Below are positions 1-64,000 of a DNA stretch of 64,000 bases, piece by piece. Made by a program: the position numbers and the translations under genes. The notes beneath the pieces were generated by a model. It saw only the letters and a program-made list of their open reading frames with translations, had not been told where the DNA came from and made no database searches. Location: positions 935 through 64,934 of the forward strand of contig CAYVEW010000003.1 of the NCBI GenBank assembly GCA_964450375.1, in the 5' to 3' direction. Numbering within the stretch: the first letter of the stretch is position 1; the number at the start of each line of letters is the position of its first letter. Source of the DNA: an uncultured Bacteroidales bacterium (GTDB taxonomy: Bacteria; Bacteroidota; Bacteroidia; Bacteroidales; UBA12077).

Positions 1-1
1 C

Positions 2-532
2 ATAGAAATTACCGAACCTTTAGAAATAGTAATCGATTCGGCAAAAACTACCAATGCAACCGCATCTGATGCAAGCGATGGTGTAATTACAGTATATGCT
101 TCGGGCGGAACTGGTAATCTGGAATACACGCTAACTCCGGGAGATGTTGTAAATGCAACTGGTATATTCGATAACCTGACTCCGGGTGATTACATTGTTA
201 ATGTAAACGATGAGAATTTATGTGAGGTAAGCACTAATTCAATTACTGTAAGTTTTACTGACAATATTGATTTGGTTGATTTAAACAAATACATTCAGAT
301 CTATCCAAATCCAACATCATCGAAAATATCGGTTGATATTAACTTAACTGATTTAAATGATGTAAAAATTGAGATATTATCAACATCAGGAGAAATTTTG
401 GAAAGCCGTTTTGTATTTCAGCATGATAATATTCGCGAAGAATTTGATTTAAGTGCTTATAGTAAAGGAATTTATTTTATAAGAATTCATAGCGATAAAG
501 CCAATTACACAAATAAAATTGTGTTACATTAA
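2..532 (+). CDS. C-terminal fragment of a T9SS-secreted surface protein (SprB-type repeat plus T9SS C-terminal sorting domain); 5' end lies outside the window
   Basis: Frame 2 is open from base 2 (IEITEPLEIVIDSAKTTNATASDASDGVITVYASGGTGNLEYTL...GDYIVNVNDENLCE, the pattern of SprB/gliding-adhesin repeats). The last ~80 aa (IYPNPTSSKISVDINL...GIYFIRIHSDKANYTNKIVLH) look like a T9SS CTD. The ORF-track entry 272..532 is only the tail of this ORF. Confidence 0.75.
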   Translation: MEITEPLEIVIDSAKTTNATASDASDGVITVYASGGTGNLEYTLTPGDVVNATGIFDNLTPGDYIVNVNDENLCEVSTNSITVSFTDNIDLVDLNKYIQIYPNPTSSKISVDINLTDLNDVKIEILSTSGEILESRFVFQHDNIREEFDLSAYSKGIYFIRIHSDKANYTNKIVLH

Positions 533-556
533 ATCATAAAAAGAAATCATATTAAA

Positions 557-585
557 TGCTCCGTAAAAATGCGGAGCATTTTTTA
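557..585 (+). terminator. Rho-independent terminator after the T9SS cargo gene
   Basis: Perfect 7-bp stem TGCTCCG/CGGAGCA (557-563 / 572-578), 8-nt loop, then a T7 run (579-585). Confidence 0.6.
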
Positions 586-617
586 TTGTCATTTATTCAA
601 TTATCAGCTCATTTTAA

Positions 618-649
618 TTTGTTGACTCCGCTTGAGATAATTATATTTG
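618..649 (+). promoter_or_regulatory. Bacteroidota-type promoter for the purD transcript
   Basis: TTTG (618-621), 20-nt spacer, TATATTTG (642-649). This is an exact match to the -33 TTTG / -7 TAnnTTTG consensus and predicts a TSS near 655 and a ~370-nt leader. Confidence 0.5.
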
Positions 650-671
650 TTTCAAAATAAATCATAATAAA

Positions 672-1000
672 ATGAAACCTTCATGATTAAGTTAAATCAC
701 ACACGAACATGATTGTATGAGCAAGTATTGAGATGTGAGTATCAAGTGCAGAAACTAAAATTATGAAGGTTCACGAGCGGGATGTGTTTGGGGTTTGTGG
801 GAGCGAGCCTGCCTTGCCGGCAGGCAGGTAACAAAAAAACATCCCTTGCAGGAAAGAAAGGTAAATAGCAATAAATTAACAAATAAGAAAAATATAAACA
901 GATGAAACATCCATGATAAGCAGCTTAAAACAAACGAACATGATTATAGCAATAAATACGCTTAATTCTGCACGTGATAGAGCTTTGGATGTTCCATCTG
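672..1000 (+). ncRNA. Candidate structured 5' leader of purD: two paralogous long-range helices flanking a GC-rich hairpin
   Basis: Module 1 pairs 676-688 with 759-771 (13 bp, one G-U). Module 2 pairs 899-912 with 987-1000 (14 bp, one A-C mismatch). The 5' halves are about 85% identical (ATGAAACNTNCATGAT..AAG...ACGAACATGATTRTA). The central domain is GGGATGT/ACATCCC (779-785 / 839-845) enclosing hairpin 808-828. No known riboswitch core recognised. Confidence 0.35.
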
Positions 1001-1026
1001 ATAATTGAAAATTAAATTATAAACAG

Positions 1027-2295
1027 ATGAATCTACTTCTTTTAGGATCTGGTGGCCGCGAACATGCTTTGGCATGGAAAATAAATCAGAGTGAAAAGTT
1101 AAACCAGCTATTTATTGCACCCGGAAATGCAGGAACACAAAGCCTGGGTAAAAATATTAACTTAAACATTACTAATTTTCAGGAAGTAAAGGAATTTGTG
1201 CTCAATCAGAAAGTTGATTTGGTGGTAGTAGGGCCTGAGCAGCCTTTGGTAGATGGCATTGCTGATTATTTTCTTGCCGATGAGCAGTTAAAAGAAATCC
1301 CTTTAATCGGTCCGGTAAAAACCGGAGCTATTTTAGAGGGGAGTAAAGATTTTGCCAAAGAGTTTATGGTAAAAAATAATATTCCTACTGCACGATATCA
1401 GTCTTTTCAGAAAAATACTTTAGATAAAGGTAAAAAGTTTCTTGAAACCTTAAAGGCGCCCTATGTATTAAAAGCCGACGGACTTGCAGCCGGGAAAGGA
1501 GTGTTAATACTTAATGATTTACAAGAAGCGAAAGATTCTTTAGAAGAGATGCTAAATGGCCAGTTTGGTGATGCAAGTGCTACCGTCGTGATCGAAGAGT
1601 TTTTAAAAGGAATTGAGCTTTCTGTATTTGTGCTAACCGATGGAAAAACATACAAAATACTGCCCGAAGCAAAAGATTACAAGCGAATTGGCGAAGGCGA
1701 CACCGGATTAAATACTGGTGGGATGGGTGCTATTTCTCCAGTACCATTTGCAGGTAAGGATTTTATGGAAAAAATAGAATCTCGAATTATTAAGCCCACA
1801 ATTGAAGGACTAATCAATGAAAAAATTAAGTATAATGGATTTATATTTCTTGGTTTAATCAATGTTGAAGGTGATCCTTATGTAATAGAATATAATGTAC
1901 GAATGGGCGACCCGGAAACAGAAGTGGTTATCCCACGGATAAAATCTGATCTGCTTGATTTATTTTTACATACTGCTAAGGGCACATTAGATCAGGCAAA
2001 TTTTGAAATAGATAGCAGATTCTGCACCACTGTAATGCTGGTTTCTGACGGTTATCCCGGCAATTACGAAAAAGGAAAAGAGATTAAGAATTTACACGAA
2101 GTAAAAGATTCATTGTTATTCCATGCTGGAACTACATCTGACAGCGGGGTAATAAAAACAAACGGTGGGCGTGTTATTGCAGTTTCTTCTTTCGGAGATT
2201 CAATGAAAGATGCATTAAAGTGCAGCTATGAAAATGCGGCAAAAATCCGGTTCGAAGGAAAATATTACCGAAAAGACATTGGTTTTGATTTATAA
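1027..2295 (+). CDS. purD: Phosphoribosylamine--glycine ligase
   Basis: 422 aa. N-terminal LLLGSGGREHALAWK, ATP-grasp core and full-length colinearity with PurD. Confidence 0.97.
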   Translation: MNLLLLGSGGREHALAWKINQSEKLNQLFIAPGNAGTQSLGKNINLNITNFQEVKEFVLNQKVDLVVVGPEQPLVDGIADYFLADEQLKEIPLIGPVKTGAILEGSKDFAKEFMVKNNIPTARYQSFQKNTLDKGKKFLETLKAPYVLKADGLAAGKGVLILNDLQEAKDSLEEMLNGQFGDASATVVIEEFLKGIELSVFVLTDGKTYKILPEAKDYKRIGEGDTGLNTGGMGAISPVPFAGKDFMEKIESRIIKPTIEGLINEKIKYNGFIFLGLINVEGDPYVIEYNVRMGDPETEVVIPRIKSDLLDLFLHTAKGTLDQANFEIDSRFCTTVMLVSDGYPGNYEKGKEIKNLHEVKDSLLFHAGTTSDSGVIKTNGGRVIAVSSFGDSMKDALKCSYENAAKIRFEGKYYRKDIGFDL

Positions 2296-2306
2296 TTGTA
2301 TAAAAT

Positions 2307-3299
2307 ATGATATCGCGTGTATTAAAAAGTAATCAGCCTTTTGTAATTGTTTTCACTATCCTGCTCGGAGTGGGTTTGTGGTTATATAGTTTCTTAGAGC
2401 CCATACCCATGGCAATACCAGGCGATCAGTTAAAAATGCCCTTTTACACATTTGTTGCCGGTTTATTTAGCTATAAATCAACAGCATCTATTATTTTCTC
2501 TTTTGTACTGGTAATATTACAAGCTTTTTTACTGGTTCAATTTAATAAAAAATACATCCTGATTAATTATCGGACTTATTTACCTGCTTTTTTTTATATT
2601 CTAATTGCAAGTAGTTTTGTTCAGTTACAACGTTTAAATCCGGTTGGAATTGGGGTTATTTTTATCTTTATCGCCATTGATTTTATTTATGGTACTTATC
2701 GATCGGAGTATACATTAAGCAGATTGTATTTAGCTGGCTTTTTTGTTTCCATTGCATCCTTATTTTGGGCTCCATTTGCGGCATTATTTTTAATTATCTG
2801 GATCTCATTAACCATTTTACGCCCATTTGTTGGCAGAGAATGGATTGTTAGTTTACTGGGGTTTTTAACACCCTACTTATTTGGGTTTGTATATTATTTT
2901 GTGTTTGCCGATAGTCAGTTAAATGATTTTCTTCATGCTTTTTCTCAAAGTTTTGATTTAATAAAACAGTTTCATCATTTACATTATTCGTATTATATAT
3001 TTTATGGATTTCTTTTATTGGTTATGCTTTTTGCCAGCTTTAATATTATACGAGGCTTTCAAACGAAAAAAATTAAAACAAGAAAGTTTTTTGAAATTAA
3101 CTGGTGGCTATTTATGCTCGGTATTCTCATGTTTATCTTATTAAAGAACGTAAAATATGAGATTATCTTTTTATTGGGAATTCCTTTATCTTATTTATTA
3201 AGCGATTATTTTTATTCCATAAAACGTAACTGGTATTTAAATTCAATACTTATAATATTAATAGCATCGCTTGTATACATACAAATAATAGCACATTAA
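2307..3299 (+). CDS. Polytopic integral membrane protein of unknown function
   Basis: 330 aa with roughly 9-10 hydrophobic segments. Lies 11 bp after purD on the same strand. No catalytic motif recognised. Confidence 0.7.
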   Translation: MISRVLKSNQPFVIVFTILLGVGLWLYSFLEPIPMAIPGDQLKMPFYTFVAGLFSYKSTASIIFSFVLVILQAFLLVQFNKKYILINYRTYLPAFFYILIASSFVQLQRLNPVGIGVIFIFIAIDFIYGTYRSEYTLSRLYLAGFFVSIASLFWAPFAALFLIIWISLTILRPFVGREWIVSLLGFLTPYLFGFVYYFVFADSQLNDFLHAFSQSFDLIKQFHHLHYSYYIFYGFLLLVMLFASFNIIRGFQTKKIKTRKFFEINWWLFMLGILMFILLKNVKYEIIFLLGIPLSYLLSDYFYSIKRNWYLNSILIILIASLVYIQIIAH

Positions 3300-3310
3300 G
3301 TATGTGCTAT
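3288..3310. terminator. Hairpin between convergent genes; possible bidirectional terminator
   Basis: Perfect 9-bp stem ATAGCACAT/ATGTGCTAT with 5-nt loop; the stop codon of 2307..3299 sits in the loop. The T-rich flank is on the minus-strand side (TATTATTTGT); there is no clean U-tract on the plus side. Confidence 0.35.
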
Positions 3311-3333
3311 TAAAACTTTATAAAGAGTTGTGA

Positions 3334-3789
3334 TTATAATTTCTTAACGAACGAAAGTAAAGCAACTGCTAATCCTTGTTCTCCTTCTCTAAATGTAATC
3401 CATATATGATAAACTCCAGTGCTTGAGCACTTAAAGCTTACTTTCGGATAGCTTTGTCCTGTAGCAATATTGTAGTTTGTCGATAATAATCGGTTGTTAT
3501 CATAGAGCGAGAATACGGCTTGTCCCGAATAATCATTTGAATTACAGATGGTAAATAAATACTCTGTATTTTTACTCAATACAACAGAATATCTTGCTAC
3601 GGGGGGTTCTTCTCCTGGTCCGGCAGCATCAAGTTTTACCTGGAAATCTTTTAAGTACATTACATCTTCGCCGGCAACCATACCACATATATCAACAAGT
3701 TCCTGCCCCGATTGAGCGAATAGTTTGTTGCTATTGGCACTAATTAGAAATATTGCAAATAAGGTTAATATAAATAATGTGTTTCTCAT
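3334..3789 (-). CDS. Small secreted protein, unknown function (last gene of the minus-strand string)
   Basis: 151 aa with a signal peptide (LFILTLFAIFLISANSNKLFAQ). Starts 2 bp after the upstream lipoprotein gene ends. Confidence 0.6.
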   Translation of the reverse strand: MRNTLFILTLFAIFLISANSNKLFAQSGQELVDICGMVAGEDVMYLKDFQVKLDAAGPGEEPPVARYSVVLSKNTEYLFTICNSNDYSGQAVFSLYDNNRLLSTNYNIATGQSYPKVSFKCSSTGVYHIWITFREGEQGLAVALLSFVKKL

Positions 3790-3791
3790 AT

Positions 3792-4709
3792 TTACAATTG
3801 TATTATTTTATTTCGAACTTCAGCAGTTTTATCGATTATTTTAAACATGGTTTCGTTTGTAATATCAATATACTGTTTGTCATTCTGTTTAATTGTTAAG
3901 ATGCCATCAATAACAACTGTTTCTGGTTCTCCTTTTTCGTATGTTATGGTAACATCTTTATAAATATTTTGTATTTCCGTAAGATCGTCAATTAACACTT
4001 TAAATTTTGGATCTCGTTCATAATTTCTTAGTAAAAGCATTAAGTTGCTCAAAATAATTTTTTGTTCGCCAATTTTTTCTGAAAGTTCGGCATTTGGAGA
4101 TCTTCTAACAACTTCGCCTAATAAATACATACTTTCAATCCAAATACCAGCAACCATTAAAGAACTTAAATTACTCCTGTTGTTTTCACGCAAATATTGG
4201 TCCATTTGGTTAAAATTCTGAACAGAAATAGTCATTAATGAGTCAAGATTCTGATTATTAGTAGCTAATCGCTTCAGTGTTGTAAAGTCGAAAAACTGTC
4301 CAACGCGAATACCATCAGCTAACGTTTTAATGGTTGAAATATAATCAATCACCGAACCGGTTTTGTTGTACATATTCTGATAACCCAGGTCTGCCGCATA
4401 AATGCCTAGACCCAAAGCTTTTTTAAAACTTGTATTATAACTATCAATATAATCGGTGGTAGCTAAATATTCCTTAGAATAAGGTACACCTACCGCTTTA
4501 ATCAATGCTGCAATTTCTACTGGCGACGAGATATTTTGTACGATATCCTTCATTGCTTCTTCAGAAATTTCGTATTCTCCTTCGTATATTACTGAATCAG
4601 GAATTTCAAATTCCTGAGAATAGTCCGAATCTTTTGATTTATCTGAACGGCACGCTGCAAAAATCAGTAATGGTATTAGTATGTAAATCAAACGTTTGCT
4701 CATAATCAA
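3792..4709 (-). CDS. Lipoprotein, unknown function, predicted mostly helical
   Basis: 305 aa with lipobox LLIFAAC-R near the N-terminus. An alternative start at 4703 (MSKRL) is possible. Confidence 0.65.
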   Translation of the reverse strand: MIMSKRLIYILIPLLIFAACRSDKSKDSDYSQEFEIPDSVIYEGEYEISEEAMKDIVQNISSPVEIAALIKAVGVPYSKEYLATTDYIDSYNTSFKKALGLGIYAADLGYQNMYNKTGSVIDYISTIKTLADGIRVGQFFDFTTLKRLATNNQNLDSLMTISVQNFNQMDQYLRENNRSNLSSLMVAGIWIESMYLLGEVVRRSPNAELSEKIGEQKIILSNLMLLLRNYERDPKFKVLIDDLTEIQNIYKDVTITYEKGEPETVVIDGILTIKQNDKQYIDITNETMFKIIDKTAEVRNKIIQL

Positions 4710-4784
4710 TATGGTTGATTTTCAGTTATAATGCAAATTTAACATATCTTATAAAGATATAAAAATATTCCTTATTTCGAAATA

Positions 4785-7700
4785 TTATTTTTTCAACTTA
4801 ATTTTTTCCGGTAAATCCAGTAACTTTTTAAGTACTTCGTAATAGAGTGTAACATATAAGAATGCTGTCATAACCCAAATAAATATCATGTTAAACCAAT
4901 AGGTTTCATGGTATTTACCTGCAAAATATTTTCGTGGTGCATAAAAATGAGATCTGAAATTGAAAAATCCTTCAACATCCGGATCTTTAAATATAGGATC
5001 TTTCTGTTGTACCAACTCATCTTTATACTGTATAATCATATTTTTTTCAAATACTTTCTTTACCTGATCTTCAACACTTTCGTTGTGATATGCATTTCGT
5101 TTGCTTCGATACAACTCAGCATTTTTATTTAGTAAGTATCGAACAATGTTCTCTTTTTCGTTATTTGCTTTTTGAAAAATTACACTGTAATACGTTTCGA
5201 GTTTCTCAACAAACTCAATGGTTTTATTCAGTACAATTTCGTTAAACAGAGTTGTGTCTAGCTGATGAGCCGACTCAAATGGTATACCGGTTCTTTGCAC
5301 TTCTTTTGTTAATTCCTTTCTTAAGAGACTTAAATATTCAGCAGCTTTCTCCTTTACATCCTGATCTGTTTCAAATTTCCACCAGTTATCTTCTAAATAA
5401 GTAATTCGCTTTTCGAGTTCGGGTATGTAATAAACTTGCTTAAAATCGGCATTGCTTTCTCTCTTTTCTATATCGTAGAAATTTTTTTCGAATTCATTAT
5501 TTTTAAACTGATTTACCATTAATGCTTCAAACGACCATTTTGTAGGCATAAATTCTGCAATTAAAGGCACTTTTTTTACACTTCCCACGGCACGGTTCAT
5601 CTTATCGAAAGGAAACATCGCCCCGCTTAAAATCATCATTGGAATCATTAAAAGCGGTATTAAGATATAGATTGTTACAGCTGAGTTAAATGATGCAGAA
5701 ACGTTAAGCCCAAGCATGTTTGCAAATGCAGCAGTGGTGAATAAAGCAAACCAATATTCGAAAGTCATTGATCTGATTCCTAATATATTATTTGCGATCA
5801 ATACAAATAAGATGGCTTGTATGGCCGAGATGGAAAATAGGATAAATATTTTGGAAACCAAATAGCTCGATCTGCTCAAATTAAGAAAAGCTTCTCTTTT
5901 CAGAATTTTCCGGTCGCGGAATATTTCCTCTGCACTTACTGTTAATCCTAAGAAAAGAGCGACGATTAAACCCATGAAAATATAAATGTTTATGTTCTCA
6001 TTTTCGCGGAATATATACACTTTAGAATTAGGATCTGCTATGTAGCGGATAATATAGGATAATATAAATCCTAAAACGGGTGCTTCAAGCAAGTTTAATG
6101 CGATGTACTGAGTATTGCTTATTTTAGAAAGAAAATCGCGTATGGTATAAATTTTTAGTTGCCTGAACCATGAAGGGATGCTCAGGGTTGAAGGTGGATT
6201 TTCTTTAACAACTTCAATTTCTTCGAGTTTTATATTTTCACGGAAATTCTCTTCCCATTTTTGGGGCGAAATCTTTCGTTTGGGTGTATACTTACCGAAT
6301 TCATCAACTACTTTTGCTTCAATTATGTTAAATATGAGTTCGGGGTTTACATTACCGCAAGTGGGACATTCGCCTACATCACTGTTAATTTGGGCATCCA
6401 AACGTTTAAAATACATAACACCTTCAACCGGATTTCCATAATAGATCATGTAACCACCGGTATCTAAAATCATCATGTTATCGAACATTTTATAAATGTC
6501 GGATGATGGTTGATGTATGACCACAAAAATAAGTTTGCCTTTTAATGCTAATTCACGCAAAAGGTCCATTACATTTTCGGAATCTCGTGATGATAATCCG
6601 GATGTTGGTTCATCAACAAACAGGATCGATGGTTCGCGAATAAGCTCCAAAGCTATATTTAGTCTTTTTCTTTGACCACCGCTAATCATTTTATTTAACG
6701 GAGAACCGACTTTCAGGTCTTTTCTGTCGTAAAGCCCTAAACTGGTTAATGTTTTATGCACTAACTCTACAATTTCTTCTTCTGTTTTATCATTAAAACA
6801 GAGTTTTGCATTGTAGTATAAATTCTGAAAAACGGTTAATTCTTCAATTAAAAGATCATCCTGGGGAATATATCCAATAACACCTTCAAGTTTTTCTTTT
6901 TCGGTATGCAGATTGACACCATTAATAAGAATTTCACCGGATGTGGGTTTATTTAATCCTGCCAGTACATTTAGAAGTGTGGTTTTTCCGGCACCACTTG
7001 CTCCCATTAAGCCAATCAGTTTTCCCTGATCTTCGGAGAAATTAATGTCTCTTAGTCCGATTCCACCATTTGGGAAAACATAATTAATATTTCTTGCTGT
7101 GTATGATATTTTTGTTGATGTGCTATCGGCCAGGTAGTGAGCAACAATATCACTATAATAAATTGGTTTGCCTTTGGGCAGTTTTATGGTTCCTCCGGAA
7201 GCAAATAAGTAAATTCGTTTGTTATTTACAGGTAAACCATTTAAGAATATGTCTTCTTTCCCATTATAACGCATAAAGTAGAGATCAACACTTCTAACCT
7301 GTAGGATAAAAATATTGCCATCTAAGGCTTCAACTTTAACATGTTTGCATTGTTTGTAGTCGATCTCATCCTGTTCATTAATAATAAGGTTTGCAGGATT
7401 ATCAAGTTCCGATATTTCATTGTGTATTACGAAACTTTCAATACTTAAAAATTCTTCTTTGGTAAGTTTAAATACTTCGGCAACGGTATTGATAATGGCC
7501 ATTCGTTGTTCCGAGAATTTTCGGTCGGCATTTACAAGCTCGAACAAACGCACCAAAACAATTACTTTTTGCTGTTGCGTAAGTGTTTTGTTGATTTTTT
7601 TACATATTCCTAAAATTCTTACTGAATCTTTAACCGAAGTTAGCTTTACGGTATCTGATTTTTCAGCTTTTTCTTCGTTAAATCCGGCCTTTTCATCGAA

Positions 7701-7850
7701 AAGAGCAAGATACTCCGGAACTGCTTCATCATTAAGCTGTTGAGTTAAGAAATTTTTTACATATTCCCTTTCGTTGGATTCTACTCCTTCGTCTTGTTTT
7801 GCAATAATTGCAAATAACTGCATAAGGGCTTTCAATATTTCTTCACTCAT
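4785..7850 (-). CDS. Fused ABC transporter: N-terminal TerB-like domain, uncharacterised beta-rich linker, ABC ATPase, ABC-2 (ABCG-like) permease, long C-terminal extension with a terminal TM helix
   Basis: 1021 aa. Walker A GASGAGKTT (aa 283-291), signature SGGQRKR, Walker B ILFVDEPTSGLS, H-loop VIHQPS. About 6 TM helices at aa ~570-770. The N-terminal ~130 aa resemble TerB (paired amphipathic helices with D-x-x-x-E, e.g. AIIAKQDEGVESNEREYV). Confidence 0.85.
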   Translation of the reverse strand: MSEEILKALMQLFAIIAKQDEGVESNEREYVKNFLTQQLNDEAVPEYLALFDEKAGFNEEKAEKSDTVKLTSVKDSVRILGICKKINKTLTQQQKVIVLVRLFELVNADRKFSEQRMAIINTVAEVFKLTKEEFLSIESFVIHNEISELDNPANLIINEQDEIDYKQCKHVKVEALDGNIFILQVRSVDLYFMRYNGKEDIFLNGLPVNNKRIYLFASGGTIKLPKGKPIYYSDIVAHYLADSTSTKISYTARNINYVFPNGGIGLRDINFSEDQGKLIGLMGASGAGKTTLLNVLAGLNKPTSGEILINGVNLHTEKEKLEGVIGYIPQDDLLIEELTVFQNLYYNAKLCFNDKTEEEIVELVHKTLTSLGLYDRKDLKVGSPLNKMISGGQRKRLNIALELIREPSILFVDEPTSGLSSRDSENVMDLLRELALKGKLIFVVIHQPSSDIYKMFDNMMILDTGGYMIYYGNPVEGVMYFKRLDAQINSDVGECPTCGNVNPELIFNIIEAKVVDEFGKYTPKRKISPQKWEENFRENIKLEEIEVVKENPPSTLSIPSWFRQLKIYTIRDFLSKISNTQYIALNLLEAPVLGFILSYIIRYIADPNSKVYIFRENENINIYIFMGLIVALFLGLTVSAEEIFRDRKILKREAFLNLSRSSYLVSKIFILFSISAIQAILFVLIANNILGIRSMTFEYWFALFTTAAFANMLGLNVSASFNSAVTIYILIPLLMIPMMILSGAMFPFDKMNRAVGSVKKVPLIAEFMPTKWSFEALMVNQFKNNEFEKNFYDIEKRESNADFKQVYYIPELEKRITYLEDNWWKFETDQDVKEKAAEYLSLLRKELTKEVQRTGIPFESAHQLDTTLFNEIVLNKTIEFVEKLETYYSVIFQKANNEKENIVRYLLNKNAELYRSKRNAYHNESVEDQVKKVFEKNMIIQYKDELVQQKDPIFKDPDVEGFFNFRSHFYAPRKYFAGKYHETYWFNMIFIWVMTAFLYVTLYYEVLKKLLDLPEKIKLKK

Positions 7851-7894
7851 AGCTTATGAATTAAAAAATGATATCAGATGTAAAAGCAATTGGT

Positions 7895-8275
7895 TTATAA
7901 AGTATAACTTACTTGTTCGAATGGTACATCAACAATGTCAGCATATTCTTCACCGGCTTCTTCCATGTCTTCATCATCTTCGGGATAATACCATTTTATT
8001 AGCACTTCTTTACCATTCTCGTGCATTTCTTCCAGTTTCATAAGAATGTCAAGAATTAGTTTTGATGAAGCGGTATTGAAATAAACCAGTTTAAATGCAA
8101 AAACCGTTTTATCGTTTGCTTCTTCCTGATAATCGTCTAACCAGTTAAGGATAGGCTCATAAAATGTAGTTACATCCTCAGGAAGCGATCTGCCTGAAAT
8201 TTCAAAAATACCATTATCCTTGTCGAGAATTATAGTAGGGGTATCATCTGTACCTTTTATCTTTATTACTTCCAT
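7895..8275 (-). CDS. SiaC-like regulatory phosphoprotein (DUF1987 family)
   Basis: 126 aa. TPTIILDKDNGIFEISGRSLPEDVTTFYEPILNWL and VYFNTASSKLILDIL are the characteristic DUF1987 blocks. Lies next to a SiaB-like kinase and a PP2C phosphatase. Confidence 0.8.
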   Translation of the reverse strand: MEVIKIKGTDDTPTIILDKDNGIFEISGRSLPEDVTTFYEPILNWLDDYQEEANDKTVFAFKLVYFNTASSKLILDILMKLEEMHENGKEVLIKWYYPEDDEDMEEAGEEYADIVDVPFEQVSYTL

Positions 8276-8293
8276 GATATTTTAACGTTTTTA

Positions 8294-8869
8294 TTAAGCA
8301 TTTCTAGAAATTGATGATGTTAATAAGAAGAACGAACTTCCTTCGTCAATCGGTAAAAAGTGGAATTCCAGCTTATTTCCGGTTTTTCGGGCTATGTCAA
8401 TGAAACCAAGCCCTGCACCACCTTTTTCAGAAAGTCTTCCTTCTTTCATCTGATTTTTATACAGTTGCTTCAGACCATCTTTGTCTAAGCTGTTGATATG
8501 GTCCAACATTTCAGTAAGCTCTTCGATTTTGTCATTTTCGATTACATTACCTGTGGTAACATGATAATCGGTTTTTCCTTTACTTACCATGAAAATGCCT
8601 CGTCCTGCAAAAAGAAAATCATCTGATCCAAAAGAATCGGCGTGTTTACTAATGTTTTGCAGACACTCAACCATAACATGGAATACCTTCTTCTGCACTG
8701 AGTTTGCCTCTGACTCCTTAGCCATGTTTGATTCAGTAAGAGAAGTAAATGCTTTGGTAATCTGGTGGGTAATTTCCCCCTCATATACCAAAGTGATCTC
8801 GTGAGCTTTCATTGATCTGTAAAAATCGTAAACAAATTCCAGAAAGCCTTTTACATTACTTTTATCCAT
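8294..8869 (-). CDS. SiaB-like protein kinase (GHKL/HATPase-fold, anti-sigma-kinase-like)
   Basis: 191 aa. N-box-like ECLQNISKHA and G-box KGGAGLGFIDIARK. Size and context match SiaB-family kinases. Confidence 0.75.
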   Translation of the reverse strand: MDKSNVKGFLEFVYDFYRSMKAHEITLVYEGEITHQITKAFTSLTESNMAKESEANSVQKKVFHVMVECLQNISKHADSFGSDDFLFAGRGIFMVSKGKTDYHVTTGNVIENDKIEELTEMLDHINSLDKDGLKQLYKNQMKEGRLSEKGGAGLGFIDIARKTGNKLEFHFLPIDEGSSFFLLTSSISRNA

Positions 8870-8907
8870 AGGTTGTAAAATTAATATTTATTAAAATTAA
8901 TAAAAAA

Positions 8908-11514
8908 TTAAAATTCTATTCCAATCAATAACACATCATCGATTTGTTTGTTCTTACCCATCCATTTTTTAAAATCGACAGAAAACAAGTTCGAATATTG
9001 TTGCATTGATAAATTATTGTTCTCTAAAATGTTATCTCTAATTCGCTGTGGCGAGTATTTTCTTCCTTCCGGACCACCAATCTGGTCTGGCAATCCGTCA
9101 GAGAATATAAATATTTTATCGCCTTTTTTAATTTCAATAATGTGATTTATAAAATCTTTCTCCGCCTTTTTGCGATGAGGAATTCCACCTATCGCTTTTC
9201 TATTTCCTTTATATTCCAGAAGTTCACCATCCCTTAGCAGAAATAAAGGCCGATGAGCTCCTGCATATTGTAATTGTTTTTTCTTCGGATCAATTCTACA
9301 TAAAGCAATATCCATTCCATCGCGTGCATCTGCATCAATTCTGTCTTGTTTTAAGGTTGTTCTTACTCCAAAATGCAACTTATCTAAAATTTGCCCTGCT
9401 GTATAGTTTACATCATGATCGACAATATTGTTTAATTGAAAATATCCGATAAAAGATAAAAGTGCACCGGGAACCCCATGGCCTGTACAATCTACAGCCG
9501 AAATATAAAGTATATCTTCTTTTTTAAAGAACCATGGAAAATCGCCACTTACCACATCGCGTGGTTTATAAAAAATAAATGATTTTGGCAGATATTCCTG
9601 AATAATAGTTGTGCTTGGTAAAATAGATGTTTGAATTCGTTGAGCGTAATTGATACTTTCGTTAATCTTTTTGTTTTTATCAATGATCTCAAGTTCAATT
9701 TGTTTTGCTTCGGTAATATCGTGCCCCACAAATAGAACGGTCTCCAGTTCATTTTCGTTAAATTCCGGTATTGCGTTAAAGCTCATTATACGCTCACCCA
9801 GTTTAGCTGTTGGGGTAGTTAATTCTTCGTTAATCTTTTGGTTGGTCTTACGCACCTGGCGTATCGTTTCTTTGAAAAATGTGGATAATGTTGGCTCAAT
9901 GTTTAACTCGTCGATCCGCGAATTAATAATTTCTGCCGCTTTCATACCCATAAAATTCTCAACCATAGGATTGGCATAGAAAAACTGTCCCTTGGTATTC
10001 ATTCGTAAAATCAGGTCGGGACTGTTTTCAGAAAGAGACTGCATTTTACTTTTCATTCGTTCTTCTTTTTCTGCTCTCTTTCTTTCGGTTATATCCTGCG
10101 AATTTAGAATAATACCACTAATTGCAGCATCATCCAGCAGATTTCTACCGGTTGTTTCAATGTGAATTTTTTTACCGTCCTTTTTTATATAGGTGTATTG
10201 AATGGTTCGTGGAGTGTGCGGATCTTCTAAAAGCAAATCAAACATTTCTTTCATGGCAGCTTCACCCTTGGCGGTAAGCCGGTCCATGTCTTTTCCGCTC
10301 ATCATTTCTTCAGGAGTGTATCCTAAGATTTTTAACACCGACGGACTTTGATATTTCAGTTTTAGTTCTTCGTCGTAAATTGAAATTACTTCCGATGCAT
10401 TTTCCAGCAGGGAATGTAAACGTTTTTGGGCATTTTCAACTTCTTTAACCTGAGTTTCTAAATTACGATTCGAAATTTCGAGCTCTTCCTGGGTTGCTCT
10501 CATTTCTTCGGCATTTTGTCGAAGTTGTTCTTCGTTGGCTCTTAACTCTTCGGTCATTTTCTGAGACTCCTGCAACAGTTTCTCAGTTTTCTGGTTCATA
10601 CGAAGATTATACAGCGTACGGGCAATAATTTCTCCCAGTTCTTTTAAAAAATCGATTGTTAATTGCGGAAACTGGTCTTTGATTGATGCAAACTCAAGTA
10701 CCCCCTGAAGTTTTTCTTCAGTTATTAATGGTACAATTAAAATGCTGCAAGGTTTTTTATCGCCTAAAATTCCTGATGTTATGGTAGCATAATCTTCCGG
10801 AATCTCGGTTCTGTAAACAAAAGCCTTTTCGTAAGCACATTGCCCTATTAATCCTTCGCCCACATTAAATTCCTGGTTAATATATCTTCTGCGATTGTAA
10901 GCGTAGGTTGCAATATTTTGAAGTTTTTGTTCTTCTTCGTCATAAATATAAAAAGCACCCTGAATAATGTCAACATACTTAATTAGCTGAACAACAACTT
11001 CGTAAGCTAACTCGTTGATGTTATTGTGCATTCGAAGAATTCCTGAGATCAGATCTTTTCCTTCGGATATCCAGTTTTGTTCTTTTTCTTTTTTGCTGTT
11101 TGCTAAAAGGTTATCGCGCATTAACAGCAACGATTTGGCCAGTATATCGTCTTTACTCGAAACATCAACACTTTCGTCGTAATTACCTTCGCCAATTTTT
11201 TTTGCTAGGGTTGCATTCTTGCTAATGTTTTGATCGCGTTGTTCAATAATCTTCTTAAAAACTTCTTTGTCACGCTCCCGGTGCTGCAAATAAATGTATA
11301 TTATGCCAGCAATAACGATAGGGCTAACATTAATTATCCAATGAATTGGATTTGACTGATGAATTTGGGCAATTGTTTTAAAACTTACGGGTAAGTTGTT
11401 AACGAGAATATCGATTATCCATGAGATAAGAATCAGGATAAATGAAATTCCGACACCAATAATTATATCGTTGTAAGAGATTTTACGTATTTGGTTATCT
11501 TTATCTACAGCCAT
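8908..11514 (-). CDS. Membrane sensor phosphatase: TM / HAMP-like / GAF / E,Q-rich coiled coil / 2x PAS / PP2C (SpoIIE) domain (SiaA-like role)
   Basis: 868 aa. N-terminal TM helices. GAF block (GEGLIGQCA...EIPEDYATITSGILG...LEFAS). PAS S-boxes. C-terminal SpoIIE/PP2C motifs (VSGDFPWF, DCTGHGVPGA, DGMDIALC, FSDGLPDQ). Confidence 0.85.
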   Translation of the reverse strand: MAVDKDNQIRKISYNDIIIGVGISFILILISWIIDILVNNLPVSFKTIAQIHQSNPIHWIINVSPIVIAGIIYIYLQHRERDKEVFKKIIEQRDQNISKNATLAKKIGEGNYDESVDVSSKDDILAKSLLLMRDNLLANSKKEKEQNWISEGKDLISGILRMHNNINELAYEVVVQLIKYVDIIQGAFYIYDEEEQKLQNIATYAYNRRRYINQEFNVGEGLIGQCAYEKAFVYRTEIPEDYATITSGILGDKKPCSILIVPLITEEKLQGVLEFASIKDQFPQLTIDFLKELGEIIARTLYNLRMNQKTEKLLQESQKMTEELRANEEQLRQNAEEMRATQEELEISNRNLETQVKEVENAQKRLHSLLENASEVISIYDEELKLKYQSPSVLKILGYTPEEMMSGKDMDRLTAKGEAAMKEMFDLLLEDPHTPRTIQYTYIKKDGKKIHIETTGRNLLDDAAISGIILNSQDITERKRAEKEERMKSKMQSLSENSPDLILRMNTKGQFFYANPMVENFMGMKAAEIINSRIDELNIEPTLSTFFKETIRQVRKTNQKINEELTTPTAKLGERIMSFNAIPEFNENELETVLFVGHDITEAKQIELEIIDKNKKINESINYAQRIQTSILPSTTIIQEYLPKSFIFYKPRDVVSGDFPWFFKKEDILYISAVDCTGHGVPGALLSFIGYFQLNNIVDHDVNYTAGQILDKLHFGVRTTLKQDRIDADARDGMDIALCRIDPKKKQLQYAGAHRPLFLLRDGELLEYKGNRKAIGGIPHRKKAEKDFINHIIEIKKGDKIFIFSDGLPDQIGGPEGRKYSPQRIRDNILENNNLSMQQYSNLFSVDFKKWMGKNKQIDDVLLIGIEF

Positions 11515-11527
11515 AAGATATAAATAA

Positions 11528-12298
11528 TTAATATTTGCTTAAAGCTTTTCCAATTTGCTCATTCATTCCTTCAAACAATTGATTAAAGTTTTTCTTAAAC
11601 TCTTTAAACGAAGCTAACTCGATAATTGCAATTGTTTCCTCCTGATAAACAATTGGAATAATGTTTAAGTGATTTGGCGAGCTGCTTCCTAATCCGGATA
11701 ATATCGTAACATAGTTTTCAGGAATTTCTTTTAAATTCAGTACGGTTTTGTTTTTTGCTGCCTGCCCCGACAAACTTTCACCTATTTTAAAACTTTTGGG
11801 TTCTTCTTCACCAAAGTATGCATATTTACCGGCAATATTAAAAATATCTGATTCTTTTTCTTTAACAAAAAACAAACCTTGCACAATATTGAATTCTTTG
11901 GCGATATTACTTAATAACTTTTCGGTGTACTTGACCAAATCCATTTTGGAATCTTCTTTTGGCAAGATCTTTTTAATGTAACTATCGATATCTAATAATT
12001 CATCTTGTGAAACATCATTTGAGTTTTCGTCTTTTTTCGAAGAATCATCATCCAATATTTTTATTTCTGATGATAAGTCTTCGGCTTCGGATTGTCTGCC
12101 ACTAAGAATTACCGCAACAAATAGGATAAATCCAAAGATGATTAAAAGAATGATTAAAACGTAGATGCCATTTCCACCAAGCTTGATTTGGTTTTCTGCA
12201 ATCAGGTTTCGAATGCTGCTAAACAGAATAAATGATATTATTAACTCTGCAATTAGAGAAATAAAAGCTAATATTTTAATTATCTTCGAATTATTCAT
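11528..12298 (-). CDS. Two-TM membrane protein with acidic linker and C-terminal GAF domain
   Basis: 256 aa with two N-terminal TM helices. The GAF block (IGESLSGQAAKNK...EIPENYVTILSGLG...IELASF) is paralogous to the GAF of the downstream PP2C sensor. Confidence 0.7.
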   Translation of the reverse strand: MNNSKIIKILAFISLIAELIISFILFSSIRNLIAENQIKLGGNGIYVLIILLIIFGFILFVAVILSGRQSEAEDLSSEIKILDDDSSKKDENSNDVSQDELLDIDSYIKKILPKEDSKMDLVKYTEKLLSNIAKEFNIVQGLFFVKEKESDIFNIAGKYAYFGEEEPKSFKIGESLSGQAAKNKTVLNLKEIPENYVTILSGLGSSSPNHLNIIPIVYQEETIAIIELASFKEFKKNFNQLFEGMNEQIGKALSKY

Positions 12299-12307
12299 GA
12301 AATAATA

Positions 12308-12865
12308 TCATTTTATATTTAATAAAAAATTAATAATCTGATTGGTTGTAAATATATGATCAACGGGTGTAATTTTCAAAGATGCTTCGGTCATTGTTTT
12401 AACCTGACATTCGTTTGGATCCTGCACAATAGCAAGCCCTCCCAGTTGTTTTAGTTTTTTTAATCCATTAGCACCGTCCCGGTTTGCTCCCGACAGGATG
12501 ATTCCGATTATTTTATCGCGGTATGCCTGCGCAGCTGTTTCAAAAGTTAAATCAATTGAAGGCCTTGAATGATTTACAGGTTCTTCGGTTGATAAGGCAA
12601 TTCTTTTGTTTAACTCGATGTACATATGATAATTTGAAGGAGCTAAATATCCTCTTCCCGGTTTAATGGTTTCCTTATCATATGGTTCGTCAATCGGTAT
12701 TTTGGATTTTATCGACAGTGCTTCCACAAAGCCAGACCGAACATGTTTTAACCTGTGCAAGCTTAGCAAAACAGGTAAAGGAAAATTTTTAGGTAAGGAA
12801 CTTAATATTTTTGTAATTACCTGAAAACTTCCTGCTGATCCGCCTATAACAACTGCCTTATACAT
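12308..12865 (-). CDS. cheB: CheB-type protein-glutamate methylesterase, catalytic domain only (no receiver domain)
   Basis: 185 aa. VIGGSAGS (Ser nucleophile region), SLHRLKH (His), ILSGANRDGANG (Asp), and LAIVQDP typical of CheB_methylest. Confidence 0.85.
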   Translation of the reverse strand: MYKAVVIGGSAGSFQVITKILSSLPKNFPLPVLLSLHRLKHVRSGFVEALSIKSKIPIDEPYDKETIKPGRGYLAPSNYHMYIELNKRIALSTEEPVNHSRPSIDLTFETAAQAYRDKIIGIILSGANRDGANGLKKLKQLGGLAIVQDPNECQVKTMTEASLKITPVDHIFTTNQIINFLLNIK

Positions 12866-12876
12866 TTAATTTGTCT

Positions 12877-13707
12877 TTAAGATAATTTCTTTTTATAAAT
12901 ACTTTCAGACCGATTAACCAGCGTATAATCCTTATCCGAATTCCAGTATTCAATCTTTTCATTGTTTCCAATAACCAGATGTCCTCCCGGAACCAGACAA
13001 TTATACATAATTTTCACAAAACGTTCCTGTAAAATCTGATTATAATAAATCATTTGATTACGGAACAATATAAACTTAATCCCTTTAGGATAATCATCAA
13101 ATATAATACTTTGTTTGATAAATTTGGTATTATCTATTAAAGAAGTATCCCAATAAGCTTTATCGTTTTCGTATGTAAAATAATCCGATAATTCCGACTC
13201 GGCATAAATACGCTTATAGTTTGCATCGTTGGTTTCGATCTTTTTAGGATCGAAAATCCCGGTTTTTACATTCTCGAGATTTTTTTCGCTGATGGATGAA
13301 ACAATAAACTGGACATTATTTAACAGGTTCAGTTTTTTAAGAACAATTGCGGTGGAATATAATTCTTCACCCGATGAAACTTCCGGAAACCAAATTTTAA
13401 AATTGGGTGTGTTGTTAATTAACTGGGGGAAGTATTCATCATTTAGCACTCTCCACAAGGATGGATCGCGAAACATTTCAGTAACATCAACACACATAAA
13501 TTGTAAAAATGTTTCGATAAAACCGGGCTCTACTTTTAGTTTTTTAAGAAAACCGTCAGCATCTTTTAGGTTGTAGTTTTGGATTAGATTTTCAACCCTG
13601 CGCTTAAAAAAAGTGAGTGCATAATTTTTAAAATCATAATCGTAATCATCTTGCAATGTTTTGATTATCATTCGCGTGTCTACTATGCCTAATTCGAACT
13701 TATTCAT
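12877..13707 (-). CDS. cheR: CheR-family methyltransferase, divergent paralog
   Basis: 276 aa. TEMFRDP, IWFPEVSSGEELYS and FRNQMIYY align with CheR motifs, but the A-S-D-[IL] motif reads V-S-S-I. Confidence 0.8.
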   Translation of the reverse strand: MNKFELGIVDTRMIIKTLQDDYDYDFKNYALTFFKRRVENLIQNYNLKDADGFLKKLKVEPGFIETFLQFMCVDVTEMFRDPSLWRVLNDEYFPQLINNTPNFKIWFPEVSSGEELYSTAIVLKKLNLLNNVQFIVSSISEKNLENVKTGIFDPKKIETNDANYKRIYAESELSDYFTYENDKAYWDTSLIDNTKFIKQSIIFDDYPKGIKFILFRNQMIYYNQILQERFVKIMYNCLVPGGHLVIGNNEKIEYWNSDKDYTLVNRSESIYKKKLS

Positions 13708-13728
13708 TTTTACACACTTTTTCCTTTT

Positions 13729-14568
13729 CTATTTTTTTCTGTAAGCTTGTCCTTTCTTGTCGAATTTTGATGTAATTTCTCCAAGCATGGTTTCGTGCAT
13801 ACCTAATACTAAATACCCATTGGTATATAAATGATCGTGAAATAATTTAAAAACTTTATTTTGCAGGCTGTATTTAAAATAGATTATTACATTTCTACAA
13901 AGAATTAAATCAAATTTTGCAAAATACAAGTTTCCTCCTTTTACCAGATCATGTTGTCTGAAAATAGGTTTTTTCTTCAGAAACTCGTTCATTGTAATGG
14001 TATCGGTAACCTTATCTATTTTAAAATACTTGTTATAAGGAACATCGTTATATTCATCGTAATTAAACGGATTTTCCTTAATAACCTTATCAAAATTATC
14101 CAGATAGCCAATGTTAAAACGATACTTATAATTACCTTTTTTGGCAGCTTCCAGAGCATCTATATTTAAATCGCTGGCAAATATTTTAGCTTTATCGAGC
14201 AAATCCAGCTCATTTAATAGAATCATCATAGAATATACTTCCTGACCGGTTGAGCAGCCGGCATGCCAAATGTTTATATTTTTGTTTTCGGAAAATTTAG
14301 GTAATATTCTGTAGCGCAATGTTTGCCAGATCTGTGGATCACGAAATAATTCGGTTGTGTTAACTGTAATATCTTTAACCGTTTTTTCCAGGAAATCTTT
14401 GTTGGTCTTTAATTTATTAATTAAAGTTAACAGATCCATATTATTATCGATCAAAATTTTTTGTAGGCGCCGTTTTAGTGATTTTTCTGAATACTCACTA
14501 AAATCATAATTCGACACATTTTTAATTGTGTTAATAAAAAAGTTAACATCTTGATCAGTTAGGACCAT
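13729..14568 (-). CDS. cheR: CheR-type protein-glutamate O-methyltransferase
   Basis: 279 aa. TELFRDP, IWHAGCSTGQEVYS, IFASDLN and CRNVIIYF are canonical CheR N-terminal and SAM-binding motifs. Confidence 0.88.
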   Translation of the reverse strand: MVLTDQDVNFFINTIKNVSNYDFSEYSEKSLKRRLQKILIDNNMDLLTLINKLKTNKDFLEKTVKDITVNTTELFRDPQIWQTLRYRILPKFSENKNINIWHAGCSTGQEVYSMMILLNELDLLDKAKIFASDLNIDALEAAKKGNYKYRFNIGYLDNFDKVIKENPFNYDEYNDVPYNKYFKIDKVTDTITMNEFLKKKPIFRQHDLVKGGNLYFAKFDLILCRNVIIYFKYSLQNKVFKLFHDHLYTNGYLVLGMHETMLGEITSKFDKKGQAYRKK

Positions 14569-14716
14569 ACAGACTTTATTAAAAAGTATATTCTTAGTAC
14601 GCTATTTTTTTAAAATAGTTTGAATTAAAATTGTAAAAATAGCGAATATACTTATTTTGTAAAATAATAGTTTAAGAATTAATGAAATTTTATTTTTTAC
14701 TAAATATCAGTTTATA

Positions 14717-16375
14717 ATGAAATTAGATCAGAATAAGCCAACTTTAGCAATCTATGGTATTAAAGATATAAAAAATTCCGGATATCCTGTCTTTGTGCAC
14801 GATCATAATATCACATTTTTTGATAAGGGGCATATAATAAGGTATAATCAGCTGGAAAGAAGCACGCGAAAAAAATATGACAATTCGCTTGATAAGGAAT
14901 TATATCATTTATTAAAATCTGAAAAATTACTGGGTAAAGATTTCGATTTGGTTTTTGTCGACAATGTAATCGGGCGAGCATTTATATCTGATGATGGCGA
15001 AGTTCGATTTGAAGTATCGCCAAATAAAGAACTACATGCTGGACTTGAAAAGGGTAGATGCTGGTGGTATGGCGAACTAAAAGATGCTTACATATTAAAT
15101 CACGAGTTGGCACATATTTATAGCTGTATTCCTTTTTTTGGAGATTTTAAGGGAAACAGCCTGTTGGTGCATTTCGATGGTGGTGCAAGTTTGAGCAATT
15201 TTTCTGCCTGGACATTTCAAAACAGAGAATTAAAGAATGTTGAGTATCATTGGGATTTAAAATATTTGTCATCTTTGTTTAATGCCAACGCATTGTCGTT
15301 TGCAATGATAGGGGCTAAAGAATACGATCAGCATTCGGTGCCCGGCAAGCTTATGGGATTTGCCTCATACGGGAATTATTCGGAACAAATTGAAGAATGG
15401 TTAAAAGCAAATGACTATTTTCAGAATATCTGGGGGAAAAAGGCCATCTTTTTCGATAAAGCAAAAGCAGATTTCGGTGTGGAGTTAAAAAGTTTCGATC
15501 AGCGAAATTCTTTTATACAGAATGTTGCCGCAACTTTTCAGCACATCTTTGTACGGGATTTTATAAAAAAGCTCGAAGCTTTAAAGAATCAAACCAATAC
15601 CGATTATTTGTATTTAACGGGTGGTTCGGCGCTGAATATCTTGGCAAATTCAGAAATTGTTCACAGGAAATTGTTTAAGGATGTTTTTATTCCTCCCTGT
15701 ACGAATGATTCGGGACTTTCAATAGGAGCCGGTGCTTATATGGAGCAATTAAAGCATGGCGAGCTAAAACAGCATGGCCCATATTTAAATAATTGGGATT
15801 TAACCGAAGGGGAATTTAACTATTCTACCAATGATATTGAGCAGGTGGCAGAATTGCTTGTAAACAAGAAAGTTGTTGCTATATGCAACGGACCTGCCGA
15901 AGTTGGCCCCAGGGCTTTGGGTAACCGGAGCATTTTAGCTTTGGCAAACGCTAAGCAACTGGCCAAAAAAGTTAGCGAAGGGCATAAGAAGCGAGAATGG
16001 TACAGGCCCGTAGCTCCTGTTATGCTTGAAAAAAATGCAAAATACTTTACCGGATTAAAAGAAATTCATCATTTGAGCAGATTCATGTTGTTGGATTTTA
16101 AGATTCTGCCAGAAAGAATCCAAGAAATGGAGGGAGCAGTTCATGTGGATGGAACATCGCGAATTCAAACCCTGTTTGAGCGGTGCGAAAATGAATTTAT
16201 GTACGATTTGCTTACGTTCCTGGACGAGAAATATGGTGTTAGGGCGCTGATAAATACATCGTTCAATGTAAAGGGAGAACCCATTGTGCATACTACGGAT
16301 GATGCAATTCGATCGGCAACGAATATGAAATTGGATGCCCTTGTTTTAAATGGTAAACTGCAACTTATAAAGTAA
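14717..16375 (+). CDS. Carbamoyltransferase (NodU/CmcH/TobZ family)
   Basis: 552 aa. HELAHIYS metal-site-like motif in the N-terminal half; C-terminal VHVDGTSRIQT and INTSFNVKGEPIV blocks typical of the carbamoyltransferase C-domain. Confidence 0.85.
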   Translation: MKLDQNKPTLAIYGIKDIKNSGYPVFVHDHNITFFDKGHIIRYNQLERSTRKKYDNSLDKELYHLLKSEKLLGKDFDLVFVDNVIGRAFISDDGEVRFEVSPNKELHAGLEKGRCWWYGELKDAYILNHELAHIYSCIPFFGDFKGNSLLVHFDGGASLSNFSAWTFQNRELKNVEYHWDLKYLSSLFNANALSFAMIGAKEYDQHSVPGKLMGFASYGNYSEQIEEWLKANDYFQNIWGKKAIFFDKAKADFGVELKSFDQRNSFIQNVAATFQHIFVRDFIKKLEALKNQTNTDYLYLTGGSALNILANSEIVHRKLFKDVFIPPCTNDSGLSIGAGAYMEQLKHGELKQHGPYLNNWDLTEGEFNYSTNDIEQVAELLVNKKVVAICNGPAEVGPRALGNRSILALANAKQLAKKVSEGHKKREWYRPVAPVMLEKNAKYFTGLKEIHHLSRFMLLDFKILPERIQEMEGAVHVDGTSRIQTLFERCENEFMYDLLTFLDEKYGVRALINTSFNVKGEPIVHTTDDAIRSATNMKLDALVLNGKLQLIK

Positions 16376-17090
16376 ATCCGAATTGAATATATAATGTATT
16401 CATTAACGGGTTAGCAATTAATGCAGCTTGCAATGGAATTTCTTTTGCTTTAAAAGTTTTTAAATTTCTCGAAGTTTTTATTCCGGCATTAACCACACCA
16501 AATTGATCGGCATAGTAACTTTTAAATGCATTAAATCCTAAAACTAAATCGATATTATTTTCATTGATTTCGGTTGAATAAGCCAGTTGAAAATAGGTAG
16601 AATATCGATTCTGATTTGTTTCTGAATCCAGATCATCGCCATAAACCATAGTGGCAATCATAAAATGAACCGGTGTTTTTAATATATTGTTTACATTCAG
16701 AGCAAGTTCTATGGTGTGTTTGGTTGAATATCTGTCGTAATTCGTAATCTCATTACTCGATTTATAGGATGGAGGGCAATAATAATCGAAAATCGTAAAC
16801 GAAATATTTTTGTAATAGTAGGTAAAGTACAAATCGATTTCGGTGTATTTATTGTCGATGCTATGAGCAGCCCAAATTCCTGTGGTGGAATTGCTTGTTG
16901 ATAGCTCGAACGTAGGTTCGATGGTTGGGGTATAACTAGTTGCATAACCACGCCAGGTATGCATACTCATAAAATCGATGGTAAATCGTGTGTTGAAAAT
17001 ACCATCTTTTGTATTGGCATAGTTTATTTTTATAACCAATACCAAAGCAACTAATAAAGCTAATTTGCTTAATTGAACCCTTTTTGCCAT
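16365..17090 (-). CDS. Probable outer-membrane beta-barrel protein, unknown function
   Basis: 241 aa with a signal peptide and alternating aromatic/polar strands. The C-terminus YIQFGFTL is beta-barrel-like. Its 3' end overlaps the convergent carbamoyltransferase gene by 11 bp. Confidence 0.5.
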   Translation of the reverse strand: MAKRVQLSKLALLVALVLVIKINYANTKDGIFNTRFTIDFMSMHTWRGYATSYTPTIEPTFELSTSNSTTGIWAAHSIDNKYTEIDLYFTYYYKNISFTIFDYYCPPSYKSSNEITNYDRYSTKHTIELALNVNNILKTPVHFMIATMVYGDDLDSETNQNRYSTYFQLAYSTEINENNIDLVLGFNAFKSYYADQFGVVNAGIKTSRNLKTFKAKEIPLQAALIANPLMNTLYIQFGFTL

Positions 17091-17092
17091 AA

Positions 17093-17110
17093 CCCCCTAA
17101 AATTTGGGGG
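17093..17110 (-). terminator. G5/C5 hairpin between the EEP gene and the OMP-like gene
   Basis: CCCCC-TAAAATTT-GGGGG. On the minus strand it ends 2 nt before the ATG at 17090. There is no U-tract, so it could be a terminator or a translation-initiation structure. Confidence 0.3.
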
Positions 17111-17157
17111 CAAAAATAGATAAAAAGCCTAAATTCCTATAACAAAATTATAAAAAT

Positions 17158-18210
17158 TTAATTTAAATTAACATTGCACAAAACAGGCTGATGATCAGTG
17201 TGTTGAAAGTCAAAATCAAGTGTTTTTATAAATTGTGATTTTATGTTTGGCGACATAAGATAAAAATCAATGATGGGTGTAATGGTTTTTCCTTTCACAT
17301 AAGGAGCATTTAAATACCTGTTTGTAGGAGTGGCAGGATCATAAACCCATGTCCAGGTTTCTGGTAAGTAGTCTTTTGATATGGGATTTAACACGAATCG
17401 CTTGGTTGGCGAATTTTCTTTTAGTTCAGAATAATCTACATCTGGCGGATTTTGATTCCAGTCGCCACCCACAATGATGTAATTTCCTTTTTCGTATTCG
17501 GCTAAAAGAAACTCTTTCAGATATTCCATTTGTTGTTTTTTCAGACTTCCGTCATCGTATGCCGAATTGTGTGTGTTTATAACAATGAATTCTTTTTTAT
17601 TACTGGTTGGAAATCGTTTTACTAAAAAACAACGATCGAGCATAAATAAACTAACCGGCCAGGAATAATTACCTGGAAACGAATATCTTACAACCGACTT
17701 TGGATTGAATTGTGTTAAGCTTAGTAATCCTGATTTTACTTTTCCTAAAGGATTCGTTATTGGCGAAGGAACAAATTTGACATCATAATTCTTTCCGAAA
17801 AAACCATTAAAATCTGTTAAGTAACTTTTAAAACTATCTACCTCGTTAATTCTGTAACTTCGTTTTGATTTAACATCCACTTCCTGCAATAAAATAAAAT
17901 CCAATGTATCGTTCTGATTAAGCATTGATTTTACAAAATCAAAGTTTTTGAGAACATTTTCTTTGCTTGTTCTTACTTGTTTCCCACCATCATAGAAAAA
18001 ATCCATGTCGGCACTTAAACCGCAATAGCCAATATTCCAAATCATCAAGCTTAATGAATTATTTACATCAATGGTATCCGGTGTTTCTGACTTAAAGATT
18101 TCTTCCTTAATATCTGGGGTATAATTGCTAAGCGATGCATAAATAAGAAAGGCAGCAAACAAGATAAGGATGGCCAGAAAAAACTTTATGGTTATTTTTA
18201 GTGCTTTCAT
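17158..18210 (-). CDS. Membrane-anchored endonuclease/exonuclease/phosphatase (EEP) family protein
   Basis: 350 aa with an N-terminal TM anchor. MIWNIGY...LLQEV...GGDWN...HTDHQPV is the EEP catalytic motif series. Confidence 0.8.
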   Translation of the reverse strand: MKALKITIKFFLAILILFAAFLIYASLSNYTPDIKEEIFKSETPDTIDVNNSLSLMIWNIGYCGLSADMDFFYDGGKQVRTSKENVLKNFDFVKSMLNQNDTLDFILLQEVDVKSKRSYRINEVDSFKSYLTDFNGFFGKNYDVKFVPSPITNPLGKVKSGLLSLTQFNPKSVVRYSFPGNYSWPVSLFMLDRCFLVKRFPTSNKKEFIVINTHNSAYDDGSLKKQQMEYLKEFLLAEYEKGNYIIVGGDWNQNPPDVDYSELKENSPTKRFVLNPISKDYLPETWTWVYDPATPTNRYLNAPYVKGKTITPIIDFYLMSPNIKSQFIKTLDFDFQHTDHQPVLCNVNLN

Positions 18211-18280
18211 CTGTTTTTGATATTAATTTAAAAACTAAAATTAAGAAAATATTTGAACTCTTTAATCATCAATTGAATTA

Positions 18281-18312
18281 TTTGTACGAGATGGTAATTA
18301 ATTATATCTTTG
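18281..18312 (+). promoter_or_regulatory. Bacteroidota-type promoter for purQ
   Basis: TTTG (18281-18284), 20-nt spacer, TATCTTTG (18305-18312). Lies ~77 nt upstream of the purQ ATG. Confidence 0.5.
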
Positions 18313-18388
18313 GTGTGTAAAAAGCAATTAGTTGCAAGTTAAAGCTTTGTATTACAGTTTATAACATCAATTTTCAAAATTTTCTCAG

Positions 18389-19081
18389 ATGAAGTTTGGA
18401 GTAGTAGTTTTTCCCGGATCAAATTGCGATCAAGACATGATTTACGTATTGCGTAATATTATGGAACAAGAAGTTGTTGAACTTTGGCACAAAGAAACCG
18501 ATTTACAAGGTGTTGATGCTATTGTTTTGCCTGGTGGTTTTTCTTATGGTGATTATTTGCGTTCTGGCGCGATTGCCCGTTACTCGCCCATTATGGAAAA
18601 AGTAATTGCATTTGCTCATAAAGGCGGGTTTGTATTTGGTGTTTGTAACGGATTCCAGATATTGTGCGAAACAGGCTTATTACCAGGGGCTTTGCTACAC
18701 AACGATAATCAGAAATTTATTTGTAAAAACACATACATCATTCCGGATAATAACACAAGCAGTATTACCGGGCTATTAAACAAAGAGAAAGCATTAAAAA
18801 TACCGATAGCACATGGCGAAGGAAGGTATTATGCAAAAAAAGAAACCTTACAGGATATGCGACAGAATGGACAAATTCTTTTTAGGTATTGTAACGAACA
18901 TGGCGAAATTACATCCGAAGCAAATCCTAACGGATCGGTAGAAAACATTGCCGGTGTTTGCAACGAAAAGAAAAATGTTTTTGGAATGATGCCACATCCA
19001 GAACGTGCCGCCGACGATGAGTTAGGCAACACCGATGGAAGATTGATTTTTGAATCGATGCTTGCATTCATGAGAAAATAA
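18389..19081 (+). CDS. purQ: Phosphoribosylformylglycinamidine synthase, glutaminase subunit
   Basis: 230 aa. FPGSNCDQD, GGFSYGDYLR, GVCNGFQIL (Cys nucleophile), MPHPER. Confidence 0.95.
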   Translation: MKFGVVVFPGSNCDQDMIYVLRNIMEQEVVELWHKETDLQGVDAIVLPGGFSYGDYLRSGAIARYSPIMEKVIAFAHKGGFVFGVCNGFQILCETGLLPGALLHNDNQKFICKNTYIIPDNNTSSITGLLNKEKALKIPIAHGEGRYYAKKETLQDMRQNGQILFRYCNEHGEITSEANPNGSVENIAGVCNEKKNVFGMMPHPERAADDELGNTDGRLIFESMLAFMRK

Positions 19082-19104
19082 CTTTTTAAGATATACGAAT
19101 TTAA

Positions 19105-19137
19105 GGCCCGGCTAAATCAGTCGGGCTTTTTCTTTTT
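19105..19137 (+). terminator. Rho-independent terminator after purQ
   Basis: GGCCCGGC/GTCGGGCT stem (one mismatch) followed by TTTTTCTTTTT. Confidence 0.65.
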
Positions 19138-19220
19138 ATAAAAACATTTTGTTATTTGCATTGTTGAATCTATAAAATTAAATTTGGATAAAACAAGTTG
19201 TTTAACTTAACACTAAACCT

Positions 19221-19838
19221 ATGGATTTAAAGCTAGCAATAGAAAAACGTACCAGTATCAGAAATTTTACTGACGAAAAAGTTCCGGTGAATGATTTAAA
19301 GGAGTTAGTTCGCAGAGCAGGCTTAGCACCCAGTGTAAATAATTATCAGCCATGGAAATTTTATGCAGTTACCAATAAAAAGATTTTATCGGATATGGCC
19401 ATAAAGGTTGCGGATAAAATCAAGGATTTGCCCGCAAATCAATCTATTGCAGCTAAAAATGTGAAATCACAAGTGGAATGGTTTGCTACATTTTTTGAAA
19501 ATGCCCCTGCTGTTATTGCCATGCTGATGGAAGATTATGAATCGGTATTGGAAAAAGGAGTGCAGTTATCTCACGACGAAATCAATAAATTAAGAAATTT
19601 CCCCGATATGCAAAGTGCCGGTGCTGCTATCCAGAATATGCTGTTGTCGGCTGTTGATATGGGATATGGAGCTTGTTGGCTTAGCGCTCCGATGATGGCA
19701 AAAGAAAGCCTCGAGAAAATTTTAAATGTAGAATCGCCATATCATTTAATTGCATTTGTTGCGGTGGGCAAACCGGCCAGAGAGTTAGAGCCAAAATCAA
19801 AAAAACCAATTGACGATATCTTTAAAATCATTGAATAA
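19221..19838 (+). CDS. Nitroreductase-family oxidoreductase
   Basis: 205 aa. KRTSIRNF near the N-terminus, APS..N.QPW, and a C-terminal GYGACWL block typical of the NADH/FMN nitroreductase fold. Confidence 0.85.
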   Translation: MDLKLAIEKRTSIRNFTDEKVPVNDLKELVRRAGLAPSVNNYQPWKFYAVTNKKILSDMAIKVADKIKDLPANQSIAAKNVKSQVEWFATFFENAPAVIAMLMEDYESVLEKGVQLSHDEINKLRNFPDMQSAGAAIQNMLLSAVDMGYGACWLSAPMMAKESLEKILNVESPYHLIAFVAVGKPARELEPKSKKPIDDIFKIIE

Positions 19839-19858
19839 GTTAAATTAAACCATCAATT

Positions 19859-20209
19859 ATGTCATACAAGATTTACCATAATACCAGATGCCGAAAAAGC
19901 CGTGGCGGATTGCAATATCTTGAATCAAAAGGAATAAAGCCCGAAATAATCGAATATCTAAAAGATGATCCATTTACTTTTGATCAGTTAAAAGATATTG
20001 TAAGTAAGATGGGAATAAAAGCACATGAATTAATTCGAACGCAAGAGGCAGAGTACAGACAAAACTACAAAGGTAAAGATCTAAAGGATGATGAATGGAT
20101 TCGGATTATGGTAGAAAATCCAAAATTAATTCGCAGGCCAATTATTATGAAGGGAGATAAAGCTGTTCTTGGTGAAAAGGAGGAGCAAATAGATCAATTA
20201 CTTAAATAA
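19859..20209 (+). CDS. ArsC/Spx/YffB-family thioredoxin-fold protein
   Basis: 116 aa. IYHNTRCRKSR (CxxS), and LIRRPII near the C-terminus. Confidence 0.85.
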   Translation: MSYKIYHNTRCRKSRGGLQYLESKGIKPEIIEYLKDDPFTFDQLKDIVSKMGIKAHELIRTQEAEYRQNYKGKDLKDDEWIRIMVENPKLIRRPIIMKGDKAVLGEKEEQIDQLLK

Positions 20210-20472
20210 ATTCAACATAAATCCTAATAGCAATATTTAAAGTTTTACTACGAAGAAGCTGTATTTCAAAGGGTGTGGTCAAACAGCCTTAAGATATTGT
20301 ACAACATATTGATGCCTTGCTTTAAATTTTGTATCTTTTGAATTCAATTTAAGAGTGAATAAGTAATCATTTTATAATGATGGAATTACTTTTTATATTG
20401 GACATTACAAACCTGCCTGTCGGTTTATCCACTCCAGGAGGACAGACAGGCTAAAACTAAACTATAAATTTT

Positions 20473-22086
20473 ATGGCAACTCCCGAATTTTTTTATCAGG
20501 AACCATTCCCACTTGGGAAGGATGAAACTGAATACTATTTATTAACGAAAGATCATGTTTCCGTAACCGATTTCGAAGGAAAAAAGATTCTTAAGGTAGA
20601 ACCCGAAGGCTTAACAAAACTTGCTAATGCTGCTTTCCGCGACACATCGTTTATGTTGCGAAAAAGCCATCTGGAGCAGGTTGCTTCCATTTTACATGAT
20701 CCGGAAGCCAGTGACAACGATAAGTATGTGGCATTAACCATGCTTCGTAATGCAGAGGTTTCGGTAAAAGGAAAACTTCCGTTTTGTCAGGATACCGGAA
20801 CAGCAACCATTGTTGGAAAAAAAGGACAGCAAGTGTGGACTGGTGGTGGAGACGAAGAAGCTCTTTCATTAGGAGTATATAAAACCTACACCGAAGAAAA
20901 CTTGCGTTATTCGCAAACCATCCCCTTAGATATGTATCAGGAGCAAAACTCAAAAACCAATTTGCCGGCGCAAATTGATATTCATGCTACCGATGGCGAT
21001 GAATATAAATTTCTTTTTGTGGCAAAAGGTGGTGGATCTGCAAACAAAACTGCTCTTTTCCAGCAAACAAAAGCTTTGCTTAATCCTGAAAAACTGGAGA
21101 GCTTTTTAGTTGAAAAACTAAAATCGCTTGGAACAGCAGCTTGTCCACCGTATCATGTAGCTTTTGTAATTGGCGGCACTTCTGCCGAATCGACTTTAAA
21201 AACGGTAAAATTGGCTTCGGCAAAATACTTAGATAACTTACCAACCAAAGGAAATTCCGGTGGCCAGGCGTTTAGAGATGTTGAGCTGGAAAAAAGAATT
21301 CTGGATGCTGCCGGAAAGCTTGGAATTGGAGCACAGTTTGGTGGTAAATATCTTGCTTTGGACATCAGAATAATACGTTTGCCCCGCCATGGAGCTTCGT
21401 GTCCGGTTGGCATGGGAGTTTCCTGTTCAGCTGACCGAAATATCAAGGCAAAGATCAACAAAGACGGAATATGGCTTGAAAAAATGGAGGATAATCCAGC
21501 ACGCTTTATTCCCGATGAATTGCGTAAACCAGATGAAAAGGGTGCCGTAGTTATTGATTTGGATCAACCAATGAAAAATATTTTAGCTGAATTATCGAAA
21601 CATAAAGTAGGTACTCGTTTGTCATTAAACGGAACCATTATTGTTGGGCGCGACATTGCACATGCTAAACTAAAAGAACGCATTGACAGTGGCGAAGGAT
21701 TGCCACAATACATTAAAGATCATCCGATTTATTATGCAGGTCCGGCAAAAACTCCCGAAGGAATGCCTTCAGGTTCGTTTGGGCCAACCACTGCAGGAAG
21801 AATGGATCCGTATGTCGATTTATTCCAAAGCAAAGGCGGTAGTATGGTGATGATCGCCAAAGGAAATCGCAGCCAGGCGGTTACAGATGCTTGTAAAAAG
21901 TATGGTGGTTTTTATCTGGGCAGTATTGGTGGTCCGGCTGCTTTGTTGGCTCAGGAAAATATTACTAAAGTGGAATTACTCGAGTATCCTGAACTGGGAA
22001 TGGAAGCAATTTATAAGATTATCGTGAAAAACTTCCCAGCGTTTATTCTGGTTGATGATAAAGGAAACGATTTTTACAGTATGTAA
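20473..22086 (+). CDS. Fumarate hydratase, class I (Fe-S, single-polypeptide FumA/FumB type)
   Basis: 537 aa. FCQDTGTA, the GGGSANK region and the C-terminal swivel-domain block ([23 protein letters not shown]). A related L-tartrate dehydratase cannot be fully excluded by eye. Confidence 0.92.
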
Positions 22087-22112
22087 TTAATTGAAAATAA
22101 TTTCGAATAAAG

Positions 22113-22142
22113 GGTGATTGGTGCTATTCAATCACCTTTTTT
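22113..22142 (+). terminator. Rho-independent terminator between the two fumarase genes
   Basis: Perfect 8-bp stem GGTGATTG/CAATCACC, 8-nt loop, T6 run. Confidence 0.7.
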
Positions 22143-22185
22143 ATAAACTAAATTTAAGCAGGCTTGTTATATATAAAAAAATAAA

Positions 22186-23565
22186 ATGTACAGAAAAGAA
22201 TACGATACCCTGGGCGAAGTTTTGGTTCCAAAAGATAAATATTGGGGAGCTCAAACGCAACGATCTATTCAAAATTTTAAGATTGGTAATCAACAAATGC
22301 CAATTGAAATCATTTATGCTTTTGCCTATTTAAAGAAGGCTGCTGCGATAACAAACTATAAACTGGGTGTTTTATCTGAAGAAAAGATGAAAGCAATTGC
22401 TCAGGTTTGTGATGAAATTATAGAAGGTAAATTAAATGATCAGTTTCCTTTGGTTGTGTGGCAAACAGGTTCGGGTACACAAACGAATATGAATCTAAAC
22501 GAAGTGATTTCCAATCGAGCCCATGTTTTAGCAGGAAACAGGTTGGGAGAAGGAGAAAAAGAAATTCATCCGAACGATGATGTGAATAAATCACAGTCAT
22601 CCAACGACACTTTCCCAACAGCAATGCACATAGCTGCAAAAAAAATGATCGTTGAGAAAACAATTCCGGCTATTAAACTCTTACGTGAAGCCTTACAGGA
22701 AAAAGCTGAACTGTGGAAAGAAATAATTAAAACGGGCCGTACCCATATGATGGACGCTACTCCGTTAACATTGGGGCAAGAGTTTTCGGGTTATGTATCC
22801 ATGCTGGATCATGGTTTAAAAGCTTTATATAATACTTTGCCACATTTATCGGAAATTGCACTGGGTGGCACTGCTGTTGGTACAGGATTAAATGCGCCAA
22901 AGGGATACTCAAAACTTGTAGCTTTAACGATTTCTGATTTAACAGGATTACCTTTTGTAACAGCCGAAAATAAATTCGAAGCACTGGCTACTCACGATGC
23001 TCTGGTTGAATCGCACGGGGCACTAAAAACACTGGCAGTTAGTTTAATGAAAATAGCCAATGACATACGCTTGATGGGGTCGGGCCCCAGGTGTGGAATT
23101 GGTGAGCTAAAACTTCCGGCAAACGAACCGGGATCATCAATAATGCCAGGTAAAGTTAATCCAACGCAAACCGAAGCTTTAACAATGGTTTGTGCACAGG
23201 TAATGGGGAATGATGTTACCATTAATATAGCAGGTTCAAATGGCCATTTGGAACTAAATGTGTTTAAGCCGGTTATCATTAAAAACTTTTTAGAATCGGC
23301 GAAACTTCTTGGTGATGCCGTATCTTCTTTTACCGAAAATACAATGAAGGGCTTAGAACCCGATATGGCCAATATCAATTCACATTTAGAAAACTCCTTA
23401 ATGTTGATTACTGCTTTAAATACGCATATAGGCTATGAGAAATCAGCAGAAATAGCTAAAAAAGCTTATTCCGAAAATGTTACTTTAAAGAAAGCGGCTA
23501 TTGATTTGGGTTATGTAACTGGGCAAGAGTTTGATCAATGGGTTGATCCTAAAAAAATGATTTAA
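22186..23565 (+). CDS. fumC: Fumarate hydratase, class II
   Basis: 459 aa. [13 protein letters not shown] signature, [11 protein letters not shown], and the aspartase/fumarase superfamily layout. Confidence 0.95.
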
Positions 23566-23592
23566 TCATTTAAACATAAAAGAGAGAATTGT

Positions 23593-23600
23593 TAAGTTTG
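23593..23600 (+). promoter_or_regulatory. -7 promoter box upstream of the Tet(M)-like GTPase gene
   Basis: TAAGTTTG is an exact TAnnTTTG match 22 nt upstream of the ATG. The -33 region is only TTTA, so this is a partial match. Confidence 0.4.
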
Positions 23601-23621
23601 CTGCTTTACAAATAGCAAATA

Positions 23622-25580
23622 ATGCAAGAAAATATACGAAATATTGGTATCCTGGCGCATGTGGATGCCGGGAAAACAACTATAACAGAAAACTTTCTTT
23701 ATTTAAGCGGACAAACAAAAAAGTTGGGCAGTGTGGATGATGGTACAACACAAACCGACTTTCTGGCTGTGGAACGAGAGCGTGGAATTTCTGTTCGATC
23801 ATCCAATACAACATTTGAATACAATGGAGTTAAGATCAATTTAATTGACACTCCGGGCCACGTTGATTTCTCTGCGGATGTGGAGCGTGTTCTGCGGGTT
23901 TTGGATTGTGCTGTGTTAGTAATCTCTGCTGTTGAAGGAGTTCAGGCTCATACCGAAACTTTATGGAGCGCACTGCAAAACCTAAGAATACCTACAATTA
24001 TTTTTATTAATAAAATTGACAGAGCAGGGGCTGATGTTGAGTTGGTAATCAGAGAAGTTAAAAAGGACTTAACAGATAAATTAGCAGTGCTTTATGATGT
24101 AACAAATGAAGCACACAATAATGCAGAGATTATTTCGGTTTGGAGTAATGAAAGGAAAAGTGAACTGGTAGTTGAAGCGATTGCGAATGTTGATGAAACA
24201 ATTCTGGAAAAATATTTAGATGAGCAAGAAATCTCATTTACAGAACTGGATCGATCACTAATTAATGCAGTACATCAATGTAAATTATTTCCGGTTTTAT
24301 TGGGATCTGCAAAAAAAGGTATAGGTGTTAAAGAATTGCTTGATGCTGTAATTAATTATATGCCAGGAGTAAATGCAGATGAATCAAAACCATTGTCGGC
24401 TTTGGTTTATGGAATTACCCACGATAAAACCATGGGGCAGGTGGCTCATGTTAAGGTTTATAATGGATCAATCAAAAATAGGGAGTTGGTAAGGAATGCA
24501 ACACAGGAAATGGAAGAGAAAGTTGTACAGGTTCGAAAATTAATATCCAATAATTTTGAAGATATTGGAGAAGTTAAGGCTGGAGATATTGCTGGGATTT
24601 GTGGTTTGCAGAATGTAAAAGTAGGTGATGTTTTGGGTGAGTTCTCTGAAAATCTTTCTGATGATATTTCTTTGAGAACTCCTTTGCTTACAGTGCAGGT
24701 AAAGCCTGATAATGAGAAAGATTATGCTGCTTTAGCCGAAGCTTTGCAAGAGCTTGCAAAAGAAGATCCAACATTAGATTTTGAGTGGCTTCGGGAAGAT
24801 AAAGAAATGCATATTAAGATTATGGGCTGGATTCAGATTGAAGTTTTAGAGAAGGTCTTAGAAAACCGATTTGGAATCAACGCTAAGTTTGATGATCCAA
24901 CCGTAATTTATAAAGAAACACCAAGCAAAAAAGGAGAAGGATTTGTTCGCTATTGGATGCCTAAACCTTGTTGGGCAATAATGAAATTTTTAATTGAACC
25001 TGGTGAAAGGGGGAGTGGTGTTGTATATCAATCAAAAATTAGTGTTGATGATGTGCATCAGAAATATCAAAACGAAGTGGAACGAACAATCCCAAATGCA
25101 TTAAAGCAAGGAATAAAGGGCTGGGAAGTAACTGATATAAAAATTACTTTAATTGAAGGTGAAGATCATCAGGTACATTCAAATCCGGGCGATTTTATTG
25201 TGGCAACACCCATGGGTATTATGGATGGTTTGGTTAATACCGGAACAACTTTACTGGAACCACTAATATCATTTAAGATTTCAGCCACGGAAGATTTGCT
25301 GGGAGCCATAACAAGTGATATAACCCAGATGCGCGGAAGATTCGACAGTCCTGTGATGGAGAATGGCAAATTTATATTGAGTGGAATTTTACCCGTAGCT
25401 ACTTCCCTGGATTTTCCTGTGCGCTTAAGTTCGCGTTCTGGTGGAAAAGCAAAAATATCTACAAACTTTTATGGTTATCAGGAATGTTCCGATGAAGTAG
25501 GACAAACAAGAGAATATAAAGGAATTAGCCCTTTGGATACTTCCAAATGGATTTTAAAAGCACGAAAAGCATTGCAATAG
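23622..25580 (+). CDS. Translational GTPase of the tetracycline ribosomal-protection family (Tet(M)/Tet(O)/Tet(Q)-like EF-G paralog)
   Basis: 652 aa. NIGILAHVDAGKTTITENFLY, LIDTPGHVDFSADVERVLRVLDCAVLVISAVEGVQAHT and IIFINKIDRAGAD are colinear with Tet(M)/Tet(Q) as I recall them. The length matches ribosomal protection proteins (~640-660 aa) rather than EF-G (~700 aa). Confidence 0.8.
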   Translation: MQENIRNIGILAHVDAGKTTITENFLYLSGQTKKLGSVDDGTTQTDFLAVERERGISVRSSNTTFEYNGVKINLIDTPGHVDFSADVERVLRVLDCAVLVISAVEGVQAHTETLWSALQNLRIPTIIFINKIDRAGADVELVIREVKKDLTDKLAVLYDVTNEAHNNAEIISVWSNERKSELVVEAIANVDETILEKYLDEQEISFTELDRSLINAVHQCKLFPVLLGSAKKGIGVKELLDAVINYMPGVNADESKPLSALVYGITHDKTMGQVAHVKVYNGSIKNRELVRNATQEMEEKVVQVRKLISNNFEDIGEVKAGDIAGICGLQNVKVGDVLGEFSENLSDDISLRTPLLTVQVKPDNEKDYAALAEALQELAKEDPTLDFEWLREDKEMHIKIMGWIQIEVLEKVLENRFGINAKFDDPTVIYKETPSKKGEGFVRYWMPKPCWAIMKFLIEPGERGSGVVYQSKISVDDVHQKYQNEVERTIPNALKQGIKGWEVTDIKITLIEGEDHQVHSNPGDFIVATPMGIMDGLVNTGTTLLEPLISFKISATEDLLGAITSDITQMRGRFDSPVMENGKFILSGILPVATSLDFPVRLSSRSGGKAKISTNFYGYQECSDEVGQTREYKGISPLDTSKWILKARKALQ

Positions 25581-25601
25581 TTAGTTAAGGATTATAAAAA
25601 A

Positions 25602-25621
25602 AGCGCCCTTTTCAGGACGCT
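25602..25621. terminator. Shared hairpin terminator between convergent genes (better on the minus strand, for sppA)
   Basis: Stem AGCGCCC/GGACGCT (one mismatch), 6-nt loop. The A6 run upstream becomes a T-tract for the minus-strand transcript. Confidence 0.5.
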
Positions 25622-25643
25622 TCGAAAAATCGTTAATAGGGCA

Positions 25644-27410
25644 CTAATAAATTTCAATTTCGTAAGGAATTCGTGCCTGAACACCTTGTTGATTACTTAT
25701 AATCTTTAAGTTTTCATAATATTTATACTGATCTCCCAGTTCGTTTTTAAGAATTGAAACACGAACATTTCCTTGTAATTGTTTCATAAATTGTTCAAAC
25801 GGATCCTGTAATTTTGGATAATCAACGGTTCTGTATGCATCCAGGTTAGCAGCTTCAGCCGCTAACTGAATAGCATCATCCAATCCGCCAAAACCATCAA
25901 TTAATCCTATTTCAATTGCATTGGCACCACTCCAAACTCGTCCCTGGCCAATTTCATCAACTTCTTCTTTGGTCATGTTTCTGCCTTCGGCAACATGTGT
26001 AATAAATGTATTATAAATATCTTCAATACTAAACTGAATGGCTTCTCTTTCTTGTGCTGTAAGTGCACGGGTAAATGTTCCCATATCAGCAAATTTGTTT
26101 GTTTTAACAACATCCACATGAATACCAAGTTTGTCGTTCAATAATTTCTCACCATTCGGTAGCATTCCAAATACACCGATAGAACCGGTAATGGTATTCG
26201 GACTTGCAATAATTTTCTGTGCCGGAGCCACAATATAGTAACCTCCCGAAGCGGCTACATCGCCAAGGGATGCAATAACCGGTTTAATTTCTTGTGCCAG
26301 TTTAATTTCGCGCCAGATAACTTCAGAAGCTAAAGCACTTCCTCCTCCAGAGTTTACTCTGAAAACAATGGCTTTAACCGATGAATCTTTGCGAGCTTCG
26401 CGTATTGCTCGCGAAATACGATCCGATCCAATGGTGCCTTCTTGTCCTTCTCCCATCATTACAGTACCACTGGCGTATACAACTGCAATTTTATCTTTTT
26501 CCAGCTTTTTGCGATTTACATCCGGCACTTTTGTATATTTTGAAATGGAAACAGTTTCCAGTTTCTTAGAGTCTTTCTTTTCAGTAAGTTCTGCCAACTC
26601 ATCTAAAATTTCATCTTTATATTTTAAGGCATCGACTAACTCATTATCAACAGCAGCTTTTGCATTATTTAGTGTTAAATTGTCGGCCAAAGCATTTAGA
26701 TCTTTTACGCTGATGTTACGTTCGGCAGATATTCCTTTTAACATCTGATCCCAGATGGATCCCATGTAGGTCATTACCTGCAATCTGTTTTCTTCGCTCA
26801 TTTTGGTATACATAAAGGGCTCAACGGCACTTTTAAATTTTCCGTGGCGAATAATCTGTGGTTCTATTCCAAGCTTTGCAAGAGCTTCTTTAAAAAACAT
26901 AATTTCAGAACGTAATCCTACAAATGTTAACAGTCCTTCCGGATTTAAATAGATCTTATCAGCAACACTGGCAAGATAATACGATGGTTGTGTGTAGGTA
27001 TCGGCATAAGCGAGAATAAATTTTTCAGATTCTTTAAAATCAATTAAAGCATTTCTGATCTCTTCAATGGTTGCAATTCCGGTTGGAATAATTGTTAGGT
27101 CAAGATAAATTCCTTTGATGTTAGGATCTTCTTTTGCTTTTTTCAGATTTTTAAGAATATCATTTAAGCCCAGTGTGTTAACTGGTTCCAAACTAGCAAA
27201 ATCAATATTCTCAAATGGATTATTGCTGCTTCGGTCCATAATCGGACTGTTCAGCTCTATGTGTAGAATAGTATTGGGTTTCACTTCAACCGCTTTGTCC
27301 TGCGATGAAACCATGGCTGTAATTCCGCCAATCATAATAAAAAACATTAAAATTCCGGCAATTAATACACCCAGTACTGAAGCCAGCAAATACTTAAAAA
27401 AACTTTTCAT
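25644..27410 (-). CDS. sppA: Signal peptide peptidase SppA, 67K type
   Basis: 588 aa with an N-terminal TM segment and duplicated ClpP/crotonase-like S49 domains (SGGGSALASE, GDVAASGGYY). Confidence 0.9.
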   Translation of the reverse strand: MKSFFKYLLASVLGVLIAGILMFFIMIGGITAMVSSQDKAVEVKPNTILHIELNSPIMDRSSNNPFENIDFASLEPVNTLGLNDILKNLKKAKEDPNIKGIYLDLTIIPTGIATIEEIRNALIDFKESEKFILAYADTYTQPSYYLASVADKIYLNPEGLLTFVGLRSEIMFFKEALAKLGIEPQIIRHGKFKSAVEPFMYTKMSEENRLQVMTYMGSIWDQMLKGISAERNISVKDLNALADNLTLNNAKAAVDNELVDALKYKDEILDELAELTEKKDSKKLETVSISKYTKVPDVNRKKLEKDKIAVVYASGTVMMGEGQEGTIGSDRISRAIREARKDSSVKAIVFRVNSGGGSALASEVIWREIKLAQEIKPVIASLGDVAASGGYYIVAPAQKIIASPNTITGSIGVFGMLPNGEKLLNDKLGIHVDVVKTNKFADMGTFTRALTAQEREAIQFSIEDIYNTFITHVAEGRNMTKEEVDEIGQGRVWSGANAIEIGLIDGFGGLDDAIQLAAEAANLDAYRTVDYPKLQDPFEQFMKQLQGNVRVSILKNELGDQYKYYENLKIISNQQGVQARIPYEIEIY

Positions 27411-27537
27411 AATTTATTTGTTTTGGGTTTTGTTTTATTGATTATTGATAAAAATATATTTTTAATCTTACTATAACAACAAATTAGTTGTTGCTTGTTT
27501 CAATTTATTACAATTATTTTGTAAAAAAGTTTTAGAA

Positions 27538-28020
27538 ATGAATCAGGTATATTTATTGATCGGTGGAAATCTGGGAGATCGCTTTGAGTTATTGAAAAGT
27601 GCCGGAAAAGGAATTGAGAAACAAATAGGGGATATTGTTAAAGAATCGTCGATATACGAAACGACAGCGTGGGGGTTTGAATCGGAAAATGATTTTTTAA
27701 ACCAGGTGCTTCTTGTTAAAACAGATTTAAAACCCAAACAGATTCTGGAACAATGCCAGTTAATCGAAAAGCTTTTGGGTCGTGTTCGGCAGTCGGGACA
27801 TTATGCTTCCCGAACTATGGATATTGATATTTTATTTTACAATGATGAGATAATAAATGAACCGGATTTAACGATACCGCATCCACATTTGCATAAAAGA
27901 AGATTTACACTGGAACCGCTAAACGAGATTTCTCCGGAATTTATTCATCCAAGATTTAAACAAACAGTCAGACAATTATTATCTGACTGTAATGATGATT
28001 CTACTTTAAATATTTTATAG
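27538..28020 (+). CDS. folK: 2-amino-4-hydroxy-6-hydroxymethyldihydropteridine diphosphokinase
   Basis: 160 aa. LIGGNLGDR, RTMDIDILFY, IPHPHLHKRRFTLEPL. Confidence 0.92.
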   Translation: MNQVYLLIGGNLGDRFELLKSAGKGIEKQIGDIVKESSIYETTAWGFESENDFLNQVLLVKTDLKPKQILEQCQLIEKLLGRVRQSGHYASRTMDIDILFYNDEIINEPDLTIPHPHLHKRRFTLEPLNEISPEFIHPRFKQTVRQLLSDCNDDSTLNIL

Positions 28021-31000
28021 TTTAATAATTTGATAGCTTAATCTTGTATTGTTAAATTCTATAGAGACAAAATAAACTCCGGGTGGAAAATTACTTATAT
28101 CAACATCCCGTTTCTTATACTTAGGATCATTGAATAGTAGCTTACCACTTTGATCTACAATCAACAATTTATACTCAATAATTTCACTTGGTATACTTAG
28201 AGTTATAATACCATTGGTTGGATTTGGGTATGCTCTTATCTGTTTATTATCTAATTTATGATTTATACTAGTATTAGTACTTTTAAACTTAATGAATAAA
28301 TTCATATTTTCAGTTACATAAGTATAAAGTGCAACATAGTAAGGGCCCTGATACCAAGAACTATCTATACCCAAGTCTTCTCCATTATAAGAAATGGAAT
28401 CTATACCATATTGTAATAATGGTTCAATGTAAATTGTTAAGTAATTACCAGCTAATAGAGTTGTATCCATTGGTGTTACTACACCATCTCCTGTTGTTGT
28501 TACGATTAAACGACAAGTGTCTCGAACAAATGTTACTTCCAGCGTATCATCTTGGAATACATCTTTTAAAGTATATATTGAAGAGTCGCCATATTCAACT
28601 AACTCGTCAAGAATACTATTCCCCCCAAATTCAGCCCTCATTATTTTATATATTAAACCTGGTTTAATAATAATTTCTGTAGTATCGATATAAGTAGTAG
28701 TAAAATTCGAAGGGTTTATTTCGCCTTGACCATGAACAATAGTTGTAATTTTGTACGTTTTTGGTTTAAACGTTAAATATAAAGTATCGTTTTGCAATAA
28801 ACTATCTATTGTATAGGTATAATGATTATCTATTTTTATAAGATCTTCAACAATGTTTTTATTACCAAACATAGCTGTATCAATAGTAAAATGATCGTCT
28901 GCTGCAATAATGTATTGAATTTTATCAAAGAATGTAATTTGAGTATCACGTGGAGTTACTGTTCCATTTTCACCAATAATGGTTTTAATATTAAAGGTGT
29001 CGGGCACGAACGTAGCTTTTATTTCATGATCAGAAGTTACATCAAAGAATGTGTAAGTAAAAATGGAATCTACGTAAATATTATCAACCCACAGTGAGTC
29101 CATTAAACAGCCAATATTGGGAACAAATGTAAATTTTCTATCTTGCCCATTAAGGACATTGGCGATTGCTGGTAGAACTTTACCATAATTATTTACAGTA
29201 ATGGAAATTGTATGATCGAAATATTCATATGCTCCAATATCAATAGTATCACCTGCTATTCTCGATTTTAATCTAAATTCAGTATCTGGCAAATTTAATC
29301 CTGTAGTATCCGGGCTTCCGGCATTAATTAATTCCGAATCTTGCCCAATCATTAAGCTATCATATAAACTTGTTCCATTAAAAGGATTTTCTGTTAGCAA
29401 TATATTGCTGGCGCTGAAAGAGGAAAGATCATTTCCTGAAGCGGTATATTTAATTATTGAACCTCCTCTATTATGCACATCATTGTTACCGCTTCCTGAA
29501 AAGTTACCATAAGCAAGGCAATTAATCATTTCACTATAATATACAATACTTCCACCTCCTTCTTCTTCTGAGTAATTATTTGACAAGCTACAATTAATCA
29601 GTTTAGAATTCCAAAAAGTATAGGAGCCTCCTCCAGAATCACTTGCGTAGTTTCCAATAAATATACAGTTGTAAAACCGATCGTATCCATCCGAATAAAC
29701 ACCTCCACCAAATTTGGCTGAGTTTTTATAAAACAAGCAATTTATAACATCTAGTCTTGCATTGCCTTCAGAATATAGTCCGCCACCGTAAATTTCTGAA
29801 TACCCGTGCTGAATTGTTAGATTTTTTAACTTAATACTTCTGGGATCGTTATAGTAATAGTCAAATTTAAATATTCTTATGCTATCTCCTCCATCTAAGA
29901 CAATTCTATTGGTTCCACCATCAATTGTCAAATTTTTATCTCCTAAAACAATCTTTGATGTAACATTTATAGCATAATCACCATCAAACAGTATTAGCCC
30001 ATTATCTTTTATGTGAGCTAAGGCCCAAAAAAAGCTTTTTTCTACTAACACATTAGAACTATTATTTGTAACAGTGATAGTATCAAAGTATTCTAATGGG
30101 GCATTTTTATAATAAGAACTTTCATAAGCTCCAATATCAATAGTGTCATTTTGAATTCGGTTATTTCCTGCTAAATCATAATCTGGTAAGCTTAAACCAC
30201 TTGTGCTAGGTGTACCTGCGTTACTGCAATAAGAATTACTATTTAATTGATAACTATTCCCTTCAAAAGGAGATGTGTATAATCGAATATTATTACTTCC
30301 TTGTAAAGCTGCATCTGCAGCACAATATTTTATAATATCACCATATACTATTTTTACATCGTCACCATTTGCAGATGTATTATTGTAAAAAAGGCAATTA
30401 ATAAAATCACTTTCCCCAGAACTATATATCCCTCCACTTTCTACTCGTGATTTATTATCTGCAAAAGTGCAGTTTACAAAAATATTTCCTTTACAACTCC
30501 AATAACCCGAACTAGTATTCGAGTAAAGAGCACCTCCAGAATAATCGGAATAATTATTAATAAATACAGAATTATAAATGGAAACACCCTCTGTTCCTGA
30601 TAATATGGGTTTTATATATATTGCTCCTCCATAAACAGCACTATTTTCTTTGAATAAACAACTTGTTATAACAAAATTACCTCCAGTGTTTATATTTATA
30701 TTTAAGGCCCCACCTTGTGATCTCGAATATCCATTTTGAAATGTTAGCGATTTAAACTGGATTACCGAAGTGGATTTACCGTTATATATAAAGAACTGAG
30801 TACTATCTCCTCCATCGAATACAATTTGATTTGCACCACCATCAATTGTTAAGCTCTTATTTCCTAATTCAATTTCAGATGTAAAATTAATTGTATAGTC
30901 ATTATTGAAAGTTATAAGGCAGCTATCATCAGCATGCGCTATTGCCCATGGAAGGGAATTATCTATTCCGGCATCAAAGCTATTATTTGTAACAACTATA

Positions 31001-32859
31001 CTTTTATATAATTCAATTGGAGTAGATAAATAATTGCTTTCAAAGGCTCCTAAATCAATAGTGTCGTTTTGTATTCTTAGATTTCCTGCTAAATCTACTA
31101 ATGGTAGATTTAAACGGGAAACATCAGGTGTACCAACATTTGAGCAATACGAATCTTTTATTAATTGTAACCTGTCGCTTCCGGTTCCTCCAATAAATGG
31201 ATTTGTCCATAGCCTAATGTTGTTTTCTCCAGTCAACATAGAAGTGGCAGCACAATGCTTAAATACTGCCGTTCCTTCTAATTCTATATTTTCTCTTGCT
31301 ACATTTGCATAAAATATACAGTTGGTAAAGGTGGCATTTTCTGTATAAGCTGCTCCGCCTCTGCTATCAGATTTGTTTTTATAAAAAGTACTATTCGTTA
31401 TTGCACTTGAACAGCGAATATAAATTCCTCCACCATTCCCATCTGTTACATCTGTAATATTATTTTCAAAAACACAATTTATAATGTTAATGTGCATGTT
31501 ATTACTAGTAAATGAACTAATTCCACCACCGCTTCCAGGTGAAGATCCATTTTGAATGAATAAGTTTTTAAGTGTAATAGTATCGCCATTTGAACCTGAA
31601 ATGGAAATAATCCTATAATTTGAGTTACCATCCAATTCAATTAAAAAACCACTTCCATCAATAGTAATACTTTCATCCAAATAAATTCCTCCCGTTAAGT
31701 CTATATGATAATTGTTATCAAAAGTTATTACAGCAGCACTATCTGCGTGTTCTATAGCCCAAGGGAGACTATATTCAACAGCGGGATCAAAACTATTGTT
31801 GGTAACTATAATAGTATCATATCTCGGATCATTATATTCATATGCTCCAATATCAATTGCAGAATCATATATTCTGTCATTTCCAATAATATCTCCTGAT
31901 AATACAGTAATTTCAGTTGTTGTTCCAGCATTTTCACAGGCAGAACCTTTAAATATACTTAAGCTATCTACACCATCATGTATAAACGGAGTTGCAGATA
32001 GTCCTATATTATTGTTAGTACCAACCAATGAATTTCCGCTTTCAACTGCACAATGCGAAAAAGTACTCGATTCTAAATAATTATCTATGTTGTTTTCGAC
32101 ACCATTTGCTTTATTATTAAATAAAATAGTGTTTGTAATGGTATTGTCCTCACAACTTATTCCACCACCACCATCAGCATTCGATGCACTATTTTGTGTT
32201 ACTGTACAGTTTATAAATTCCGTTGCATATGCATATATGCCACCTCCGTATTTTGCTGAATTACCAGCAACAACACAGTTAATAAATGTTCCTCCAATGG
32301 AATAAATACCACCACCGCCCAAGGCATAGGCTGTGCCAGATACTTCGTTGTTTAAGAAAAAGCAATTTTGAAAAGTTCCTCCTTCTGCCCGTAATGCACC
32401 ACCTTGTCCATCTGCACTTGAGATAACCGTATTGTTTTTAAAAGTACAGTTATCAACCAGTAAATTCCCTGATGAGATATATGCATACATTCCTCCACCC
32501 ATGTCAGAAGAATTTTCTATTTTTCCATTTTCAATGGTTATGTTCTTAATGATTATATTATCTGATGAAGAATAACAGGTAATATTAAAAACCCTGTCTT
32601 TTTGGTTTCCATTTAAAGTTACTCCAGTTCCACCATCAATAGTTAAAACTCCACCACTAATTCTTATGGCTGTGTCAAGATTTACAACATCAACATTAAA
32701 TAGAATCGTGTCACCATTTGATGCATTTTCGACAGCATAACGCAGCATTCCTTCAGTTGGATTATTTGCACTATCATCAGTAGAAGTAATAATATGCTTT
32801 GTTGCCTTCGATTGATAGGTAATAGCTAATAGGAAGCAGAAAACTAGAAATTTTCTCAT
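28015..32859 (-). CDS. Giant T9SS-secreted protein: four parallel-beta-helix (Pmp-like GGG/FxxN) modules, four InlB-B-repeat-like beta domains, T9SS C-terminal sorting domain
   Basis: 1614 aa with a signal peptide. Reiterated GGGIY...F.NC.F..N motifs. Each module ends in DTIDIGAYE. The C-terminal part reads IRAYPNPTNGIITLSI...GVYFVSIEFNNTRLSYQIIKL. Confidence 0.85.
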   Translation of the reverse strand: MRKFLVFCFLLAITYQSKATKHIITSTDDSANNPTEGMLRYAVENASNGDTILFNVDVVNLDTAIRISGGVLTIDGGTGVTLNGNQKDRVFNITCYSSSDNIIIKNITIENGKIENSSDMGGGMYAYISSGNLLVDNCTFKNNTVISSADGQGGALRAEGGTFQNCFFLNNEVSGTAYALGGGGIYSIGGTFINCVVAGNSAKYGGGIYAYATEFINCTVTQNSASNADGGGGISCEDNTITNTILFNNKANGVENNIDNYLESSTFSHCAVESGNSLVGTNNNIGLSATPFIHDGVDSLSIFKGSACENAGTTTEITVLSGDIIGNDRIYDSAIDIGAYEYNDPRYDTIIVTNNSFDPAVEYSLPWAIEHADSAAVITFDNNYHIDLTGGIYLDESITIDGSGFLIELDGNSNYRIISISGSNGDTITLKNLFIQNGSSPGSGGGISSFTSNNMHINIINCVFENNITDVTDGNGGGIYIRCSSAITNSTFYKNKSDSRGGAAYTENATFTNCIFYANVARENIELEGTAVFKHCAATSMLTGENNIRLWTNPFIGGTGSDRLQLIKDSYCSNVGTPDVSRLNLPLVDLAGNLRIQNDTIDLGAFESNYLSTPIELYKSIVVTNNSFDAGIDNSLPWAIAHADDSCLITFNNDYTINFTSEIELGNKSLTIDGGANQIVFDGGDSTQFFIYNGKSTSVIQFKSLTFQNGYSRSQGGALNININTGGNFVITSCLFKENSAVYGGAIYIKPILSGTEGVSIYNSVFINNYSDYSGGALYSNTSSGYWSCKGNIFVNCTFADNKSRVESGGIYSSGESDFINCLFYNNTSANGDDVKIVYGDIIKYCAADAALQGSNNIRLYTSPFEGNSYQLNSNSYCSNAGTPSTSGLSLPDYDLAGNNRIQNDTIDIGAYESSYYKNAPLEYFDTITVTNNSSNVLVEKSFFWALAHIKDNGLILFDGDYAINVTSKIVLGDKNLTIDGGTNRIVLDGGDSIRIFKFDYYYNDPRSIKLKNLTIQHGYSEIYGGGLYSEGNARLDVINCLFYKNSAKFGGGVYSDGYDRFYNCIFIGNYASDSGGGSYTFWNSKLINCSLSNNYSEEEGGGSIVYYSEMINCLAYGNFSGSGNNDVHNRGGSIIKYTASGNDLSSFSASNILLTENPFNGTSLYDSLMIGQDSELINAGSPDTTGLNLPDTEFRLKSRIAGDTIDIGAYEYFDHTISITVNNYGKVLPAIANVLNGQDRKFTFVPNIGCLMDSLWVDNIYVDSIFTYTFFDVTSDHEIKATFVPDTFNIKTIIGENGTVTPRDTQITFFDKIQYIIAADDHFTIDTAMFGNKNIVEDLIKIDNHYTYTIDSLLQNDTLYLTFKPKTYKITTIVHGQGEINPSNFTTTYIDTTEIIIKPGLIYKIMRAEFGGNSILDELVEYGDSSIYTLKDVFQDDTLEVTFVRDTCRLIVTTTGDGVVTPMDTTLLAGNYLTIYIEPLLQYGIDSISYNGEDLGIDSSWYQGPYYVALYTYVTENMNLFIKFKSTNTSINHKLDNKQIRAYPNPTNGIITLSIPSEIIEYKLLIVDQSGKLLFNDPKYKKRDVDISNFPPGVYFVSIEFNNTRLSYQIIKL
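29220..32800 (-). repeat. Intragenic tandem modules (~800-970 nt each) encoding paralogous beta-helix units
   Basis: Approximate module ends are marked by the (D)xIDxGA(Y/F)E coding sequence at ~31833, ~31031, ~30120 and ~29220. Modules 2-4 start with the same (V/T)VTNNS(F/S)...(LP/FF)WA(I/L)(E/A)H...ITF(D/N)N(N/D)Y...(S/N)(I/L)TIDG(S/G) block. Boundaries are estimated by eye. Confidence 0.6.
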
Positions 32860-32884
32860 AATCTATTATTATTTATAAATGAGA

Positions 32885-32915
32885 CAAAAATAATAGTTTT
32901 AAATTGATATGCAAA
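32885..32915 (-). promoter_or_regulatory. Bacteroidota-type promoter for the giant T9SS cargo gene
   Basis: On the minus strand: TTTG (32915-32912), 19-nt spacer, TATTTTTG (32892-32885). The start codon is 26 nt downstream of the -7 box. Confidence 0.45.
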
Positions 32916-33174
32916 AGGATGTATGATATGAGCTAGGTTGGTTTGTTATTATAATACAAAGAAAGATGGTTATATAGGTTACTAGTTTCTTCTTAAAAGT
33001 GGCAGCCAAAAACAAGTATCCAGGATTTATTTTTCCAAAATTAAATAAATCAATACAAGAGCTTTTATCAGAATGCAAAGATCGTTCGGATGTAAAACGA
33101 TTTTAGAATATGCAATGTTTCTTAGCTGTTTCCTTGTAACCCTGATTTTATCGCATTATTTCATTAAGCCCGCT

Positions 33175-33202
33175 TAAAAAGCACTGCCTAAGGTTGGTGC
33201 TG
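33175..33202 (-). terminator. Weak terminator-like hairpin after the GAF histidine kinase gene
   Basis: On the minus strand: AGCAC-12 nt loop-GTGCT followed by TTTTT. The stem is only 5 bp. Confidence 0.3.
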
Positions 33203-33214
33203 TGTTTGGGATTT

Positions 33215-34459
33215 TTAAATAGTTAGTTCAAAAGTGGTTCCGATATTAATTTTGCTTTTAACCTGAACGCTTATATCATTCTTTTCCAGAAAATCTTTCG
33301 TTAAAAATAAACCTAAGCCGGAGCTGCTTTCTCCTGATGTTCCCGAATGCTGATGTGCCCCGGAATAAGTAAACAAATTTTCTATTGTTTCCCTATCCAT
33401 TCCAATACCTGTATCTTCAATTGAAATAATGGTATGACCTCCTTTTTTACTTATCTGTATCCTGATTTTACCCTGGGTTTTATTAAACTTAACCGCATTT
33501 GAAAGAATATTCCGAAGAGAAGTTCTAAGCATATTTTCATCTGCAAATACCATGATGTTATGATCATCATAATCCTGCACAACTTCAATGTTTTTCATAT
33601 TGATGGATAACTTAAAAAAGGATAATAAACTATCAACCATCTCGATTACATTAATTTGTTTTTTTTCGGGCTCTAAATGTAGTAAATCATTTTTCGACCA
33701 ACTTAAAAGATTTTCTAAAACCATAAAAGCCGAGTTGGTCATATGATTCAATGAAATTAAATCTTTTTTTAACTTATCTTTTTCGTAAGTATCGAATTTA
33801 GTGATGATTAATTTTAAAAATTCATTTAAAGTACCAATACCACCGCGCACATCATGCGATATTAATGACAAAAACCTTGTTTTTATATCACCGGTTTCTT
33901 CCAGGCTTTTATTTAAATCTTCTAACTCAAGTTTGGAAAAAATTAATTGTAAATCCGATTCAATGTGTTTTTTTGTCAGATACAGTAATTTTTTAAAGTT
34001 ATCGTTAAAGCTATTTTCTTTATTATCTAATAAACAGACTGTTCCAAATACTTTTCCGTCGGGCCAGTTAATCGGATATCCCAGGTAAGAAATCATGTTA
34101 ATGTCAACATCAGGATTGTTTTTCCCCCACACAGTGCTTTTGGTTGCATCCGGAACAAGAAGTTCATCTTGTGTTCCAATAACTGTTTCACAATATAATC
34201 CATAAATCAGGTCTGCTTTTTCTCCGGCATGATATGGATTTCCATCCGTCTGACTTTTTAAAAGAACTTCAATCGTGTCTTCATTTAGTCTCATTATTAA
34301 ACCTGATGGAACATCAACAATTTTTGCAACGGTATCTATTAACGATTGCCATTTTTCAGTGATATTTGAAAAAACATCCAATTTTACATCCGAGCGAATC
34401 GAAACCGATTTCGTTTCGTTTCTTTCCCGAATGATAATTTTTGATTTCGTTTCTTTCAT
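33215..34459 (-). CDS. Cytoplasmic sensor histidine kinase with N-terminal GAF domain
   Basis: 414 aa. H-box FLSLISHDVRGG, N-box NILSNAVKF, G-boxes EDTGIGMD and GLGLFL. There is no response regulator in the vicinity. Confidence 0.85.
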   Translation of the reverse strand: MKETKSKIIIRERNETKSVSIRSDVKLDVFSNITEKWQSLIDTVAKIVDVPSGLIMRLNEDTIEVLLKSQTDGNPYHAGEKADLIYGLYCETVIGTQDELLVPDATKSTVWGKNNPDVDINMISYLGYPINWPDGKVFGTVCLLDNKENSFNDNFKKLLYLTKKHIESDLQLIFSKLELEDLNKSLEETGDIKTRFLSLISHDVRGGIGTLNEFLKLIITKFDTYEKDKLKKDLISLNHMTNSAFMVLENLLSWSKNDLLHLEPEKKQINVIEMVDSLLSFFKLSINMKNIEVVQDYDDHNIMVFADENMLRTSLRNILSNAVKFNKTQGKIRIQISKKGGHTIISIEDTGIGMDRETIENLFTYSGAHQHSGTSGESSSGLGLFLTKDFLEKNDISVQVKSKINIGTTFELTI

Positions 34460-34527
34460 TTTTCAATCGATTTAAATGACTCGAAGCAATTGTTAACAGA
34501 AAATAGTAGCTGCAACCATTAACCAAA

Positions 34528-35178
34528 TTACATTTTACTACCAAACGCCAAATCGCCGGCATCTCCTAAGCCGGGAACTATATAAGATTTTGAAGTTAGT
34601 TCATCGTCAATATCTCCTGCCCAAATGGTCACATTCTTCATGTTGATGTGCTTTTTTACAAAATTGATTCCCTGGTTGCTGGCAATAATGGTTGCTATGT
34701 GCGTATGAATCGGTTTTCCGCGTTCCAACAGTGCTTTGTAAGCAATTTCCATTGATGCTCCTGATGCAAGCATGGGGTCGGATAGTATAAGTATCTTGCC
34801 ATCAATGGATGGGCTCGATAAATGTTCAAACTGTATGGTAAACGATCCGTCTTTATGGTATTTTCGGTGTGCAGAAATAAAGGCATTCTCGGCCCGGTCG
34901 AAATAATTTAGTATTCCGGCATGGAAGGGCAGCCCGGCACGCAATATGGTGGCATTTACAATTTTAGATTGTGGCAGCGACATACTCGATACGCCCAACG
35001 GAGTCTGTATTTCCTTTTGTTTGTATTCTACCTGTTTACTTATTTCGTAGGCAAATATCTCACCTATACGTTCCATATTTCTTCTGAATCGCATACTGTC
35101 TTTTTGAATTTCCTTATCTCGCAGCTCGGAAATAAATAAATTCATTAAAGAATTGTTTTTTGCCAAAATATTTACCAT
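34528..35178 (-). CDS. upp: Uracil phosphoribosyltransferase
   Basis: 216 aa. PRPP loop ILILSDPMLASGASM and C-terminal YIVPGLGDAGDLAFG. Confidence 0.93.
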   Translation of the reverse strand: MVNILAKNNSLMNLFISELRDKEIQKDSMRFRRNMERIGEIFAYEISKQVEYKQKEIQTPLGVSSMSLPQSKIVNATILRAGLPFHAGILNYFDRAENAFISAHRKYHKDGSFTIQFEHLSSPSIDGKILILSDPMLASGASMEIAYKALLERGKPIHTHIATIIASNQGINFVKKHINMKNVTIWAGDIDDELTSKSYIVPGLGDAGDLAFGSKM

Positions 35179-35181
35179 CGC

Positions 35182-36096
35182 TTAATTAATTTTAATTAAA
35201 AACTTATAATACCAGGGCAGACGGTTCACGTAATATCTTTTATATTGATACTCATGTGCTCCAACTCCGCTAAAAAAATCCATATCGTTGTGTACAATAA
35301 CATTTTCAATATTCAAAGTTAATGTTTTTTCACTATGTGATTCAATAAATTTATCAATTAGATAGTGTAAGGCAAATGATTCTAATCCTTCTTTATTAAT
35401 CGCATTAAAAATTAAATGAATTTTACGCTTCGATTTCATGAACAGGGCCGCTGCACACAAGTTATTTTCTGCCGTATACGCACCGTACATTTCTACCAGG
35501 TTGTAACGAATCCCATAAGCTATAATCATTCTTAGTTTCTGGAGATCGGATGCATTTAAACGCGGATTTGCTGTTGAATTTTTTTTATAGGCAAAATGAA
35601 TTAATTCGTTTGGTGTTATAGCCTGTATTACACTTATTCTTTTACTTACTGCAATGTGAATGCATTTATGAAAATGATTGCTGTATTTTTCGGTTGATTT
35701 CATGTACGAACGAATCAAATCCATTTCGTAGGTTTTTAAAGTCGAAGTTTTTTGGTTTAATTTATTGAATTTGTTCAGTAATAAATTAATGAGCTGAAAT
35801 TTAACCGGAATCTGATTTATAAAAGCGGTAACTATCTCATTGCTTAGTATTTTATTGGAAAAAATACCTAAGCGATTACCTAATCGTGAAGAAAAGATGA
35901 TATTTCGTTTAAATTTTTCGTGATGCAGAATGGGCATAACATAATCGTAATCTCCTAAAACAAGGGCATCCCAGTTTTCGCAAATAATATTTAAGTACCA
36001 CGAATAGGCAAATATATTTCCATTTAGGGCATTATTTATACAATTATCCCAACGGACAAAATTGATCTCACTATTTTTCAGGTACTTAATATTCAA
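35182..36096 (-). CDS. Hypothetical protein (possibly a FemAB/GNAT-like fold)
   Basis: 304 aa, 3 bp downstream of... rather, immediately upstream of upp on the same strand. No diagnostic motif; the fold suggestion is weak. Confidence 0.5.
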   Translation of the reverse strand: MNIKYLKNSEINFVRWDNCINNALNGNIFAYSWYLNIICENWDALVLGDYDYVMPILHHEKFKRNIIFSSRLGNRLGIFSNKILSNEIVTAFINQIPVKFQLINLLLNKFNKLNQKTSTLKTYEMDLIRSYMKSTEKYSNHFHKCIHIAVSKRISVIQAITPNELIHFAYKKNSTANPRLNASDLQKLRMIIAYGIRYNLVEMYGAYTAENNLCAAALFMKSKRKIHLIFNAINKEGLESFALHYLIDKFIESHSEKTLTLNIENVIVHNDMDFFSGVGAHEYQYKRYYVNRLPWYYKFLIKIN

Positions 36097-36105
36097 GTTG
36101 TTTGA

Positions 36106-36798
36106 TTATAATTTTCCATCATCGGCAAAACTAAAGTAGTTATTATCGGCCACAATAATATGATCAAGCACCGAAATATCCATTAGCTGAGCGGATTCTT
36201 TTAATTTGATGGTTATGTTTTCGTCTGCTTTGCTGGGGTTTCGATTCCCCGATGGATGATTATGACAAAGTATAACTGATGATGCCAGTTTCTCGATTGC
36301 CTTTTTTAAAATGATCTTTACATCGATTACTGTTCCTGTTACACCACCCTGGCTCATTTTAAAACGATCGATTATTTTATTCGATCGATTGAGTAATAAG
36401 ATCCAGAACTCTTCGTGTGGCAAATCTCCTATAATTGGCTGGAAAAGTTCAAAAACATCCTTGCTTTGCGAGATTTTTTGTTTCTCCAGTATGTCTGCGA
36501 TTTTTCTGCGCCGCCCCAGTTCCATGGCCGCAATTATGGTAATGGCTTTTGCTTCGCCAATTCCTTTCATTTTTATAAGCTCTGCAATTCCCAATTTTCC
36601 CAGGTCGTTTAGGTTGTTATTAGCGCTTTTTAGAACTTTCTTCGACAGGTCTACTGCCGATTCGTTTTGCGTGCCGGATCCAATTAAAATGGCGATTAGC
36701 TCTGCATCGCTTAAACTGCCAATTCCACGTTTAATCAATTTTTCCCGTGGGCGGTCTTCAACAGCCCAGTCTTTAATCTTTAAATTTGAATATTCCAT
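36106..36798 (-). CDS. radC: RadC-family JAB-domain protein
   Basis: 230 aa. Helix-hairpin-helix region (LKMKGIGEAKA) and JAMM motif HNHPSGNRNPSKAD. Confidence 0.9.
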   Translation of the reverse strand: MEYSNLKIKDWAVEDRPREKLIKRGIGSLSDAELIAILIGSGTQNESAVDLSKKVLKSANNNLNDLGKLGIAELIKMKGIGEAKAITIIAAMELGRRRKIADILEKQKISQSKDVFELFQPIIGDLPHEEFWILLLNRSNKIIDRFKMSQGGVTGTVIDVKIILKKAIEKLASSVILCHNHPSGNRNPSKADENITIKLKESAQLMDISVLDHIIVADNNYFSFADDGKL

Positions 36799-36852
36799 TT
36801 CGATAAATAACAGGTTAATAAGATTAAAAATATAAACGATTCAGGAAAATTC

Positions 36853-36887
36853 AAATAAAAAAGGCGTGAATATCAATCCACGCCTTT
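36853..36887 (-). terminator. Rho-independent terminator after trxA
   Basis: 8-bp stem AAGGCGTG/CACGCCTT. On the minus strand it is followed by TTTTTTATTT. Confidence 0.65.
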
Positions 36888-36907
36888 CAAATATTTTGGT
36901 AATTTTT

Positions 36908-37225
36908 TTATAAAAGTGGTTTTAGCTTAGCTTCCAAATTGCTTTTTGGCACTGCACCAACTTGTTTATCAACAATTTCTCCATTTTTGAAGAAAAGTAT
37001 GGTTGGAATGTTTCTAATTCCATATTTTGAAGCAACACCCGGACTGCTGTCGACATCTACTTTTACACAAACCGCCTGGTCTTTGTAATCTTCAGATAGT
37101 TCTTCAACAATTGGTCCGATCATTCGGCATGGGCCACACCATTCTGCCCAAAAATCAACAATTACAGGCTTATCAGACTGTAATACTTTTTCTTCAAAAT
37201 TTGAGTCGTTAACTTCTATTGTCAT
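36908..37225 (-). CDS. trxA: Thioredoxin
   Basis: 105 aa with the WAEWCGPC active site. Confidence 0.95.
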   Translation of the reverse strand: MTIEVNDSNFEEKVLQSDKPVIVDFWAEWCGPCRMIGPIVEELSEDYKDQAVCVKVDVDSSPGVASKYGIRNIPTILFFKNGEIVDKQVGAVPKSNLEAKLKPLL

Positions 37226-37294
37226 AGTTTTTATATTTTATGTTTTAAAATAATTTACATTTAGAATATGAATACAAATTTATATATAAAATGT

Positions 37295-40200
37295 TTAATT
37301 TATAGAATATTGTATATCTGATTTTCCATTTAAATATTTTAATAAGTCATTGGTAAGTTCAATTCGCTCTGTTCGGGAGAATAAATCTATTGCAATATTT
37401 TCTTCCATATCTACAATTTTAAATTTCAGATTTATTTTTCCTTTTTTTGCCAGGGCTTCCTTTTTTACTTCTGCAACCAGATCTTCGTTAATTTTATTTA
37501 AAGGAATGGTTAATGTTAGATTATTTACCATCTCTTCGCGAACCTGGCTTAGCATCATCATGGTTTTGATTTTAAACTCAAGTTCCTGCTCGTTATAAGG
37601 ACGTGGTTGCACTTTTCCTTTAATTAACAAAGGATAATCCATATAACAATATTTTCTGAAGTTTTCGTAGTCTTTCCCAAATAGCGCCAGCCGATATGAC
37701 TCAGAATAATCCTGTATGGTAAGAAAACCAAAAGGTTTTCCGGTTTTACTAATGGAGTGCTTTACTTCTGTTACAATTCCTGCTACCGTTAAATCTCTTC
37801 CGCGTAAATTGGTTATATCGCCAAATTCAGATAAGGAAGCGTTACAAAAATTATCGATCTCCAGTTTAAAATCATCTAAAGGGTGCGCTGAAAGATAAAT
37901 ACCAATTACTTCTTTTTCTTTTTTCAGTTTTACCAGTTTCTGCCAATCATCTGCTGTTGGAATGGGCGGTTTAGAAATCTCGATTGTTTGAGCACCACCA
38001 AATAAGGATTGTTGAGTGCTGTTTTTATCATTTTGATATTTATTTCCGTAACGAACTAAACTTTCAATATACGTATTATCGCTGTTTTCATCCTGGGCAA
38101 AGTATTGTCCGCGTTTAATCTGGTCAAGGTTATCAAATGCGCCTGCTGTAGCAAGTGCTTCAAAGGTTTTTTTATTTACCTGATTCAGGTTTATTCGTTC
38201 AACAAAGTCGTATATATCTTTAAAGTGGCCATTTTTCTCACGTTCTTCGATAATAGCTTCTACAGCTCCTTCACCAACGCCTTTAATGCCAGCCATTCCG
38301 AATCGGATTGCTCCTTCTTTATTTACCGTAAATTTACGGTAGCTTTCGTTTACATCGGGTCCTAAAACAGCCATTCCCATATTACGGGAATCTTCCATAA
38401 AGTTGGTGATCTTTGTAATATCGCTCAGGTTTCGGCTTAAAACGCCGGCCATGAACTCTTCCGGATAATTGGCTTTAAGATACCCTGTTTGATAAGCAAT
38501 ATACGCATAACATACAGAATGAGATTTATTGAAAGCATAACTGGCGAACGCTTCCCAGTCAATCCATATTTTCTCGATTAATTTTTTGGGCTCTTTTTTA
38601 ACTTCTTTACATCCTTCCAGAAATTCTTCACTTGCCAGACAACCTTCAGTAAACTTAACTTTAAGTTTATCCATCATGTCCTTTTTCTTCTTACCCATTG
38701 CTTTACGCAGCGAGTCAGAATCGCCACGGGTAAATCCTCCTAAAGCCCTGGACTGAAGCATCACCTGTTCCTGATATACAGTAATTCCGTAGGTATCTTT
38801 TAGGAAGGATTCCATCATCGGATGGTCGTATTCAATTTTTTCTTTGCCGTGTTTTCGGGCAATAAAAGAAGGAATATATTCCATTGGACCGGGGCGGTAA
38901 AGCGCATTCATAGCCACAAGATCTTCAAACCGGTTGGGCTGAAGTGCTCTCAGGTGCTTTTTCATTCCGGGCGATTCGAACTGGAAAATAGCCGTAGTTT
39001 CACCCCGGCTAAACAGTTGAAATGTTTTTTCATCGTCCAGTCCAATATTGTTAATATCAATATCAATTCCTTTGGAGAGTTTAATATTGGATAAGACTTC
39101 CTTAATAATCGACAATGTTTTTAGCCCGAGAAAATCCATTTTAAGCAAGCCAATATCCTCAACAAACCGTCCATCGTACTGGGTGGTAAGCATTTCTTCG
39201 CCTTTGGTTGGCATTACAGGCAGGTGTTGTTCCAGGGAGTTACGGCCAATAAGTACGCCACAGGCATGCACTCCGGTTTGTCGTACCGAGCCTTCCAGCT
39301 TTTCGGCCAACTGTATGGTTTGGGCAATTAATGGATTGGATGATTTCTTTTCTTGAACTAAGGCAGGCTCTTCTTTATAGGCTTTTTCGAAACTCATTTT
39401 CGGTGCTTCGGGAACCAGCTTTGCCAAACGATTTGCTTCCGATAAATCCAGTTTTAATACCCGCGCCACATCTTTAATGGAACTTTTAGTTGCCATAGTA
39501 CCAAAAGTACAGATGTGGGCTACTTTATCGTGTCCATATTTTTTTGCTACAAAATCCAGTACCAGTTGGCGTCCATCATCATCAAAGTCAATATCGATAT
39601 CGGGCATGGAGACACGATCGGGGTTCAGGAATCGCTCGAAAAGCAGATTGTATTTTATAGGATCAACATTTGTTATTCCAGTGCAGTAGGCAACAACAGA
39701 TCCAGCTGCTGAACCACGTCCCGGTCCCACCAAAACACCATTGTCTTTGGCCCAGTTAATAAAGTCCTGGACTATAAGGAAATATCCCGGAAATCCCATA
39801 TTAATGATGGTATCCAGTTCAAAATTTATTCTTTCCTGATGTCCTTCGGGTAAAGGTTCGCCATATCGTTTTTTTGCTCCTTCCAAGGTAATGTGCCGCA
39901 AATAATCTGCTTCCTTATCAAAGCCTTCGGGTAATGGGAAATCCGGCATAATGGGCTTTGAGTCTAACTCAAATTGCTCCACCTTATTTGCTATTTCTAT
40001 GGTGTTTGCCAGCGCTTCAGGAACATCGGCGAATAACTCGTTCATTTCCTGAGTTGTTTTGAACCATTCCTGCTTTGTATAACGCATTCGCGTTGGATCA
40101 TCGTAATCGCGGCCGGTACTTAAACATACCAGTACATCATGCGCTTCTGCGTCATCCGGATCAATAAAATGAACATCGTTGGTGGCAATTACTTTTACGT

Positions 40201-41563
40201 TAAGTTCGTTGGCCATTTCAAGAATTACCTTGTTTACCTTCACCTGATTTTCCCACACGTCTATTTTTAAGCGAGGATCATTATTTTTGTGGCGCATGAT
40301 TTCAAGGTAATAGTTATCGCCAAAAACTGATTTAAACCACAAAATGGTTTCTTTGGCTTTGTCGAAATTACCAGACATGATATGCTGAGCAATTTCGCCA
40401 CCCAGGCACGCGCTGGTAACAATTATTCCTGCGTTGTATTTTTCTAAAAGCTCCTTGTCGATTCTTGGCTTATAGTACATTCCATCATTGTGAGCAATGG
40501 ATGTAAGCTTTAGCAGGTTTTGATATCCCTGATAGTTTTGTGCTAAAAGTATTAAGTGATTACCCGATGAATCTACTTTTTCATCTTTACGCAGATGCCC
40601 GCGCCGGGCAACATATGCTTCAATGCCTATAATTGGTTTTATTCCTTTTTTCTTGCACGAAACATGAAATTCTTTTATACCAAACATACTGCCATGGTCT
40701 GTTAGTGCCACGGCTGGCATATTATCTTCTTTTGCTTTTGCTGCTATTTGTGCTGTGGAAGCTGCTCCATCTAAAATTGAATATTGCGAGTGAACATGGA
40801 GATGAACAAAAGCCTGCAGACTGGAGTCAACAGATGCTTCTTTTATTTTCTGTTCTTCTGCTTCAATAGAAATATCGGTAAATTCATTTACTTTAAATGA
40901 TTCGTATTTAATTCCTACAGGTTTAATTTCAGAAGGATTGTTGCGACGAAAGGCTTCTATTTCCTTTTCGGTCATTTTTAGCACCGAGTTACTTATACCA
41001 CCAACTCTTACCAGCTCAAGAAAACATCGTGATGTTGCTTCCACATCGGCTGCAGCATTATGTGCTTCGGCAAAAGGGACTTTAAATAATTTTAAGTGAA
41101 GTTCGGTTAAGGTAGGTGATTTTATACCTCCGCTTTTATTACGTATGGCACAGAACTCTGTGCTTTCAATTTTCGTGCACAGCTGCGGGGCGCTTGTAAT
41201 AATTTCTTCCAGGCCGCATCTTAATAATTCGCTGCCAACAATGTTAATGTCAAATTCAACATTATGCCCTACAATAAATTTTGCTTTTTTAACATCTTCT
41301 ACAAAATCAATTAAAGCATCTTTTAAAGGGATTCCTTTTTCACTGGCAATTTCGGTGGAGATGCCATGCAATTCTTCCACATCTTTGGGTATGGTATAAC
41401 CTTCGGGTTTAATTACATGATTTTTTGCGAAAAGAAAATTACCTTCCAAATCGTGACACTGCCACGCCAATTGGACCATTCTTGGCCAGTTATCGAAATC
41501 AGTTAAAGGAGCTTTCCACTTTTTAGGTAAACCGGTGGTTTCAGTATCAAATATTAAAAACAT
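37295..41563 (-). CDS. dnaE: DNA polymerase III alpha subunit (DnaE) with an N-terminal DEDDh 3'-5' exonuclease domain fused
   Basis: Exo I FDTETTG, Exo II GHNVEFD, Exo III HNAAADVEAT, then PHP (HLHVHSQYSILDGA), the polymerase core and an OB fold. I place the start at ATG 41563 (MFLIFDTETTG). The ORF-track start at 41596 overlaps a minus-strand TAACTTTG -7 box (41601-41594). Confidence 0.9.
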   Translation of the reverse strand: MFLIFDTETTGLPKKWKAPLTDFDNWPRMVQLAWQCHDLEGNFLFAKNHVIKPEGYTIPKDVEELHGISTEIASEKGIPLKDALIDFVEDVKKAKFIVGHNVEFDINIVGSELLRCGLEEIITSAPQLCTKIESTEFCAIRNKSGGIKSPTLTELHLKLFKVPFAEAHNAAADVEATSRCFLELVRVGGISNSVLKMTEKEIEAFRRNNPSEIKPVGIKYESFKVNEFTDISIEAEEQKIKEASVDSSLQAFVHLHVHSQYSILDGAASTAQIAAKAKEDNMPAVALTDHGSMFGIKEFHVSCKKKGIKPIIGIEAYVARRGHLRKDEKVDSSGNHLILLAQNYQGYQNLLKLTSIAHNDGMYYKPRIDKELLEKYNAGIIVTSACLGGEIAQHIMSGNFDKAKETILWFKSVFGDNYYLEIMRHKNNDPRLKIDVWENQVKVNKVILEMANELNVKVIATNDVHFIDPDDAEAHDVLVCLSTGRDYDDPTRMRYTKQEWFKTTQEMNELFADVPEALANTIEIANKVEQFELDSKPIMPDFPLPEGFDKEADYLRHITLEGAKKRYGEPLPEGHQERINFELDTIINMGFPGYFLIVQDFINWAKDNGVLVGPGRGSAAGSVVAYCTGITNVDPIKYNLLFERFLNPDRVSMPDIDIDFDDDGRQLVLDFVAKKYGHDKVAHICTFGTMATKSSIKDVARVLKLDLSEANRLAKLVPEAPKMSFEKAYKEEPALVQEKKSSNPLIAQTIQLAEKLEGSVRQTGVHACGVLIGRNSLEQHLPVMPTKGEEMLTTQYDGRFVEDIGLLKMDFLGLKTLSIIKEVLSNIKLSKGIDIDINNIGLDDEKTFQLFSRGETTAIFQFESPGMKKHLRALQPNRFEDLVAMNALYRPGPMEYIPSFIARKHGKEKIEYDHPMMESFLKDTYGITVYQEQVMLQSRALGGFTRGDSDSLRKAMGKKKKDMMDKLKVKFTEGCLASEEFLEGCKEVKKEPKKLIEKIWIDWEAFASYAFNKSHSVCYAYIAYQTGYLKANYPEEFMAGVLSRNLSDITKITNFMEDSRNMGMAVLGPDVNESYRKFTVNKEGAIRFGMAGIKGVGEGAVEAIIEEREKNGHFKDIYDFVERINLNQVNKKTFEALATAGAFDNLDQIKRGQYFAQDENSDNTYIESLVRYGNKYQNDKNSTQQSLFGGAQTIEISKPPIPTADDWQKLVKLKKEKEVIGIYLSAHPLDDFKLEIDNFCNASLSEFGDITNLRGRDLTVAGIVTEVKHSISKTGKPFGFLTIQDYSESYRLALFGKDYENFRKYCYMDYPLLIKGKVQPRPYNEQELEFKIKTMMMLSQVREEMVNNLTLTIPLNKINEDLVAEVKKEALAKKGKINLKFKIVDMEENIAIDLFSRTERIELTNDLLKYLNGKSDIQYSIN

Positions 41564-41802
41564 GAAAAATAAATTTTGTAGAAAAAGATGTAACAAAGTT
41601 AATGCATCTATATACTTTTATTGGAAAATTTCAATTGTTTTTTTACACATCTATTCTGGTATAAAAACATTTAAAATGAAGTATTTCATTTAAAACTGGC
41701 TTTCCATGTTGATAACTTAACTTAATTTACTTTTTAATCAAAAAGCAATTGTTTTTAGATTGAAATAAGACATAAAAATATTTTATAAACGAAATAAAAT
41801 TG

Positions 41803-41810
41803 TATCTTTG
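41803..41810 (+). promoter_or_regulatory. -7 promoter box for rpsP-rimM
   Basis: TATCTTTG is an exact TAnnTTTG match 50 nt upstream of the rpsP ATG. The -33 region is TTTT, not TTTG. Confidence 0.4.
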
Positions 41811-41859
41811 CCGCACATTTTCAAAAATGTAGGTTTATTAATTTTAAAAAAACAAGAGT

Positions 41860-42444
41860 ATGCCTGTAAAGATTCGATTAACAAGAAGAGGGAAAAAAAG
41901 AGCCCCTTTTTATCACATTGTTATCGCAGATAGCAGAGCGCCACGAGATGGTAGATTTATTGAAAGTGTAGGACGTTATAATCCTACTACTAATCCTGCT
42001 ACTATTGAGTTAGATTTTGATAAAGCATTAGATTGGCTACAAAAGGGCGCTCAACCTACAGATACATGTAGAGCTATTTTGTCATACAAAGGTGTGATGA
42101 TGAAAAAGCACTTACTTGAAGGAGTAAAAAAAGGTGCTTTAACTGAAGAACAAGCTGAGGAGAAATTCCAAAGCTGGTTAAAAGAAAAAGAAAGCAAAAT
42201 CCAAGCGAAAGTTGATATGCTTAAAAAAGGCATGGATTCTGATGCGAAGAAACGCTTTGAAGCTGAAACAAAAGTTCGTGAAGCAAGAGCCGAAGAATTA
42301 GCAAAGAAAACGGCTGAAGCTGCTGCTGAAGAAGCAAAAGCCAATGCAAAAGACGAAGAAGAAGTAAAGCCTGAAGAAACAACGGAAGTTGCAGAAGAGC
42401 AAGCTCCTGAAGCAGAAAATACTGACGAAGCAAAAGAAGCTTAA
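41860..42444 (+). CDS. rpsP: 30S ribosomal protein S16 with a long K/E/A-rich C-terminal tail
   Basis: 194 aa. [35 protein letters not shown] is canonical S16. The roughly 100 residues after the core are low-complexity. Confidence 0.93.
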
Positions 42445-42458
42445 GATATATTTTTTGC

Positions 42459-42980
42459 ATGAAAAAGGATGATCATTATTTAACCGGGTCGCTTTTAAAA
42501 ACTGCGGGGACGAAAGGCGAAATTATTCTAAAGTTTAATAATGATTTACCAGAAGAAATATTAAAATTGGAATCAATTTTGGTCGAAGTAGACGGAAAAT
42601 TGGTTCCTTTTTTTATTGAAAGCAGTAAAATAAAATCTAACCAAACTCTTATAGTTCAAATAGAAGGGTTAGATTCTGATCAGAAATCACAGGAATTTAT
42701 TGGTGCTGATTTTTATATCTCAAAAAAGCAAAAAGAAGCTACTGGAGTTGATACATCGGAATTTATTGATGTGGTGGGCTATCAGGTAAAAGATCAGAAC
42801 GATGTTTTAATAGGCACGGTGGTTGAGTTTGTGGATATTGCAAAAAATCCATTGCTAAATGTAAAAACATCTCAGGGAGAAAAATTAATTCCGGCTGGCG
42901 AAGATTTAATCCTGGATCTGGATGATCAACTTCAAATAATTTATTTAGAAATACCAGATGGTTTGTTAGATCTTTCTTAG
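42459..42980 (+). CDS. rimM: 16S rRNA processing protein RimM
   Basis: 173 aa. Directly follows rpsP, has RimM N-domain and PRC-barrel layout, and ends EIPDGLLDL. Confidence 0.88.
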   Translation: MKKDDHYLTGSLLKTAGTKGEIILKFNNDLPEEILKLESILVEVDGKLVPFFIESSKIKSNQTLIVQIEGLDSDQKSQEFIGADFYISKKQKEATGVDTSEFIDVVGYQVKDQNDVLIGTVVEFVDIAKNPLLNVKTSQGEKLIPAGEDLILDLDDQLQIIYLEIPDGLLDLS

Positions 42981-43414
42981 AATTCTATATCCTTTTCAAA
43001 GTTTCCAATTTTAATTCTCCACTCATCAGGAATCGGACAGGGTTTATCTGCGGATTTGCAAAAAGAAACCATGATGGATTCACAAATGGCCATAGTTTCA
43101 CCAGAATTGGCACAGATAATCTGCTGATACATAGACAGGCTCTTGTTGCCAAGCCTATTTATCTTTGTTTGCACTTCAACTTGATCATCCATAAGAATGG
43201 GACGAATAAACTCCAAGCTTACTTTTTTTAGAACCAACCCACGAATATTCCATTGCATTTTTTCTTGTAAAACCTTATCAAAGTAACTGGTTCGTGCAAG
43301 ATCAAAGTAGTTTTGATAAACGGAATTGTTTACGTGTGCTAAAGAGTCAAAATCGTTAAAACGAATTTGAATGGGTGTAGTATGAAAAAACTTAAAAATT
43401 TGGTTATCTGTCAT
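42977..43414 (-). CDS. Hotdog-fold acyl-CoA thioesterase (4HBT/YbgC-like)
   Basis: FHTTPIQIRFNDFDSLAHVNNSVY carries the 4HBT catalytic Asp region. I prefer the start at ATG 43414 (MTDNQ), which overlaps the upstream gene's end by 11 nt. The ORF-track start at 43477 would lie deep inside that gene. Confidence 0.8.
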   Translation of the reverse strand: MTDNQIFKFFHTTPIQIRFNDFDSLAHVNNSVYQNYFDLARTSYFDKVLQEKMQWNIRGLVLKKVSLEFIRPILMDDQVEVQTKINRLGNKSLSMYQQIICANSGETMAICESIMVSFCKSADKPCPIPDEWRIKIGNFEKDIEF

Positions 43415-45296
43415 AATTCTGGAATTCAGCATCCAACTCTTCGTACACGGAGTTCTGACTTTTAAATTCAGGAACAATCTCCTTCATCTTTTTTACAATC
43501 TCCATGTTGTTATGATGCTTTTGAAGGTTTAATAAATCTTTGAACTGCTCCTGTACTTGCGCTATATCGTATTCGCGCACTTTTGCTATCATGATCTTGG
43601 AATGGTGTGTAGGAATAGTATTTTCCATATCATTAAGCAGTTCTTCGTATAATTTCTCGCCAGGCCGAAGTCCGGTAAATTTAATCTGTATATCTTTTCC
43701 TATGTTTAAGCCCGAGAGTTTTATCATCTTTTTTGCCAAATCGATAATTTTTACGGATTTACCCATATCGAAAATAAAAATCTCTCCGCCTTTGCTCATG
43801 GCTCCTGCTTCAATAACTAACTGGCAGGCTTCGGGGATAGTCATAAAATAACGCGTAACTTCAGGATGCGTTACAGTAACCGGACCACCTTTATCAATTT
43901 GTTTTTTAAAGCGAAGAATTACAGATCCGTTCGATCCCAATACATTTCCAAATCGTGTTGTGATAAAATTGGTGTTACTAATCTGGTTAAAAGACTGTAT
44001 GTAAATTTCTGCTATACGTTTTGATGCACCCATTACATTTGTTGGGTTTACGGCTTTGTCGGTCGATACCATTACAAATTGCTCAACTTTGTATTCGTGC
44101 GAGATATCGGCAATATTTTTGGTTCCCAGAATATTGGTGCGAAGTGCTTCAGTGGGGTTATTTTCCATCATTGGAACATGCTTATATGCTGCTGCATGAT
44201 ACACAAATGAAGGTTTAAAAGATTCGAATAGTTTTTTTACCCTATATTTATCGGCTATATTTCCTATTACGATCTCAAAGTTATAGAAGTTGAATTTCTC
44301 CTGTAAATCAAGTTCCATATCGTAAAGTGGCGATTCGGCCTGATCAAAAAGCACAATTTTTTTAGGGTTAAACTGAATCAGCTGTCGAACAATTTCGCTT
44401 CCGATTGACCCTGCGGCTCCCGTAACCAGAATGGTTTTATTCAATAATTTCTTTTTAATTCGTGTAACGTCCAACACAATTGGCGGTCGTTCCAGCAAAT
44501 CTTCAATTTTAATATCTTTAATCTGGTTAAAACTTAATTCGCCATTAATCCAGGTATTTATGTCGGGCACCGAAAGAACCCGCACGTTATTTTGCAGGCA
44601 TTTTTCAATGATATTATGTTTTTCTTCGGCTTCAATATCTTCTTTGGCAATAATTAGCTTTTCTACTGTATTGTGTTCCAGAAGATTTTCAAGGTAGGAT
44701 GGATGATATATGGTAACGCCCTCCAGACGTTTTCCTATGTTCGAATCGTTAATATCCATAAAGGCAAGCACTTTATGCTTACTCTCGGCATCACGGTCGA
44801 GGGTTCTTTTGGTGATCACTCCGAATTGCCCTGCACCATAAATGATAATATCCGTTTTTTCTTTACTGGGGTTGTATAATTCCTGGTAAACAATCTTGGT
44901 TGACAGGCGAAATGATGCCATTAGGAAAACAGTTAATAAGAAATCAATGGCAATTACCGAAAAAGGAATGATGTAAGTTCCTTCCAGGAAAAAGTAGTTT
45001 AATACATTGATTACAATAAAAACTAAACTACCAGAAATAGCAACCAGAAAGATCCTTTCCGTATCTTTTGCTCCCGAATATCTTATGATCCCGGCATAGG
45101 TTTTAAAGATTAAAAAGGTGATTGATCGAAAAAACAGGACATAAGGTATAATAAAGTAAAGTGCATCCATGTAACTTTGTGGAATAACAAAGTTAAAACG
45201 CAATAAAAAGGCAGCAGATATGGATACCGCACAAATCCCCAGATCAATTAAAAAAACAATCCACCTGGGAGTATATGATTTTGGAAATCGAATCAT
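43404..45296 (-). CDS. Membrane-bound polysaccharide biosynthesis protein, CapD/WbpM/PglF-type NDP-sugar 4,6-dehydratase
   Basis: 630 aa with 4 N-terminal TM helices and two Rossmann regions (IIIYGAGQFG, VTGAAGSIGSE). The SDR extended-family layout is typical of CapD. Confidence 0.88.
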   Translation of the reverse strand: MIRFPKSYTPRWIVFLIDLGICAVSISAAFLLRFNFVIPQSYMDALYFIIPYVLFFRSITFLIFKTYAGIIRYSGAKDTERIFLVAISGSLVFIVINVLNYFFLEGTYIIPFSVIAIDFLLTVFLMASFRLSTKIVYQELYNPSKEKTDIIIYGAGQFGVITKRTLDRDAESKHKVLAFMDINDSNIGKRLEGVTIYHPSYLENLLEHNTVEKLIIAKEDIEAEEKHNIIEKCLQNNVRVLSVPDINTWINGELSFNQIKDIKIEDLLERPPIVLDVTRIKKKLLNKTILVTGAAGSIGSEIVRQLIQFNPKKIVLFDQAESPLYDMELDLQEKFNFYNFEIVIGNIADKYRVKKLFESFKPSFVYHAAAYKHVPMMENNPTEALRTNILGTKNIADISHEYKVEQFVMVSTDKAVNPTNVMGASKRIAEIYIQSFNQISNTNFITTRFGNVLGSNGSVILRFKKQIDKGGPVTVTHPEVTRYFMTIPEACQLVIEAGAMSKGGEIFIFDMGKSVKIIDLAKKMIKLSGLNIGKDIQIKFTGLRPGEKLYEELLNDMENTIPTHHSKIMIAKVREYDIAQVQEQFKDLLNLQKHHNNMEIVKKMKEIVPEFKSQNSVYEELDAEFQNYDR

Positions 45297-45394
45297 TTCT
45301 GTTAGTCAATTAATATTCTCCAAAAATAATTAAAATTATTGCAGCAGATATCATTTTTGAGCGTCTTTATCAAAACTAATTAAAAATTTGATTT

Positions 45395-46120
45395 ATGAAA
45401 ACAACAATTAAATGGTTTATAATTCCAACTTTCTTATTGTTAATGGCTCTATCGATTAGTACTCAGGCAATAAGCTTAAGCGATGTAAAAAAAGAAAACA
45501 GAAAAGTTGCAGATTTTAACGAATTGTCATTTGCTTTACCTGGCAATTTATTTTTAACTCAGGGTTCAAAAAACGAAGTAATTATTGAAGCGGACGAAGA
45601 TTTACTTGAAAAGATTGAAACGGAGGTTCGAGGAAATACTTTAAGCATTGGTTTTGAAAAATGGTACAATTACCGTGGATTTGGCGAGATAAATGTTTAT
45701 GTAACGGTTAAAGATATCAGTAAACTAATACTTTCGGGATCAGGAGATGTTATTGCTCAAAACCAGATTAAATCGGAACAACTGGGTTTTGTGCTTTCCG
45801 GAAGTGGAAAAATTATAATTGATGACCTGGTAACAAATGAAGTAACAGCAGTAATTACAGGTTCGGGCGACATTAAAATTAAAGGTAAAACAAAAGCGAA
45901 AGAGCTGAGCGCTACAATAACCGGTTCAGGTGATTTTGAAGCTTACGATATTGCGTTTGACGAAGCCGATTTAACCATTACAGGTTCAGGCTCGATTCGT
46001 GCAACTGTAATTGACGAATTGGATGCTAACATTACCGGTAGCGGAAGAATATATTATAAAGGAAAACCATTAATTGATGCCTATATTACTGGTAGTGGTA
46101 AAATACGAAGCGAAGATTAA
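45395..46120 (+). CDS. Secreted DUF2807 (head-GIN-like) beta-helical protein
   Basis: 241 aa with a signal peptide. Contains 6 copies of the [L/I/V][S/T]GSG[D/K/S/R][V/I/F] repeat. Confidence 0.75.
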   Translation: MKTTIKWFIIPTFLLLMALSISTQAISLSDVKKENRKVADFNELSFALPGNLFLTQGSKNEVIIEADEDLLEKIETEVRGNTLSIGFEKWYNYRGFGEINVYVTVKDISKLILSGSGDVIAQNQIKSEQLGFVLSGSGKIIIDDLVTNEVTAVITGSGDIKIKGKTKAKELSATITGSGDFEAYDIAFDEADLTITGSGSIRATVIDELDANITGSGRIYYKGKPLIDAYITGSGKIRSED

Positions 46121-46160
46121 GAACAACATTGAGAAGGTATGCAAGATGCATTTGGAGCTT

Positions 46161-46199
46161 TAATTCGCAAAGTGATGATAAACTGAACTTTGCGAATTA
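46161..46199. terminator. Strong hairpin between convergent genes
   Basis: Perfect 13-bp stem TAATTCGCAAAGT/ACTTTGCGAATTA with a 13-nt loop, followed on the plus strand by GTTTCTTT. Confidence 0.7.
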
Positions 46200-46232
46200 G
46201 TTTCTTTGCAAGAAAAATCAGAACGGCTTCTT

Positions 46233-46796
46233 TTACTCTCGTATTATTTTAATTTCGCCGTTGGGTTTTAGTTTTATAATACTGGATGTTTGTGCTTTAT
46301 GATATTCATCTTGCCGCCATTCTACCACATAGTCAACGGCCTGAATGATCTCTTCCGATATTTCAGAGAAATTACCGGGGGCTTTTTCCCCACTTAGGTT
46401 AGCAGATGTAGAAACAATAGGTTTTTTAAATTGTTGTATCAGTTTTTGACAAAAAGAATCTTGTGCAATTCGTATTCCGATACTTCCGTCGTCAGCAATT
46501 AAGTTACTAGCCAGATTTTTTGCATCGGAGTAAATTATGGTTAGTGGTTTTTCCGATAATTCAATTAAGTCCCATGCAATTTCCGGAACTTCTTTGACAT
46601 AGGAAGGAACTTTTCCGGCACTATCAAGCAACACTAAAAAGGTTTTTTGATTGCTTCTTTTTTTTATTTCAAGTATTCTTTTTACTGCATTTTCGTTGGT
46701 AGCATCGCATCCTAAACCCCAAATAGTATCAGTAGGATAGAGTATAACACCCCCATTATGTAATATTTCCAGGCATTTCTGAATATCCTGTTTCAT
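46233..46796 (-). CDS. tsaC: L-threonylcarbamoyladenylate synthase (YrdC/TsaC type)
   Basis: 187 aa. ILYPTDTIWGLGCDA, KKRSNQKTFLVL, STSANLSGE. Confidence 0.88.
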   Translation of the reverse strand: MKQDIQKCLEILHNGGVILYPTDTIWGLGCDATNENAVKRILEIKKRSNQKTFLVLLDSAGKVPSYVKEVPEIAWDLIELSEKPLTIIYSDAKNLASNLIADDGSIGIRIAQDSFCQKLIQQFKKPIVSTSANLSGEKAPGNFSEISEEIIQAVDYVVEWRQDEYHKAQTSSIIKLKPNGEIKIIRE

Positions 46797-46801
46797 ATCG
46801 G

Positions 46802-47842
46802 CTAGTTTACTTTACCAAACATTTTAATCATCTTTCGTTTTCTGCCCCAGGGGAGTTTTCTTTGCTCCGGAATCGGATTTTCCAGAATGTATTGCTCCAG
46901 GGTATCAACCATTCTTTTCGAAGATTTACCATCGGTGTAAGGATGGTAATTTGCAATAATCCAACTTCTTTGGTCTTTGAATTTATCGTATTTAATGGTT
47001 TCGTTTACCGATGTAATCAGTTGTTTATAACTCGAAATGTTTTCCCACTTAATGTTTTTTGATTTGGATTTGTACGTTATAACGGGTTTGTCTAACAATA
47101 AGAATTCATAGACAACCGATGAAGTATCACTAATCATTATGTCCGACAAAATCAGATATTTAATGATGTTGTTATCTTCAACAATCCTGGCATTGGGGTA
47201 TTCTTTGCATAATGTTTTATATTCTGATATTACTTTTTGATCCATTAAATCGTGAAATTTTATGAACACTAAGTTTTCAGAATTTGCCAATTTTAGTATG
47301 TGAGTTTTTAAATCGATAGCCGATGTTAATGATGGGGAAAAAGTTGGAGCATACAATATGATTCTTTTAACTGCATGCTCGTTTAATAAGTCATTTTTTT
47401 CTTTATCGTATGATCCTTTTTGAGCGAACAACTGGTCAAGCTTAGGCCACCCGGTTTCAATTACATCGAAATCTTTGTGTTTTTTGGCAAGTTTATGAAA
47501 GCGGTTTGTAAAGTATGGCCCCTGAGTTAGATAAAGATCAAAATATTTCCTGATTCTGAAATGGCCTTTTTTTTCGCCGGCCAGGCCATGAAATATCTGA
47601 ACTTTTACTCCACGCAAATAATGTGGAACTTCATTACCCGGAACAATAATTACATCGCTCTTAAAATCATGAATTTCCTGAATGTTTGTTGTGTAATCGC
47701 ACTCTTTTTTGAATGGAAATTTTTCGACAATATCATTAGGAATAAACCACTTTACAGGATGATTTCTTGTAATAAGCTCATCGTATAGCGGTTTTAAAAT
47801 GCCAAATGCATAAGGGTTTTTACAAAAAAGCGTTGTTTTCAT
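46802..47842 (-). CDS. CDP-alcohol (CDP-glycerol-type) phosphotransferase, TagB/TagF family
   Basis: 346 aa. LYAPTFSPS and ISDTSSVVYEFLLLDKPVI correspond to TagF-family motifs as I recall them. Confidence 0.72.
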   Translation of the reverse strand: MKTTLFCKNPYAFGILKPLYDELITRNHPVKWFIPNDIVEKFPFKKECDYTTNIQEIHDFKSDVIIVPGNEVPHYLRGVKVQIFHGLAGEKKGHFRIRKYFDLYLTQGPYFTNRFHKLAKKHKDFDVIETGWPKLDQLFAQKGSYDKEKNDLLNEHAVKRIILYAPTFSPSLTSAIDLKTHILKLANSENLVFIKFHDLMDQKVISEYKTLCKEYPNARIVEDNNIIKYLILSDIMISDTSSVVYEFLLLDKPVITYKSKSKNIKWENISSYKQLITSVNETIKYDKFKDQRSWIIANYHPYTDGKSSKRMVDTLEQYILENPIPEQRKLPWGRKRKMIKMFGKVN

Positions 47843-47843
47843 G

Positions 47844-48530
47844 CTATTTGAACATCTTGTTCACATTCTCAAGATCTTCCATAAAATCAACCTCCATGCA
47901 GTTATATTTCGAAATATCTACCGCATTTACTTTGATACGATCTTTTTGAATTGCCAATTCGATTCCTCTTTCAAAATAGTCGTTATCATTGCATTCTTCT
48001 AAACGCTTAATAAAGAAGCTAATATCTTTTGATGAGATAAAGTTAATTCCTACTGCTTCGCCCAGTCCGTCTTTTACAGTTTTCGAGATTTCCTTTATAA
48101 AACCATCAGAATCCAATGTATATTTTACTTCTTCTTCGGCAACTTCTTCGTTGTTAACCGAAACGAACGATTCATTTTTATTAATAAACGGAATCAGCAA
48201 ATCAAAAATGCGCTTGTCAAATACAACATCCCCGTTTAACCACAAAACCGATTCGCTATGGTATTTCTTCAATGCTTTTAACAGACTTTTCGATGTATTG
48301 GTTTGATCGAAAACCGGATTATAAATATAGGTTGCATCCGATATGCTTTCCATAATTAGATCCTTTTTAAAACCAACAACAATATTAATATCATCGAAAT
48401 TAAAATATGATGTTAAATTGTTGATTTGTTGTTTCATAATAGTATCGCCACTTTTTAGTGGAGTAAGTGGTTTTGGAAAAGGATTCCCTAATCGTGATCC
48501 GATACCTGCTGCTAATATTACAATTTTCAT
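47844..48530 (-). CDS. LicC-like nucleotidyl(cytidylyl)transferase
   Basis: 228 aa. MKIVILAAGIGSRLG...PKPLT, with size and C-terminal layout like CTP:phosphocholine cytidylyltransferase LicC. The substrate is unknown. Confidence 0.78.
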   Translation of the reverse strand: MKIVILAAGIGSRLGNPFPKPLTPLKSGDTIMKQQINNLTSYFNFDDINIVVGFKKDLIMESISDATYIYNPVFDQTNTSKSLLKALKKYHSESVLWLNGDVVFDKRIFDLLIPFINKNESFVSVNNEEVAEEEVKYTLDSDGFIKEISKTVKDGLGEAVGINFISSKDISFFIKRLEECNDNDYFERGIELAIQKDRIKVNAVDISKYNCMEVDFMEDLENVNKMFK

Positions 48531-48537
48531 GGTTTAT

Positions 48538-49344
48538 TTAATTTGCAATTTGGGGTGAATATTTTTGTTTTTTACCGTTCTTTCTTTTTTTCTCTTTTAA
48601 ATTCAACTGTCGTAATTTAATGTATTTAAGAAACACTGTATACGAAGAGAATGAGCTAATTACAAATCCGTTATAGCCATCCAGAACTCCCAGTTTAATA
48701 AAGTAAGATTTAACAAACCTCCACATGGCGTGCGACAAGATGGTAAAAATGGATGCTTTTCTTCCTTTCTTAAACGCTTCGTTTGCGGCAATGGTTGAAA
48801 ATTTATTGGCTTTGTCAATGTGTGCATCATAGGTTGGAAGAACCCAGTGAAGCAGATTTCCATGTAAATACTTTTTTGTTCCTCCCGGTTTCAAAATAAA
48901 CCGGTCGTGTGGGTTGGTTCCTCCCCAGGCGCCTTTTGTTTTATCAAACAATCTCATTTTCCGGTCGGGATACCAGTTTGAGTGGTGAATCCACTGTCCG
49001 CAGTAGTTGTTGAAACGATTAAAGTAATAACCGTCGTATTTCCAGTTCGCTTTTACTTTTAGTATGGAATTTTTAAGTTCTTCGGATAAAGCTTCGTCGG
49101 CATCTAGCGATAATACATGGTCGTAAGTTGAACAGTTAAGGGCGTAGTTTTTTTGTTCAATATAACCTTCGAACGGATGTTTTATAAACTTTGCTCCCAA
49201 TCGTGCACATATTTCTTCCGTTTTATCTTCGGAGTACGAGTCAACCACCACAATTTCGTCGGCTACTGATTTTAAGGATGATATGCAGCGCTCAATTTTT
49301 GCTTCTTCGTTATAGGTAATAATTACAGCAGATAATTTAATCAT
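48538..49344 (-). CDS. Family 2 glycosyltransferase (KdtX/WaaE-like)
   Basis: 268 aa. SAVIITYNEE, EIVVVDSYSEDKT, and LSLDADE as the DxD motif. Confidence 0.85.
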   Translation of the reverse strand: MIKLSAVIITYNEEAKIERCISSLKSVADEIVVVDSYSEDKTEEICARLGAKFIKHPFEGYIEQKNYALNCSTYDHVLSLDADEALSEELKNSILKVKANWKYDGYYFNRFNNYCGQWIHHSNWYPDRKMRLFDKTKGAWGGTNPHDRFILKPGGTKKYLHGNLLHWVLPTYDAHIDKANKFSTIAANEAFKKGRKASIFTILSHAMWRFVKSYFIKLGVLDGYNGFVISSFSSYTVFLKYIKLRQLNLKEKKRKNGKKQKYSPQIAN

Positions 49345-49553
49345 TTGATCGGTTTCTTTTCAAGAAATTGTATTTATGAAATGGCAAAGATAAGATTTTT
49401 ATTCGGAACGTTAGAAACTCACTTGATTTTTATAAAATATCAATTAGCTGATATGTAAATATTTGGAGCAGTTTATTGAAATCCATTTAATATTTACGTA
49501 AAATTTTATTAACATTGCGGCTTACAGATTGACAAACCTAAACTAAACTATGG

Positions 49554-50174
49554 ATGATTAAATATCCAAAACTTACTGATAAAAATCTTGTCAGAGCCAG
49601 AAAAGTTTTGTTTGATGTACTGGACTTTCTCGACAATCAAAATATTGATTATTATCTGGAAGGTGGAACTTTACTGGGCTTGGTACGTGATGGTGATTTA
49701 CTACCGTGGGATCATGATATTGATTTATCGATTTCGGTAAATGATGCAGAAAAATTTGCAGCGAATAAGAATCTTATAGCAAAAAAAGGGTATCGAATAA
49801 CATCCAGAAAAATGCACAAAGATATTGGCGGGTTTAAAAAGGGACAATACCGGGTTTTTAAAGTTAAAAAACGCATACCGTCGATATTAAAAGCGATATT
49901 TCCAATTTTCCACAAGCATATGGTAGTAGCTGATATTTTTGTGAAGGCTGACGACGATACGCACACGTACTGGCAGGCCATGGAAAAGATTATGCGGGTT
50001 GATAAAATTTACTATTCTAAATACGAAACCATTGAATATCTTGGTCAAAAGCTAAAGGTTCCATATAAATATAAAGATTATTTAACTCAAAAATACGGCG
50101 ATTGGTCTACACCTATTAAAGAATGGAGTTGTGGATCCGATGAAAACACGATAGTTGGGGAGGCTTATAAGTAA
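49554..50174 (+). CDS. LicD-family phosphotransferase (CDP-alcohol-dependent phospho-alcohol transfer to glycans)
   Basis: 206 aa. YYLEGGTLLGLVRDGDLLPWDHDIDL is the LicD/fukutin nucleotidyltransferase-fold signature. Confidence 0.85.
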   Translation: MIKYPKLTDKNLVRARKVLFDVLDFLDNQNIDYYLEGGTLLGLVRDGDLLPWDHDIDLSISVNDAEKFAANKNLIAKKGYRITSRKMHKDIGGFKKGQYRVFKVKKRIPSILKAIFPIFHKHMVVADIFVKADDDTHTYWQAMEKIMRVDKIYYSKYETIEYLGQKLKVPYKYKDYLTQKYGDWSTPIKEWSCGSDENTIVGEAYK

Positions 50175-50457
50175 GACAAGATATTTTGGCTTTAAGTTCT
50201 TAGTATAATCTGGTTCTTTGAAACATACTGACACATTCAATACAAATTATTTTAGAATAATAAACAGCTTTTCAATCAGAGAATATGTTCTTGAATATTA
50301 TCTACCGATTAGATTAATGTCTAAAAATTTTCCAGTATTTTTTTTCGATAATGACAAAGAATTATTTTTTTGTTGATGTAATAAAGTAGTTATATAATAT
50401 CTACATAATTACATCTCAGATAAAATTTGACACTTTTAGGTTTAAGTGACAAAAGTA

Positions 50458-51327
50458 CTAACTTTCTTCAACTGATTCTTTATCAATAAATGGACAGCTT
50501 TTCAGAAGAGCATCTGCATCAAACTGAATTTTTCTGTCGTCAAACATTATCTTTTTCGCAATTTTATCAAACGTGACTTCATGTTGCAGAAAATCAGAAT
50601 GTTGTGGAATTTGAACCTTATGTACAGAGATAAAATAATCGTAAAACTTAAACTCAAACCCCTTTGGTGTATCAGATTTTAACCATGCTGATGGAATCCC
50701 ATAAGTATCAGCCAGGATAATTCCATGGAGCGAAGATGAAAATATTTTTTCACACGAGAGTATATCTGTAATCGTACTTTCGATATCATCGGTTCCTAAA
50801 TATATTTTTTTAATATCTGAATCAAATTCAGCTTTGTTCCATGCATCTTCAGACCACCTTAGTATAACTCCGAGCTTGTATTTTTTAGGTACATCAGGAT
50901 TAAAAACTTTTGGCATTAGCAATGCTGGATCACCATAAACTTCAGGAACATTTTTAACACCATGAATTCTTAGTAAATTTCTGGTTAACGGCCCTCTTAC
51001 AGCTAAATATTTTGCCTTTGTGCCAACACTTAACTGATTTTCTGTTCCGAATGCACCAGAACCCCAAACTATTGATTTATTAGTAACCCTGCTAATTATT
51101 GATCCAATGGCAAAGTAAGAGAATGTGTTTTTTATTAACTGTGTTTGTATAAAGTTCCGCTTAAAACCAGGGCTAATTGAAACTAGTTTTACTGGAGTAT
51201 CAGTTAATTTTGTAATTAAATAAGGAGATAATAAATCTCCAAAATTTGGTGTCACATCCCACCAGGTTAAAGGAATAGCACCATTCTCTAATCTGATATT
51301 ATTGGCAAGTTTATATTTAGATCCCAT
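50458..51327 (-). CDS. Polysaccharide pyruvyl transferase family protein
   Basis: 289 aa. NFGDLLSPYL, VRGPLTRNLL, YGDPALLMP, SSSLHGIILADTYGIPS. Confidence 0.75.
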   Translation of the reverse strand: MGSKYKLANNIRLENGAIPLTWWDVTPNFGDLLSPYLITKLTDTPVKLVSISPGFKRNFIQTQLIKNTFSYFAIGSIISRVTNKSIVWGSGAFGTENQLSVGTKAKYLAVRGPLTRNLLRIHGVKNVPEVYGDPALLMPKVFNPDVPKKYKLGVILRWSEDAWNKAEFDSDIKKIYLGTDDIESTITDILSCEKIFSSSLHGIILADTYGIPSAWLKSDTPKGFEFKFYDYFISVHKVQIPQHSDFLQHEVTFDKIAKKIMFDDRKIQFDADALLKSCPFIDKESVEES

Positions 51328-51347
51328 GGCTTATTTTAGATAGAAAA

Positions 51348-52163
51348 TTACACTGTTACATCATACTCTCTCAACGCATCGTTCAATGATGTTTTAAGGT
51401 TTGTTGATTCTTTACGTTTACCAATAATTAATGCACATGGAACCTGGTATTCTCCTGCGTTAAATTTTTTAGTTTGTGTTCCCGGAATTACTACAGATCT
51501 TGCAGGAATAAATCCTTTATATTCTTTAGGTTCCGAACCGGAAACATCAATTATTTTGGTTGAGCCCGTTATTACTACATTTGCTCCCAGTACAGCTTCT
51601 TTTTCAATATGTACACCTTCTACCACAATGCATCGCGAGCCGATAAAACAATCGTCTTCAATAATTACCGGGGCAGCTTGTATAGGTTCCAAAACACCAC
51701 CAATTCCAACTCCACCACTTAAATGAACATTTTTACCGATTTGTGCGCAGGAGCCTACCGTTGCCCAGGTATCAACCATGGTTCCTGAATCAACATAAGC
51801 GCCAATATTTACATACGAAGGCATCATAATTACATCTTTGGCAATATACGCACCGTACCTGGCAATTGCGTGCGGTACAACCCGAACTCCCAACTCATCG
51901 TACCCCGATTTTAAATCCATTTTATCATGAAACTCAAATGGGCCTACTTTTGTTACTTTCATTTTCTGAATTGGGAAATATAGAATAACCGCTTTTTTAA
52001 TCCACTCGTTTACTTTCCAGCCATTTGCAGTTGGATCGGCAACACGCAACTTTCCTTTGTCCAGTAATTCAATTACTTCTTTTATGGTATCAATACTTTT
52101 CTGATCTTTTAACAATTCTCTGTTTTCCCAGATTTTCTCAATAAGTTGCTGTTTTGCTTCCAT
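51348..52163 (-). CDS. dapD: 2,3,4,5-tetrahydropyridine-2,6-dicarboxylate N-succinyltransferase
   Basis: 271 aa with left-handed beta-helix hexapeptide repeats and a DapD N-terminal domain. Overall colinear with DapD. Confidence 0.92.
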   Translation of the reverse strand: MEAKQQLIEKIWENRELLKDQKSIDTIKEVIELLDKGKLRVADPTANGWKVNEWIKKAVILYFPIQKMKVTKVGPFEFHDKMDLKSGYDELGVRVVPHAIARYGAYIAKDVIMMPSYVNIGAYVDSGTMVDTWATVGSCAQIGKNVHLSGGVGIGGVLEPIQAAPVIIEDDCFIGSRCIVVEGVHIEKEAVLGANVVITGSTKIIDVSGSEPKEYKGFIPARSVVIPGTQTKKFNAGEYQVPCALIIGKRKESTNLKTSLNDALREYDVTV

Positions 52164-52339
52164 CGTTATTCAGTCTTTGATTCGCGATTCTATAATCATC
52201 GGCGAAGATAAGGAAAAAAACTTAATCGCTTTTAGTGGTTTTTTGCTCTTAAAATTATCATATAAAAGTTAAACTCTGTTAAATCATGGTATTTTAGTTG
52301 ATATCAAGACTTATATTTGTGTCAATTAATTAAAGATTT

Positions 52340-53119
52340 TTGAAAAAAATAATCGTAAGATATTGCCTGGTTTTTGTTTTGTGCTCTTGGGCTATTTTAT
52401 CCATGGCACAAACTACGGATAGTTTAATTCTTTACAGAGGGCAGGTTTTAAGTAAAGAAAAGGAATATCCGGTGGCTATGGCTCATATTATTGATTATCG
52501 ACAGAAAAAAGGAATGGTTGCCGACACTTCGGGTTATTTTGAAATTTGGACAAGAGTAGGAGATACCTTAAATATTTCTGCAATTGGGTTTGATTATCTT
52601 GAACACCAGGTACTAACCGACAAGGACACTTTAGTCGAAATTTTCGTAAAGAGCAGAAGCTATGATATTCCTGAAGTGTCGATATCTTATTTAGGCACCT
52701 ATAAAGAGTTTGAGCAAAAGGTGTTGCAACTAAAATTGCCGGAAGTAAAATTTAACAATCAGCTTGATGATTTATTTAAACATGTGGAAGTACAACCGGT
52801 GTTTGTTGCATCCAACAGCATAGCTAATCCTATTTCGTTAATTTACAGCTTGTTTAGCAAAGAAGCGAAAGATATTAGAAAGTACATTGAGCTGGAAAAG
52901 GAAGGGAAGGTAAAAGACAAAGTGCGCGAAAGGTACAATGAATATATTATACGAAATATTACAGGCTTAAGTATCGATGAAGCCAGGGCATTTATGCAAT
53001 ATTGCAATTTTTCTGATCAGTATATTTTGAGTATCTCCGACTACAGTCTTTATTCTGAAATTATGTTACGGTTTAAAAGCTACAAAAAAAGCGTTCAAGA
53101 CTCACTACTTATGGAATGA
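52340..53119 (+). CDS. Secreted protein with an N-terminal carboxypeptidase-regulatory-like (CarboxypepD_reg) domain
   Basis: 259 aa with a TTG start and a signal peptide. GQVLS...VAMAHII....GMVADTSGYFEI....GDTLNISAIGF is the typical pattern. Confidence 0.6.
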   Translation: MKKIIVRYCLVFVLCSWAILSMAQTTDSLILYRGQVLSKEKEYPVAMAHIIDYRQKKGMVADTSGYFEIWTRVGDTLNISAIGFDYLEHQVLTDKDTLVEIFVKSRSYDIPEVSISYLGTYKEFEQKVLQLKLPEVKFNNQLDDLFKHVEVQPVFVASNSIANPISLIYSLFSKEAKDIRKYIELEKEGKVKDKVRERYNEYIIRNITGLSIDEARAFMQYCNFSDQYILSISDYSLYSEIMLRFKSYKKSVQDSLLME

Positions 53120-53147
53120 TTTTATAATTTTAGCAAAAAAAGATTGT

Positions 53148-54098
53148 ATGAATAACACCATTCCAACATTCCAACATATAAAGGAAGCTCATGAGCGAAT
53201 TACCGGCTTAATAAATAAAACACCAGTTTTTACATCATCCAGTGTGAACGAAATACTTGGTTGCCAGATTTTTTTTAAATGCGAAAATTTTCAAAAAGTC
53301 GGGGCTTTTAAATTTCGGGGTGCAACCAATGCGGTTCGCGTGCTTAGTAAAAGCGATGCACAAAAGGGAGTAGCTACTCATTCATCAGGAAATCATGCAG
53401 CAGCACTTAGCCTGGCAGCAAAGCAACTGGGTGTGCCGGCATACATCGTAATGCCAAAAAATGCGCCCGAAATTAAAAAGAAGGCAGTGGCGGGTTATGG
53501 TGCAACTATCACTTTTTGTGAACCTACCCTGCAGGCAAGAGAAGATACTTTGCATCAGGTTCAAAAAGAAACGGGTGCTACATTTATTCATCCTTATGAT
53601 CATTTTCATGTGATTTGCGGACAAGGAACTGCGGCAAAGGAGCTATTAGAAGAGATTAATGATTTAAATTGCGTAATGGCACCTATTGGTGGCGGTGGAT
53701 TGATGAGTGGAACCCTTATCTCTTCGAAATCAATTAATCCCAGACTAAAAGTGTATGGTGCTGAGCCATTGTTAGCCGACGATGCATTTCGTTCGTTTAA
53801 GCAAGGAGAGTTAATTCCGGCCGGCCCGCCAAAAACAATTGCCGATGGATTGTTAACATCTTTAAGCCCGCTTACATTTGAGATCATTAAAAGTAACATA
53901 GACGATATATTTACCGTTCGCGAAGAATCAATTGTTGAGGCAATGCGTATGATTTGGGAACGAATGAAAATTATTATTGAGCCATCGTCTGCAGTGCCTG
54001 TTGCAGCTATTCTGGAAAATAAACCGGTGTTTGCAAATAAAAAAATTGGTCTTATTATTTCAGGTGGAAACGTAGACTTAAACAAATTACCTTTTTAA
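53148..54098 (+). CDS. PLP-dependent threonine/serine dehydratase family enzyme (serine racemase / 3-hydroxyaspartate ammonia-lyase-like)
   Basis: 316 aa. CENFQKVGAFKFRGA (PLP lysine), HSSGNHA, and a GGGGL glycine loop. Confidence 0.88.
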   Translation: MNNTIPTFQHIKEAHERITGLINKTPVFTSSSVNEILGCQIFFKCENFQKVGAFKFRGATNAVRVLSKSDAQKGVATHSSGNHAAALSLAAKQLGVPAYIVMPKNAPEIKKKAVAGYGATITFCEPTLQAREDTLHQVQKETGATFIHPYDHFHVICGQGTAAKELLEEINDLNCVMAPIGGGGLMSGTLISSKSINPRLKVYGAEPLLADDAFRSFKQGELIPAGPPKTIADGLLTSLSPLTFEIIKSNIDDIFTVREESIVEAMRMIWERMKIIIEPSSAVPVAAILENKPVFANKKIGLIISGGNVDLNKLPF

Positions 54099-55193
54099 TT
54101 ATTTTATCGAAAATTTACCTACAATTGGATAATGATCCGAAAGTTTCACTTTTCGAATATCAAACTCGTGGCAATGTACATTTTTGCTATGTAAAATATA
54201 ATCAATCCGAAAGGATGGAAATTTACCAATGTAGGTATTCCCAATACCTTCGCCTGCTTCAATAAACGAGTCTTTTAAATCTCTGCTTAATATATGATAG
54301 GTATATGATACCGGCACATCGTTAAAATCACCACAAATAAAAACCGGATAAGGTGAGTTTTTAACATGGTTTGAAACAATTCTGGCTTGTTCTGCTCTCT
54401 TTATAAATGCATCGCGTAAGCGAAACGAAATATCTTTTATTTCTTTCATTCGTTCTTCATCATTCATCGATTTACTATTACTGATAAACGAATAGTTTCC
54501 GCTGTTAAACCGTATCGATTGTAAGTGATTGTTAAATACCCGAATGGTATCCTTATTTACTAAAATATCTGTATAGATACTGGTATTGGTTGAGTTTTTA
54601 AATTGTATTACGCCTTTGTTAACGATTGGATGTTTACTATAGGTTGCAATTCCGTAGTTCTCTTTGCTATTTTGGATCGTATAGTCGATATGCGAGTAAT
54701 ATTTATCATTTAGTGCATCATTGGAAATATACTTTTCGGTAAGCCGGCTGTTATTGGTGTAAAATTCCTGGAAACAAATTATATCAGGGTTTTCATTATT
54801 AATAAATTCAAAAATTTCCTGAGTTGTATTTTTGCTTTCGTTATGCCAGTCGTACAAATCAAACAGGCGCACGTTATACGAAAGAACGTTAAATACATTC
54901 TCAATAGTAGCGTTTTTTTTATTCTTGCTGATCGGAATCTGAATAAATGATTTTATAGATCCCCAACCGATGAATATGCTTACCAGAGGAATTATAAAAA
55001 ACTTTTTCTTTTTGATAATCCAGAAAATTACAAACACAACATTGGCAAGCAATAAAAAAGGATATGACAAACCAAAAAAAGCAAGAAACCATACTTTCTC
55101 CGGATTAATGTATACCGACAAATAGGCCAGCAACAAACCCAAAATAATTATATAATTAATGTATCTGAGAAATCTGTAAATAATCTTTTTCAA
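54099..55193 (-). CDS. Polytopic-anchored endonuclease/exonuclease/phosphatase (EEP) family protein
   Basis: 364 aa with 3 N-terminal TM helices, then SYNVR...CFQEF...GDFN...SDHYPI. Confidence 0.8.
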   Translation of the reverse strand: MKKIIYRFLRYINYIIILGLLLAYLSVYINPEKVWFLAFFGLSYPFLLLANVVFVIFWIIKKKKFFIIPLVSIFIGWGSIKSFIQIPISKNKKNATIENVFNVLSYNVRLFDLYDWHNESKNTTQEIFEFINNENPDIICFQEFYTNNSRLTEKYISNDALNDKYYSHIDYTIQNSKENYGIATYSKHPIVNKGVIQFKNSTNTSIYTDILVNKDTIRVFNNHLQSIRFNSGNYSFISNSKSMNDEERMKEIKDISFRLRDAFIKRAEQARIVSNHVKNSPYPVFICGDFNDVPVSYTYHILSRDLKDSFIEAGEGIGNTYIGKFPSFRIDYILHSKNVHCHEFDIRKVKLSDHYPIVGKFSIK

Positions 55194-55278
55194 AACAAAA
55201 TACGCTAGATTTAACTCTAAATTAAAATTATTGTGCTACAATATCAAACAATGAAAAATTATTTTGATAGAATTTAAA

Positions 55279-56154
55279 CTATTTACCGTTCTTAAACAGA
55301 ATTTCTTTCTCGGATTTTGATAAACTGTCGTAACCCGACTTAGCAATTTTGTCAAGTATTTTGTCAATGTCTTTTTGTTTTTCGGCTTTTGATTTGTTGT
55401 AGTCGTAATCCGTCATAGGGCGTTTGTAGGTAACTTTGAATTTTTGGCGGGGTTTAAACAATGAAAAAATTTTATCCATAAACCGATCGAATCCGCGTGT
55501 AATATTTTTACCTTTTTTCATTTGTGAAATATACAAATAGCCAAACAAAGCGCCTCCTAAGTGTGCAATATGCCCACCCGAATTGTCCGAAGCAATGCTT
55601 AAAACATCTAAAACAACATAAAATATGGCAATGTATTTTAGTTGAACCGGACCAATAAACATTAAGTTTACCGTGTAATTGGGAGCGTAAACAGCTGTAG
55701 CCATTACAATTGCCATTACCGAAGCCGATGCCCCCAGCATAATTGACATGGAAACATGGGCCTGAAAGACTGGGAAAATATTGAAGAACAGAATGTATAA
55801 TGCAGCTCCCGCTAATCCACCCACAAGATACAAACTCAACAATTTTTTATCATCAAAGTATTGTAAAAAGATTATTCCGAACCAATACAGAATTAACAGG
55901 TTAAATAATATATGCAAAAAACCAAGGTGTAAAAACATGTAGGTGAACACGGTCCATGGTTTATAAATCAGACTTGTAATATCGGCCGGAACAGCCAACC
56001 AGTTAGCTAACGAAAATGTTGGACTTACCGATAATAGAAAGAAGATGACTCCAAGAAGCTTAACTGCCAAAAAGACAGCCAGGTTAAGGTAAATTAACTT
56101 GGTAAGCGCACTTCCGTTTTTAAATGATTTTTTTATTTCGTCTAGTATATTCAT
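55279..56154 (-). CDS. Rhomboid-family intramembrane serine protease with a cytoplasmic C-terminal tail
   Basis: 291 aa. HLGFLHILFN, GASASVMA (Ser), HIAHLGGALFG (His). Confidence 0.85.
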   Translation of the reverse strand: MNILDEIKKSFKNGSALTKLIYLNLAVFLAVKLLGVIFFLLSVSPTFSLANWLAVPADITSLIYKPWTVFTYMFLHLGFLHILFNLLILYWFGIIFLQYFDDKKLLSLYLVGGLAGAALYILFFNIFPVFQAHVSMSIMLGASASVMAIVMATAVYAPNYTVNLMFIGPVQLKYIAIFYVVLDVLSIASDNSGGHIAHLGGALFGYLYISQMKKGKNITRGFDRFMDKIFSLFKPRQKFKVTYKRPMTDYDYNKSKAEKQKDIDKILDKIAKSGYDSLSKSEKEILFKNGK

Positions 56155-56197
56155 TTTACATTTCCTAATAAAAAGATAGTCAATAAATTATGTTCGT

Positions 56198-57010
56198 TTA
56201 ATAAAAGTTTGATCTTTTCTTGCCCCAGTATTTAATCAGTATAAAACCAAATAACATACCACCCAAATGTGCAAAGTGTGCAATGTTGCTTCCCGGCTGT
56301 GTAAGGCCAAGCCATAATTCCAAACCGCCATAAAAAATAACAAACCATTTTGCTTTAATTGGTATGGGTGGGAATAGCAGCATTAATTGTGTATTTGGGA
56401 ATAACATTCCAAATGCTAATAGTACTCCAAAAACAGCTCCCGATGCTCCTACCGTTGGAATATTCATTTTAAAAGCTAAAAGCTCCTGTATAAACTGTTT
56501 TGATGAAGCAATATAACTTGCCGATTCAGGATTAGAATACCAGCTATCAAGCAGTTTGCCATATATCTGCGAATAATATTCCGGGAAATGTTCTTTTATG
56601 AGTAGCGCAAATGCTTCCGGCGATGGAGTGTTGGTAAAGGCTTTTACGTCACTTAAGATACTATTCATTTGCAGGTGAATAACAAACATGTGTAGTGCAG
56701 CGGCTCCCAATCCGGTAACAATAAAATAAATGAAAAAGCGCTTACTACCCCATACGGTTTCCAAAACGCGGCCAAACATCCATAGCGCAAACATATTAAA
56801 AAACAAATGCATAAAACCTCCATGCATAAACATGTGAGAAACAATTTGGTAAGGTTTAAAATATTCAGACTTAAAATAATGTAAACCTAATGTTTGGCTT
56901 AACCGAATGCCAAATGTATTTTCCAATACCCATGTTGCCAGCAACATAATGATATTGATTAAGATTATATTTTTAACTACCGGTGGTATATCTGCAAATC
57001 GATTATTCAT
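56198..57010 (-). CDS. Rhomboid-family intramembrane serine protease
   Basis: 270 aa. HGGFMHLFFNM, GASGAVFG (Ser), HFAHLGGMLFG (His). Confidence 0.88.
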   Translation of the reverse strand: MNNRFADIPPVVKNIILINIIMLLATWVLENTFGIRLSQTLGLHYFKSEYFKPYQIVSHMFMHGGFMHLFFNMFALWMFGRVLETVWGSKRFFIYFIVTGLGAAALHMFVIHLQMNSILSDVKAFTNTPSPEAFALLIKEHFPEYYSQIYGKLLDSWYSNPESASYIASSKQFIQELLAFKMNIPTVGASGAVFGVLLAFGMLFPNTQLMLLFPPIPIKAKWFVIFYGGLELWLGLTQPGSNIAHFAHLGGMLFGFILIKYWGKKRSNFY

Positions 57011-57031
57011 TTTTATTAAGTTTTATGTTCT

Positions 57032-58879
57032 TTAGTTAAAACGCTTTTCCAGCTCATCTGTTTGAATGATACTTACAATTAGTTTGCCAAAAGGTGAATG
57101 ATTCGGATTCTGGCAGGCAAATAACAAATCGACCATTTCGCGCATTTCTTCGGTCGATAAAATATGATTACTACTTATGGCCGATGCTTTTGCCATTGCT
57201 TTGGCAATCTTTTCTTTAATTTCTTTTTTAACATCTATTTCGCCATGCATTAGTTCATTTAAAAACTTATCGAGAATTTGCTCGGGCTCCTGATTACTGG
57301 AATCAACAGGCATTCCGTTCACAATAACCGAATTCCCCCCAAAATCTTCAATGTCGAATCCTAACATTTTTAAATCTGCATTTATTTCCACAATTAAGGC
57401 ATGATCTTTTGCATCCAGCTCTATGGTTTTTGGGTAAAGTGACTTTTGTGTCGGAATGGACTCTGAACTTAGGTTGTTTAAAAATTTCTCGAATAAGATC
57501 CGTTCATGTGCTCTTTTCTGGTCAATAATCATTAATCCTGATTTAACAGGCGTTAAAATATATTTGTTTTTAAATTGAAAATATCTTTCACTTAAATCAT
57601 TATTAGAAATGCTTTGCTGATTATTTATCGATGAGATGAAAGAGAAATCATCGCTTGAATTTTTTTCCTTTTCAAAACCAGAATATAACTGCTCCCAGTT
57701 TGCCATGTTTTCTTTTTCGAGTGATAGGGCAGAGCTTTTTGGGTTTCCCGGGCGTGGCACAGATTTTCGTTCTTCAAAAGGATTATAGCTGGGATCGATT
57801 TCTACCTGAGGCATTTTAAAGTCTGTATTTTTCGATAAAACCGGAATGTCGAATCCTTGTTCCTGGTCGAAATCCAACGATGGTACGATGTTGTTTTTAC
57901 CTAGCGATTGTTTTACTGCCGCATGTAAAATCTGCCAGATTGCCTGTTGATCTTCAAATTTTATTTCAGTTTTGGTAGGATGTATATTTACATCAATCGT
58001 TGAGGGGTCGGCATTGAGATATAAAAAGTACGACGGAACAGTTTCTGGGGGGAGAATTTGTTCGTAAGCATTTAATACTGCTTTATTAAAATATGCACTT
58101 CGCATAAACCGATTATTTATGAAGAAATATTGCTCGCCCGATTTTTTGCGTGCATATTCAGGCTTGCCAATAAATCCACCAATAGATATTATACTGGTGT
58201 TGCTTTCGATAGTAATTAGGTTCTGATTTATACGCTTTCCGAAAACCGACACAATTCGCTGACGAATATTGGTTCTGGGTAATATGTACACTTCCGAATT
58301 GTTATGATACAATTTAAATTCAATTTCGGGATACGCTAAAACAATGCGTTGAAATTCCGTAACAATATGCCCAAACTCGGTAGTGTTCGATTTTAAGAAT
58401 TTTCGTCGGGCGGGCACATTAAAAAACAGATTTTTAATGGCAAAATTGGTTCCTACAGCACAGCTGGTCGGTTCCTGACTTTTTACCTGCGAACCTTCAA
58501 TTAATATTTGAGTTCCAAGTTCATTATCCGACATTCGCGATTTTAATTCCACATGTGCAATGGCAGCAATCGAAGCCAAAGCTTCGCCACGAAAACCCAT
58601 GGTGTGTATGGCAAACAGATCATCGGCATTTTTAATTTTTGATGTTGCATGGCGCTCGAAGGCCAGTCGGGCATCTGTATCCGACATGCCGGTTCCGTTA
58701 TCAATTACCTGAATTAAAGTGCGTCCTGCATCTTTAATATTTACTGTAATGGAATCGGCGTTTGCATCTACTGCATTTTCAACCAGTTCTTTAACTACCG
58801 AAGCCGGACGTTGAATAACTTCTCCTGCAGCAATTTGATTGGCCACCGAATCGGGTAACAATTGAATTATATCTGCCAT
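57032..58879 (-). CDS. mutL: DNA mismatch repair protein MutL
   Basis: 615 aa. IAAGEVIQRPASVVKELVENAVDA, DNGTGM, GFRGEAL, and the C-terminal dimerisation domain. Confidence 0.95.
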   Translation of the reverse strand: MADIIQLLPDSVANQIAAGEVIQRPASVVKELVENAVDANADSITVNIKDAGRTLIQVIDNGTGMSDTDARLAFERHATSKIKNADDLFAIHTMGFRGEALASIAAIAHVELKSRMSDNELGTQILIEGSQVKSQEPTSCAVGTNFAIKNLFFNVPARRKFLKSNTTEFGHIVTEFQRIVLAYPEIEFKLYHNNSEVYILPRTNIRQRIVSVFGKRINQNLITIESNTSIISIGGFIGKPEYARKKSGEQYFFINNRFMRSAYFNKAVLNAYEQILPPETVPSYFLYLNADPSTIDVNIHPTKTEIKFEDQQAIWQILHAAVKQSLGKNNIVPSLDFDQEQGFDIPVLSKNTDFKMPQVEIDPSYNPFEERKSVPRPGNPKSSALSLEKENMANWEQLYSGFEKEKNSSDDFSFISSINNQQSISNNDLSERYFQFKNKYILTPVKSGLMIIDQKRAHERILFEKFLNNLSSESIPTQKSLYPKTIELDAKDHALIVEINADLKMLGFDIEDFGGNSVIVNGMPVDSSNQEPEQILDKFLNELMHGEIDVKKEIKEKIAKAMAKASAISSNHILSTEEMREMVDLLFACQNPNHSPFGKLIVSIIQTDELEKRFN

Positions 58880-58891
58880 GTACTCGCTATT

Positions 58892-59176
58892 TTAAAAATA
58901 AAGTAGAAAGTAAACCATTAAAAGCAAAATAGCCAGTATGATAATTAAACGGATGGTCGATTTCTTCTTCTGTTGTTGCGTTTTTTTGAAAAATCCGCGC
59001 ATTTCTCCCTTTCTTATTTTTGAAACATAGGGTTTATTCGGATCGCCATCATCGATTCCCATTTCCTGTTTAATTTGTGCTACTCTTTTGTCTAGTTCTT
59101 CTTTACTTTCATCATAATAACGTGTGGTAAATTTGAAACTTTTGTTTTTGGGTGTATGAAAAAAACGTACTGCCAT
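58892..59176 (-). CDS. Small basic protein with a C-terminal TM helix, unknown function
   Basis: 94 aa. Sits 12 bp upstream of mutL on the same strand. C-terminal IRLIIILAILLLMVYFLLYF. Confidence 0.5.
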   Translation of the reverse strand: MAVRFFHTPKNKSFKFTTRYYDESKEELDKRVAQIKQEMGIDDGDPNKPYVSKIRKGEMRGFFKKTQQQKKKSTIRLIIILAILLLMVYFLLYF

Positions 59177-59371
59177 GCTTTATTTAGATTTTATTTTACA
59201 AAGTTATCTAATATTTTCTCATTAAATAAATTTTACAAAATCAATCCATCGAAACACAGCTAATTTATCATAATTACAAACATTTTTTTATGAGTAAGTG
59301 TCTTTTTGTTATATATTTGCATGCTTAAATGTTCTGTGAGTTTATCTGAAATAAAATAATACAATTAAATG

Positions 59372-59402
59372 TTTGTTAATCAGATAAACTTTTATATTTT
59401 TG
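59372..59402 (+). promoter_or_regulatory. Bacteroidota-type promoter for rplU-rpmA
   Basis: TTTG (59372-59375), 19-nt spacer, TATTTTTG (59395-59402). A second exact -7 box, TATATTTG, lies at 59312-59319 without a good -33. Confidence 0.5.
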
Positions 59403-59441
59403 CATTCCCAAATTAGTATATAACTGTTAAATTATAATTAG

Positions 59442-59756
59442 ATGTACGCAATTGTAGAGATAGCAGGCCAACAGTTTAAAGTTGAGAAAGACAGTAAAAT
59501 CTTTGTTCATCGTTTAGATGCAGAAGAAGGAGCTACTGTTGAATTCGAAAACGTACTGTTGATCGATAACGACGGTAAGGTATCAGTTGGAAAACCTCAC
59601 GTGAAGTCTGCAAAAATTTCCGCTAAAGTAATGGCTCACCAAAAAGGTGACAAGGTTCTTGTTTTCAAGAAAAAGAGAAGAAAAGGGTATAAAAAACTGA
59701 ACGGACACCGTCAGCAATTTACTCAAATTCAGATTGAAGAAATTAGTATTGCTTAA
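59442..59756 (+). CDS. rplU: 50S ribosomal protein L21
   Basis: 104 aa. [17 protein letters not shown] and GHRQQFT. Confidence 0.95.
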
Positions 59757-59774
59757 TTAAAAAATATTTAGAAA

Positions 59775-60035
59775 ATGGCACATAAGAAAGGAGCTGGTAG
59801 TTCACGTAACGGTCGCGAATCAGAAAGTAAACGATTAGGCGTTAAACTATATGGCGGACAAGCTGCCAAAGCAGGTAATATTATTGTTCGTCAAAGAGGA
59901 ACAAAACACAATCCTGGCGAAAATGTGGGAATGGGTAAAGACCACACATTATTTGCTTTGATCGATGGTAAAATTGAATTCAGAAAAAAACAAGGTGACA
60001 AATCGTTTGTATCGGTTGTTCCTTTCGAAGAATAA
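59775..60035 (+). CDS. rpmA: 50S ribosomal protein L27
   Basis: 86 aa. [24 protein letters not shown] and IIVRQRGTK. Confidence 0.96.
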
Positions 60036-60060
60036 AAGAATTTTACGTAACTTTGAATCT

Positions 60061-60104
60061 CCTAAGTTTACTGTAAATAGTAAATTCAGGGGATTTTTTA
60101 TTTT
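60061..60104 (+). terminator. Rho-independent terminator after rpmA
   Basis: 12-bp stem (one mismatch, one G-U) CCTAAGTTTACT/AGTAAATTCAGG, 6-nt loop, then TTTTTTATTTT. Confidence 0.55.
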
Positions 60105-60126
60105 ATAACCATTCATTTGTTTTAAT

Positions 60127-61401
60127 ATGCTAACCTTAAAATTTATTCAGGATAACAAAGAGCTTGTAATTGAACGATTAAAAATTAAAAATTTTCAAGC
60201 CGAAGAGATCGTAAATCAAATACTTGAACTGGATCAGAAGCGTCGTTCGACCCAAAGTAGCATGGATAATAACCAGGCTGAGCTAAACAAAATGTCGAAG
60301 GAAATAGGAATGCTTTTCAAATCGGGGAAAGCAGATGAAGCGAATCAACTTAAAGAAAAAAATACTGAGTTAAAGGATGCGGTTAAATCGCAAAACGAAG
60401 AGTTAGCCTTAACAGAAAAGCAATTAAATGATTTGTTGGTTCAGATACCTAACCTGCCGCACAGTTCGGTTCCAGTGGGGAAGGGAGCGGAAGATAATCA
60501 GGAAATACGTTCAGGTGGCATAATGCCGAATTTACATGAAGGAGCAATGGCTCATTGGGATTTAGCTAAAAAATATGATATTATCGATTTTGAACTGGGT
60601 AATAAATTAACTGGCAGCGGATTCCCTGTATATAAAGGTAAAGGAGCAAAATTGCAGCGTGCCTTAATTTCTTATTTTCTGGACAAAGCAACTGAAGCGG
60701 GATATGCAGAAGTAATGCCGCCGCTTATGGTAAACGAAGATTCTGGTTTTGGAACAGGCCAGCTGCCCGACAAAGAAGGCCAGATGTATCATGTAACTGC
60801 CGATAATTTGTATTTGATCCCCACTGCCGAAGTTCCGGTTACAAATATTTTTCGTGATGTGATTTTATCTGCCAAAGAATTTCCGGTGAAAATGACCGCC
60901 TACACACCTTGCTTCCGACGTGAAGCAGGATCGTATGGTAAAGATGTGCGTGGTTTAAATCGTTTACATCAATTCGATAAGGTGGAAATCGTTCAGGTAC
61001 AACATCCCGAAAAATCATATGAAACGCTTGAAGAAATGGTAAGTCACGTAGAAACCTTAGTGAAATCATTGAATTTGCCGTATCGTGTTTTACGACTCTG
61101 TGGTGGCGATATGAGTTTTACTTCTGCTTTAACCTATGATTTTGAAGTGTTTTCTAAAGCACAGGAAAAATGGCTCGAAGTGAGTTCTGTTTCGAACTTT
61201 GAGTCATATCAGGCAAACAGGTTAAAGTTAAGATATAAAGACGAAGGTGAAAAGAAGGCACAGCTTGCCCATACTTTAAATGGCAGCGCTTTGGCTTTAC
61301 CCCGAATATTAGCGGCTTTATTAGAAAATAATCAAACCGAAAAAGGAATTGTTATTCCTGAAGTATTGCGCCCGTATACCGGGTTTGATCTGATTGATTA
61401 A
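60127..61401 (+). CDS. serS: Serine--tRNA ligase
   Basis: 424 aa with an N-terminal coiled-coil arm and class II motifs (FRREAGS, GSALA.PR). Confidence 0.96.
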   Translation: MLTLKFIQDNKELVIERLKIKNFQAEEIVNQILELDQKRRSTQSSMDNNQAELNKMSKEIGMLFKSGKADEANQLKEKNTELKDAVKSQNEELALTEKQLNDLLVQIPNLPHSSVPVGKGAEDNQEIRSGGIMPNLHEGAMAHWDLAKKYDIIDFELGNKLTGSGFPVYKGKGAKLQRALISYFLDKATEAGYAEVMPPLMVNEDSGFGTGQLPDKEGQMYHVTADNLYLIPTAEVPVTNIFRDVILSAKEFPVKMTAYTPCFRREAGSYGKDVRGLNRLHQFDKVEIVQVQHPEKSYETLEEMVSHVETLVKSLNLPYRVLRLCGGDMSFTSALTYDFEVFSKAQEKWLEVSSVSNFESYQANRLKLRYKDEGEKKAQLAHTLNGSALALPRILAALLENNQTEKGIVIPEVLRPYTGFDLID

Positions 61402-61426
61402 AACGATAAGGCTTTAAAATACTGAA

Positions 61427-61455
61427 AGAGTGCTTTGCCAAGTGCTCTTTTTTTA
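61427..61455 (+). terminator. Rho-independent terminator after serS
   Basis: AGAGTGCT/AGTGCTCT stem (two G-U pairs), 6-nt loop, T7 run. Confidence 0.6.
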
Positions 61456-61500
61456 TGTTGATTTATTTTGTAATATTAGGCAAAAATTGGATGGTATTGC

Positions 61501-61998
61501 ATGAGGATTAAGTGGTTCATAATTATAATGTTGATCGTTTTTTCGGCCTGTAAAAAGAATGATCGGATCGATACGGGCTATGTAAACGAACAATTGCGCT
61601 TAACGGATAGTTTAAATGGTGTTTTAGTGCACCGGTACGAAAGCACATTAAATGGTATTTATAAACTGACCGAAGATAGCGTGCTAGCAGACTCTATTTC
61701 ACAACTGGTTGAATTGCCTGATACATTCCTGTTCTATGAATTTTTGCAATACAATATATCGAAACTGGAGAATGTCCATTACATAACACAACAAGAAATT
61801 TATTTTGTACAAGAGCAGCTAAACGGATTAAAGGAAGAAGTGGAGGAAAAACAAATATCATCGGTTCAGTATGAACTGGAAATTGAATCGCAAAAAGCGA
61901 TGCTTGCTTTTTTAATTGAGTTAATCGATTCTTCTTTGATTGAAATAAGGCAAATACAAAATAAACTGCTAATAACCAACGATTCTATTCCACAATGA
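61501..61998 (+). CDS. Lipoprotein, unknown function, helical
   Basis: 165 aa with lipobox IVFSAC. Overlaps the next gene by 4 nt (ATGA). Confidence 0.6.
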   Translation: MRIKWFIIIMLIVFSACKKNDRIDTGYVNEQLRLTDSLNGVLVHRYESTLNGIYKLTEDSVLADSISQLVELPDTFLFYEFLQYNISKLENVHYITQQEIYFVQEQLNGLKEEVEEKQISSVQYELEIESQKAMLAFLIELIDSSLIEIRQIQNKLLITNDSIPQ

Positions 61999-62885
61999 CA
62001 AATCAGCAAAAAGCATATTTCTTTGCCGGCCTAACCATTTTGTTTTGGGCAACCTCTGCTTCGGCATTTAAAATAGGATTAAAACACATCGATTCGTATC
62101 AATTACTATTTGTTGCCACGGCTACTGCTATCGTTGTTTTGTTTGGGGTGTTATTGTTTCAAAGAAAATTACATATACTTAAAACCTTATCAAAAAAGGA
62201 TTATGCACATTCTGTTTTGCTGGGTTTCTTAAATCCGTTTCTTTATTATACCGTTCTTTTTATAGCTTACTCATTGTTGCCGGCACAAGTAGCACAACCA
62301 CTGAATTTTGTGTGGCCAATTATGCTTGTTCTCTTATCGGTGTTTATTTTAAAACAAAAAATAAAACTCATAAGCTTTGTTGCACTTTTTATTAGTTTCC
62401 TTGGAGTAATTCTTATTTCGTCGGAAGGTAATATAGTGAACATGAGATTTTCTAATCCGGCAGGTGTATTTCTTGCCTTAGGCAGCTCTGTGGTTTGGGC
62501 TTTATTTTGGTTGTACAATGTAAAAGATCAGCGCGATGCCGTAATCAAATTGTTTTTGAATTTTTTATTCGCTTTTGTTTTTGTTACCATCATAACCATT
62601 ATGTTTTCAACGATTAAAATTTATTGTGTAAAAGGAATTTTATCAGGAATTTATATCGGAATATTCGAAATGGGCATAACTTTTGTATTGTGGTTAAAAG
62701 CCTTAAAATTATCAGAACGGACAGATAAATTGGGTAACTTAATATATCTTACGCCTTTTTGCTCGTTGATATTTATAAGTTTAATTTTAGGAGAAAAAAT
62801 ATTTATTACTACCATCATTGGTTTAATTTTAATCGTAACAAGCATTGTTTTTCAGCAGTATGGCAACAAAAAAAGCAGTAATTAA
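61995..62885 (+). CDS. DMT-superfamily (EamA) transporter
   Basis: 296 aa with ten predicted TM helices and duplicated EamA halves. Confidence 0.85.
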   Translation: MTNQQKAYFFAGLTILFWATSASAFKIGLKHIDSYQLLFVATATAIVVLFGVLLFQRKLHILKTLSKKDYAHSVLLGFLNPFLYYTVLFIAYSLLPAQVAQPLNFVWPIMLVLLSVFILKQKIKLISFVALFISFLGVILISSEGNIVNMRFSNPAGVFLALGSSVVWALFWLYNVKDQRDAVIKLFLNFLFAFVFVTIITIMFSTIKIYCVKGILSGIYIGIFEMGITFVLWLKALKLSERTDKLGNLIYLTPFCSLIFISLILGEKIFITTIIGLILIVTSIVFQQYGNKKSSN

Positions 62886-62958
62886 TTTACAGGTTTATGC
62901 AGCATTAGCAGGTGCGAAAATAATTATAAGATGATCAATAAATCAAAAATATAAAAAG

Positions 62959-64000
62959 ATGAGAAGGATTTTTAACAGATTTTACGTTTTGGTTGTTATT
63001 GCCATAGGCGTAATGTTTTTATCTTCATGCGAAAAGGAAAAGATATTTCCCTACCGATATGAAAACACGGTAGAAGAACTATATTCGTATATGGATGAGC
63101 TCTATTTTTGGATTGACTCCATTGCGGATGTTAATCCCAATAATTATTCAGATCCGGTCGACTTACTCGAAGCTATGCGTTACGAACCTCGCGATAAATG
63201 GAGTTATATTACCACTAAGGAAGAAAACGATCAGTACTACGAAGAAGGCACCTACGAAGGTTACGGATATGGTTATGCTCCCGATTCGGATGGTAATATT
63301 CGAATTACTTATTTGTACGAAAGCTCCGATTTAAAAACATTGGGAATTGAACGTGGTTGGAAAATAAAAAGCATTAATAATATTACCATAAACGAGAGTT
63401 CGGATATGGGAGAGCTGTTGGCATCTAATACCAATTTGTTCGAATTCGAGTCGCCATTAGGTGATATTGTTACTCAAACACTAACAAAAAAGTTGATTAC
63501 CATTAATACTGTGGTTTATAAAGATGTGATAACAAATGGAGACAGAAAGATAGGTTACTTTGTTTTCGAAAGTTTTATTGGTCCTTCGGAGCAGGAATTA
63601 AACGATTTATTCGCTGATTTTAGATCAGAAAACATTAACGAACTGGTAATTGATTTACGATATAATGGAGGAGGCATGATTTCGATTGTTGAGCAGTTGG
63701 CCGGGCTAATTGTTCCGGCTAGTTTGAATAACCAGAAATTTTTGTCATACATACACAATCCCTATCTAGATGACTGGAACGAAGATCTATATTTCAAAGT
63801 AAGTACTAATACATTAGGTCTTAACAGGGTTTATTTTATTGCGGGTAAAGGATCGGCATCGGCCAGCGAAGCAATTATTAATGGCCTGGAACCATATATG
63901 GATGTTTACATTGTTGGCGATGATACGTATGGTAAACCTGTTGGTATGTATTCTATCGAAAGTCGAATAAGTAATTTGGTATATGTTCCAATCGCTTTTA
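62959..64000 (+). CDS. S41-family (C-terminal processing / tail-specific-like) peptidase lipoprotein; 3' end lies outside the window
   Basis: Absent from the ORF track because no stop occurs before the window end. I translated frame 1 from ATG 62959 and it stays open for 347 codons. Lipobox MFLSSC, DLRYNGGG, GSASASEAIINGL (Ser nucleophile region), GDDTYGKPVG. Confidence 0.8.
   Translation, partial: MRRIFNRFYVLVVIAIGVMFLSSCEKEKIFPYRYENTVEELYSYMDELYFWIDSIADVNPNNYSDPVDLLEAMRYEPRDKWSYITTKEENDQYYEEGTYEGYGYGYAPDSDGNIRITYLYESSDLKTLGIERGWKIKSINNITINESSDMGELLASNTNLFEFESPLGDIVTQTLTKKLITINTVVYKDVITNGDRKIGYFVFESFIGPSEQELNDLFADFRSENINELVIDLRYNGGGMISIVEQLAGLIVPASLNNQKFLSYIHNPYLDDWNEDLYFKVSTNTLGLNRVYFIAGKGSASASEAIINGLEPYMDVYIVGDDTYGKPVGMYSIESRISNLVYVPIAF

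Follow-up and report, generated by a model that had tools for sequence, protein, structure and literature searches.

Two described systems offer precedents for the movement proposed for the element that we report here. Insertion sequences of the IS200/IS605 family follow a 'peel and paste' route in which the cleavage site is bound by base pairing to an internal guide, and the integron integrase acts on attC hairpins and on pentanucleotide secondary sites (GWTMW). A loose and distant analogue is provided by the IS605 stem-loops that have been kept beside lipoprotein genes of Borrelia (Delihas 2009, PMC2775950). The present analysis concerns the DNA ahead of purD in a stretch of 64 kb that was analysed as a whole (hereafter the window; all features given below lie on its plus strand). 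This DNA is very probably insertion DNA, made of a long-form and a short-form element that lie head to tail on the start codon, with a palindrome nested in it. As in IS200/IS605 and the PATEs, insertion of the element is in one orientation and 3' of a fixed tetra- or pentanucleotide.

The region upstream of purD

The gene purD (1027..2295), which encodes an intact phosphoribosylamine-glycine ligase of 422 amino acids and lies outside the element as its host gene, is separated in the window by a non-coding stretch of 494 nt from a T9SS-type ORF that ends, according to the list of open reading frames, at position 532. An intrinsic-terminator-like hairpin of the T9SS-type gene (554..581; a 12-bp stem and then a T run), also outside the element, is followed by the predicted native promoter of purD, AATTTGTTGAC ... 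GATAATTATATTTG (618..649). Judged from the sequence, a leader of about 370 nt probably stands ahead of the gene. Orthologues of purD were found in 37 of 41 relatives (58-74% identity), and in about 15 relatives of the same genus only 107-133 nt separate the upstream ORF from the purD ATG, against the 494 nt of the window. The gap in these relatives holds, in this order, a terminator, a conserved promoter block (AATTTGTTGAC...GATAATTATCTTTG), an A-rich leader of 25-30 nt and ATGAAT. Because their promoter aligns to 618-649 of the window and their purD ATG to position 672, about 355 nt of the window (677-1031) are extra, inserted DNA. The same block had been described earlier as an exact consensus promoter; it contains a −7 box of the Bacteroidota type (TATATTTG, 642-649) and is orthologous to the purD promoter of the relatives.

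The inserted DNA divides into two modules. Module 1 is a long-form element of 230 nt (672..901), matched at 672-858 by R1, our covariance model of the long form (139.5 bits, E = 1.3e-27), and module 2 is a short-form element of 125 nt (902..1026), matched at 902-1031 by R2, the model of the short form (92.5 bits, E = 2.6e-14); neither model found any further copy in the 64-kb window. Module 1 opens with a first ATGAA (672..676), which in the alignment with the relatives marks the ancestral position of the purD start codon and now contributes the decoy AUG of a four-codon frame (672-686, MKPS and stop). Its head helix P1 pairs 676-685 with 762-771 and has the motif ACACACGAACATGATTGTA (699-717) in its loop; it is followed by helix P2 (772-777 with 794-799), the segment GGGAGCGAG (799-807), a TAAC-A7 stretch from 829, GGAAAG (851-856) and an A-rich tail that ends in ...TATAAACAG at 901. 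Module 2 opens with a second ATGAA (902-906), and with it a second decoy frame (902-916, MKHP and stop), and contains a head helix (904-913 with 986-995) with a conserved A·C mismatch (905·994), the loop motif ACAAACGAACATGATTATA (930-948), a guide-like CATCTG (995-1000) and an A-rich tail with the same ending, ...TATAAACAG, at 1026. In the fold, this second head helix is extended by the tail of module 1, whose positions 899-903 pair with 996-1000. At the 3' edge of module 2 the terminal CAGATG plus AA (1024..1031) contains the third, rebuilt ATGAA; its ATG (1027-1029) is the present start codon of purD, and the terminal CAGATG can pair alternatively with the CATCTG at 995-1000. The two mini-ORFs are an old start codon that was left behind, followed by the arm of a hairpin.

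All the features that the preliminary description had read from this region are indeed present, at the coordinates given there or a few bases away. The two related modules appear as direct repeats (659-687/889-917, 76%; 699-717/930-948, 89%) and the long-range helices as pairings of 13 nt (676-688/759-771, 92%) and 20 nt (894-913/986-1005, 85%); the GC hairpin at 808-828 is in the sequence, as are both mini-ORFs (ATGAAACCTTCATGA at 672-686 and ATGAAACATCCATGA at 902-916), and the compensatory difference between CCTTC/GAAGG and CATCC/GGATG can be read from it directly. Folding against shuffled sequences gave z = −3.64 for the whole leader, with 0 of 100 shuffles equal or better, and z = −3.16, −4.12 and −2.21 when module 1, module 2 and the centre were folded separately. 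The central helix GGGATGT/ACATCCC (779-785 with 839-845, span 779..845), recovered by inverted-repeat search and by folding, is real in the window, where it reaches 11 nt (779-789/835-845, 91%), but it is not a feature of the family, being restricted to the window, the copy on contig C42 and copies of the L011 type.

The GC palindrome inside module 1, CCTGCCTTGCCGGCAGGCAGG (808..828), is an independent, REP-like mini-repeat and is unrelated to the main element. It is missing from a variant contig of 95% identity (C313) and from the C42 copy, it is optional at the same site, being found in half of the family seeds, and it occurs elsewhere as 22-mers of 100% identity, for example in 13 copies in genome G033. 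In the two strain variants of the purD locus no insertion polymorphism of the main element was observed, the nested palindrome being the one insertion by which they differ. RAYT-like genes are present in the genus. In a comparison that covers the palindrome only, it resembles the RAYT-mobilised REP/REPIN sequences in being short, GC-rich, dispersed, identical across distant genomes and strain-polymorphic, and differs from them in that a GTAG or CGTC tag is not evident in its 21 nt.

Searches upstream of purD in the relatives returned no match to R1 or R2 (0 of 29, E ≤ 0.01). The region is not kept there, and its modules proved to be copies of a repeat scattered before many unrelated genes, two outcomes that the preliminary description had itself listed as speaking against its reading. 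One relative (G016, locus L046) has an insert of about 150 nt at its purD start that looks head-like by eye; since neither covariance model recognises this insert, it was not counted as a copy. A scan of window positions 400-1300 against 4227 Rfam families (cmscan, E ≤ 10) gave chance matches to the terminator only and none to a purine, ZTP, PRPP, THF or glycine riboswitch, and 12 other copy-bearing loci gave no Rfam match at E ≤ 0.1. As for the leader peptides that had been offered as another reading of the mini-ORFs, the peptides are not conserved, and because some copies start with CTG or TTG and the frames vary in length, such a mechanism is unsupported. The interpretation of the region as a regulatory leader of purD is not upheld.

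A dispersed family inserted at ATGAA

Within its own genome, an assembly of 523 contigs and 4.04 Mb, module 1 recurs on C42 (85% identity) and at the end of C45, probably continuing in C239; a tail-only piece of 44 nt, 100% identical to module 1, lies on C134, and C313 is the strain variant of the purD locus mentioned above. Short forms are found on C4, C12, C19, C39, C50 and C55. The copies share an architecture that begins with [A/C/T]TGAAAC, a 5' arm and a loop of 30-90 nt containing ACACACGAnnATGATTAT, and continues with the 3' arm, GTTC, a body, an A-rich tail of the form ...(T)ATAAACAG and ATGAA. Three types of body can be distinguished, namely a long one (CACGAGCGG...TTGTGGGAGCGAG-TAAC-A7...GGAAAG), a 'GCCGG' type and a short one, which consists of CATCTGAC and the tail and nothing else. 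One head of 56 nt is joined to two different bodies in genome G022, which shows a modular build.

The hosts of the element are uncultured environmental Bacteroidales. Long-form copies (R1) occur in 28 of the 37 genomes of the genus, with 1-24 copies each, and short-form copies (R2) in 27 of the 37, with up to 20; counting both types, a genome that carries them holds from 1 to more than 40 copies. Beyond the genus the distribution across Bacteroidia is patchy: the long form was detected in 10 of 201 genomes of the order, and the short form in 3 of 300 other genomes of a phylum sample, other orders included. Plasmid and phage collections gave no match to the element, and full-text searches of the literature yielded no description of such an element.

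Comparison of the copies and their flanks shows a precise, orientation-specific insertion at ATGAA, with ATGAA regenerated behind the A-rich tail. The elements share the orientation of the downstream gene, and in more than 70 copies the junctions read ATGAA/AC... and ...ACAG ATGAA/N (the slash marking the boundary). Five filled/empty pairs (L010, L091, L081, L035 and L086, each against the own-genome orthologue) have upstream flanks that are homologous up to a single ATGAA. A recent burst in G022 left 13 full copies of 93 nt, 84-98% identical to their own consensus, whose similarity runs from ATGAAAC to ...ACAGATGAA and whose flanks are unrelated. Near-identical copies of this recent kind occur also in G021, G044, G014 and G057, and G004 and G051 have no copy at all. 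From these comparative-genomic observations we infer that the element is mobile. Every intact copy has ATGAA on both sides and, the target being constant, a duplication of the target and a copy borne by the element look alike. The tandem arrays in the window, at L024, at L105 and on contig C35 of G022 are the outcome expected of repeated insertion into a regenerated ATGAA.

The positions occupied are to a large extent start codons. In 30 of the 38 short copies the end falls exactly on the ATG that opens an ORF of 60 amino acids or more, and in about 30 of 45 long copies the model stops 40-47 nt short of such an ATG, the junction being ...ACAG/ATGAA. The genes that follow are unrelated to each other (purD, gcvT, aroC, hisC, SUI1, a PspC-like gene, peptidases, flavodoxin and many signal-peptide proteins), and two copies (C42 and L018) are followed by no gene. 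The great majority of the surviving copies occupy start codons of the Met-Lys or Met-Asn kind; a few old ones are found at CTGAA or TTGAA ahead of the start (SUI1, aroC), which indicates (N)TGAA as the core target. The genome contains 16,469 ATGAA sites, about 8% of which are gene starts, and about 38% of the gene starts, as crudely called, are ATGAA. The frequency of copies at start codons is far beyond the background of about 8%. Part of this excess is attributable to selection against insertions inside ORFs. A target of 5 nt would not by itself produce the excess over other intergenic ATGAA sites, and the remainder may reflect a wider target or a benefit.

Folding, proposed movement and alternative explanations

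The head hairpin covaries beyond shuffle controls in both forms, as the preliminary description had expected of a selected helix of RNA type. In the 49 copies of the long form, 97.9% of the cells in P1 are paired, double changes are seen in 8 of the 10 pairs and none of 500 shuffles reaches the score; in the 38 copies of the short form 85.7% of the cells are paired, with double changes in 7 of 11 pairs. Pairs of the G·U kind outnumber those of the A·C kind by 10:1 in P1 and by 59:6 in P2, and it is therefore the sense strand that folds, either as RNA or as single-stranded DNA. At the level of aligned copies, these data show a stem under selection and specific to one strand. Covariation throughout the family also explains CCTTC/GAAGG and CATCC/GGATG as two stem variants of the family, the 'compensatory' difference between the modules at purD arising from their membership of separate subfamilies of the repeat.

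Short forms have a second helix, of which there is apparently no prior description. Its strands are a CAT[C/G]TG that directly follows the head and the CA[G/C]ATG at the terminus, which includes the downstream start codon; 94.7% of the cells are paired, and the variable pair is C-G in 21 copies and G-C in 10. The CATCTG and CAGATG hexamers also lengthen the head helix over the junction of tail and head (in the window, 899-913 with 986-1000), and the helix so extended is a continuous stem of about 17 bp that takes in the ATGAA core, beside the conserved A·C mismatch. The long form is without a CATCTG partner.

In the reading that we favour, the elements are small, gene-less and orientation-specific and insert one way at 5'-(A)TGAA; the old ATG stays as a short decoy frame, and the unstructured A-rich tail with the ATGAA of the element acts as the new translation start. 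With that start supplied by the element, the downstream gene stays intact. At purD, the distance from the native promoter to the ATG has grown by about 355 nt, and two decoy uORFs and two stable hairpins now lie in it. Movement would pass through a folded single strand, in which the GTTCCATCTG of the short form is complementary to the junction of tail, ATGAA and head that a circular or tandem intermediate would contain, and a trans-acting enzyme that recognises the hairpin would cut and join at ATGAA. Candidate enzymes would be of the HUH Y1 type, as in IS200/IS605, or tyrosine recombinases, like the integron integrase on attC. A reading that goes further, which we put forward tentatively and at somewhat less than even confidence, is that the family represents a new class of site-specific mobile DNA, which would home to start codons through ATGAA/GTTCCAT(CTG) pairing in a folded, probably circular, single-stranded intermediate, would be moved by an enzyme other than a classical TnpA, would be translationally transparent and would act as a portable regulator as a by-product. 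Translationally transparent means here that a ready-made, Shine-Dalgarno-independent initiation region and its AUG would be carried along, and the by-product would be that dozens of unrelated genes gain a decoy uORF and a helix able to hide the start.

In the searches made, neither a mobilising enzyme nor an autonomous, gene-carrying relative was found, and a stringent search of the arms in the own genome returned no autonomous copy with an ORF inside the head loop. Y1 transposases are present in 35 of the 37 genomes of the genus, and their counts (PF01797) are unrelated to copy number, G009 having 10 TnpA and no long copies and G022 no classical TnpA and more than 40 copies. Element-like ends were absent from 12 TnpA loci, from 8 RAYT-like loci and from the TnpA flanks of the own genome. 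A link with the Y1 transposases was rejected on these genus-wide counts, flanks and RAYT-like loci, and a 1228-residue protein of G022 that has a Y1-like domain proved to be a restriction-modification enzyme of the MmeI type. Three further candidates, concerning the content of the element, were discarded: a small protein on either strand, as the frames shift between copies with the 21-nt palindrome and with differences in poly-A length; an internal promoter, as the element consensus has no TAnnTTTG box; and a hammerhead-like core (CUGAYAA...GAAAC), which has the wrong topology and no covariance-model match.

A rather unlikely alternative, although the best placed of those considered, is that the elements are, or have become, regulatory RNA modules of the host, that is, a portable leader for translational control for which mobility is only the route of spreading. 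In the mRNA, CAUCUG would have two possible partners: with the decoy AUG it would lengthen the head hairpin and keep the real AUG accessible, and with the terminal CAGAUG it would mask the real start. Translation of the decoy uORF or a factor acting in trans could then tune each carrying gene, purD included. Such a role is consistent with the folding strand being the mRNA strand (G·U far above A·C), with a covarying helix that takes in the downstream start codon and with the constant spacing to the ATG, and also with two orthologous sets in which identity amounts to 92-99% in the element and to 85-89% at synonymous third positions, and with the preservation of the SUI1 copy in at least four species. 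However, no common function unites the downstream genes (purD, gcvT, aroC, hisC, SUI1, peptidases and many secreted proteins), species differ in whether an orthologous site holds a copy, the decay of the old SUI1 copy is approximately neutral, the long form misses the CATCTG partner, some copies (C42, L018) have no gene after them, and a single-stranded DNA intermediate of transposition would give the same covariation. The conservation of orthologous copies and the helix that contains the start codon leave room for an effect on translation at the RNA level, and a host function of this kind may exist alongside mobility or instead of it.

Far less probable, and in our opinion highly unlikely, is that the hairpins are attC-like sites of an integron-like cassette system, the element marking a cassette boundary rather than a mobile unit. 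The base of the hairpin is AAC...GTT with a conserved mismatch, as in the R boxes of attC, and orientation-specific insertion at a pentanucleotide recalls the secondary sites of integrons. At wecB (L022, L092) the element lies at an internal ATGAA and 14 N-terminal codons are duplicated, which suggests that its head end can be joined together with the adjacent gene. The flanking genes, however, are syntenic housekeeping genes whose orthologues hold the same context without the element, there are neither cassette arrays nor an adjacent integrase, and tandem elements have no gene between them (the window, L105).

That the region is a purD-specific cis-regulatory leader, riboswitch-like or driven by a leader peptide, whose two paralogous helices sense a signal of the purine pathway, is scarcely credible: it is long, strongly structured (z = −3.64), placed between a good promoter and purD and provided with two mini-ORFs, but its modules are dispersed repeats ahead of unrelated genes and absent upstream of purD in 29 relatives, Rfam has no match here or in 12 other copies, and the mini-ORF peptides lack conservation.

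Returning to elements that would home to start codons, the purD locus carries a caution for the discovery of RNA motifs, as paralogous helices with compensatory changes can mimic a riboswitch; here the look-alike goes back to one start codon that received two copies of a mobile repeat, each from its own subfamily. The family would explain many of the long structured 5' leaders in environmental Bacteroidales, it would amount to a natural experiment on Shine-Dalgarno-independent initiation in Bacteroidota, and it points to a hairpin-guided insertion machinery with a 5-nt target.

Comparison with known systems

For each of the nearest known kinds a defining feature either fails in this element or stays undecided, and docking on start codons combined with their rebuilding is apparently undescribed for any element, with no match in Rfam, plasmids, phages or the literature. 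The likeness to IS200/IS605 (IS608) and the PATEs covers the lack of terminal inverted repeats, the orientation-specific insertion beside a fixed target of 4-5 nt, in part the imperfect hairpins at or near the ends that are active on one strand, and the existence of small non-autonomous copies. An internal guide on the cleavage site is a possible further likeness to IS200/IS605, which here would be GTTCCAT(CTG) with (CAG)ATGAAAC. The element differs in that no cognate Y1 transposase was recovered in our searches and TnpA numbers do not follow the copies. It differs also in shape: the hairpin of IS200/IS605 is a compact one of 20 nt, whereas the head helix here encloses a loop of 30-90 nt, and, while the left head hairpin is strongly supported, a right-end CATNTG/CANATG pairing is found in short forms only and not in the long form. 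The target, finally, is ATGAA at start codons, and the element brings a replacement for the translation start.

With attC sites the element shares a folded single-strand hairpin of the kind recognised by shape, a stem base of AAC/GTT with a mismatch or extrahelical feature, a variable distal stem and loop, and insertion at a pentanucleotide with the core on both sides. In relation to the R''/R' boxes (RYYYAAC/GTTRRRY), the AAC/GTT core and the mismatch are shared (ATGAAAC/GTTCCAT), and the full consensus is not matched. Here, in contrast to attC, there is no cassette ORF, array or nearby intI, the copies are scattered before housekeeping genes, and the boundary is ATGAA/AC instead of G/TT.

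A classical MITE of the DDE-transposase-derived kind would have terminal inverted repeats; here neither of the two ends, ATGAAACC... and ...TATAAACAG(ATGAA), is an inverted copy of the other, and the 3' arm of the head helix is internal. The Correia elements of Neisseria (NEMIS/CREE) and the ERIC/IRU sequences of enterobacteria are likewise small, gene-less repeats, mostly in transcribed regions near genes, and when co-transcribed they form stable mRNA hairpins able to alter expression; unlike the present element, they are bounded by terminal inverted repeats, duplicate a TA target on insertion (Correia), occur in either orientation and neither target nor rebuild start codons. The Rickettsia palindromic elements and the IStrons share with it an insertion in or near a gene that leaves the product functional, which the former achieve by lying in frame inside ORFs and being translated, and the latter by splicing themselves from the mRNA, whereas the element described here appears to do so by providing a new initiation region and start codon.

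A GC palindrome nested in the long form

The 21-nt GC palindrome CCTGCCTTGCCGGCAGGCAGG, located at 808-828 of the window within the long form of the dispersed repeat upstream of purD, and found also at C39:4889 and C151:126 in the same genome, is a dispersed mini-repeat in its own right. The copy in the window contains it, but it is missing at the same site from C313, the strain-variant contig of the purD locus (the two contigs being 95% identical), and in half of the long-form copies it is optional at the equivalent position. Examination of G033, a genome of another family, identified 13 copies as 100%-identical 22-mers. Several contig breaks in the assembly holding the window fall at this sequence as well.

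A further nested mini-repeat of ~31 nt, ATTCGCAnnGCTCATGAGAnCGCTTCGCTnA, was observed in either orientation inside main-element copies, namely those of the relatives' loci L022, L036 and L015.

Copies and fragments at coding sequences

In two relatives the main element lies inside the UDP-GlcNAc 2-epimerase gene (L022, G020:C43, 1383-1640, and L092, G011:C26, reverse strand), at an internal ATGAA corresponding to Met14. The 14 N-terminal codons, MKIISVVGARPNFM, are present on both sides of the element at both loci, and the differences between these codon copies, within and between the two species, are all synonymous, amounting to 7 to 8 per comparison. Downstream of the element, the G020 gene ends prematurely after 85 amino acids. 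One possibility for this duplication is a one-ended joining in which the element went in along with an adjacent gene; another is that the upstream fragment was kept by selection.

A tail-only fragment of 44 nt, 100% identical to window positions 864-907, occupies in the window's own genome (C134:6117-6160, minus strand) the entire gap from the stop codon of one gene to the ATGAAA start of the next, being either a 5'-truncated copy or the product of a deletion.

The purD gene of another species (G016, L046) carries a different insert of ~150 nt directly at its start codon, which opens with ACAG ATGAAACATAAATGC and has GCATGAATGTTCC as the matching arm. This insert is head-like to the eye, and it matched neither of the covariance models for the long and short forms (R1 and R2).

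Y1-like proteins in the genus

RAYT-like, distantly Y1-like genes encoding 180-205 amino acids (L276-L283; G008, G022, G044, G010 and G015), with the motif MSxxYKxxDQ...YFxTFxxxxWIDVFTR, occur as single copies in most of the genus's genomes; the main element is absent from their flanks. An MmeI/Eco57I-type restriction-modification enzyme of 1228 amino acids (L301, G022:C150, 4043-7729), resembled by large ORFs in G016, G014, G023 and G005, contains at residues 598-704 an embedded domain like Y1_Tnp, the IS200 transposase domain.

Follow-up and report, generated by a model that had tools for sequence, protein, structure and literature searches.

A pump gene together with the genes for a lipoprotein and a small secreted protein makes up a gene set that is real and widespread in Bacteroidota and, judging from how often they adjoin, the SiaB/SiaC phospho-switch probably controls the pump. 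No paper on this pump/lipoprotein/secreted-protein/Sia system was found in a literature search. In the window, i.e. the whole 64,000-nucleotide stretch from an uncultured Bacteroidales bacterium that was analysed, all six genes lie on the minus strand. A GAF-PAS-PAS-PP2C phosphatase gene (SiaA, 8908-11514; SpoIIE/PP2C, GAF and PAS domains) and a SiaB-family kinase gene (8294-8869; NF038262 SiaB_fam_kinase, 179.7 bits for a cut-off of 85) form a pair (8294..11514) followed by the gene for a SiaC-like phosphoprotein (7895-8275; Pfam SiaC, 2.8e-43), the pump gene (4785-7850, an ORF of 1021 aa), the lipoprotein gene (3792-4709 from a TTG, 305 aa, or 3792-4703 from an ATG) and the gene for the small secreted protein (3334-3789, 151 aa), the last two representing orphan families. 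CheR/CheB genes are found upstream.

The spacing given in the initial annotation agrees with the ORF coordinates, with gaps of 44 bp between the SiaC and pump genes, 75 bp between pump and lipoprotein, and 2 bp between lipoprotein and secreted protein. Since lipoprotein orthologues open with MSK/MNK, the ATG at 4703 rather than the TTG at 4709 is probably the true start, and the second gap is 81 bp when counted to it. An independent promoter and terminator between 7895 and 7850 had been named as evidence that would speak against coupling; neither a terminator-like hairpin nor a good promoter match was seen in the 44-nt gap. Within 3000-15500, the minus strand has a single terminator-like site, a hairpin after the last gene (3286..3312; 11-bp stem, then a T-rich tail). 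Between pump and lipoprotein, the block TTTTTATATCTTTAT (4751..4765, minus strand) is kept where the proteins are only 70% identical and the remaining spacer diverges, and its inferred function, possibly, is that of an internal promoter element of Bacteroidota type.

Domain organization of the pump

The pump is a homodimer-type ABCG-fold (ABC-2) half-transporter to which a cytoplasmic head, a CxxC linker and a periplasmic domain have been added. Its N-terminal part (aa 1-142; 7425..7850, minus strand) is the TerB-like helical domain that had been recognized from the sequence at aa 1-130, with a Pfam TerB match at aa 8-136 (E 3.7e-10; 40.6 bits, cut-off 24.4). Structure prediction of this end of the protein had also been proposed, and aa 1-267, folded alone with AlphaFold2 (pLDDT 85.6), are modelled as a helical bundle of seven helices (pLDDT ~80-95) and an FHA-like beta-sandwich. 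Within the head, conservation is highest in the N-terminal helix, residues 1-18 (MSEEILKALMQLFAIIAK), where the column mean is 0.82 among 58 family members. The sandwich (aa ~150-245; 7116..7403, minus strand) corresponds to what had been described as an unassigned beta-rich linker at aa ~165-250; it is indeed beta-rich, but the model gives it a likely assignment. Its top Foldseek matches in the PDB are all FHA domains (MEK1, Rad53 FHA1, CEP170 and EssC; prob 0.95-1.0), with weak E-values of 0.016-0.3. No Pfam family matches residues 137-265, the Pfam FHA model included, and the phosphothreonine-binding residues (GR, SxxH and N) are not conserved in the family sequences. As modelled, the domain is thus an FHA-like sandwich lacking the residues that bind phosphopeptides, and no ready-made phospho-reader is present there.

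The ABC ATPase (aa ~250-485; 6396..7103, minus strand; Pfam ABC_tran 1.9e-32 over aa 266-417) was annotated as complete, and its motifs uphold this: Walker A, Q-loop, SGGQ, the D-E of Walker B and the H-loop are invariant in 58/58 family members, and by these motifs the domain is catalytically complete. A linker between ATPase and permease (aa 486-560; 6171..6395, minus strand), of low pLDDT at 487-501, carries a near-invariant motif C495-x-x-C498 (6357-6368, minus strand), each Cys being kept in 55/58 members. The permease (aa 561-790; 5481..6170, minus strand) comprises an elbow helix, TM1-TM5 and a re-entrant segment according to hydropathy, and matches Pfam ABC2_membrane (4.2e-24) at aa 563-782. 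Foldseek comparison of the pump (full-length AlphaFold2 model, pLDDT 79.4) with ABCG1/2/5/8/16/25 returned E-values of 1e-22 to 1e-18 and target TM-scores of 0.64-0.80 (0.7-0.8 for ABCG1/2/5/8). The best NCBIfam match is the white/ABCG family TIGR00955 (2.9e-80), at 270 bits far below the cut-off of 736.

Hydropathy reveals six hydrophobic helices in the whole pump (583-605, 620-640, 668-688, 697-720, 723-741 and 984-1007). The six-helix permease of the initial annotation is therefore retained, but its extra C-terminal region of ~270 aa with a further TM helix at its end is not: the last helix is TM6 itself, and since aa 791-982 are hydrophilic and mainly form long helices, this segment is a periplasmic domain set between TM5 and TM6 (4905..5480, minus strand). 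In the AlphaFold2 model it is built from three helices (792-825, 830-854, 871-921) and a small beta unit. This insert of ~190 residues occupies the position of loop EL3 of ABCG proteins in an otherwise normal six-helix permease. It had no match in Pfam or in PDB sequence searches, residues 790-1021 match no Pfam family, and it is the least conserved region of the pump (0.41 among 58 family members; 0.71 for the TM helices). The remaining segment (4785..4904, minus strand; hydropathy and AlphaFold2 model) encodes TM6 (aa 984-1007), a Lys-rich tail and the stop codon, and the six Lys among its final 14 residues are consistent with a C-terminus in the cytoplasm.

The pump shares with eukaryotic ABCG half-transporters (ABCG1, ABCG2, ABCG5/G8, plant ABCG16/25) the ATPase-then-permease order, the elbow helix, six TM helices and a TM5-TM6 loop. 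It differs from them in its 250-residue TerB plus FHA-like head, in the growth of that loop to ~190 helical residues, and in being a bacterial pump with dedicated lipoprotein and secreted partners. Compared by description, it also resembles Rv1747 of Mycobacterium tuberculosis (FHA-FHA-ABC, kinase PknF; PMC3138270, PMC5549992), in which an FHA-type module precedes an ABC-2/ABCG-like exporter, a Ser/Thr phosphorylation system is genetically linked, and the FHA module has a small regulatory protein, Rv2623, as its binding partner. Unlike Rv1747, the pump has a single degenerate FHA-like domain with TerB ahead of it and without phosphothreonine-binding residues, and the kinase is of SiaB type (HATPase-like) and acts on a separate phosphoprotein, whereas a Hanks kinase acts on the transporter itself in Rv1747.

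Exported partner proteins

Both genes downstream of the pump encode exported proteins, as initially proposed. A lipoprotein signal with a lipobox Cys is present in 61/61 orthologues of the first, which found no match in Pfam, NCBIfam or PDB searches and whose relatives are all named hypothetical. The small secreted protein is beta-rich, with a Sec signal ending A-Q-S and invariant C35, C82 and C121; it matched nothing in Pfam or the PDB. The lipoprotein adjoins all five paralogous pumps of this genome, 8/9 members from other genomes in a first set and 30/40 further family members (overall, 42/54), and divergent paralogues of the small secreted protein adjoin other pump paralogs. Pump, lipoprotein and secreted protein very probably constitute one unit. 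Two members (L092 and L122) lack the dedicated partners, and a ~1490-aa beta-sandwich-repeat/OmpA protein is encoded directly upstream instead.

Association of the pump with the Sia switch

Conservation of the SiaC-pump adjacency, suggested as a check in the initial annotation, is complete among orthologous loci having upstream flank: SiaC lies directly upstream of the pump in 57/57, and in 55 of these the two genes are 21-51 nt apart. The adjacency recurs rearranged at three of the five pump paralogs of this genome, in three gene orders. Across the class, SiaC is found within two genes of the pump in 24/54 family members (~44%, for a chance expectation of ~2%), namely 7/14 of the first set and 17/40 from many families, of which 8 are co-directional and 9 downstream and mostly convergent. 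This recurrence in paralogous subfamilies and many families cannot stem from inherited synteny or co-transcription alone, the latter because the genes are so often convergent. Pump-adjacent SiaCs fall into two groups corresponding to the two main architectures; in the convergent one, the pump has SiaB and SiaC alone beside it and no sensor phosphatase. In the other 30/54 members (56%) SiaC is nowhere within two genes, and the same TerB/FHA-like head is kept. SiaC linkage amounts to 15 changes on a 58-row tree, and no residue anywhere in the pump tracked it in 11-15 independent phylogenetic contrasts. At one of the paralogs (C61), the pump gene begins about 10 nt after the end of a REC-HisKA-HATPase gene.

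The SiaC-like protein keeps Thr68, and the N-T/S motif is retained in 19/19 SiaC sequences aligned. The genome carries ~15 SiaC paralogs, others of which adjoin such unrelated proteins as a MacB/FtsX permease, an adenylate cyclase-HD protein and a Y_Y_Y-LuxR regulator, so that SiaC adjacency is not unique to the pump. As in SiaABCD of Pseudomonas aeruginosa (PMC7647112, PMC8457831), a sensor-domain PP2C, a SiaB-family kinase and a DUF1987/SiaC protein with a Thr68-type site are encoded in one gene string, with an effector-sized gene directly after siaC. Unlike in Pseudomonas, however, this gene encodes an ABC exporter and not a diguanylate cyclase (the single GGDEF gene of the genome is on another contig), the sensor domains are of the GAF and PAS types, CheR/CheB genes lie upstream, and SiaA and SiaC, scoring below the NCBI equivalog cut-offs, are family members rather than orthologues of the Pseudomonas proteins.

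Alternative readings and proposed mechanism

Functional coupling of the pump to SiaB/SiaC is likely, and direct gating by SiaC binding possible, if somewhat doubtful. The pump could instead be the input, with SiaA or SiaB reading its transport state or load through the TerB/FHA-like head and SiaC acting elsewhere. BceAB-type transporters do report flux to their kinases, every family member has the head, irrespective of a nearby SiaC, SiaC-specific residues were not found in the pump, and other paralogs adjoin other signalling proteins, such as the REC-HisKA-HATPase gene before C61. This reading is nevertheless rather unlikely: the convergent architecture lacks the sensor phosphatase, SiaA carries GAF and PAS sensor domains of its own, the cluster conserves no alternative output, and effector binding is the only known role of SiaC (PMC8457831). 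Mere co-regulation of switch and pump, or a shared physiological theme with a distant SiaC target, would suit the very diverse neighbours of the SiaC paralogs and the 56% of pumps without nearby SiaC. It is quite unlikely in view of an adjacency far above chance and found in at least three gene orders, including convergent ones across many families for which operon co-expression cannot be the reason, and of the dedicated subgroups formed by pump-adjacent SiaCs. That the FHA-like domain reads phospho-Thr68 of SiaC, the phosphorylated form being active, is suggested by its place directly before an ABCG-type ATPase, by the Thr-phosphorylated partner encoded next door, and by Rv1747, whose FHA domains read phosphothreonine (PMC3138270). 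Yet the Arg, Ser-x-x-His and Asn needed for phosphothreonine binding are not conserved, the domain goes unrecognised by the Pfam FHA model, and phosphorylation of Pseudomonas SiaC blocks partner binding (PMC8457831), making this highly unlikely.

A different question is whether anything crosses the membrane. In the manner of FtsEX or MacB, ATP hydrolysis might move the periplasmic helices so as to activate the lipoprotein or the secreted protein, or to release it, with no substrate being transported, and switch control could still apply. The long helices of the insert (one of ~50 residues), the dedicated envelope partners, with the ~1490-aa protein in their stead in L092 and L122, and the low conservation of the periplasmic domain, which would fit co-variation with partners, all point this way. 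BceAB-BceRS and MacB/FtsEX likewise combine an ABC machine and a large periplasmic domain with a genetic tie to a signalling module and envelope partners. However, the pump has the ABCG type V fold, not type VII as in FtsX/MacB, and for signalling it is tied to a partner switch, where BceAB-BceRS has a two-component system. Known ABCG members translocate substrates, Pfam found no FtsX or MacB_PCD signature in the pump, and the conservation of the TM helices is that expected of a substrate path, so that pure mechanotransduction appears improbable.

The explanation we prefer, to which we give about an even chance as a whole, is that of an envelope export or extraction unit under SiaA/SiaB/SiaC control. 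Pump, lipoprotein and Cys-containing periplasmic protein would act as one, and the substrate, by analogy with ABCG proteins, would most likely be a lipid or another hydrophobic component of the envelope, passed to an outside acceptor; this transport model is drawn by analogy, the partner proteins having no recognisable fold or family. As precedents, SiaC activates SiaD, its neighbour, by binding to it, and the authors of that work suggest a role for DUF1987 proteins in modulating the proteins next to them (PMC8457831); in Rv1747, an exporter bearing FHA domains, Ser/Thr phosphorylation acts as a positive regulator (PMC3138270). We infer that one phospho-form of SiaC, by the Pseudomonas precedent the unphosphorylated one, would dock on the cytoplasmic head, a TerB-like bundle plus a putatively phospho-blind FHA-like sandwich, or on the ATPase, and thereby alter ATPase dimerisation or activity. 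In this lineage, the unit would thus be controlled post-translationally by SiaA (PP2C), SiaB (kinase) and SiaC (Thr68 phosphoprotein).

Architecture of the pump

The 1021-aa protein encoded on the minus strand at positions 4785-7850 is an intact ATPase pump of ABCG type. Its cytoplasmic head looks regulatory, its periplasmic domain is large, and two envelope partners are dedicated to it. Pfam places ABC_tran (residues 266-417) N-terminal to ABC2_membrane (residues 563-782) in one chain, both above their cut-offs. Walker A, Q-loop, signature, Walker B Asp-Glu and H-loop are all present and invariant in 58 of 58 members of the pump family, in agreement with the complete ABC ATPase claimed in the initial annotation. 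In Foldseek, the full-length AlphaFold2 model (pLDDT 79.4) matched ABCG1, ABCG2, ABCG5/G8 and plant ABCG16/25 with target TM-scores of 0.64-0.80. The pump resembles ABC-2/ABCG-type (type V) exporters in its ATPase-then-permease chain, its full catalytic motifs and its six transmembrane helices. It differs in fold from the MacB/FtsX type VII ABC systems, and no Pfam match to the FtsX permease or the MacB periplasmic core domain was found in it. By analogy, the pump is a putative homodimer moving its substrate outward; our guess, guided by ABCG proteins, is that this substrate is a lipid or a hydrophobic envelope component.

Hydropathy indicates six membrane helices only (583-605, 620-640, 668-688, 697-720, 723-741 and 984-1007). 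Residues ~791-982, between helices five and six, are hydrophilic and are predicted to form three long helices (792-825, 830-854 and 871-921) and a small beta unit, and the six lysines among the last 14 residues fit a cytoplasmic C-terminus. The loop between TM5 and TM6 of ABCG proteins lies outside. Because of the six hydrophobic helices, the hydrophilic character of residues 791-982 and the lysine-rich tail, this stretch is modelled as a periplasmic domain at the position of that loop, here expanded to ~190 aa, unlike in ABCG proteins, within an ordinary six-helix permease. The six-helix ABCG-like permease of the initial annotation is thereby retained, but not its extra C-terminal region with an additional membrane helix, since hydropathy, the lysine-rich tail and the model rule out a seven-helix topology with a C-terminal tail. 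Of all parts of the pump, the periplasmic domain shows the lowest conservation (0.41 among 58 family members). Longer members (1083-1321 aa), considered as natural SiaC-pump fusions, simply carry a bigger periplasmic insert. The low-confidence linker between ATPase and permease features a C495-x-x-C498 motif (window positions 6357-6368, minus strand) found in 55 of 58 family members, and a dimer, having two of these motifs, might use them for a metal or redox site.

The head, approximately residues 1-265, combines two modules. The TerB-like helical N-domain of the initial annotation is borne out by Pfam TerB (PF05099; residues 8-136, 40.6 bits against a curated cut-off of 24.4) and by a helical bundle in the AlphaFold2 model for residues 1-267, computed from 46 sequences (pLDDT 85.6). 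In this model, residues 3-142 form a TerB-like bundle of seven helices, after which come a small beta-sandwich (154-230) and a helix. Pfam has no family for residues 137-265 or 790-1021, and searches of Pfam, NCBIfam and PDB by sequence and profile gave no meaningful match for either the head or the periplasmic insert. The beta-rich linker had been left unassigned; in Foldseek, the top 20 PDB matches of the head model were all FHA domains (probability 0.33-1.0, most of them at least 0.95; E-values of only 0.016-0.14; target TM-scores of ~0.45-0.5), led by MEK1, Rad53 FHA1, CEP170 and the N-terminal FHA domain of EssC (probability 0.95-1.0, weak E-values of 0.016-0.3). Yet PF00498 (FHA) gave no match to the pump even at E-values up to 10, nor any in a genome-wide search of the organism's own genome, and the phosphothreonine-binding Gly-Arg, Ser-x-x-His and Asn are not conserved across the pump family, in which only structural glycines and aromatic residues are invariant in this region. 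A canonical FHA domain is therefore ruled out, and the beta-sandwich is probably an FHA-like, phospho-blind domain, as far as the model indicates. The first helix of the head (residues 1-18) is more conserved than the whole ATPase (0.82 and 0.75, respectively, among 58 family members), and C83 in the TerB bundle is nearly invariant (54/58).

Envelope partners and transcriptional layout

Two exported proteins follow the pump on the minus strand, a lipoprotein (305-aa ORF, 3792-4709) and a small secreted protein (151 aa, 3334-3789). The lipoprotein carries a signal peptide with a lipobox cysteine (...LIFAAC in the window) that has an equivalent in 61 of 61 orthologues, and the small protein a Sec signal ending in A-Q-S and three invariant cysteines, so that both were correctly recognised as exported in the initial annotation. 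Neither has a relative in Pfam, NCBIfam or PDB, and all 120 listed relatives of the lipoprotein are "hypothetical" and lack a Pfam domain. The linkage of both partners to the pump is strong. The organism's own genome encodes five pump paralogs (open frames of 1017-1046 aa) with a lipoprotein paralog beside each (5/5) and divergent small-protein paralogs beside at least three, and in other genomes the lipoprotein adjoins the pump in 37 of 49 additional family members. The commonest order across the class is lipoprotein, small protein, pump, of which the window order of pump, lipoprotein, small protein is a variant.

Other proteins were observed in related settings. At two loci in other genomes with pumps lacking lipoprotein and small-protein genes, a ~1490-aa protein with CarboxypepD_reg-type beta-sandwich repeats and a C-terminal OmpA domain (L092:43-4491 and L122:10-4479) is encoded immediately upstream, with a gap within ~20 nt; it is a possible alternative envelope partner, and the pumps themselves (1083 and 1321 aa) have enlarged periplasmic inserts. 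A 390-aa protein encoded elsewhere in the own genome (G000:C5:28571-29743, minus strand) matches the small secreted protein (phmmer, 1.4e-11), shows two similar segments by eye and ends in a TonB C-terminal domain. This match and this ending suggest that the fold of the small protein is a reusable periplasmic module. Directly 3' of the pump in some SiaC-less lipoprotein-pump pairs lies a gene (L082:11172-11933 and L085:10992-11738) for a ~250-aa membrane protein whose N-terminus, by eye, presumably resembles the DUF218/YdcF-ElyC kind.

The three ORFs were found at the coordinates first assigned to them, with the gaps then reported: 44 nt between the end of the SiaC-like gene (7895-8275, minus strand) and the pump ATG, 75 nt between pump and lipoprotein, and 2 nt between lipoprotein and small protein. 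Since orthologues start with MSK or MNK, the true lipoprotein start is probably the ATG at 4703, which would make the second spacer 81 nt. In simple scans, no minus-strand terminator-like hairpin was found from the first gene of the string to the end of the small-protein gene, just past which lies one rated good (3312-3286). The initial annotation had raised the possibility of a terminator and promoter separating the SiaC-like gene from the pump; the 44-nt gap contains neither a terminator-like hairpin nor a Bacteroidota-type TAnnTTTG box, and such a box occurs in 3 of 57 orthologous SiaC-pump gaps. Within the pump-lipoprotein gap, just 3' of the pump stop codon, the block TTTTTATATCTTTA(T/C) (window 4765-4751, minus strand) is retained between lineages whose proteins share only ~70% identity, whereas the remaining spacer diverges. 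This block is a possible internal promoter of Bacteroidota type, which would serve the genes of the lipoprotein and the small protein. The same gap also contains TAAATTTG at 4734-4741.

The switch and its association with the pump

All genes of the switch lie upstream of the pump on the minus strand. The SiaC-like protein matches PF09345 (146.8 bits, cut-off 24.5) and keeps the N-T/S motif of the Thr68-type site, and the SiaB-family kinase (8294-8869) matches NF038262 (179.7 bits, cut-off 85). The SiaA-type phosphatase (8908-11514) is a GAF-PAS-PAS-PP2C protein with its SpoIIE/PP2C domain at residues 670-867; at 166.9 bits against NF038263 (cut-off 700), it is not an equivalog. The locus thus resembles SiaABCD in its SiaB-family kinase, DUF1987/SiaC protein with Thr68-type site and PP2C phosphatase, but lacks an adjacent diguanylate cyclase SiaD. 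No GGDEF domain is encoded in the cluster, and the single GGDEF gene of the own genome lies on another contig (C63), so that the Pseudomonas output is not available here.

The own genome encodes ~15 SiaC paralogs, all with the N-T/S motif, on contigs including C5, C11, C13, C18, C30, C32, C72, C80, C91 and C150. Their neighbours are diverse, such as a MacB/FtsX permease (C72), an adenylate cyclase-HD protein (C30) and a Y_Y_Y-LuxR regulator (C11), and further SiaA/SiaB sets lie beside those on C80, C150 and C18.

The initial annotation had proposed adjacency of SiaC and ABC genes in other genomes as a check. A scan with one genome per species returned 71 loci, of which 57 combined a pump of at least 60% identity with sufficient upstream sequence. 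In all 57, SiaB and SiaC, and usually SiaA, lie directly upstream of the pump, with a SiaC-pump gap of 21-51 nt in 55. Such adjacency among orthologues could be explained by inherited synteny alone, and adjacency in paralogs and other families is the stronger evidence. A SiaC paralog lies beside three of the five own-genome pump paralogs, each time in a different gene order: SiaA-SiaB-SiaC then pump in the window, lipoprotein-small protein-pump facing SiaC-SiaB on the opposite strand on contig C92, and lipoprotein-pump-SiaC on contig C35. The convergent arrangement recurs in other families (L079 and L081). Among 40 class-wide contexts from many families, 17 have SiaC within two genes of the pump (8 co-directional upstream, 9 downstream and mostly convergent). 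With the first set included, 24 of 54 pump family members are SiaC-adjacent, the chance expectation being ~2% from ~15 SiaC genes in ~3,500 genes of the own genome, and SiaC linkage amounts to 15 changes on the 58-sequence pump tree. Pump-adjacent SiaCs fall into two groups matching the two architectures, in a tree that is weakly supported because the protein is short. The association of SiaB/SiaC with the pump is therefore recurrent and survives rearrangement, and co-transcription does not account for it, because no single transcript can serve a convergent pair.

In a class-level sample, 218 of 401 genomes, and 101 of 200 genera, carry the pump N-terminal module, compared to 7 of 201 genomes in a phylum-level sample drawing on different families, which indicates a patchy distribution. 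In some co-directional clusters (L087, L098, L102 and L108), the pump is preceded by a tandem pair of SiaC genes, at times accompanied by a pair of SiaB genes, the second SiaC copy being divergent in the tree. On contig C61, a REC-HisKA-HATPase protein (G000:C61:14431-15591) ends ~10 nt before a pump paralog at 15602, with two more hybrid kinase/receiver genes further upstream; this paralog seems to be linked with a two-component module rather than with SiaC.

Possible action of the switch on the pump

The SiaC of Pseudomonas, when unphosphorylated, binds to the SiaD encoded next to it and activates it, and DUF1987 proteins in general have been proposed to modulate adjacent proteins (PMC8457831, PMC7647112). 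In mycobacteria, Ser/Thr phosphorylation regulates an FHA-bearing ABC exporter, to which a small regulator also binds (PMC3138270, PMC5549992). Rv1747-type FHA-ABC exporters differ from the present pump, whose FHA-like domain is degenerate rather than canonical and whose neighbouring kinase is of SiaB type, not a Hanks-type Ser/Thr kinase. At the window locus, one phospho-form of SiaC would bind the head or the ATPase and so gate the pump. We put forward only tentatively, as a possible but rather doubtful reading, that SiaC (DUF1987) directly gates the ABCG-type exporter via its TerB/phospho-blind-FHA head or its ATPase, and that the pump with its helical periplasmic stalk, the orphan lipoprotein and the Cys-rich periplasmic protein form an undescribed Bacteroidota pathway for lipid or envelope components out of the inner membrane, further tuned by CheR/CheB methylation in this lineage.

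Switch and pump might instead be co-localised without contact. The head is found in SiaC-less pump members as well, which counts against direct gating. A small sample (11 linked, 8 unlinked) pointed to SiaC-associated TerB positions S76, Q115 and T122; this signal was lost in a phylogeny-aware test with phylogenetically independent pairs from 58 sequences, in which no position held and the head was not enriched for SiaC-specific residues, and it is treated as a phylogenetic artefact. For pumps without a linked SiaC, paralogs of SiaC from other loci may take on the task; alternatively, SiaC may have no contact with the pump at all.

The direction of signalling might also be reversed, with the pump as input to the switch; activation of a neighbour by SiaC is the Pseudomonas precedent for the pump as output. 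A pump serving as mechanotransducer and not as exporter would have its large periplasmic domain in its favour, and has the ABCG fold to account for. Phospho-dependent docking of SiaC by the FHA-like domain would agree with the structural matches and the conserved phospho-site of SiaC, and is set against the lack of conserved phosphothreonine-binding residues.

The components are of known kinds, namely a SiaABC partner switch, ABCG/ABC-2 exporters, and TerB and FHA-like modules. Literature searches that paired SiaC, DUF1987, TerB or partner-switching with ABC transporters or Bacteroidetes yielded no account of the system; the searchable literature describes neither this combination nor the periplasmic insert nor either of the partner families. 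To our knowledge, the one role recorded for SiaABC-type switches is control of c-di-GMP synthesis in Pseudomonas. Coupling of such a switch to a membrane pump, in a genome with only one GGDEF gene, suggests that Bacteroidota use it for another output, apparently a common one. The pump N-terminal module and the two partner proteins have no studied member, a large blind spot in Bacteroidota envelope biology, and the full cluster is carried by cultured relatives such as Perlabentimonas gracilis (L029), which makes it testable. If direct gating were true, this would be the first partner switch with a transporter as its output, and would represent a new principle, that of ABC transporters switched by a diffusible phosphoprotein.

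Follow-up and report, generated by a model that had tools for sequence, protein, structure and literature searches.

The chemotaxis-type methylation genes at this locus of an uncultured Bacteroidales bacterium very probably form one functional unit with a Sia-type Ser/Thr partner switch, as judged from sequence comparison. The reading slightly favoured overall is that of a ten-gene signalling-and-export operon, in which CheR and CheB would tune the Sia-type switch through a helix of a membrane sensor, with an exporter as the putative output. The first-pass annotation had proposed that methylation is coupled here to a Ser/Thr partner switch rather than to a His-Asp relay; this proposal is supported by comparative evidence only, as methyl transfer, phosphorylation and adaptation have not been shown.

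Gene content and extent of the operon

The window, i.e. the whole 64-kb stretch of DNA analysed, contains seven co-directional minus-strand genes that had been reported to lie 9–38 bp apart. Their coordinates were verified, with gaps of 21, 11, 9, 13, 38 and 18 bp, and the domain assignments made for the seven proteins are borne out by profile matches (Pfam, NCBIfam). The seven-gene string is real, but the unit does not end with it: it runs on into genes for a TerB-ABC protein, a lipoprotein and a small exported protein, giving ten co-directional genes in all. The only terminator-like site on the minus strand between positions 3000 and 15000, identified by consensus scan alone, is a hairpin at 3286..3312, following the tenth gene and predicted to end the unit. 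An unrelated GAF-HATPase kinase is encoded elsewhere in the window (33215-34459).

Conservation of the linkage

The order CheR1-CheR2-CheB-GAF-sensor-SiaB-SiaC-ABC is identical in 50 of 50 Bacteroidales species loci, to contig limits, and is kept even in loci that have lost synteny upstream. Between unrelated flanks, the module also occurs in the cultured Cytophagales Rhodocytophaga rosea (CP048222.1) and Flexithrix dorotheae (KB903434.1) and in a Cytophagales bin (L146). A metagenome sample, which was CheB-seeded and is biased toward P0246 relatives, contains SiaB and SiaC in 24 of 32 informative loci, with the sensor as well in 23, and RsbK-type hybrid kinases in seven of the 32; an MCP or CheW is found nearby in two of 80 loci (L112 and L122). 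Because it is kept in 50 Bacteroidales species, in Cytophagales with unrelated flanks and in metagenomes, the linkage is not a matter of local synteny. The association of CheR/CheB with Sia genes described at first pass is thus conserved in relatives and is the dominant metagenome context of this CheB lineage.

The che and sia sub-modules can nevertheless separate. CheR-CheB is present in three of four SiaB-seeded look-ups, and one locus (L147) has the Sia part without CheR/CheB. Conversely, L114 and the shorter L063 and L057 carry CheR-CheR-CheB-SiaB-SiaC-ABC with neither a sensor nor a helix carrier within 10 kb, and in L058 CheR-CheR-CheB has no adjoining Sia genes. Five loci place large, output-less, helix-bearing sensors between two CheRs.

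The first-pass annotation had found neither a chemotaxis core nor a GGDEF protein in the window, and none was recovered here. Searches by tblastn with E. coli CheY, CheW, Tsr signalling domain and GGDEF consensus queries, a screen of coarse sensitivity, detected no CheY, CheW, Tsr-type signalling domain or GGDEF, either in the window or in 50 related loci, flanks of 10 kb included. At the same coarse level, neither the window nor the surroundings of orthologous loci yielded an MCP, CheA or REC, the rest of the genomes being outside the scope of the screen. Pfam was run on ten unclear window ORFs, again without any of these, the others being called housekeeping by eye only, and no RsbV, RsbW or sigma-factor family was seen among the window proteins that were put to Pfam. 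B. subtilis SpoIIAA and SpoIIAB queries gave no match beside CheB in the metagenome loci, a search that did not cover the window.

Methylation enzymes

CheR1 (13729..14568, minus strand) is a canonical CheR-type SAM-dependent glutamate methyltransferase that matches PF01739 (2e-38) and CheR_N in Pfam. Aligned to B. subtilis CheR (5FTW), it retains the SAM-ribose Asp (ASDLN) and the KRR helix, and other clusters with two CheRs likewise keep motif II (A[ST]D[IL]N) in their CheR1 copy. With a mean column identity of 84% (49 sequences), it is probably the active enzyme of the pair, methyl transfer being inferred and not demonstrated. CheR2 (12877..13707, minus strand) is the paralog adjoining CheB. 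It had been described as divergent, and this holds insofar as its CheR domain is still recognized (PF01739, 1e-22; Pfam), but its divergence goes further: an invariant Ser138 (VSSIS) replaces the SAM-ribose Asp, many different replacements occur at this motif in CheR2-type copies of other lineages, and mean column identity is only 67%. On these features CheR2 is probably non-catalytic. The KRR motif is still present in its N-domain, and a role as a substrate-binding or adaptor subunit is possible.

CheB (12308..12865, minus strand; 185 aa) is a stand-alone methylesterase/deamidase catalytic domain without a receiver (PF01339, CheB_methylest; 3e-49). Its triad of Ser10, His37 and the Asp of RDG aligns with that of T. 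maritima CheB (3SFT), and mean column identity is 86%. In a search of 1.8 billion representatives, the relatives nearest to it were either stand-alone proteins of ~190 aa or CheB-REC-HK and CheR-CheB fusions, and throughout the lineage the receiver is absent or C-terminal. The closest of these relatives adjoin RsbK-type kinases or are REC-HK fusions, and none lies in a che operon.

Sensor phosphatase and signalling helix

The membrane sensor phosphatase (8908..11514, minus strand; 868 aa) combines two transmembrane segments, a HAMP-like region, a GAF domain, a signalling helix, two PAS domains and a SiaA-type PP2C domain. Pfam recognizes GAF_2, both PAS domains and SpoIIE, and no HisKA, HATPase or REC; a HAMP domain is recognized only in the Cytophagales orthologs, which also carry an extra dCache_1 domain. 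The sole PDB match of the PP2C domain is P. aeruginosa SiaA (6K4E, 3e-35), and all metal-binding motifs are kept, with RDVVSGDF, DCTGHGVPGA, SDGLPDQ and DDV conserved. The NCBIfam SiaA equivalog model matches the PP2C part alone, with 167 bits against a cut-off of 700; the sensor is a relative within the SiaA family, not an equivalog. The gene between CheB and the sensor (11528..12298, minus strand) encodes a small 2TM-GAF protein that matches GAF_2 below the Pfam cut-off (1.9e-5; 25.3 bits, cut-off 28.6) and whose GAF region is paralogous to that of the sensor (35% identity, 7e-16). This small gene is present in every fully sequenced locus with both CheB and a PP2C sensor, and is gone if either is missing.

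Among possible methyl acceptors, the strongest candidate is a conserved helix that lies between the GAF and PAS domains of the sensor (residues 309-366; 10417..10590, minus strand). Its acidic pairs (E322/E323, E329/Q330, E336/E337 and E343/E344) occupy heptad positions b and c, seven residues apart, and E337 (10504-10506) and E344 (10483-10485), both verified by translation, are invariant. The helix was found in 69 of 71 sensor orthologs; 63 distinct sequences share an unchanged QNAEEM core and L/L/M/L at the d positions, and at the Q330 position 33 have E and 20 have Q, with E/Q alternation at two sites. An MCP-like register is directly observed: four [EQ][EQ][LM] triplets at a spacing of seven follow the b-c-d register of Tsr EETAASM, and E336-E337-M-R-A-T fits the MCP methylation site Glu-Glu-x-x-Ala-Ser/Thr in heptad register with Glu/Gln interchange. 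The match to the extended MCP site consensus is restricted to the C-terminal half. In a single-sequence AF2 model, the segment between GAF and PAS is helical without interruption (pLDDT 83-94). The sensor has no MCPsignal match and does not qualify as an MCP-type antiparallel four-helix adaptation bundle. The helix is of the single parallel coiled-coil type; in MCPs, CheR and CheB act on a four-helix hairpin. The first-pass annotation did not mention this MCP-like, heptad-phased EE helix.

Output-less GAF sensors, RsbK-type kinases and one MCP-domain protein carry the helix motif as well; it occurs in four different architectures, all adjoining CheR-CheB. The sensors of L059 and L097 lack it; another possible helix carrier in the cluster is shown in L097 and inferred in L059. 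Conservation of the helix does not need linked methylation genes, because L147 keeps a perfect helix with no CheR/CheB within 10 kb. With no biochemical data available, the case that the sensor helix is the methyl acceptor stands at even or marginally better than even.

Switch proteins and putative output

The SiaB-family Ser/Thr protein kinase (DUF6272; 8294..8869, minus strand) matches NF038262 (SiaB family kinase; 179.7 bits, cut-off 85), PF19788 (3e-45) and, in the PDB, P. aeruginosa SiaB (6KKO_A, 5e-15), and does not reach the SiaB equivalog NF038264 (90, cut-off 225). It is the most constrained gene of the string, with a mean column identity of 94% (41 sequences). The SiaC-family phosphoprotein (DUF1987; 7895..8275, minus strand) matches PF09345 (3e-43, 146.8 bits), stays below the SiaC equivalog NF038265 (95.7, cut-off 150) and has a mean column identity of 91%; its Thr68 (8072-8074), within YFNT(A/S)S, aligns with the phospho-Thr68 of P. 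aeruginosa SiaC (6KKO_C). Judged by their column identities (94, 91, 86 and 84%), SiaB, SiaC, CheB and CheR1 are under strong purifying selection.

The TerB-ABC protein (4785..7850, minus strand; 1021 aa) consists of TerB, a beta-rich segment without assignment, an ABC ATPase and an ABC-2 permease (Pfam TerB, ABC_tran and ABC2_membrane), and its N-terminus, MSEEILKAL.QLFAII.KQD, is invariant across orders. In all genome-scan loci whose flank is long enough, its gene comes after SiaC; the arrangement is the same in 14 of the 16 informative Sia loci from metagenomes and in L146, L147, R. rosea and F. dorotheae. The gene for a predicted 305-aa lipoprotein (3792..4709, minus strand; signal peptide with Cys) is conserved 3' of the ABC gene in Bacteroidales and Cytophagales loci, and the last gene of the unit, encoding a 151-aa exported protein (3334..3789, minus strand), has a conserved counterpart of ~145-150 aa across loci; neither protein has a Pfam match. 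DUF1987 proteins have been proposed to modulate adjacent proteins (eLife 2021, PMC8457831). That the ABC exporter is the SiaC-controlled output is inferred, not shown, and is an evenly balanced proposition. L095 and L097 have other outputs, a kinase in the former and a giant secreted protein in the latter.

Alternative explanations

CheR and CheB could belong to the unit and yet methylate a component other than the sensor helix. Possible targets would be SiaB, SiaC with its acidic C-terminus, the 2TM-GAF protein, the TerB part of the ABC protein, or a GAF sensor without output domain that is encoded elsewhere. This explanation is unlikely, though it has real support: no one candidate substrate is encoded locally at every CheR/CheB locus, L114, L063 and L057 keep the methylation genes joined to SiaB-SiaC(-ABC) and have neither sensor nor helix carrier within reach, and the exceptions in L059, L097 and L147 uncouple helix and enzymes in both directions. 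The restriction of the small GAF gene to loci with both CheB and sensor, and the five loci with output-less helix-bearing sensors between two CheRs, point the same way. However, SiaB, SiaC, the small GAF protein and the TerB region all lack a conserved heptad-phased EExxA[ST]-type site, and the linker of the small GAF protein is poorly conserved. The helix motif, by comparison, recurs in four architectures, each beside CheR-CheB, and the sole experimentally shown non-MCP substrate of a CheR-type enzyme is a post-GAF helix (PMC4574943).

It is considerably less plausible that CheR and CheB serve an MCP-CheA pathway encoded elsewhere and that the Sia-like genes are an independent neighbouring operon. 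The absence of MCP and CheA does cover only the window and flanks rather than whole genomes, an MCP or CheW lies near the two metagenome loci noted above, and L147 and L058 each hold one part without the other. Against this, the linkage is kept in two orders with unrelated flanks, the gaps are 9–38 bp and the unit has no internal terminator-like site, the coarse screen of the window and of 50 loci with their 10-kb flanks detected no MCP, CheW or REC, and the receiver-less CheB belongs to a lineage whose closest members lie by RsbK-type kinases or are fused to REC-HK, outside che operons. Members of the Bacteroidales and Cytophagales, moreover, typically glide, have no flagella and are not known to carry a chemotaxis core. 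Least credible is that the che genes are decaying remnants of a chemosensory system that has been lost, with the Sia/ABC part alone still functional. CheR2 is indeed fast-evolving and without its SAM-ribose Asp, and L147 does without CheR/CheB; but all catalytic residues are kept in CheR1 and CheB, whose column identities exceed the 49-74% identity to the window of an unrelated upstream carbamoyltransferase gene, and the ORFs are intact and full-length in >70 loci.

Comparison with known systems

The P. aeruginosa SiaABCD system comprises the PP2C phosphatase SiaA, the kinase SiaB, the phosphoprotein SiaC and the diguanylate cyclase SiaD, which is activated by SiaC. The locus resembles it in that all three switch proteins are specific homologs and the gene order is phosphatase-kinase-phosphoprotein-target. 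It differs in having no SiaD/GGDEF gene, with the TerB-ABC exporter in the target position; in a sensor whose GAF domain, signalling helix and two PAS domains fall outside the coverage of the SiaA equivalog model; and in the two CheRs, CheB and small GAF protein added upstream. The locus proteins fall short of all three NCBIfam equivalog cut-offs (SiaA, SiaB, SiaC).

A methylated sensor upstream of a partner switch has a precedent in B. cereus RsbM/RsbK, part of an RsbK-RsbM-RsbY-RsbV/RsbW sigma-B module that Chen et al. in 2012 and de Been et al. in 2011 reportedly also describe. RsbM, an orphan with no esterase partner, methylates the post-GAF S-helix of RsbK, upstream of the PP2C RsbY and the RsbV/RsbW switch (PMC4574943). 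In both cases, a CheR-type methyltransferase gene lies beside a non-MCP membrane sensor of HAMP-GAF-helix architecture, and in the metagenome sample RsbK-type kinases followed by CheR-CheB form the sister context of the locus CheB lineage. Post-GAF helix methylation in RsbK controls a PP2C that drives a Ser/Thr partner switch; the locus sequence is compatible with this, its methylation being inferred. Unlike in RsbK/RsbM, the locus sensor and the PP2C are parts of one protein, and no histidine kinase, receiver or His-Asp step intervenes; the switch is SiaB/SiaC rather than RsbW/RsbV; a degenerate CheR paralog and a 2TM-GAF protein come in addition; and the neighbour is an ABC exporter, with no sigma factor (from Pfam on part of the window proteins). 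The locus also has CheB, and methylation there should therefore be reversible.

Wsp is a chemosensory pathway with an alternative cellular function, comprising the MCP WspA, the CheR WspC, the CheB WspF, the CheA WspE and the cyclase WspR. As in Wsp-type pathways, CheR- and CheB-family enzymes are proposed to tune a non-motility sensory output, and the candidate acceptor sites are heptad-phased Glu/Gln pairs in MCP register. The locus differs in its receiver-less CheB and in the absence of an MCP signalling domain, CheW, CheA and CheY from the window and from beside orthologous loci, and its signal would run via Ser/Thr phosphorylation rather than a CheA phosphorelay.

Proposed mechanism and implications

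In the operon reading favoured here, three sub-modules would cooperate: methylation (active CheR1, degenerate and probably only substrate-binding CheR2, and the receiver-less CheB esterase/deamidase), sensor (the small 2TM-GAF protein and the membrane sensor phosphatase), and switch and output (SiaB kinase, SiaC phosphoprotein, TerB-ABC exporter and the two small exported proteins). GAF and PAS inputs would set the level of PP2C activity, and the PP2C and SiaB would together toggle phosphorylation of SiaC at Thr68. One phospho-state of SiaC would then bind the N-terminal region of the ABC protein and gate export of an unknown substrate, in parallel to the action of SiaC on SiaD; this interaction and any transported substrate are inferred only. 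CheR1 would methylate, and CheB demethylate or deamidate, the heptad-phased Glu/Gln residues of the GAF-PAS helix, with E337 and E344 as the best acceptors and E323 and Q330 next. Methylation would alter helix packing and so reset phosphatase output, the direction of regulation likewise being an inference, and the result would be gain control or adaptation without MCP, CheA, CheW, CheY or any histidine kinase.

New relative to known systems would be the lack of a kinase relay together with reversible methylation, a Sia-type switch and a probable exporter output. The cluster is kept in non-flagellated Bacteroidota and has neither a chemoreceptor nor a histidine kinase gene close by, an indication that methylation-based tuning has been reused outside chemotaxis.

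Gene content and extent of the locus

The locus comprises seven minus-strand open reading frames (ORFs) whose placement matches that in the first-pass annotation exactly, and the domain calls made there are agreed by Pfam and NCBIfam for each of the seven proteins. They encode CheR1 (13729-14568; CheR Pfam 2e-38), CheR2 (12877-13707; CheR Pfam 1e-22), a CheB lacking a receiver (12308-12865; CheB_methylest 3e-49), a small two-transmembrane (2TM) GAF protein (11528-12298), an 868-aa sensor with GAF, two PAS and SpoIIE (PP2C) domains (8908-11514), a SiaB-like protein (8294-8869; SiaB-family kinase, 180 bits, above the 85-bit cut-off) and a SiaC-like protein (7895-8275; SiaC family, 3e-43), with intergenic gaps from CheR1 onward of 21, 11, 9, 13, 38 and 18 bp. 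The GAF_2 match of the small protein (1.9e-5) is under the Pfam gathering cut-off; its GAF region shares 35% identity with that of the sensor (7e-16). The seven-gene string stands as described, but the unit does not end there: three more co-directional minus-strand genes follow and then a hairpin. These encode a 1021-aa TerB/ABC ATPase/ABC-2 permease protein (4785-7850; starting 44 bp past SiaC), a 305-aa lipoprotein (3792-4709; 75 bp further) and a 151-aa exported protein (3334-3789; 2 bp further). Directly past this tenth gene lies a terminator-like hairpin (3312-3286, minus strand), the sole minus-strand one within 3000-15000, called by consensus scan only. A sigma-70 promoter scan gave 53 sites against 52.8 expected from shuffles and hence no enrichment, and no obvious Bacteroidota-type TAnnTTTG motif was seen upstream of CheR1.

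It had also been claimed that the chemotaxis core and any GGDEF protein are absent from the window, which holds at coarse sensitivity. Pfam detected no Che or GGDEF protein among the window's ten ORFs of unclear identity, the remainder having been called housekeeping by eye only. Searches by tblastn with E. coli CheY, CheW and Tsr signalling-domain sequences and a GGDEF consensus returned no match, either in the window or in 50 related loci extended by 10-kb flanks. Elsewhere, a 414-aa GAF-HATPase_c kinase without a recognisable HisKA domain (33215-34459, minus strand) is unrelated to the string, and no receiver partner for it was found in the window. A 1614-aa secreted protein (28015-32859, minus strand) combines a Chlam_PMP repeat with Por_Secre_tail, the C-terminal sorting domain of type IX secretion (T9SS), which identifies the host as a T9SS-bearing member of the Bacteroidota.

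Conservation and modularity

A CheR2 alignment, used to scan a single genome for each species, recovered 50 loci, every one of them in an uncultured Bacteroidales or Bacteroidota bin. The order CheR1-CheR2-CheB-GAF-sensor-SiaB-SiaC-ABC is kept in all 50 to each contig's limit. Unrelated flanking genes (carbamoyltransferase, EEP phosphatase, an OMP and DUF6427) are syntenic in the Bacteroidales clade too, so that within-clade collinearity is weak evidence; it was rejected as functional proof and distant lineages with other flanks were used instead. Within this clade, the ten-gene string survives where upstream synteny is lost. Cultured Cytophagales are among the SiaB relatives, and the genera in culture that carry the module are Rhodocytophaga, Flexithrix, Flammeovirga and Limibacter, with the gene context confirmed for Rhodocytophaga and Flexithrix. 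Rhodocytophaga rosea (CP048222.1) and Flexithrix dorotheae (KB903434.1) encode CheR-CheB-GAF-[dCache_1-HAMP-GAF-PAS-PAS-SpoIIE]-SiaB-SiaC-TerB/ABC, ending in genes of ~300 and ~145 aa, with flanks wholly unlike those of the window; the module of one bin (L146) is arranged likewise. The linkage reported from this single locus is conserved, and because it is kept across two orders with unrelated flanks, sequence comparison provides good evidence that the module is one functional unit.

Scanning metagenomes with an alignment of diverse CheB sequences as the seed recovered 80 loci, with a bias toward relatives of one seed protein (P0246); 32 of these, in which 5.5 kb or more of sequence follows CheB, are informative. 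SiaB and SiaC occur together in 24 of the 32, in 23 cases with a PP2C sensor too; seven contain RsbK-type GAF-HK-REC kinases without Sia genes, and one has neither. An MCP or CheW gene lies within 10 kb in only two of the 80 loci, and TerB-ABC follows SiaC in 14 of the 16 metagenome loci with enough flank. Comparative genomics supports the initial proposal that methylation enzymes are tied to a Ser/Thr partner switch in the absence of a His-Asp relay, with methyl transfer itself inferred.

The sub-modules are separable and the gene in the output position varies. A Thermoflexibacter locus (L147) has sensor, SiaB, SiaC and ABC genes plus two small genes, with no CheR, CheB or small GAF gene within 10 kb. 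In this locus (Thermoflexibacter sp., Ga0484864_000267), SusC/SusD genes precede the module and a 90-aa ORF lies between the SiaC and ABC genes. Another locus (L114) reads CheR-CheR-CheB-SiaB-SiaC-ABC, lacking both the sensor and the small GAF protein. Where a fully sequenced locus has both CheB and the sensor, it also has the small 2TM-GAF gene; where either is missing, so is this gene. The ABC gene after SiaC is replaced by an 834-aa PAS-HK-REC kinase in L095, and by a giant secreted repeat protein (1856 aa) in L097. At a further locus (L080:11337-14121), genes for a 172-aa exported protein and a 732-aa protein, judged TonB-dependent receptor-like by eye only, separate the small GAF gene from that of the sensor.

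Catalytic residues and CheB lineage

Alignment to solved structures indicates that most of the catalytic apparatus is retained. The Ser/His/Asp triad of CheB is present, Thr68 of the SiaC-like protein lines up with the phosphorylated Thr of P. aeruginosa SiaC, and the SiaB-like protein matches P. aeruginosa SiaB. The phosphatase domain has a single PDB match, to P. aeruginosa SiaA (3e-35), and retains every metal-binding motif. CheR1 retains the SAM-ribose Asp, in place of which CheR2 has Ser138. The motif A[ST]D[ILF][ND] is likewise retained by the sole CheR of Cytophagales and RsbK-type clusters and by CheR1 of two-CheR clusters; almost no lineage retains the Asp in the CheR2-type copy adjoining CheB, and its replacement varies by lineage (SSIS, TSLS, SHIS, TCLN, SVFT, MCPS and others). 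CheR2 also evolves faster (mean column identity 67%, versus 84% for CheR1) and keeps a basic KRR helix in its N-domain. From these features, CheR2 is inferred to be a non-catalytic paralog, possibly one that binds substrate.

An exhaustive search of 1.8 billion representatives placed the window CheB closest to mostly stand-alone, receiver-less proteins of ~190 aa, and not to classical REC-CheB proteins. Descent from giant CheB-CheR-PAS-HK fusions was considered and rejected, given that fusions (CheB-REC-HK, CheB-REC and CheR-CheB) are a minority of few members. Four representatives (P0259, P0279, P0262 and P0333) are CheB-REC or CheB-REC-histidine kinase fusions in which the receiver follows CheB, the reverse of the classical order. 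Two others (P0242, 557 aa; P0245, 570 aa) have two CheB catalytic domains per chain, joined through a coiled coil and a Cys-rich segment resembling a zinc ribbon. The contexts of distant CheB relatives from this search were of four kinds: CheB-SiaB-SiaC (L057), CheR-CheB-GAF-sensor without SiaB or SiaC (L059), CheR-CheR-CheB alone (L058) and REC…-CheR-CheB (L061 and L062).

A candidate methyl-accepting helix

The best candidate for the methyl acceptor is the signalling helix linking the GAF and PAS domains of the sensor (residues 309-366; 10417-10590, minus strand), although both methyl transfer and the acceptor site are inferred. This helix is found in 69 of 71 sensor orthologs, spanning both orders, and its QNAEEM core is invariant among 63 distinct helix sequences. 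A seven-residue repeat places L324, L331, M338, L345 and L352 at d positions, preceded at b and c by the pairs E322/E323, E329/Q330, E336/E337 and E343/E344. E336-E337-M-R-A-T fits the classical Glu-Glu-x-x-Ala-Ser/Thr site in the heptad register of Tsr EETAASM. Among orthologs, the Q330 position is E in 33 and Q in 20, and the E322 position E in 30 and Q in 14; MCP sites deamidated by CheB likewise alternate between E and Q. In a single-sequence AF2 model this segment is predicted as one unbroken helix (pLDDT 83-94), the GAF and PAS parts of the model being unreliable.

The helix motif is common to three further architectures, all beside stand-alone CheR-CheB: large output-less CHASE3-like/HAMP/GAF/helix/PAS sensors (QEEEMRQNMEE[LM].ATQEE), RsbK-type hybrid kinases (as repeats, EEL[RK]VQQEELQQAN.ELEE) and a 922-aa MCP-domain protein at L122 (EEMRAQEEELRQNMEEMEATQEEM, upstream of a PAS domain). 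The core motif is absent from all unrelated ORFs among the 789 scanned. Shared by four sensor architectures, the QNAEEM helix may be a portable methyl-accepting element. The MCP-domain gene (metagenome contig Ga0302280_1000027) belongs to a full che cluster divergent from the stand-alone CheR-CheB pair. Output-less sensors (507-891 aa) lie between two CheR genes at L070, L077, L090, L097 and L102 and upstream of a single CheR at L076, L079, L080, L086, L089 and L106. All share a GAF domain and a conserved post-GAF helix and look like methyl-accepting sensors without an effector domain, the full CHASE3-like/TM/HAMP/GAF/helix/PAS-PAS architecture being established for L070 and L079 only.

Several loci count against the helix as acceptor. 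L147 was considered as a natural control, in which the helix might relax without CheR/CheB; it is fully intact there with no che genes adjacent, and the test thus failed to support the acceptor hypothesis. The sensors of L059 and L097 lack the helix; the L097 cluster contains two helix-bearing GAF sensors, and L059 an upstream gene ending in REC. At L114, no helix carrier was found in range. One local substrate common to all CheR/CheB loci does not exist among those examined.

Relation to known systems and proposed pathway

Textbooks present CheR/CheB methylation as the mechanism of sensory adaptation, and it is almost always treated as a property of MCP-CheA arrays. One experimentally documented exception to this setting was found, the RsbK/RsbM system of Bacillus cereus, which is the closest precedent for the methylation half of the module. 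RsbK (CHASE3-HAMP-GAF-S-helix-HK-REC) is methylated on its S-helix by the methyltransferase RsbM, for which a cognate esterase is absent, and signals through the REC-PP2C protein RsbY to the RsbV/RsbW switch (PMC4574943). The genomic association of RsbK with CheR is credited to de Been et al. 2011 in another paper (PMC12848376). The module shares the logic of a methylated post-GAF helix acting through a PP2C phosphatase on a partner switch, its own helix methylation being inferred. Unlike RsbK/RsbM, it has no histidine kinase relay, possesses an esterase (CheB) and has a Sia-type switch with an ABC exporter as its probable output. Demethylation by CheB-like proteins was reportedly also proposed by de Been and colleagues in 2011. 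In P. aeruginosa, SiaA and SiaB toggle SiaC Thr68, with unphosphorylated SiaC activating the cyclase SiaD, and DUF1987 proteins in general were suggested to modulate adjacent proteins (PMC8457831). In a limited set of full-text literature, no account was found that couples CheR/CheB with SiaABC, DUF1987 or DUF6272.

The ABC exporter is the probable output of the module, its exported substrate and interaction with SiaC being inferred. The first 20 residues of the protein (MSEEILKAL.QLFAII.KQD) are invariant from Bacteroidales to Cytophagales, and its N-terminal region (residues 1-262; 7065-7850, minus strand) could be a SiaC docking site. The beta-rich segment between TerB and the ATPase (residues ~150-258) has no Pfam match at E<=1, nor do the ABC C-terminal extension, the lipoprotein or the small exported protein; with pLDDT <50 for residues 150-262 in a single-sequence model, no FHA-like fold is claimed.

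A kinase-free adaptive pathway is proposed tentatively, as a possibility rather than the expected outcome. CheR and the receiver-less CheB would reversibly methylate the signalling helix inside the PP2C sensor, providing the SiaB/SiaC Ser/Thr partner switch with a methylation-based memory, and SiaC would gate the ABC exporter through direct binding. Dedicated adaptor roles, likewise inferred, would fall to the degenerate CheR2 and the small 2TM-GAF protein. The presence of the module in cultured organisms opens the hypothesis to direct testing. If true, it would provide the first CheR/CheB substrate outside both MCPs and histidine kinases and the first transporter under partner-switch control, and would account for the retention of chemotaxis-type methylation genes in many Bacteroidota without flagella. 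The module would bring reversible glutamate methylation to a sensor signalling purely by Ser/Thr phosphorylation, assign the ABC exporter as a candidate non-cyclase target to the widespread SiaB/SiaC (DUF6272/DUF1987) switch, and give the orphan cheR/cheB genes of non-motile or gliding Bacteroidota a role.
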